Position numbers and translations under genes: made by a program. Positions 1-19,125 of a stretch of DNA of 19,125 nt are shown in pieces (position 1 is the first letter of the stretch; every line of letters begins with the position of its first letter). The stretch comes from Nitrospirota bacterium. GTDB lineage: Bacteria; Nitrospirota; UBA9217. The stretch spans positions 1 through 19,125 of the forward strand of contig DASPSR010000004.1 in assembly GCA_035623825.1 (NCBI GenBank). Reading direction: 5' to 3'. Under the pieces are notes generated by a model. It worked only from the letters and a program-made list of their open reading frames with translations. It had not been told where the DNA came from and ran no database searches.

Positions 1-2
1 CT

Positions 3-521
3 TTTTTCTTTAACGGAGGAGGAGAATCCCCGTTTCCCCTCGAGGACCGTCTATTGATTCCTTCTCCCCGCGACGTCGCCACGTATGACAAAAAACCCGA
101 AATGAGCGCCCGGCAAATCACCGATTCGCTGGTCAAACACATCGAATCGGGACAATATGGGTTCGTGCTGGCGAACTATGCAAACCCCGACATGGTTGGC
201 CACACGGGTGTACTTGAGGCCGCCATCAAGGCCGTAGAGGTTCTAGATGAGTGCTTGGGCAGGGTGCTCAGAGCCGCACAGGAGGCAGGCGCCCACGTGA
301 TTATTACTGCGGATCACGGAAACCTCGAAATCATGTCAAATCCCTCGACTGGGCAGCCGCACACGGCTCATACAACCGACCCCGTTCCATTTATCTTGAT
401 CGGTAAGATGGTCAATCTGAGAAATGAAGGCCTTCTCGCCGATGTGGCGCCGACTGTTCTCGATCTCCTTGATATTGAGAAACCTGCGGAGATGACGGGG
501 AGCAGCTTGATCGTCAAGTGA
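3..521 (+). CDS. gpmI: 2,3-bisphosphoglycerate-independent phosphoglycerate mutase, C-terminal part (5' truncated by window edge)
   Basis: The frame is open from position 3: FFFNGG-E-PFP-EDR-LIPSP-VATYD-KPEMSA, then [19 protein letters not shown] and HTAHT. These are the metal-binding motifs of iPGM. Confidence 0.96.
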
Positions 522-540
522 TCGCTTGGAAAGGCGATCA
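519..540 (+). terminator. Hairpin at the gpmI stop codon (3'-protective or weak terminator)
   Basis: TGATCGCTT-GGAA-AGGCGATCA forms a 9-bp stem (1 G-U) with a GNRA loop. There is no immediate U-tract. Confidence 0.35.
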
Positions 541-711
541 GACCGGTTTCTTCTGGCAATTCTATCCAGATCATCAAAAACCTGATCGGAGTCCTTCTTC
601 CCACAGCCTGTTCTGCAAACTATTGCTGTCGGAGATCCGCACCCTTTTCAAATATTCGAAACGAGACTAAACTCGCAAAGAGTCGGCGTCCACGCCGGCA
701 GTGAAGGAATC

Positions 712-740
712 TTGACAAGTCATGATACCTTGGATATAGT
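712..740 (+). promoter_or_regulatory. Sigma70-type promoter upstream of the envelope cluster
   Basis: TTGACA (712-717), a 17-nt spacer, then TATAGT (735-740). Confidence 0.7.
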
Positions 741-960
741 TTGTACATGTTTTTCGCGGACCTATCCCCCTCCTAGTTAGGCCAGATATCCTTCGATGGT
801 GAATATTACCTTGACTTAAAAGTCTTTATATGAAATATTTAATATGATAACGAACCGCGGATGCGGGGGAAGGTGAATATCTGATACATCAATGAAAAAA
901 TTGCATTATTCACCGTTTTGCATTTATTATGATATTCAAAAACCGTGACTAAGGGGAGGT

Positions 961-1824
961 ATGAAAATGTTAGTGAGAAGAACAGCCTTTTTTGCAATCA
1001 TTATGGCAATCATCGTGTTTATCTCCGGCAGTGTCTTTGCGCAGCTGGTAGGCACGATTAAGGACGTCGTCGATCCCGTCGGCAGCACCGGAAAAGTGGA
1101 CTGGACCACAGGAGTGATCACCGCAGTCGGCATTGGCGCTCCTCCGGCTCAACCGGCGAATCCTGCCCAGGCACGCGCCATGGCCGAAAGGTCAGCGCAG
1201 GTAGTCGCGTACCGGAACCTTCTGGAAGCGGTCAAAGGTGTACGGGTGGATTCCACGACGACGGTCGAGAACTTCATCGTCACAAGCGATGTAATCAATA
1301 CGCAGGTGAATGGGATCATCCAGGGGGCCATGATCATGGACAAGAAATACATGTCTGACGGCTCTGTGGAGGTCACGGTGGGGATGAAGCTTACCGGCGC
1401 ATTGGCTGACGCGTTGCTCCCAAAGACACCTTTGACGCCTCCTGGAGGGCCGACCGGCGCGCTTGCACCGGGAACCCCGGGACAACTCTATACTGGGCTC
1501 ATCGTGGATGCGCGTGGCCTCGGTGTCAGGCCCGCAATGGCGCCCAGGATCCTGGATGAGGACGGCAAAGAGGTCTACGGTTCCGCCTGGATCAACAGAG
1601 ATTACGCCGTTCGGGAGGGCATGGTCGGTTATATGAAGGATCCCGCTGCCGCACAGGCAAATCCTCGTGTGACCGATAAGCCGCTCATGGTAAAGGCTCT
1701 CAAGGTTTCTGGCGACGCCAGGGTGGACACAGTGATAAGCAACGCCGATGCAACTATGCTGCACAATGCGTCCCAGAACCTGAATATGCTCGAAAAATGC
1801 AGGGTCATCATTCTGGTGGATTAG
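961..1824 (+). CDS. Exported LPP20-family domain protein (paralogue 1)
   Basis: Strong SD AAGGGGAGGT and a Sec signal ending VFA|Q with no lipobox. N-domain reads VDWTTG..AVGIG.PP..AQARAMAERSA...AYRNLLE.VKGVRVDS.T.V; C-domain reads YTGLIVDARG..RPAMAPRI.DE.G.EVYG...CRVIILVD. Confidence 0.8.
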   Translation: MKMLVRRTAFFAIIMAIIVFISGSVFAQLVGTIKDVVDPVGSTGKVDWTTGVITAVGIGAPPAQPANPAQARAMAERSAQVVAYRNLLEAVKGVRVDSTTTVENFIVTSDVINTQVNGIIQGAMIMDKKYMSDGSVEVTVGMKLTGALADALLPKTPLTPPGGPTGALAPGTPGQLYTGLIVDARGLGVRPAMAPRILDEDGKEVYGSAWINRDYAVREGMVGYMKDPAAAQANPRVTDKPLMVKALKVSGDARVDTVISNADATMLHNASQNLNMLEKCRVIILVD

Positions 1825-1927
1825 CGCTCCTTGCCGCAAGGGGAAAATCGCTCACTGTGTGCTTTCGCCATGAGCGGGCTACATCCCGGGATGATGTGAA
1901 CGGAGAAAACTCTTATGGAGGTTCGGA

Positions 1928-3082
1928 ATGATTACACAGCTTAAACGCCTCATGTTGATGGTGGCCGCAATCGCCGTCGTCGCTGTCGGCTGCGCCCCGA
2001 AAAGCGCTCCGCCGACTTCGGTCATGGACACGCCGGAATATCACTATAAGAACGGCCTCAAGTATCTGGACAACGACCAGATCGACGAGGCCATGAAGTC
2101 CTTCGATCGAGCGATCGCTCTCGCCCCCAAGTCCCCGCTTGGCTATATCGGCAAGGGCCTCGCTTTCGGCAAGAAGGGCGACTTCAAGGCGGCCTTCGAG
2201 AACATGGATAAGGCCAAAGGGTATGAAGAGAAGGGGATCGAATCCCGTATCGGTATGATACGTCTTTACAGCATGCAGAGGAGTAAGGACTGGATCAAGG
2301 ATGCCGAGAAGGAATTCAAGGCCGCCAGTGAGAAAGACCCGAATAACGCAGCGCTTTACTATTATATGGGGGAGGCTTATAAGGTCTCCTTCGACTTCGA
2401 CAAGGCAGCCGATATGTTCCATAAGGTCCTTGACCTGAATAAGGAGTTCACGGGCGAAGCCAATGCGGAATGGGCCGTAATCCAGAAGATACAGCGTGCA
2501 GCGCCGGGGACCGTCATCGGGAAGCAGATAGCGCTGATCGACAAGATCGACCGCGCCGATATATCCGCGCTGTTTGTCCAGGAAATGGACCTGGAAAAGC
2601 TGTATACGAAGCGCGGGCCAAAGACCTACGACACGACTTTCAAGGCGCCTGAGGAAACGACAACGGCATTCTCCCCCGAGAAGACGGTGAAGATGGAGCC
2701 TGCCACGGATATCGAGAACAACTGGCTTAAGCCGAGCATCGACACGGTGCTCAAGCTCCATGTACGGGGGCTCGAGGCCGGCCCGAATCATAAGTTCGAA
2801 CCCGACAAGCTGATAACCAGGGCAGAGTTTGCGCTCATGCTTGAGGATATCCTGATCAAGGTGTCCGGAGATGACAAGCTTGCCACGAAATATGTCGGCT
2901 CGCCGTCGCTCTTCCCCGATGTGCGGAGCGACTATTACGCATTCAACGCGATCATGGTCGTGACTTCACGGGGGTTCATCGAGGCCGATAAGGCTACAGG
3001 CGAGTTCAAACCGAACGACCCCGTGTCCGGAGCCGATGCGCTGCTTTCAATACGCGAGTTCAAGAACCAGTTAAAATTCTGA
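1928..3082 (+). CDS. Lipoprotein with N-terminal TPR repeats and C-terminal S-layer homology (SLH)-like repeats
   Basis: SD GGAGG and lipobox AVGC. TPR-like helices: YKNGLKYL..DQIDEAMKSFDRAIALAP and YYYMGEAY..FDKAADMFHKVLDL. SLH-like segments: TDIENNW..., FEPDKLITRAEFA, FPDV...YAFNAI and FKPNDPVSGADA. Confidence 0.82.
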   Translation: MITQLKRLMLMVAAIAVVAVGCAPKSAPPTSVMDTPEYHYKNGLKYLDNDQIDEAMKSFDRAIALAPKSPLGYIGKGLAFGKKGDFKAAFENMDKAKGYEEKGIESRIGMIRLYSMQRSKDWIKDAEKEFKAASEKDPNNAALYYYMGEAYKVSFDFDKAADMFHKVLDLNKEFTGEANAEWAVIQKIQRAAPGTVIGKQIALIDKIDRADISALFVQEMDLEKLYTKRGPKTYDTTFKAPEETTTAFSPEKTVKMEPATDIENNWLKPSIDTVLKLHVRGLEAGPNHKFEPDKLITRAEFALMLEDILIKVSGDDKLATKYVGSPSLFPDVRSDYYAFNAIMVVTSRGFIEADKATGEFKPNDPVSGADALLSIREFKNQLKF

Positions 3083-3097
3083 CCGTATGGTCCCGAT

Positions 3098-3128
3098 GCC
3101 CGCCCGCACCTCTGGGGCGGGCTTTTTT
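3098..3128 (+). terminator. Intrinsic terminator
   Basis: Perfect 8-bp GC stem GCCCGCCC (3098-3105) / GGGCGGGC (3115-3122), followed by TTTTTT. Confidence 0.8.
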
Positions 3129-3137
3129 GATGGAAAG

Positions 3138-4526
3138 ATGAACAAGCATGCATCCGCAGTGATCATTCTTTTGGGAATCTGCTTCCCGTGTATTGCCGGA
3201 GCAGAGCTGAAGATGCTCGACGGCGAGCACACCGTTACATATGACATCGTCAATCCCCGGGGTGTAGCCTTTATCCCCGATTATTCCAATGAATCATTCG
3301 TACAGCAGGTGATCAGCCAAGATGAATTCAGCAAGCGGGTGCGCGTGACCTCGAAGATGAATCCCATGAAAACCCGAGTCCCGTATCCTGTTCCTGCCGG
3401 TGCCATACCGCCGCCCGTTCTGCAGTACCTTGCCCCGGAACGTGACCGACAATCCAATGACCCTGCCATTGTGAGTCTTGCGAAGGATGTGACCCGCGGC
3501 AGCCGGTATGCACATGAGGCGGCGTATGCAATTCTTTCGTGGATCGCCGACAACTTGACCTTCGATACGAGCATCACGACCCCGGCCGACGCTCTCTCGG
3601 CCCTGAGGTTCAGAAAAGCGTATTGTGTAGGCTACTCCAATCTCGCCGTTGCGCTCCTCAGAGCGGCGGGCATCCCTGCGCGCGTTGCACACGGCTATCT
3701 ACCGCCGGGTTATGAGTGGGGTTTTTCAAAGGAGTATTGGGGAGTGAAGGTGAATGACGGCGGATTTCATGCCTATCTGGAAATATTCTACCCCGACACG
3801 GGATGGGTGTTTTCCGATGCCGAGCATTCGCATCATTTTGTAGACCCTTTTCATATAGTGCTCCGGCTCGACGGCGTTGAGATGCCTGGAGCGTACAAAG
3901 GAGGCTACCTCGAGGTCGACAAGGCGACATTCTATACCATCTTTCAGGAAGATGACAAGACCATGATGGTAGATGAGCTGCCGATGCCGAAAGAGAAACG
4001 GCTCGGCAGACGTTTGGACAATGTTCAGCATACAGCCTTAGTGACGGGCAGTGTGACCGACACAAAGGGCGCTTCAGTGCCAAAGGGGTCGGCGGTCTTG
4101 TGGAAAGACGGCATAGGGACCCCGTACCCATTCACTGACGGCCGTTATGCCGCGCCGCTGGAGATTTCCGGAAAATACCGCGTTGAACTCAAAGGCGCTG
4201 GCTTTGCCAAAGCGTCCCAGGAACTTCAGGCCGAACAGGGACGGGTGTACCGCCTGAATTTCACTCTCGAACCGGGCGGTGTTATCAAGGGAAGAGTAGT
4301 TGACTCCGGAGGCAGGCCCCTTGCGGATGGAGATGTTTTCTACCGGGACGAAAACGCCCGCTTCGGCGTGCCCATCGAAAAAGACGGGACATATAGGATA
4401 GAAGGCCTTGCGCCAGGCCAGTACAGGGTATCTGTCGTTTCGGGAGACAGGGAGGTCGCACGCACAGGGCAAGTGGAGGCGGGAAAAGAAACATCGCTTG
4501 ATTTTGTCGTTCCTGGTGTAAAATAA
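3138..4526 (+). CDS. Secreted transglutaminase-like (Cys-His-Asp) protein with two C-terminal carboxypeptidase-regulatory-like beta-sandwich domains
   Basis: The start is moved to ATG 3138 (signal MNKHASAVIILLGICFPCIAGA|E) because the ORF-track start 3087 runs through the terminator. Core motifs are AYCVGYSNLAVALLRAAGIPARV, FHAYLEIF and GWVFSDA. The C-terminal repeats read G.V.D..G...V/L...V...GRY/GTY...L..G.YRV. Confidence 0.85.
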   Translation: MNKHASAVIILLGICFPCIAGAELKMLDGEHTVTYDIVNPRGVAFIPDYSNESFVQQVISQDEFSKRVRVTSKMNPMKTRVPYPVPAGAIPPPVLQYLAPERDRQSNDPAIVSLAKDVTRGSRYAHEAAYAILSWIADNLTFDTSITTPADALSALRFRKAYCVGYSNLAVALLRAAGIPARVAHGYLPPGYEWGFSKEYWGVKVNDGGFHAYLEIFYPDTGWVFSDAEHSHHFVDPFHIVLRLDGVEMPGAYKGGYLEVDKATFYTIFQEDDKTMMVDELPMPKEKRLGRRLDNVQHTALVTGSVTDTKGASVPKGSAVLWKDGIGTPYPFTDGRYAAPLEISGKYRVELKGAGFAKASQELQAEQGRVYRLNFTLEPGGVIKGRVVDSGGRPLADGDVFYRDENARFGVPIEKDGTYRIEGLAPGQYRVSVVSGDREVARTGQVEAGKETSLDFVVPGVK

Positions 4527-4546
4527 TACAAAGAGCAATAAAGATC

Positions 4547-4575
4547 TTGAGGGTCTCCCGGACCTCAACTTTTTC
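4547..4575 (+). terminator. Possible intrinsic terminator or attenuator
   Basis: TTGAGG(G)TC-TCCCG-GACCTCAA forms a stem with a 1-nt bulge, followed by CTTTTTCTTTCTTTG. Confidence 0.5.
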
Positions 4576-4613
4576 TTTCTTTGCTTTTCATTGCATGATG
4601 GCCGAGGGCTCGA

Positions 4614-5699
4614 ATGAAAAAATACCTTTTTTATGCCTTTATCATTTCGTTCTATCTTCCGTATTGTGACTCAGTCTGGTCACAGACGGCCGGCTCAGGG
4701 GATGCCGTAGAGACCATGGCTTCCGGCACGATCAATTGGACAGTCGGAGAGGTGCGAGCGAGTGGCATCGGGGCTCCCCCGGCGTTTCCTGGAAGTGCGG
4801 CGCAAGCCCGAGCCATGGCTGAAAGGGCAGCATATGTCGTAGCGCTCAGAAACCTGCTCGAAACGGTCAAGGGAGTCCGAGTCGACTCTGAAACCGTGGT
4901 CGAGAATTATATTGTCAAGAACGACGTGATCAAGGCAAAGGTGGACGGAATCGTCAGGGGGGCCAGAATAGTGGACACGCGGTACATGTCTGACGGTTCG
5001 GTCGAAGTGCTTGTGGCAATGCCTATGAAAGGGGCTTTTTTAGACGCACTTGTCCCGGAATCATTCGGCAGACCGCCGGCTGGTCATGTTATCCAGAAAC
5101 CGGCACCCATCTCCCCGGCGCCTCTGCCAGCCATACCTCCCACGCCACCGGCCACGCCACCGGTAGCGCCTGAGAAAAAGATGGAGCCGGCGAAACCGGA
5201 ACCGATCATGCCTGCACCCCCTGCGCCCGAGACAAAAACAGAGCCCCTGAAGCCTTCCCCTCCGTCCCAGTTGCCGGAGAAAAAGATCGAACCGGCAAAA
5301 CCTGAACCTGTCCAGCCCGTTCCAGCGCCACAGGGTCAGGCCACGGTAGCGTTCAAAGGCGGCGTCGCAACCGGCCTTGTTATCGACGGAAGGGGGCTGG
5401 GCCTGCGGCCCGCGTTGTTGCCGAGAATCGTTGACCCCCAGGGCCAGGAGATCTACGTAGGGCAGGTCGTCACAAGAACGAATGCTGTCGAACAGGGTGT
5501 AGCCGGCTATGCGAAGGATGTGAACGCCGCAACGAACAATTTCCGTGTGACAGACAACCCGGCCGTTATCAAGGGGCTGAGCGCGTCCGGAGCGGCGAGA
5601 ACGGATGTCGTAATCGGTCAAGCCGATTCGCAGGTTCTCCGTCAAATGTCCGGGAAAGGAGATTTCCTTCAGTATTGCCGGGTCATTATCGTCTACTGA
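4614..5699 (+). CDS. Exported LPP20-family domain protein (paralogue 2) with a long Pro-rich linker
   Basis: Hydrophobic N-terminus. It has the same two domains as 961-1824 (INWTVG..ASGIGAPP..AQARAMAERAA..ALRNLLE.VKGVRVDS.T.VEN; YMSDGSVEV; TGLVIDGRGLGLRPA...CRVIIVY), separated by ~86 Pro-rich residues. Confidence 0.8.
   Translation: MKKYLFYAFIISFYLPYCDSVWSQTAGSGDAVETMASGTINWTVGEVRASGIGAPPAFPGSAAQARAMAERAAYVVALRNLLETVKGVRVDSETVVENYIVKNDVIKAKVDGIVRGARIVDTRYMSDGSVEVLVAMPMKGAFLDALVPESFGRPPAGHVIQKPAPISPAPLPAIPPTPPATPPVAPEKKMEPAKPEPIMPAPPAPETKTEPLKPSPPSQLPEKKIEPAKPEPVQPVPAPQGQATVAFKGGVATGLVIDGRGLGLRPALLPRIVDPQGQEIYVGQVVTRTNAVEQGVAGYAKDVNAATNNFRVTDNPAVIKGLSASGAARTDVVIGQADSQVLRQMSGKGDFLQYCRVIIVY
5172..5309 (+). 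repeat. Intragenic imperfect repeat (PEKKxEPAKPEP units)
   Basis: EKKMEPAKPEP (5172-5204) and EKKIEPAKPEP (5277-5309) are 105 nt apart, with a degenerate PETKTEPLKPSP between them. Confidence 0.7.
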
Positions 5700-5743
5700 G
5701 CCTTATGCCCTGATGCTCGCAGCGCCGCCTCTGGCATTGAAGC

Positions 5744-5773
5744 TTGACATGAATGGTGCGTTTGTGATAGGTA
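5744..5773 (+). promoter_or_regulatory. Possible internal sigma70 promoter
   Basis: Perfect TTGACA at 5744-5749. The -10 region is only a partial match (TGTGATAGGTAT). Confidence 0.4.
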
Positions 5774-5858
5774 TTCACATAGTGACGATCTTATTGTGAT
5801 CGCTATCCGTATGGCAGCGTCAAGGCCGCTATTTTTTTAGGTTTTCCGGAGCATCCAA

Positions 5859-7235
5859 GTGTCAAGGACCACCTTATGGTTTTTCACAGCGCTTTTTGTC
5901 TTCAGTCTGCTCGCCGGATGCGCGCCGCCGCGACAAGTGCCGCGATATTATGATGCCGCTAACCCCCTTAAGCGGGTTGCCGTCCTGCCGATGAAAAATG
6001 ACACCTTGGACGTCGAAGGCCCGAATATTGTGAGAAAGAAAATAGTTGCAGCGTTAGTGAACAAATCCTATAACGTAGTAGACATCAACGAATCTGACCA
6101 GGTGCTCCGCGATCGAATGGGAATCAACCTCGGCGGACAACTGGATATGACCACACCGCAGAAACTCGGCGAGGTGCTGGGCGTTGACGGAGTTCTATAC
6201 GGGACACTAATGGATTTCGATGAAACAACGACGGGAGTGATCGACGTGAAAAAGGTCAGGGCAAAATTCAAGCTCGTGAACACATTGACCGGCCAGGCGG
6301 TGTGGGAAGGGGGACTCGGGGTGCGATCGGAAGTGAGGATGTCGGGGACATCGGGAGACATTGCAGTCGTTGCCTCTCGACTGTCAGATGCCAAGGAAAA
6401 AGATGTTCCCTGGGTCACCATCGGGAGCACTGTCACCAATGAGCAGAACGTCGCGCGTTCCCTGGCGTTTGGCCTTGGTGCCGAGCTTTTTTCCAAGGCA
6501 GCGGGCATCCATCTTGGCTATGAATCAACGGAACTCGTACGAAGGGTCACGAATAACCTGCCTTGGGGGCCGGGCCCGAGTGCCCTGGCCACCGTACCTC
6601 AGCTGAAAGAATTGATTTCGAATATCAAGATGCCCGAACCCCCTTCGTTCAGCTACATGGATTGGGAAGGAAAGATGGATTTTTCTGCAGTTGTCATCTC
6701 CACGTCACTTGACAAGGTCACAAATGAGTCTATCAACATGGAGATCCCGATTGCGATTGCCGGTAACAATATGCGTATGGACATGGACATGTCCAGGATG
6801 ATGAAGGGAGACGCGCAGTCTCCATTCAGCAAGATGGTCCTTATCGAACAGGGAGACAAGAAGGCAGGCTACACGCTCTACACCAATTCGAAGCGTTACA
6901 TTGTTCGGAGGGAAACGGCAGGGGCCGGCGAAAGACCTCAGGTCGAGAAGACGAAAGTGGGCAGTGAGATGATCGGCAAACGTCAGACGGACAAGTTCAA
7001 GGTAAAGATCATCTATAAAAGCGGGAGGGTTGAGGAAGGATTCATCTGGAACGCCAGAAACCTCAATGGCATGACCATCAAGAGCGAAATGGAGAGCAAG
7101 GATTACAAAGTCACCACCGAGCTCAGAGACATCACCCTGGAGACGCCCAATGAATCACTTTTTGTGATACCGTCCGGATATACGGAGGCGAAGAGTTTCA
7201 CGGATCTGATGACGACAGAGCCGAAGAACAAATAA
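5859..7235 (+). CDS. Lipoprotein: DUF799/GNA1162-like (CsgG/LpoB/TolB-N fold) domain fused to a DUF4412-like domain
   Basis: GTG start with SD GGAG and lipobox LAGC. N-domain reads RVAVLPMKN...PQKLGEVLGVDGVLYGTL..F...KLVNTLTGQAVWEG. C-domain reads FSA....MRMDM...YTL...KRY...KVGSEMIG..TDKFKV...IW...LRDI...PNESLFVIPSGY. Confidence 0.72.
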   Translation: MSRTTLWFFTALFVFSLLAGCAPPRQVPRYYDAANPLKRVAVLPMKNDTLDVEGPNIVRKKIVAALVNKSYNVVDINESDQVLRDRMGINLGGQLDMTTPQKLGEVLGVDGVLYGTLMDFDETTTGVIDVKKVRAKFKLVNTLTGQAVWEGGLGVRSEVRMSGTSGDIAVVASRLSDAKEKDVPWVTIGSTVTNEQNVARSLAFGLGAELFSKAAGIHLGYESTELVRRVTNNLPWGPGPSALATVPQLKELISNIKMPEPPSFSYMDWEGKMDFSAVVISTSLDKVTNESINMEIPIAIAGNNMRMDMDMSRMMKGDAQSPFSKMVLIEQGDKKAGYTLYTNSKRYIVRRETAGAGERPQVEKTKVGSEMIGKRQTDKFKVKIIYKSGRVEEGFIWNARNLNGMTIKSEMESKDYKVTTELRDITLETPNESLFVIPSGYTEAKSFTDLMTTEPKNK

Positions 7236-7271
7236 CGAGCGAATTCAAGCCATTACCAAGGAGGAGCCAGG

Positions 7272-8246
7272 ATGAGAAAGAGCATGCGGTTAATGTTAGC
7301 AGGGATCGCTGTCGGCACGGCTGCACTCATTGCAAGCAGCTGCGGGCCCACGACGTCCGGAGCGGTCAGGAATGACACGACCTTGACCGGCACTTCGGAG
7401 CAGCTCAAGACGACCAGCGACGTATCGGGATACAAGGGCCCCAAACTGCGGGTCGGCGTCGTTAACTTCCAGAATAAGACCCCTTCACGTGTGCTCGGGA
7501 TCGGCGAGGCAGCGGCTGATATCCTAGGTACTATCCTTCAGAAGACCGACCGGTTCATCGTCGTCCCGCAGCAGGACATGGAGTCCATCCTTTCGCAGCA
7601 GCGCATGGGCGCGACAGGAGTGATAAATCCTGACACTGCTGCCGAAATGGGAAAAGTCATGGGACTGAACGCGATCGTGACCGGCGCAGTGACTGCCTAT
7701 TCTGAAACGGAAGAAGGGTCAGACTACCTCGTGGCCAAAAGCAAGAAGCAGATAGCGCGGGTCACGGTGGATTACCGGATCGTCGACACTACCACTGGCG
7801 TGCAGCTGATGGCGGACTCCGGGGCCGGCATCTATTCCAAGTCAGAAAGCAGGGTTCTCGGGATGGGATCCAATGCAGGCTACGATCCCGACCTTCGGGA
7901 CGGCGCCCTTCGAGACGCCTTGACAAAGGCAATGGTCAACATGATGCAAAAGCTAGGCACCAAGAAGTGGAATGGTCGAGTCGCCCAGGTCGATGGCGGA
8001 AACCTGTATATCAATGCAGGCCAGAGATCCGGTCTCAACGTCGGAGACAAACTCAAAGTATTCAGACCGGGTAAGGACATCATCGATCCTGAGACCAAGA
8101 TGAAGCTTGGAACGACAGAAAACCTGATTGGCGAGGCGATCGTGCAGCAGAATGACATCGGCGACCAGGCCGATGTATCCATAGCGGTTCCGACATCGGG
8201 AACCGGTTTTAAGTCTGGAGATATCGTTAAACTGAGCGGGAAGTAG
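7272..8246 (+). CDS. CsgG/HfaB-family lipoprotein with a FlgT C-terminal-like domain
   Basis: SD AAGGAGG and lipobox-like ASSC. CsgG-like core: RVGVVNFQN...TDRFIVV..QDMESILSQQ.MG.TG.I...AAEMGK.MG.NAIVTGAVT and VDYRIVDTTTG. C-terminus: GRVAQVDGGNLYINAG..SGL.VGDKL.V.R.G..IIDPET. Confidence 0.8.
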   Translation: MRKSMRLMLAGIAVGTAALIASSCGPTTSGAVRNDTTLTGTSEQLKTTSDVSGYKGPKLRVGVVNFQNKTPSRVLGIGEAAADILGTILQKTDRFIVVPQQDMESILSQQRMGATGVINPDTAAEMGKVMGLNAIVTGAVTAYSETEEGSDYLVAKSKKQIARVTVDYRIVDTTTGVQLMADSGAGIYSKSESRVLGMGSNAGYDPDLRDGALRDALTKAMVNMMQKLGTKKWNGRVAQVDGGNLYINAGQRSGLNVGDKLKVFRPGKDIIDPETKMKLGTTENLIGEAIVQQNDIGDQADVSIAVPTSGTGFKSGDIVKLSGK

Positions 8247-8291
8247 ACTGCCTGCGGCTTGCGGTAAGGAAGCGGACGAAAAGGTAAACTT

Positions 8292-9059
8292 ATGAGGAAG
8301 CACTATCCCTATTATACTGCTGCACTGATCATGACATTGTTGTCATTCCTGATCGCGGCTGCGGCAGAAAGACCCGGGGCAGGTACGGAAGCGGTCGTAA
8401 CCATGATCGATGGGACCGCCCAAGTCTTCACGCGGGGAGTACCTGCCGGTCTTCCGCTCGAGAAAGGGAGCAAGCTGAAGAGAGGACAAGAGGTCAGGGT
8501 AGGAGCCAATTCAAGGATGGAGATCCGTTTTCCCGATGGCACTATTATGAGGCTATCGGAAAAAACCCGCCTCACCATGGATGAGGTGCTGTACGATAAA
8601 AATACCGAGAGCAAAAACGTCAAGGTCAACCTCGCGATAGGAAAACTCTGGGCAAACGTGAAAAAGCTGACGACCCCGGATTCCAAAGTCGAGGTCAGAA
8701 CGAGCAATGCCGTCGCCGGCGTACGGGGAACCGTGTACCGGGTGAACGTGGAAGAAGATAAAAGCGCCCTCGTAAAGGTTTATGATGGGTCGGTATACGT
8801 GGCGAACCCGCCGAAAGATGGGTCAGGGAAACCGCCAAGGGAGGTGTCCGCCCCCGTTCCCGTTCCCGGGCCGCATGAGGTGCCTGCTCCGTATCACGAA
8901 GTGACCTTGGAAGAGTGGTACGTGATCGTGAAATCCTTCCAGCAGGTCACCATATCGCCGGAAGGTGTAGCGTCGCAACCGCAGGATTTCGATCCCCAGG
9001 CGGATGCCGATGAATGGGTGAAGTGGAACCGGGAGAGGGACAAACAAGTACAGTTCTAA
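8292..9059 (+). CDS. Exported FecR-domain protein (no cytoplasmic anti-sigma domain)
   Basis: N-terminal signal ending AAA|E. FecR core: L..G..VRVG.NSR.EI.F.DGT.MRL...T.L, V.T.NAVAGVRGTVY.V and VKVYDGSVYV. C-terminus: DEWVKWNRERD. Confidence 0.82.
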   Translation: MRKHYPYYTAALIMTLLSFLIAAAAERPGAGTEAVVTMIDGTAQVFTRGVPAGLPLEKGSKLKRGQEVRVGANSRMEIRFPDGTIMRLSEKTRLTMDEVLYDKNTESKNVKVNLAIGKLWANVKKLTTPDSKVEVRTSNAVAGVRGTVYRVNVEEDKSALVKVYDGSVYVANPPKDGSGKPPREVSAPVPVPGPHEVPAPYHEVTLEEWYVIVKSFQQVTISPEGVASQPQDFDPQADADEWVKWNRERDKQVQF

Positions 9060-9094
9060 ATAGTTACATGTTCTCAAAACGTCTTCAAGACAGC

Positions 9095-9134
9095 AAAGGC
9101 CGCTCCGACAGACCGGAACGGCCTTTCATTTTTT
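9095..9134 (+). terminator. Intrinsic terminator closing the envelope cluster
   Basis: AAAGGCCGCTCCG (9095-9107) / CGGAACGGCCTTT (9114-9126) pair at 12 of 13 positions, followed by CATTTTTT. Confidence 0.8.
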
Positions 9135-9152
9135 AAAAAACAATAAAAACAC

Positions 9153-9181
9153 TTGACTCGAGAACCGCAACATGGTATAAA
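9153..9181 (+). promoter_or_regulatory. Sigma70 promoter of the fur operon
   Basis: TTGACT (9153-9158), a 17-nt spacer, then TATAAA (9176-9181) with an extended -10 TG. Confidence 0.75.
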
Positions 9182-9208
9182 TGATATTGAAAATGGTTTT
9201 CAATATCA
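9182..9208. promoter_or_regulatory. Fur box (autoregulatory operator)
   Basis: Perfect 12-3-12 inverted repeat TGATATTGAAAA-TGG-TTTTCAATATCA over the predicted transcription start. It resembles the TGAAAATnATTTTCA-type Fur box of deltaproteobacteria and lies directly upstream of fur. Confidence 0.85.
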
Positions 9209-9213
9209 AGGTC

Positions 9214-9654
9214 ATGAAGAGAAACGCATCAAAACAGCTTGCTGAATATCTTGCGGATCAGGGGCTCAAGTCAACAAGTCAGCGAGACACCATTTTGCAT
9301 ATATTCGTGGATGCGGGCCGGCACCTGAGCGCAGAGGAGCTTTATGCCCGTGTGAAGAAATCGCATCCGGGCATCGGCTATGCAACGGTGTATCGTACAT
9401 TGAAGCTTCTGGCAGAGGCCGGTTTGGCCGAGGAATGTCGGTTCGAAGATGGTTTTACTCGATATGAGTACAAGGCCACCGACGGTCATCACGACCATCT
9501 CATCTGCACTAAATGCGGTCAGATAATAGAGTTTGAGAACGAGCGGATAGAGGAGCTCCAACAGGATGTGGCCAGAAAAAACCGGTTCAGGGTCCAGAGC
9601 CACAAGCTTGAACTCTACGGATTGTGCAGTGATTGTCAGGAAAAGCTGAAATAG
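9214..9654 (+). CDS. fur: Ferric uptake regulator
   Basis: Motifs GLKSTSQR, HLSAEELY, IGYATVYRTLKLL, HHDHLICTKCG and C-terminal CSDC. ATG 9214 is preferred because ATG 9181 overlaps the -10 box and operator. Confidence 0.93.
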   Translation: MKRNASKQLAEYLADQGLKSTSQRDTILHIFVDAGRHLSAEELYARVKKSHPGIGYATVYRTLKLLAEAGLAEECRFEDGFTRYEYKATDGHHDHLICTKCGQIIEFENERIEELQQDVARKNRFRVQSHKLELYGLCSDCQEKLK

Positions 9655-9714
9655 ACGCGAGAGATCAAATGGCAGAAGACGGATTCACAGTTCAAGACAG
9701 AGAGAGGGAATTTC

Positions 9715-11697
9715 ATGCATCATCATGATGGTTCAGATGTCGCCGATCGGCATGGAGATCTGAACAAGGTTCTTTTGATTGGGAACCCGAATGTGGGGAA
9801 AAGCGCGCTTTTTGGGCTCCTTACCGGCAAATACGTGACCGTATCCAATTATCCCGGCACCACGGTTGAAGTGACCTATGGGAACGCAGTATTGAACAAG
9901 ACACGTTCCCTTGTGATCGATACACCCGGAGTAAACAGCCTGGTTCCCATGTCCGAAGATGAAAAAGTAACCAGAGACATATTGCTCACTGACAAAGCTG
10001 GCGTGGTGGTTCAGGTCGCCGATACCAAGAACCTGCGGCGCGGCCTTCTCATCACGCTGCAGCTTGCCGAGATGGGGGTTCCGTTCATCCTCGACCTTAA
10101 CATGGATGACGAGGCAAAGAGCCGCGGCATCGTGATCGACCAAGAGAAACTCTCTCAGTTACTTGGCATCGAGGTGGTCAAGACCGTGGCAATCCGGCGG
10201 AGTGGTATCGATCGGCTTTTGAAAGGCATTCAGCATCCACGGCCGTCCGTCATCGATGTACAGTATGACGGCGCAATCGAGGGCGGGATAAGAGACATAT
10301 CGGCTCTGTTGCCTGACGCAAACATCTCGCGGCGGGCGCTCGCGCTCATGGTCCTCGCCGGTGACGAGAGCCTCAGGGGATGGCTCCATGCGAATCTGCA
10401 GGACCATGTGATAGGGGAGATCGAAAAATTCAGGCAGGACGCGCAGTCGAAATTCAACAATTCGCTCGGCTATGTCATCAATCAGCGCAGGCTCAAAAGG
10501 GCTGATGAAATACTCGCACAGGTGCTGAGTCTCCACGAGGCTGGAAAAGGCTCTTCAATTGCGTTTCATATCGGCAGGTGGTCCATGCACCCGGTCTACG
10601 GCCTGCCGATCCTCCTTGCCGTTCTCTATGCCGTTTACCAGTTCGTAGGCGTGCTGGGAGCAGGAACGACGGTCAATTTTCTGGAGAAAACGATGTTCGG
10701 AGAATATTTGAACCCCTGGACGACAAAGATCGTTAATTATGTGCTGCCCGTTCCTTTCCTCCAGGAACTCATTGTCGGAGACTACGGCCTGGTTACCATG
10801 GCGCTCACCTATGCCATTGCCATCGTTCTGCCGATCGTCGGGTTCTTCTTTATCGCTTTTAGCCTCCTGGAAGACTCTGGCTATCTGCCGCGGCTCGCTG
10901 TCATGGTGAACAAGGTTTTCAAGATCATGGGACTCAACGGCAAGGCAGTGCTGCCCATGATCCTCGGTCTCGGATGCGACACCATGGCGACCCTCACTAC
11001 GCGCATTCTGGAGACGAAGAAAGAAAGGATCCTGGTAACTTTCCTCCTTGCGCTCGGGGTGCCCTGTTCAGCCCAGCTCGGCGTTGTCCTCGGCCTCATT
11101 GCCGGGCTTTCCGGTCTGGCGACGGCCATCTGGCTTGGCACTATGGTGGCCGTAATGTTGTTCGTAGGTTATCTTGCGGCAAAAGTCATTCCTGGAGAAC
11201 CCTCGGACTTTGTTCTCGAGTTGCCGCCTATACGAGTGCCGCAGCTCACGAATATTCTGATCAAGACCCTTGCCCGTGTGCAATGGTATCTGAAAGAGGC
11301 GGTACCACTTTTCATACTCGGCACCTTCATTCTCTTTGTCGGACACAAGGTAGGGGCGCTCGAGTATATCCAGCGGCTTGCCGACCCGCTCGTTGTCGGG
11401 ATGCTGGGCCTTCCCAGCAAGGCAGCAGAGGCGTTCGTCATCGGTTTTTTACGCCGAGATTACGGGGCCGCCGGCCTCTTCATGCTTGCCAAGGAGGGAA
11501 TGCTCGATCCCGTCCAGATCGTAGTGAGCCTCACCGTGATGACTCTGTTCGTGCCGTGCATAGCGAACTTTTTTGTGATGGTGAAGGAGCGAGGATTAAA
11601 GGCCGCCCTGTACATGGCGGCGTTTATCTTTCCCTTTGCTTTCGGCGTGGGGGGATTACTGAACTGGGTGCTCAGGTCCTTTGCGATATCATTGTAA
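9715..11697 (+). CDS. feoB: Ferrous iron transporter B
   Basis: GTPase motifs GNPNVGKS, VSNYPGTTVE, DTPG and LNMDD. Membrane domain motifs LEDSGYLPR, LGLGC, VPCSAQ, FVLELPP and FVPCIA. Confidence 0.95.
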   Translation: MHHHDGSDVADRHGDLNKVLLIGNPNVGKSALFGLLTGKYVTVSNYPGTTVEVTYGNAVLNKTRSLVIDTPGVNSLVPMSEDEKVTRDILLTDKAGVVVQVADTKNLRRGLLITLQLAEMGVPFILDLNMDDEAKSRGIVIDQEKLSQLLGIEVVKTVAIRRSGIDRLLKGIQHPRPSVIDVQYDGAIEGGIRDISALLPDANISRRALALMVLAGDESLRGWLHANLQDHVIGEIEKFRQDAQSKFNNSLGYVINQRRLKRADEILAQVLSLHEAGKGSSIAFHIGRWSMHPVYGLPILLAVLYAVYQFVGVLGAGTTVNFLEKTMFGEYLNPWTTKIVNYVLPVPFLQELIVGDYGLVTMALTYAIAIVLPIVGFFFIAFSLLEDSGYLPRLAVMVNKVFKIMGLNGKAVLPMILGLGCDTMATLTTRILETKKERILVTFLLALGVPCSAQLGVVLGLIAGLSGLATAIWLGTMVAVMLFVGYLAAKVIPGEPSDFVLELPPIRVPQLTNILIKTLARVQWYLKEAVPLFILGTFILFVGHKVGALEYIQRLADPLVVGMLGLPSKAAEAFVIGFLRRDYGAAGLFMLAKEGMLDPVQIVVSLTVMTLFVPCIANFFVMVKERGLKAALYMAAFIFPFAFGVGGLLNWVLRSFAISL

Positions 11698-11764
11698 GAC
11701 GCTGGTCACGAAGCATCCGACGTGAGAGGGAAGGAAAGAAGATAATCGATAAAAGGAGAAAGCC

Positions 11765-12472
11765 ATGTCTGAAAGAATAAAATCTCGCGGAGGCGAGGGG
11801 CAGGCGGGTCATCCTGCGCTCTGCGTATTGCCCGAGATAGAGAAAGAAGATGAAATCTTCGAGAGCATTTGGACGCTGAGGGAAGAGGGGAAGCTCACGC
11901 GGGACCAGATCCTAGAGAGCTGTCAGATAGAAGGCTGCGAAGATACCCTGAAAGTACTTGCCAAGAATGGATGGATAGACATCAAAGGCCAAGCCGTTGA
12001 GCTTCTCCCGAAGGGAGAGAAAAGGGCTCGGGAATTGGTGCGACGACACCGACTCTCGCTTCGCTTATTTCATGATCTTTTCAGCCTGGACGGTGCCGAG
12101 GCGGAAGCTTGCAAGTTCGAGCACATCCTTTCACCGGAGGTGACGGACAGCGTCTGCACCTTGCTCGGCCATCCGCCCAATTCGCCTGACGGCAAGTCGA
12201 TCCCGCGCGGGGAATGCTGCACAATGTTCCGGCAGGAGATGAAGCCGCTCGTAGCGCCGCTTGCCGATCTTATGCCGGGAGAGCAGGCAAAGATCGTCTT
12301 TATCACGCCGGGCTCGCATTCACGCCTTGATCGCCTCTCGGCAATGGGTGTGGTTCCCGGCAGTGTTGTCAAGCTCCATCAGAAAAGGCCATCGTATGTT
12401 ATTCAACTTGGAGAGACGACGATCGCCGTCGACAAGGACATAACGAAAGAGATATTTGTCAAAAAAGTATGA
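11765..12472 (+). CDS. DtxR/IdeR-family metalloprotein with C-terminal FeoA domain
   Basis: SD AAAGGAG. DtxR dimerisation domain: L.P.G...A..LVRRHRL, EACKFEH and LGHP..SPDGK.IP. FeoA SH3-like domain: LADLMPGEQAKIV...RLSAMGVVPGSVV. Confidence 0.85.
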   Translation: MSERIKSRGGEGQAGHPALCVLPEIEKEDEIFESIWTLREEGKLTRDQILESCQIEGCEDTLKVLAKNGWIDIKGQAVELLPKGEKRARELVRRHRLSLRLFHDLFSLDGAEAEACKFEHILSPEVTDSVCTLLGHPPNSPDGKSIPRGECCTMFRQEMKPLVAPLADLMPGEQAKIVFITPGSHSRLDRLSAMGVVPGSVVKLHQKRPSYVIQLGETTIAVDKDITKEIFVKKV

Positions 12473-12572
12473 CCGTCGGCGGCATACGGCAGGCTCAACA
12501 AACCCTGGACGCATTGCTTTGCACGGCTTGCCTGAAGATCGTACAAGATTGGTCACGATCGCAAATTTTGGT

Positions 12573-12602
12573 TTGACAGGAGCGCATGTATTTGGTTAAT
12601 AT
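12573..12602 (+). promoter_or_regulatory. Possible sigma70 promoter of the DUF4388 gene
   Basis: TTGACA (12573-12578), an 18-nt spacer, then TAATAT (12597-12602). Confidence 0.5.
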
Positions 12603-12609
12603 AACGACG

Positions 12610-13140
12610 ATGCGCTGCGAATCCCTGTCATTTAATTTTCAAGATGTCCTCCTTCTTGTCGGGCTTAAGGGCTGCACCGGAGAACTTACGATAGAGTCCG
12701 GTAACAACATCGGCCATATGCTTTTTCACAGAGGGAGAATTTTACAGGCGATGTCTCCGTATTCACGCGCTGTCGGCGATCTCCTCGTGGAGAAAGGACT
12801 CATTGCCGAGATGGAGCTCATCGAAGCGCTGAAACTTCAAAAGAAGAATCCTATATCGCCAATAGGCGCGCAGCTCCTCAAAACAGGCAAGGTCTCTTTC
12901 GAGGTTGTTGAGATAATGGTTCTTGACCAGATCAGGCAGGCAGTAAAAGAGTTTAAAACGTGGGAGAATGTTAGCCTCAGCTTTCAGGAAAAAGACATTC
13001 AGCCGTTCGACAGAATCAATCTGGCAGTTCATGAATTCCTGGATCAGGAAACCCTCAAGAGCGCCATTCAATTCCTCTCGACGCGGTCCGCTCCGCACGA
13101 TCACTCCACGACCGCGGCTCCTTCGCCGAAAAAGTCCTAA
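12610..13140 (+). CDS. DUF4388 (PATAN-like) domain protein with degenerate MshEN-like repeats
   Basis: F.FQDVLLLV...CTGELTI......MLF.RGRI..A, then RAVGDLLVEKGLI....LIEALKLQ, IGAQLL..G.V and QIRQAV.EF..W....SF. The start is uncertain (ATG 12586 or 12610). Confidence 0.75.
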   Translation: MRCESLSFNFQDVLLLVGLKGCTGELTIESGNNIGHMLFHRGRILQAMSPYSRAVGDLLVEKGLIAEMELIEALKLQKKNPISPIGAQLLKTGKVSFEVVEIMVLDQIRQAVKEFKTWENVSLSFQEKDIQPFDRINLAVHEFLDQETLKSAIQFLSTRSAPHDHSTTAAPSPKKS

Positions 13141-13157
13141 GGTCCCATCTGCCGGCC

Positions 13158-13700
13158 TTATCTGTGCAGCGCTATTCGCAGTATCTCCCTGGCCCTGTTG
13201 AACATATCCAAGGATTCATTTGTCCGGAAATCCGGATAGGTATGTTCAAGCGACAGGAACGTCTTCATGCGGGTCGCGTAGCGAAGCGTTACTTCGGCAT
13301 AGATACCTGATCCCAGATAAACACGATGAGAATAATCCTTCGTGGACGCCAGAACGACCTTGGCCTCGGTGACATACCCGGGATCGAGGTTGATGCGGCG
13401 GCGTGCAGCGTTCCCGCTGGCGGCCGAATAACGCGTTTCGATGCTGTTCGTGAGAAGTTTCGTGTTCGCGAGAACGGCGGGATCAACCAACCGATCAAAA
13501 AAAACGAACTTACGTAGAATGCCGGTCCCCATCTCATCTTGATAATAATCCGTCGCTCTCCACTGCTGAATTTCGCTGTAGTAATCAATGAGACCATATT
13601 CTGCACTGAGAAGTCCGGCGCAGATATCGAACAATTCGATTTCGGGCGAAAGCATGCCTACGAACAGCTTCACCGGTGAAGGTATTCTCGGTTCTCCCAT
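13158..13700 (-). CDS. DUF4416-family protein
   Basis: MG.P..P.PVKLF.G, TDYY..EMG..I.RKF..F, K..TN.IE, RR.NLDPGY....VVLASTK.YSHRVYL..GIYAEVTL.Y and YPDF. Start placed at ATG 13700. Confidence 0.82.
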   Translation of the reverse strand: MGEPRIPSPVKLFVGMLSPEIELFDICAGLLSAEYGLIDYYSEIQQWRATDYYQDEMGTGILRKFVFFDRLVDPAVLANTKLLTNSIETRYSAASGNAARRRINLDPGYVTEAKVVLASTKDYSHRVYLGSGIYAEVTLRYATRMKTFLSLEHTYPDFRTNESLDMFNRAREILRIALHR

Positions 13701-13720
13701 AGTTCCCCAGAGCGAGCAGG

Positions 13721-14626
13721 TCAATCGGTAATATATCGGGATAAGCCGTCAGGGCCGGTGAGTGAAAGTTCCAGTTCGATCTCGACCGTCCCGTCACTCA
13801 GTTCGCGTTCAGCCGTAACCCGGTATCCCTGAAGAAATCCATGTATCTTCTGAGCATATTTTGTGTCGCCCAAAAACGCTTTCAGGTTTTCGTTGGGACC
13901 TGTCTTGATCTGCTCTATGATCTTCAGCAGGTTCCTCTGGGCGTCGGCAAGTGCAGCGCGTTTCGCCATTTCCCTGCGGGCAATCGCATTTGCGGTAGGG
14001 GGAGGTAAGCCTGTGCCTGTTGCGCGGATTATTCCCGTGGTCCAGTCCACACCATATACGGTTGAAACGTAGAGGAGCCTGATATTTTGTGTAGTTCTTG
14101 CGCTTTCGGCGATATTAACCTCGACGGCATCGCGCGCGTAGTCGGCTGCACTCACCTGTATGGTATATCTTCCTTCGGAGAGGCCGGTAAACTCATAGCT
14201 TCCATCGGCGGCGGCATTCGCCGAGGCCAGTTCCGATCCCTCATGCAGAATGGTCACTCTAATCCCGGTTCCGCCAGGTGAAATCCGTCCTGAGAGAATA
14301 GCGTTACCTGAATGCTGGGAAAGCTCGATGCGCGGGATGACGGTTGTTTTACCCGCTTCCACCGCGATGCCGGGGAAGGTCATGGGAAAAGGCGCGGAAG
14401 CCATGGTCACGCTGATGTCGTATGTTCCGGGCGGGAGCACCATTCTAAACTTGCCGTCTTCCACCTTCGCCCCAGCGGTCATAATGGTCCTGCCGTTCTG
14501 CGCTGCAGTAATTCGGGTTCTCGCATTCGGTGGTATGACCGTCCCCTCGACCGCTCCCTCCTTTTTTTCGCTGCAGGCTGAGAGCACGAACAGTACAATG
14601 TAAAGGATAATTTTAGAGAAACGCAT
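13721..14626 (-). CDS. Lipoprotein: two carboxypeptidase-regulatory-like domains plus a C-terminal LPP20-like domain
   Basis: Start MRFSKII with lipobox LSAC and a purine-rich SD (AGGAAAGG). The repeats read G.V.P...DGKF.M.LPPGTYDISV and SGRISP...DGSYEFTGLSEGRYTIQV. The C-domain reads VDWTTGIIRATGTGLPP...ARREMAKRAALADAQRNLL...SDGTVEI. Confidence 0.8.
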   Translation of the reverse strand: MRFSKIILYIVLFVLSACSEKKEGAVEGTVIPPNARTRITAAQNGRTIMTAGAKVEDGKFRMVLPPGTYDISVTMASAPFPMTFPGIAVEAGKTTVIPRIELSQHSGNAILSGRISPGGTGIRVTILHEGSELASANAAADGSYEFTGLSEGRYTIQVSAADYARDAVEVNIAESARTTQNIRLLYVSTVYGVDWTTGIIRATGTGLPPPTANAIARREMAKRAALADAQRNLLKIIEQIKTGPNENLKAFLGDTKYAQKIHGFLQGYRVTAERELSDGTVEIELELSLTGPDGLSRYITD

Positions 14627-14648
14627 AGGCCTTTCCTGAATTTTCACT

Positions 14649-14676
14649 ATTATACCACAAAAAATGTTCAATCCAA
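14649..14676 (-). promoter_or_regulatory. Sigma70 extended -10 promoter for the minus-strand gene pair
   Basis: The minus strand reads TTGGAT, a 16-nt spacer, then TATAAT, with TGTGG immediately before the -10. Confidence 0.7.
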
Positions 14677-14726
14677 CGATACTGTTTCCTCCGGGGCCGC
14701 ATCACGGGGCGACCCCCGAATACACC

Positions 14727-14754
14727 TTGACAAGGTCATATGGTCTGCTATAGT
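14727..14754 (+). promoter_or_regulatory. Sigma70 promoter of the Rrf2 gene, overlapped by a palindrome
   Basis: TTGACA (14727-14732), a 16-nt spacer, then TATAGT (14749-14754) with extended TG. The palindrome ACCTTG-A-CAAGGT (14724-14736) covers the -35. Confidence 0.75.
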
Positions 14755-14761
14755 TTATTAT

Positions 14762-15169
14762 ATGCAAATTACACGAGAAGGTGATTACGGGATACGGAGT
14801 GTTCTGTATCTGGCACGTCAGCCGTTCAAAAAGATCAGCTATGTGAACGAAATCTCCGAAGAGTACAAGATCCCGCGCAGTTTTCTGGCAAAAATACTCC
14901 AGAAGCTGGTTAAGGCAAAGATCGTACGGTCCTATCGGGGCGTCAAAGGCGGTTTCTCGCTCGCTAAACAAGCCCGAGATATTTCCATGCTCGATGTGAT
15001 GGAGGCGATCGAGGGAAAGCTTTATCTGAACATCTGCATTGCGGATAAGAAGAAGTGCGCGTTTTCTAAACACTGTCCTAGTCACGCTGTATGGGCGGCC
15101 GCCCAGGCAAAGTTCGTCGAGGTCCTGAAAAAATCAAATTTCGATGATCTTGCCAGACAGAAAGTTTAA
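14762..15169 (+). CDS. Rrf2-family transcriptional regulator, probably Fe-S binding
   Basis: MQITREGDYGIR, IPRSFLAKILQKL, SYRGVKGGFSLA and ISMLDVMEAIEG, with a C-x6-C-x5-C-x2-H ligand cluster. Confidence 0.92.
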   Translation: MQITREGDYGIRSVLYLARQPFKKISYVNEISEEYKIPRSFLAKILQKLVKAKIVRSYRGVKGGFSLAKQARDISMLDVMEAIEGKLYLNICIADKKKCAFSKHCPSHAVWAAAQAKFVEVLKKSNFDDLARQKV

Positions 15170-15480
15170 AGTCGGGCCCTAAATTATCTCTCGCCGGGGG
15201 CAGCCACATGCTACAGGAGAACAGGAGCGGCAATCAGGCAGTGATGGGATTCGCTATTTCTTCCCCGTTCCGGTGGAGCATCGGACTGCCGATCAGCATC
15301 CCGTCTTCTCTCCGGTTCGCTTATCCGCAATTGAATTACACCTCATCGCCCACCTGCTCGAGATTCCGGCCGCTCCCTACGAATCCGCTCACGTACGCCT
15401 TCGCCTTGCTGCCTTTTTTTCTTCTTGGTGCAGTGGCTCGGCAGAACACCGAATGCGTTCCCCGGGTCACGCTCTGAATC

Positions 15481-16299
15481 ATGCTGAGGCTAGGTCATAT
15501 CATCTATTCGAACTGCTTTCCTCCCCATGCGGGCATCGTCACGGGGATAACTGCCTTTCCGTTCGAGCTCGTGAAGGGCATCCCGACGGAGTTGAACCGC
15601 CTTCTTTACGAGGGCAAGATTGATGTCTCACCCTCGTCGTCAATAGAGTATGCCATGAATGCCGAGCGGTACGTCCTTCTGCCGGACCTGTCCATTACTT
15701 CACGGAACAGGGTCATGAGCATTATCCTCCAAAGCCGTGTGCCGATCTCTGATCTTGACGACAAGCAGGTGGCCTTGACCACGGCTTCGGCAACATCGGT
15801 CGTGCTGCTCAGGATCCTGCTCGGGCTGCAATGGGATGTACATCCCCGTTTCACGACTTTTGAGCAGGACATGGATAACCCGTTCGGGGAAGCGGATGCA
15901 GCCCTCTTCATAGGGGATCTTGCCCTCAGGATCAAGGCTTCCCGATCGCATCCCTATGTATATGATCTTGGAGCGCTCTGGCATGAATTCACCGGCCTGC
16001 CGTTCGTATTCGCCCTCTGGCAGGTGAACTACAAAAAAAATATTGATAAGGAGCTCGCTGTGCTTTATGATATATTGTTGCAGTCCAAATCCTACGGTTT
16101 GGCGAACATCGCCGAGCTGGCCCATACGTATGCCCAACGCTTTGGCATTCCGGCGCAGGTCCTCATCGATTATTGGACTTCGTTCAGTTACAATCTTGGT
16201 GAAGATGAGAAAAAAGGGCTTCTGGCCTTTTACGGATATGCTGCCGAAATCGGGGCAATCGAAACCGTGAAGGACCTTCGGTTCTGGAGCAAGGGGTAG
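15481..16299 (+). CDS. mqnA: Chorismate dehydratase (futalosine menaquinone pathway)
   Basis: LGHIIYSNCFP, PTELNRLLYEGKIDVS..SSIEY, V.SI.L.S, SATSVVLLRIL, AALFIGD.AL and YDLG.LW..FTGLPFVFALW. Confidence 0.88.
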   Translation: MLRLGHIIYSNCFPPHAGIVTGITAFPFELVKGIPTELNRLLYEGKIDVSPSSSIEYAMNAERYVLLPDLSITSRNRVMSIILQSRVPISDLDDKQVALTTASATSVVLLRILLGLQWDVHPRFTTFEQDMDNPFGEADAALFIGDLALRIKASRSHPYVYDLGALWHEFTGLPFVFALWQVNYKKNIDKELAVLYDILLQSKSYGLANIAELAHTYAQRFGIPAQVLIDYWTSFSYNLGEDEKKGLLAFYGYAAEIGAIETVKDLRFWSKG

Positions 16300-16317
16300 C
16301 GCGGAGATCTGAAGAAC

Positions 16318-17310
16318 ATGGCATCGCAACAAAAACATGATGATCTTCATAATCACGGACACGCCGATGGCAATGATCACGGCCACCATCATGAGGTCGA
16401 CCTGAGGCAGCAGTCGGCCGGAGGGAGGAAAGACCTCCTGATCGCTCTCTCGATAACCATTCTGATGATGATAGCCGAGGCGATTGGAGGGCTTCTTTCG
16501 AACAGTCTGGCGCTCCTTTCGGATGCAGGGCATATGCTGACAGACAATCTCGCGCTCCTGCTCTCGATCTTTGCCATGAAATTCGCCGCGATGCCCGCAA
16601 CCGAGAAGAGGACATTCGGTTTCTATCGGCTCGAGATTCTAGCCGCACTGATCAATGGCATCATCCTCGCCCTCATTTCTCTGTACATCATCTATCAGGC
16701 ATATCTCCGTATAATCAATCCGCAGCGCGTCGAGGGGACCCTCATGCTCGCTGTGGCGAGTATCGGTCTCATCGCCAACATCATCGGCGCCTTCGTACTC
16801 GTGAAGCACAGTCATGCCAATCTCAACATCCGAGGTGCCTATCTCCACATCCTCGGTGACGCCCTTTCCTCGGTCGGCGTGGTCATTGGCGGGGTCATTA
16901 TCCTGTTCACCGGGTGGTATATGATAGACCCGGTCCTCAGCATCCTGATCTCGCTGGTTATCATCTACGGGGCCTGGGTGTTGGTCAAAGAATCGGTGAG
17001 CATCCTTCTTGAATCAGTGCCTGCCCATATCAATATCGAAACGGTGGCAGCGGAAATCGGCAAGATCAGAGGCGTTCGAGAGGCATACCACATCCATGTC
17101 TGGACCATCACGTCCGGGGTCCATGCCTTGAGCGCTCATGTGCTCGTAGACGACCAGCTCGTCAGCCTGAGCAGGGATCTGGTTGATGATATCGGAGCGC
17201 TCCTCGCCGATAAGTTCAAAATCCTTCACAGTACCATTCAGCTTGAATGCGAACGGTGCGATATGAACCCGATATGCAGCCTTCCGAACAGCGCGCAGAC
17301 GAAACAGTGA
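16318..17310 (+). CDS. czcD: Cation diffusion facilitator (CzcD/ZitB-type Zn/Co/Cd exporter)
   Basis: SLALLSDAGHMLTD, TFGFYRLEILAALING, NIRGAYLHILGD, HIHVWTITSG and HSTIQLE, with a His-rich N-terminus. Confidence 0.9.
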   Translation: MASQQKHDDLHNHGHADGNDHGHHHEVDLRQQSAGGRKDLLIALSITILMMIAEAIGGLLSNSLALLSDAGHMLTDNLALLLSIFAMKFAAMPATEKRTFGFYRLEILAALINGIILALISLYIIYQAYLRIINPQRVEGTLMLAVASIGLIANIIGAFVLVKHSHANLNIRGAYLHILGDALSSVGVVIGGVIILFTGWYMIDPVLSILISLVIIYGAWVLVKESVSILLESVPAHINIETVAAEIGKIRGVREAYHIHVWTITSGVHALSAHVLVDDQLVSLSRDLVDDIGALLADKFKILHSTIQLECERCDMNPICSLPNSAQTKQ

Positions 17311-17343
17311 TCCATTGAGCGTCCGCATGCATGCGCATCTTCC

Positions 17344-17372
17344 TTGACAACCCAAGCTAATTTGATTAAACT
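17344..17372 (+). promoter_or_regulatory. Sigma70 promoter of the SDR-SPT operon
   Basis: TTGACA (17344-17349), a 17-nt spacer, then TAAACT (17367-17372). Confidence 0.7.
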
Positions 17373-17406
17373 ACCATAATAATTTGTTACTTCTACTGCG
17401 GAGGCG

Positions 17407-18405
17407 ATGGGGCTGTTACTCCAAAAAAGAGTTCTGGTCACTGGCGGTACGGGCTTCGTGGGAAGCCACCTGGTGGAAACGCTTCTTGAGAAAGGCTACA
17501 GCGTTACCTGCCTAGTCAGAGACCCGGACAGGCTCCGGTGGCTTACAGGAATGGATGTCCATCTGGTAAAGGGCGACTGTTCTCTTCCCGAATCACTCAT
17601 CCCCGCAGTGCATGACGTTTCCATCGTTTTTCACGCCGCAGGACTCACGAAGGCCAAACGAGCACGCGAATATTATGAGGTTAACCACCTCGGTACAAGG
17701 AACATCCTTGAAGCATCGTTTCGTCATAATCCTCGTATCGAGAAATTCATCCTCATATCCAGCCTTGCCGCCGCGGGTCCGAGTATCGATGGGAACCCGG
17801 TACGGGATGTTGATACTCCGAGGCCCGTATCGGATTATGGGAAGAGCAAGCTCTTCGCTGAGAGCGAGACGCTTGCGTATCGGGAAAAACTCCCCGTCGT
17901 CATTCTCAGGCCGTCGACCGTGTACGGCCCCAGGGACAGGGACATGTTCGAGCTCTTCCGCTGGGCCGCACGGGGTCTGACGCTGGAAATTGCGGGAGGT
18001 GAGCGGTACATCAGTCCATGCTATGTGCGAGATCTTGTGGCGGCGCTGCTTCTTGCGGCCGAGGCAAAGACTGTAAGCGGAAGCATTTATTTTGTTGCTG
18101 AAGACAGGTCCTACTCCTGGTCTGAGTTCAGGCAGGCGCTGCTCACAGCAGGTGGGATAAACGCCTGGAACATCAAGGTCCCTTATCCGGCGGCGTACCT
18201 TATCGGACTTTTTTCCGAGCTTGGCAGCGTGTTCGCTTCAAAGCCAGCCCTGACCAACAGGCAGAAAATACGTGAGGCGGTCCAAAAGTACTGGACATGC
18301 GACCTCAGAAAAATCGAGGCCGAACTCGGTTTCATCCCTCGCTATCCTCTCAAAAGGGGCCTGGAAATGACTTGGCAATGGTATCGGGACGAGGGCTGGC
18401 TGTAA
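17407..18405 (+). CDS. NAD(P)-dependent epimerase/dehydratase (extended SDR); candidate ceramide/3-keto-sphingolipid reductase
   Basis: VLVTGGTGFVG, HAAG, ISSLAA, YGKSK (YxxxK) and RPSTVYGPRD. The specific function is inferred only from the neighbouring gene. Confidence 0.85.
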   Translation: MGLLLQKRVLVTGGTGFVGSHLVETLLEKGYSVTCLVRDPDRLRWLTGMDVHLVKGDCSLPESLIPAVHDVSIVFHAAGLTKAKRAREYYEVNHLGTRNILEASFRHNPRIEKFILISSLAAAGPSIDGNPVRDVDTPRPVSDYGKSKLFAESETLAYREKLPVVILRPSTVYGPRDRDMFELFRWAARGLTLEIAGGERYISPCYVRDLVAALLLAAEAKTVSGSIYFVAEDRSYSWSEFRQALLTAGGINAWNIKVPYPAAYLIGLFSELGSVFASKPALTNRQKIREAVQKYWTCDLRKIEAELGFIPRYPLKRGLEMTWQWYRDEGWL

Positions 18406-18444
18406 ATCTGGAAAGCCGTCAAAATCTGAATGCTGGAGGCAAAC

Positions 18445-19125
18445 TTGGATCTTTTTGAAAAATGCAGAAAGTATACGGCCGCAAAAGACGTGATGGCGGC
18501 GGGGTTTTACCCCTACTTCCGCGTGGTGGAATCCGAACAGAATCCCGAGGTGATCGTCGAGGGCAAAAAGATGATCATGCTGGGTTCGAATAATTATCTT
18601 GGCCTCACAAGCCACCCGAAGGTCAAACAAGCGGCAATCGAAGCCATTAAGAAGTACGGCAGCGGCTGCGCAGGTTCCCGGTTTTTGAACGGTACACTGG
18701 ACATTCACGTGAAGCTCGAGGAGAAACTGGCAAAGTTCTTCAGAAAGGATGCCGCTCTCACGTTCTCCACCGGATATCAGACCAACCTCGGGATCATTTC
18801 TTCGATCGCGGGCAAGGACGATGTGGTCGTGATCGACAAGCTCGACCACGCGAGCATCATCGACGCCTGCAGGCTGTCGTTTGCAGAGGTCAAGAAGTTC
18901 AAACATAGCGACATGGAGAGCCTCGAGTACGTGCTTAAGGAATGCGGTGACAAGGGTAAGCTCGTCGTTGTGGACGGTGTTTACAGCATGGAAGGGGACA
19001 TAGCACCGCTTCCGGATATCGTGAAGCTCTGCAAAAAATACGATGCCAGAATCATGGTGGACGACGCCCACGGTATCGGAGTCCTAGGTAAGACCGGGCG
19101 CGGCGTGGCCGAGCATTTTGGACTC
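18445..19125 (+). CDS. spt: Serine palmitoyltransferase-like alpha-oxoamine synthase (3' truncated by window edge; absent from the ORF track)
   Basis: TTG start after SD GGAGG (an in-frame ATG lies at 18430). The translation reads MDLFEKC...[34 protein letters not shown]...[41 protein letters not shown] and DDAHG. The frame is open to the end of the window. Confidence 0.8.

Follow-up and report, generated by a model that had tools for sequence, protein, structure and literature searches.

Motor-ring and spirochete-wall-protein folds in a seven-gene cluster of a non-flagellated Nitrospirota bacterium: a possible wall-anchored scaffold under the outer membrane

A cluster of seven genes in a Nitrospirota bacterium (GCA_035623825.1, contig DASPSR010000004.1) encodes folds known from the rings around flagellar motors, which raises the question of what such proteins do in a bacterium that is not flagellated. 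Motor-ring and spirochete-wall-protein folds are found here together, and the products probably make up a scaffold that lies under the outer membrane and is anchored to the wall. For the cluster as a whole, a non-flagellar scaffold below the outer membrane that is tied to the wall is the reading favored here, tentatively and a little short of even confidence.

The window, i.e., the whole stretch of DNA analyzed, comprises 19,125 nt, and ORF calls place seven co-directional plus-strand genes at 961-9059 (Table 1), separated by gaps of 103, 4, 87, 159, 36, and 45 nt in the order g1 to g7. For g3, the start at 3138 is more likely than the one at 3087, since the orthologues begin at 3138 and no Shine-Dalgarno-like sequence is present 5' of 3087. 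A promoter and a terminator flanking the genes had been proposed from the letters alone. The candidate promoter is the top promoter-like site within the scanned region 400-9800 and sits in the 440-nt gap 5' of g1, but the scan overall was not enriched (11 sites vs. 7.3 +/- 2.8 in shuffles). On the 3' side of g7, a GC-rich hairpin at about 9095-9126 is followed by CATTTTTT, and the 91-nt segment 9060-9150 folds with -21.7 kcal/mol in RNAfold; this is likely an intrinsic terminator closing the unit ahead of fur, but it was absent from the output of a consensus terminator scan. Contigs from two RNA libraries match parts of g1, g2, g4, g5, and g6 with 0-2 mismatches, which is weak evidence of expression because DNA carry-over is possible. 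Outside the operon, g13 shares 35% identity with residues 43-147 of g1, has a CarboxypepD_reg match of 54.4 bits and recurs close to the cluster in four further loci (L005, L007, L013, and L020), so that it is possibly associated with the cluster.

Table 1. Coordinates of the genes and signals discussed.
Feature	Position	Strand	Description
Promoter-like site	712-740	+	TTGACA-17-TATAGT, 11/12 matches
g1	961-1824	+	Sec-exported, no lipobox; D1 LPP20/FlgP-like, D2 with Tp0624-D2 fold
g2	1928-3082	+	Lipoprotein; TPR repeats N-terminal, SLH repeats C-terminal
g3	3087-4526 (probable start 3138)	+	Putative exported transglutaminase-like Cys-His-Asp enzyme, two CarboxypepD_reg beta-sandwich domains
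g4	4614-5699	+	g1 paralogue (D1 and D2), Pro-rich linker between the domains
g5	5859-7235, GTG start	+	Lipoprotein; GNA1162-like/LpoB-like N-domain, DUF4412 C-domain
g6	7272-8246	+	Lipoprotein; CsgG-N/FlgT-M-like domain, FlgT-C/TsaP-like C-domain
g7	8292-9059	+	Exported FecR-domain protein without anti-sigma N-terminal domain
Hairpin and T-run	9095-9134	+	Likely intrinsic terminator (sequence, RNAfold)
g13	13721-14671	-	D1-only LPP20/FlgP-like lipoprotein with CarboxypepD_reg domains

Each of the seven products has one hydrophobic N-terminal segment, read as an export signal and located in g7 at the extreme N-terminus, and no later hydrophobic segment was found in g1-g7 at a 19-residue Kyte-Doolittle mean >1.4. 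A lipobox cysteine is present in g2 (VAVGC), g5 (LLAGC), and g6 (IASSC), and the product set is predicted to be exported and rich in lipoproteins. ORFs and hydrophobicity therewith agree with the sequence-only reading, which had described seven plus-strand genes with signal peptides throughout and three lipobox cysteines. Pfam recovered every domain it had named (LPP20 in g1 and FlgT_C in g6 below threshold) and, as claimed, gave no match to an ATPase, a polytopic membrane protein or a classical barrel family among the cluster products.

FlgT, FlgP, and FlgO form lipid-anchored rings beneath the outer membrane, as described in a preprint (bioRxiv 10.64898/2025.12.02.691832). A displaced operon of the flagellar H-ring or basal disk would fit to the FlgP-homologous D1 and the FlgT-like g6, and an iron-signalling unit linked via FecR would fit to fur, feoB, and a DtxR-FeoA gene, which follow directly 3' of the cluster throughout the family. 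Nevertheless, both are barely credible. Flagellar genes are absent from the window, and FlgI, FlhA (FHIPEP), and flagellin gave no match in its genome, which is 89.65% complete. Within the family, FlhA is present in 8 of 36 genomes, compared with 35 of 36 for g1, and 27 of the 35 g1-bearing genomes have no FHIPEP match. The cluster does not track flagella, and this independence removes the case of a displaced H-ring operon; the searches for flagellar markers in the window's and the family genomes thus largely refute the flagellar version. Against an iron-signalling role, the FecR domain of g7 (67.8 bits, residues 67-168) comes without the anti-sigma domain, no gene for an ECF sigma factor or a TonB-dependent receptor is located nearby, the hairpin with its T-run lies between g7 and fur, and among the distant loci (g1 below 70% identity, in other families and phyla) fur/feoB-like matches are found near g1 in L075 only. 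The NCBIfam matches of g7 to LipL45 and Lsa33 are far under cut-off.

In Pfam, LPP20 is matched by g4 with 28.6 bits and by g1 with 25.3 bits, slightly below the cut-off of 25.9. A g1 profile retrieves Tp0624 of Treponema pallidum (5JIR) with E 9e-21 across profile positions 39-283, and the AF2 model of g1 (pLDDT 91.7) superimposes on 5JIR with a VIA Z of 23.3 and an rmsd of 2.7 Å over 237 residues (Foldseek E 1.5e-15 for Tp0624). The paralogue g4 shares 53% identity with g1 over residues 6-165 of the latter and 45% over residues 156-285, and its two domains are joined by a Pro-rich linker of ~90 residues, as read off the translation. Both proteins are homologous to the tandem D1-D2 unit of Tp0624, for g1 by sequence and model. 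Tp0624 is the closest solved relative of g1 and g4; this homology is new here and was not part of the sequence-only reading. D1 itself is homologous by sequence to FlgP of the flagellar disk, with E 1.1e-15 for 9hmf_C in a gapless alignment to residues 69-161 of C. jejuni FlgP and E 4.4e-7 to 1.9e-5 for Vibrio-type FlgP. In contrast to FlgP, g1 and g4 have no lipid anchor, and the region of the ring-building hairpin of FlgP is predicted to be helical in the g1 monomer model. Tp0624 has D1-D2 fused to an OmpA-like domain of the wall-binding type, and a role as envelope or peptidoglycan scaffold was proposed by its authors (PMC5104382). Here, the SLH module is instead located in the adjacent gene g2.

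The pairing of g1 with g2 is also the part of the cluster that is conserved most widely. The seven-gene order is intact in 10 of 14 same-family regions, which were hand-picked for long contigs, and g1 shows 72-88% identity within the family. A conserved gene order is therefore found in relatives, but the full set of seven is specific to one Nitrospirota family, whereas across phyla (Nitrospirota, Desulfobacterota, and others) the conserved unit consists of g1 and g2, frequently accompanied by g7 and a GNA1162-like lipoprotein. At distant loci, g2 lies up to 9 kb downstream of g1 in 44/50 cases and adjacent in 30/50, g7 within 5 kb in 16/39, and a GNA1162-like lipoprotein upstream in 19/42; some loci in Syntrophales have g1 and g2 separated by unrelated housekeeping genes (HDOD, mutL, miaA). 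Among 24 non-family genomes, full-length g1 and full-length g2 occur in the same two (G039 and G048). Some relatives have lost parts of the set: g5 and g6 are absent in G012, g3, g4, and g7 in G014 with g2 reduced to a remnant, several keep g1-g4 and g7 without g5, and G035 and L031 keep g1 alone. The seven therefore do not form an obligate complex. No published description of this gene set was found in the literature searched, in line with the earlier statement that none is characterized.

For g2, Pfam gives TPR_2 with 50.1 bits and SLH with 40.9 bits over two stretches, the sole SLH locus found in the genome. All 78 listed orthologues retain its lipobox, and the cysteine does not vary among 40 orthologues that come from several phyla. 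For the pathway to the classical SLH ligand (the CsaB pyruvyl transferase, PS_pyruv_trans), the window's genome gave no match, and PS_pyruv_trans is present in just 5 of the 36 family genomes. The genome also has eight OmpA-domain loci, so that the need for another tether is not obvious.

The lipoprotein g6 invites two further explanations. As a CsgG-type channel it could bring g1, g4 or some other export substrate to the cell surface, and it has a lipobox, a Pfam CsgG match of 81.2 bits (cut-off 20.8; FlgT_C 23.2 bits, under the cut-off of 27), and orthologues annotated as CsgG/HfaB family in the source records. However, the profile match to CsgG (E 6.8e-7) spans 126 residues of g6 vs. 144 of CsgG, and g6 orthologues are without a Gly-rich insertion of 20-24 residues present in distant CsgG-like homologues (L014, L026, L036, and L084), at what is presumably the site of the first membrane hairpin of CsgG; g6 thus appears to lack this insert. 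The AF2 model, of medium confidence only (pLDDT 66.6), resembles FlgT (8z5n_0, E 3.5e-16, TMq 0.60; 3w1e, E 9.7e-16) more than CsgG (4uv2, E 1.2e-10, TMq 0.36). Furthermore, csgA/B/E/F-like genes are absent from the window, and g1 is globular, well-folded and, at 72-88% identity, unlike a surface fibre subunit. A secretion channel is very improbable, and of the assignments made beforehand the FlgT-like fold of g6 and the FlgP-like D1 persist while the pore is not borne out.

The C-domain of g6 is TsaP-like (6ve2_O, E 3.3e-11; 3jc8_Ta, E 3.5e-9), and TsaP is a ring-forming accessory protein of secretins. The cluster could then supply an accessory ring to a trans-envelope machine whose genes lie elsewhere, such as a type IV pilus or a type II secretin, with g6 as peripheral ring of TsaP/FlgT type and g2 as pilotin like PilF, PilW or Tgl. 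Two secretin genes are present in the genome and the TPR region of g2 gives weak NCBIfam matches to PilW (4.3e-9) and Tgl (8.7e-7). Nevertheless, these matches are generic and far under cut-offs, the secretin genes are located on other contigs (C43 and C13), g6 has no match to the LysM domain of TsaP in Pfam, and for the core pair g1-g2 no counterpart in pili is known, which leaves this explanation improbable.

For g5, a role in regulating peptidoglycan synthases or hydrolases has to be considered, in which an LpoB-like g5 would reach through the wall and activate a PBP with the others as adaptors. The Pfam LpoB match (23.8 bits, cut-off 22.3) would fit, as would a transglutaminase-like enzyme acting on wall peptides and a TPR protein with a SpoIID domain near g1 in seven distant loci, mostly directly upstream; SpoIID-type proteins are wall-cleaving enzymes. 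However, the NCBIfam LpoB equivalog is matched with only 24.3 bits at a cut-off of 110.55, GNA1162-like fits better (50.3 bits; 4HRV, E 4.3e-8), no PBP gene is present in the window, and relatives dispense with g5 while keeping g1-g4 and g7. This role is quite improbable.

DUF4412 is the second domain of g5 (25.2 bits), and its Atlas cluster bears the same GNA1162-like and DUF4412 combination. In other lineages, the GNA1162-like domain adjoining g1 belongs to lipoproteins of ~900 residues, in which its fusion partner is a right-handed beta-helix (NosD/Beta_helix), a fold typical of carbohydrate-active proteins. This would suit a platform for processing or exporting wall glycan or exopolysaccharide, where a PelC/CsgG-like lipoprotein ring of g6 and g5 together with g2 would guide the polymer, the SLH repeats would bind it, and its modification would fall to g3 and to enzymes specific to each lineage. 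Matches of the g6 model indeed include PelC and the PelBC transporter (9h80_A, E 5.7e-7; 5t0z_C, E 2.5e-6), and the TPR protein with a SpoIID domain near g1 in seven loci would fit as well. On the contrary, the window contains no gene for a glycosyltransferase, polymerase, flippase, porin or OPX protein, DUF4412 replaces the beta-helix in the present family, and no carbohydrate-related domain is matched by g1, which is conserved more than any other member. Such a platform is rather unlikely.

The putative secreted enzyme g3 is assigned from Transglut_core (81.4 bits) and CarboxypepD_reg (64.8 bits), with 6G49 (E 1.3e-5) and 3ISR (E 3.4e-4) as closest solved sequences; its triad C180, H228, and D244 is unchanged in all 15 aligned orthologues.

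In the scaffold favored here, the evolutionary core would be a pair. One member, g1, would be soluble in the periplasm and of the Tp0624 D1-D2 type; the other, g2, would hold on to protein partners with its TPR half and to the cell wall with its SLH repeats. In the present family, this core would have been extended by g3, g4, g5, g6, and g7. The D1-D2 proteins and their cluster partners would build a scaffold, perhaps a ring or lattice, that g2 links to peptidoglycan. This scaffold would couple or space the outer membrane and the wall, and g3 could act on a protein or wall-peptide component, either cross-linking or trimming it. What the analysis shows is the make-up of the cluster, its export signals and homologies, its conservation and its independence from flagella; the site of the proteins, their contacts, any ring or lattice, the ligand of the SLH repeats, and the physiological role we infer, as well as the tethering and the maturation by the Cys-His-Asp enzyme that were already part of the sequence-only reading.

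Such a scaffold would have counterparts in two known systems. Around the Vibrio motor, lipidated FlgT, FlgP, and FlgO build the H-ring, and the proposed scaffold may do a like job over the cell body. In treponemes, Tp0624, with D1-D2 and the OmpA-like domain in one protein, has been proposed for a role that would resemble the one suggested here.

The seven genes, designated g1 to g7, fill positions 961-9059 as + strand reading frames with intergenic gaps of 4-159 nt and a G+C content of about 54% across the cluster. The window of 19,125 nt is part of contig C1 of a genome of 3.24 Mb, which is 89.65% complete. Each of the seven products displays one hydrophobic N-terminal segment and nothing membrane-like further on. 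A lipobox Cys is present in g2, g5 and g6 (IASSC in g6), g1 carries an SPI-type signal (VFA/Q) without Cys and g4 a non-canonical LPYC. This confirms the seven-gene exported set proposed by the sequence-only reading, the sole correction being the start of g3, which is probably located at 3138; its domain list was reproduced by Pfam and NCBIfam.

A 440-nt gap lies 5' of g1 and contains a sigma-70-like site, and the promoter scan as a whole gave no excess over shuffles (11 sites vs 7.3 +/- 2.8). The GC-rich hairpin behind g7 is not among the listed sites of a consensus terminator scan, and Rfam returned nothing at gathering score in the entire window. Contigs from two metatranscriptome libraries overlap pieces of g1 (both libraries), g2, g4, g5 and g6 with 0-2 mismatches. 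This is a weak hint that the cluster is transcribed, because such libraries may contain DNA; the lack of cover for g3 and g7 carries no meaning. Among the neighboring genes, a DUF4388 protein with a sub-threshold match to the MshE-type c-di-GMP-binding motif adjoins the D1-only lipoprotein and DUF4416 genes.

Features of the window and of related loci (C, contigs of the window's genome; L, related loci in other genomes)
Feature	Location	Strand	Remark
Truncated metalloenzyme-superfamily gene	3-521		precedes the gap before g1
Sigma-70-like site	712-740		in the 440-nt gap before g1; 11/12 matches, top site of scanned region
g1	961-1824	+	D1-D2 protein
g2	1928-3082	+	TPR-SLH lipoprotein
g3	3087-4526	+	transglutaminase-like
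g4	4614-5699	+	paralogue of g1
12-nt, 2-copy repeat	5140-5163		only Tandem Repeats Finder result in g4 linker DNA
g5	5859-7235	+	GNA1162-like + DUF4412 lipoprotein
g6	7272-8246	+	CsgG/FlgT-like lipoprotein
g7	8292-9059	+	FecR-domain protein
GC-rich hairpin + T-run	about 9095-9134		between g7 and fur
fur, feoB, DtxR-C/FeoA fusion gene	9181-12472	+	directly 3' of cluster, position kept throughout family
Gene of trio	12586-13140	+	trio recurs 7-9 kb from cluster in several relatives
Gene of trio	13158-13724	-	
Gene of trio, D1-only lipoprotein	13721-14671	-	third LPP20/FlgP-like protein, two CarboxypepD_reg domains; adjoins DUF4416 gene
Rrf2 regulator, MqnA-type menaquinone gene (VitK2_biosynth), CDF transporter, NAD-dependent epimerase	14762-19125		
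Class I/II aminotransferase	3' end of window		open-ended
Secretin-family gene	C43:17506-18009		elsewhere in genome
Secretin-family gene	C13:230330-230803		elsewhere in genome
GNA1162-like + NosD/Beta_helix lipoprotein	L074 7141-9900		759-919 residues (all four)
GNA1162-like + NosD/Beta_helix lipoprotein	L095 7233-9938		
GNA1162-like + NosD/Beta_helix lipoprotein	L042 11393-13999		
GNA1162-like + NosD/Beta_helix lipoprotein	L014 13941-16220		also TPR repeats
TPR + SpoIID protein	L078 8168-9742		directly upstream of the g1 homologue

By far the closest solved relative of g1 is Tp0624 from Treponema pallidum (PDB 5JIR). The AF2 model of g1, obtained from a 42-row alignment (pLDDT 91.7), matches Tp0624 in Foldseek with an E-value of 1.5e-15. 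In VIA, residues 42-287 of the model superimpose on chain residues 67-318 of 5JIR (Z 23.3, rmsd 2.7 A, 237 residues, 25% identity), with Lpp20 as runner-up at Z 7.8; a wide VIA search was taken up by D1 matches. Furthermore, the g1 profile matches the 5JIR sequence from position 39 to 283, spanning both domains (E 9e-21). Because of these three kinds of matches, g1 and its paralogue g4, which aligns to g1 in both halves, are assigned to the "D1-D2 tandem unit" of Tp0624, where D1 is the LPP20/FlgP-like domain. The paper on the Tp0624 structure describes D1 and D2 as invariably co-occurring, counts about 50 D1-D2-only proteins outside the treponemes, calls D2 a fold without analogues and proposes a role in peptidoglycan positioning or envelope stabilization (PMC5104382). 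An OmpA domain was not matched by Pfam in g1 or g4. The last domain of g1 is D2, which reaches the C-terminal residue 287; lacking a third domain, g1 therefore belongs to the D1-D2-only group. In g4, a Pro-rich linker of about 90 residues (residues about 150-240) with repeats of the motif E-K/T-K-x-E-P-x-K-P-x-P splits D1 from D2, and g1 has no such linker.

The family is large. A representative search with g1 revealed 701 clusters at E <= 1e-30, a number that rises to 4,871 at E <= 1e-3. Among species-representative genomes, a locus search with an 11-row g1 alignment confirmed at least 594 stretches; the sole studied member is Tp0624 with its solved structure. Fused forms were sparse, since none of 5 longer proteins holds an informative Pfam domain, and 16 long representatives show mostly tandem LPP20 repeats besides one weak FlgT_N, one trypsin-like and one Hint match. 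Within these two sets, no Rosetta-stone link for g1 was found beyond Tp0624 itself.

Within the same family of genomes, g1 is present in 35/36 genomes at 72-88% identity, and g2 is full-length in 27/36, cut by contig ends in three more and a remnant in one. Outside the family, the phylum sample covers 24 genomes, of which the same two (G039 and G048) have both genes in full length, and two further ones give weak D1-only matches. In 14 family regions picked for long contigs, all seven genes occur in the window's order in 10, with g5 being short in two of these. The others comprise a region without g5 and g6 (G012), one without g3, g4 and g7 and with g2 reduced to a remnant (G014), one retaining g1 alone (G035) and one stopping at a contig end (G028). 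The mean identities over the family loci, in which a few genomes enter twice by overlap of two locus sets, are 77.7% for g1, 75.9% for g6, 74.3% for g2, 71.7% for g3, 62.8% for g4, 61.4% for g5 and 60.9% for g7.

A different picture emerges from the best 80 of the 594 loci, which include Desulfobacterota (Syntrophales, Desulfobacterales, Smithellaceae), by record label Deferribacteres and Bryobacterales, and others. In 59 of these 80 loci g1 is below 70% identity, and each gene was counted in those with enough flank. Here, g2 lies within 9 kb downstream of g1 in 44/50 and adjacent to it in 30/50 loci. A g7 homologue within 5 kb was seen in 16/39 and a GNA1162-like N-domain upstream of g1 in 19/42, and g3 (0/42), g4 (2/35) and g6 (2/29) are rare or missing near g1. 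From these neighbors in other lineages it is concluded that the conserved unit is g1 plus g2, often joined by g7 and a GNA1162-like lipoprotein, and that g3, g4 and g6 are family-level additions. The gene set originally proposed stands in order in most of the family regions examined, and across phyla it shrinks to this smaller core. Two other Nitrospirota families (L014 and L015) have CsgG-like, TPR-SLH and D1-D2 genes together in a different order, L014 additionally transglutaminase-like and GNA1162-like genes, and in some Syntrophales unrelated genes split g1 from g2. A TPR protein with a SpoIID domain of wall-cleaving type was observed near g1 in 7 loci, mostly directly upstream.

Judged by profile comparison with the PDB, D1 of g1 is a sequence homologue of FlgP, with an SHS2-like LPP20 domain. 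It aligns to C. jejuni FlgP without gaps over FlgP residues 69-161 (9hmf_C, E 1.1e-15) and to Vibrio-type FlgP with E-values of 4.4e-7 (8z5n_2) to 1.9e-5. The region of the FlgP ring hairpin, following the SHS2 helix, has a similar sequence in g1 and is modelled as helix in the AF2 monomer (pLDDT >95); according to a study on the FlgP family, a hairpin insert accompanies ring formation (PMC12222027).

Taken alone, this homology would allow for a flagellar role of the cluster, as the FecR domain of g7 would for iron signaling. However, the window's genome, at its 89.65% completeness, was negative for FlgI, FHIPEP and Flagellin_N in searches that detected the positive controls. FHIPEP occurs in 8/36 family genomes vs g1 in 35/36, and therefore 27/35 g1 carriers, many of them >95% complete, have no FHIPEP match; the flagellated members retain the cluster as well. 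This largely rules out a displaced H-ring operon and bears out the non-flagellar nature that the sequence-only reading had considered possible. The FecR domain of g7 (residues 67-168) follows immediately behind the signal peptide without an anti-sigma part, and ECF sigma factor or TonB-dependent receptor families were not detected among the neighboring genes in the window. An anti-sigma regulator of the FecR type, which would need a cytoplasmic anti-sigma N-domain, a membrane span and partner genes for an ECF sigma factor and a TonB-dependent transducer, was therefore rejected for g7, and no functional link of the fur and feoB genes to g7 was found. Flagellar or iron-signaling roles are hardly credible.

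The SLH assignment of g2 is clear from Pfam (40.9 bits vs a cut-off of 20.8, in two stretches), and a third SLH-like motif (IDRADISALF) is visible by eye upstream. Here, g2 is the sole SLH locus of the genome. The classical SLH ligand is made by a CsaB-type pyruvyl transferase. A search for this family (PF04230) in the 89.65% complete genome found no match, and it occurs in only 5/36 family genomes; because the genomes are incomplete, this result reads "not found" and not "absent". It may be that g2 binds directly to peptidoglycan, or else to a different ligand. In Selenomonas, SLH domains bind to polyamine-modified peptidoglycan.

For g6, an AF2 model of medium confidence (20-row alignment, pLDDT 66.6) gave FlgT as top Foldseek match (8z5n_0, E 3.5e-16, TMq 0.60, 283 columns; 3w1e, E 9.7e-16), then CsgG (E 1.2e-10, TMq 0.36), followed by GNA1162, PelC and TolB-N. 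In this model the FlgT_M and FlgT_C folds appear to be present; by Pfam, FlgT_C stays at 23.2 bits, under its cut-off of 27, and FlgT_N has no match, residues 22-55 being a low-confidence coil. The g6 profile aligns its C-domain to TsaP (E 3.3e-11) and its N-domain to CsgG (E 6.8e-7), whereas phmmer with the single g6 sequence retrieved neither CsgG nor FlgT from the PDB; only profile and fold searches did so.

A CsgG-type channel would find a starting point in the CsgG-family domain that g6 carries on a lipoprotein (Pfam 81.2 bits vs a cut-off of 20.8). The profile match, however, spans 126 residues of g6 vs 144 in CsgG. A Gly-rich insert of 20-24 residues, found in distant CsgG-like homologues and presumably the site of the first of the two membrane-spanning hairpins of a CsgG subunit, is missing from the g6 orthologues, and a CsgG-type barrel is therefore unlikely. 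Pfam matches to csgA/B/E/F were not seen among the window proteins, and we regard such a channel as very improbable. A role as accessory to secretin or pilus machinery would agree with the resemblance of the g6 C-domain to the repeated beta-domain of TsaP. In contrast to TsaP, g6 is lipidated, has no LysM domain and no secretin gene nearby, leaving this role improbable. Elsewhere in the genome, two secretin-family genes are found, which deserve attention given the TsaP-like domain.

The N-domain of g5 matches GNA1162 by profile (PDB 4HRV, E 4.3e-8), and two Atlas searches with g5 did no more than confirm its GNA1162-like plus DUF4412 composition. A regulator of wall synthesis could be proposed from the LpoB match of g5 in Pfam (23.8 bits). 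This match is weaker than the GNA1162-like one (50.3 bits), and an LpoB equivalog is ruled out by TIGR02722 (24.3 bits vs a cut-off of 110.55), so that this proposal is quite improbable. A platform for glycan processing or export appears rather unlikely but deserves more weight. The GNA1162/PelC/TolB-N-type fold class is common to g5 and g6. From the CsgG curli channel and PelC lipoprotein rings the cluster differs in that g6 apparently lacks the membrane-hairpin insert and neither curli nor Pel partner genes are present. In distant lineages, the GNA1162-like domain is the N-terminal part of lipoproteins of about 900 residues that also contain a right-handed beta-helix and are often encoded immediately 5' of g1. 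Most genes of this type neighbor a D1-D2 gene, in Desulfobacterota and in further Nitrospirota. The transglutaminase core of g3 scores 81.4 bits (Pfam), and C180, H228 and D244, invariant in 15/15 orthologues, are taken by us to be the Cys-His-Asp triad from their position in the 6G49 alignment.

The most economical explanation for the seven genes, to which we give slightly less than an even chance, is a wall-coupled, non-flagellar scaffold beneath the outer membrane. Here, the lipoproteins g2, g5 and g6 would be anchored in the outer membrane, the SLH repeats of g2 would reach the wall while its TPR half would hold partners, g1 and g4 would be the main building blocks, and g3 would modify a component. 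The scaffold is suggested since Tp0624 joins D1-D2 to a wall-binding-type domain, since g1 and g2 are linked across phyla, since every product is exported, and since ring formers at the outer membrane recur among the related proteins, namely PelC, CsgG and TsaP. Ring formation is likewise described for FlgP, FlgT and FlgO in two reports (PMC12222027; bioRxiv 10.64898/2025.12.02.691832). A complex prediction with mature g2 (23-384) and mature g1 (29-287) scored 0.00 in two runs without controls and speaks neither for nor against. Several findings do not fit a simple scaffold: the CsaB-type ligand pathway was not found, g2 is the only SLH locus, 8 OmpA-domain loci and the two secretin genes already exist in the genome, and relatives drop parts or, in some Syntrophales, separate g1 from g2.

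More far-reaching, and in our view unlikely, is the idea that the D1-D2 and TPR-SLH pair with its FlgT-like and GNA1162-like partners represents an unrecognized, widespread envelope skeleton of the cell body. It would form a lattice or arcs below the outer membrane, use an SLH ligand made without CsaB and share its folds with the motor basal disk and H-ring. If so, it would be the free-standing relative that gave these parts to the motors, or recruitment would have run the other way. Since the D1-D2 family accompanies the TPR-SLH lipoprotein across phyla independent of flagella, outer membrane-wall coupling by both is a testable hypothesis. The carriers include non-pathogenic anaerobes suited to addressing it, and two of the carrier genomes (G033 and G048) are complete. 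It bears on the origin of flagellar accessory rings (FlgP, FlgT) from general envelope proteins as well as on SLH targets in Gracilicutes-type diderms without detected CsaB.

All folds and families involved have been described before, the set of seven is confined to one lineage and its closest relative is already solved. New relative to searchable papers are the gene set and the g1-g2 partnership; a search with most subscription journals outside it found no paper that treats the set or pairs LPP20/Tp0624-type proteins with a TPR-SLH lipoprotein.

Compared with known systems, g1 and g4 resemble Tp0624 in carrying D1 and D2 in the same order on exported envelope proteins. Tp0624, however, has a third, divergent OmpA-like domain, whereas here the wall-binding-type module, SLH, sits on the neighboring lipoprotein g2. 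With the FlgP basal disk of Campylobacter and the FlgT-FlgP-FlgO H-ring of Vibrio the cluster shares the FlgP-homologous D1 domain, but not the phyletic link to flagella; unlike FlgP with its N-terminal lipobox Cys, both g1 and g4 lack lipidation, and they possess the extra D2. The lipoprotein g6 matches FlgT in its M and C folds, but differs by its lipidation and has no FlgT_N match. In g5, the domain known from GNA1162 of Neisseria meningitidis is extended by DUF4412, and the FecR domain of g7 partially matches LipL45 and Lsa33 of the Leptospira LipL45 type, although at 69.8 and 69.4 bits far under the family cut-offs of 350 and 420. Classical SLH systems differ in their CsaB, as already discussed. 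OmpM and SlpA (Deinococcus/Thermus) are SLH-mediated connectors of outer membrane and wall. According to one report, a protein attached to the outer membrane could connect both layers by its SLH repeats (PMC9388160). The SLH repeats of g2 could likewise connect membrane and wall, in Nitrospirota and Desulfobacterota, where the attachment would be a lipid anchor with TPR instead of a beta-barrel.
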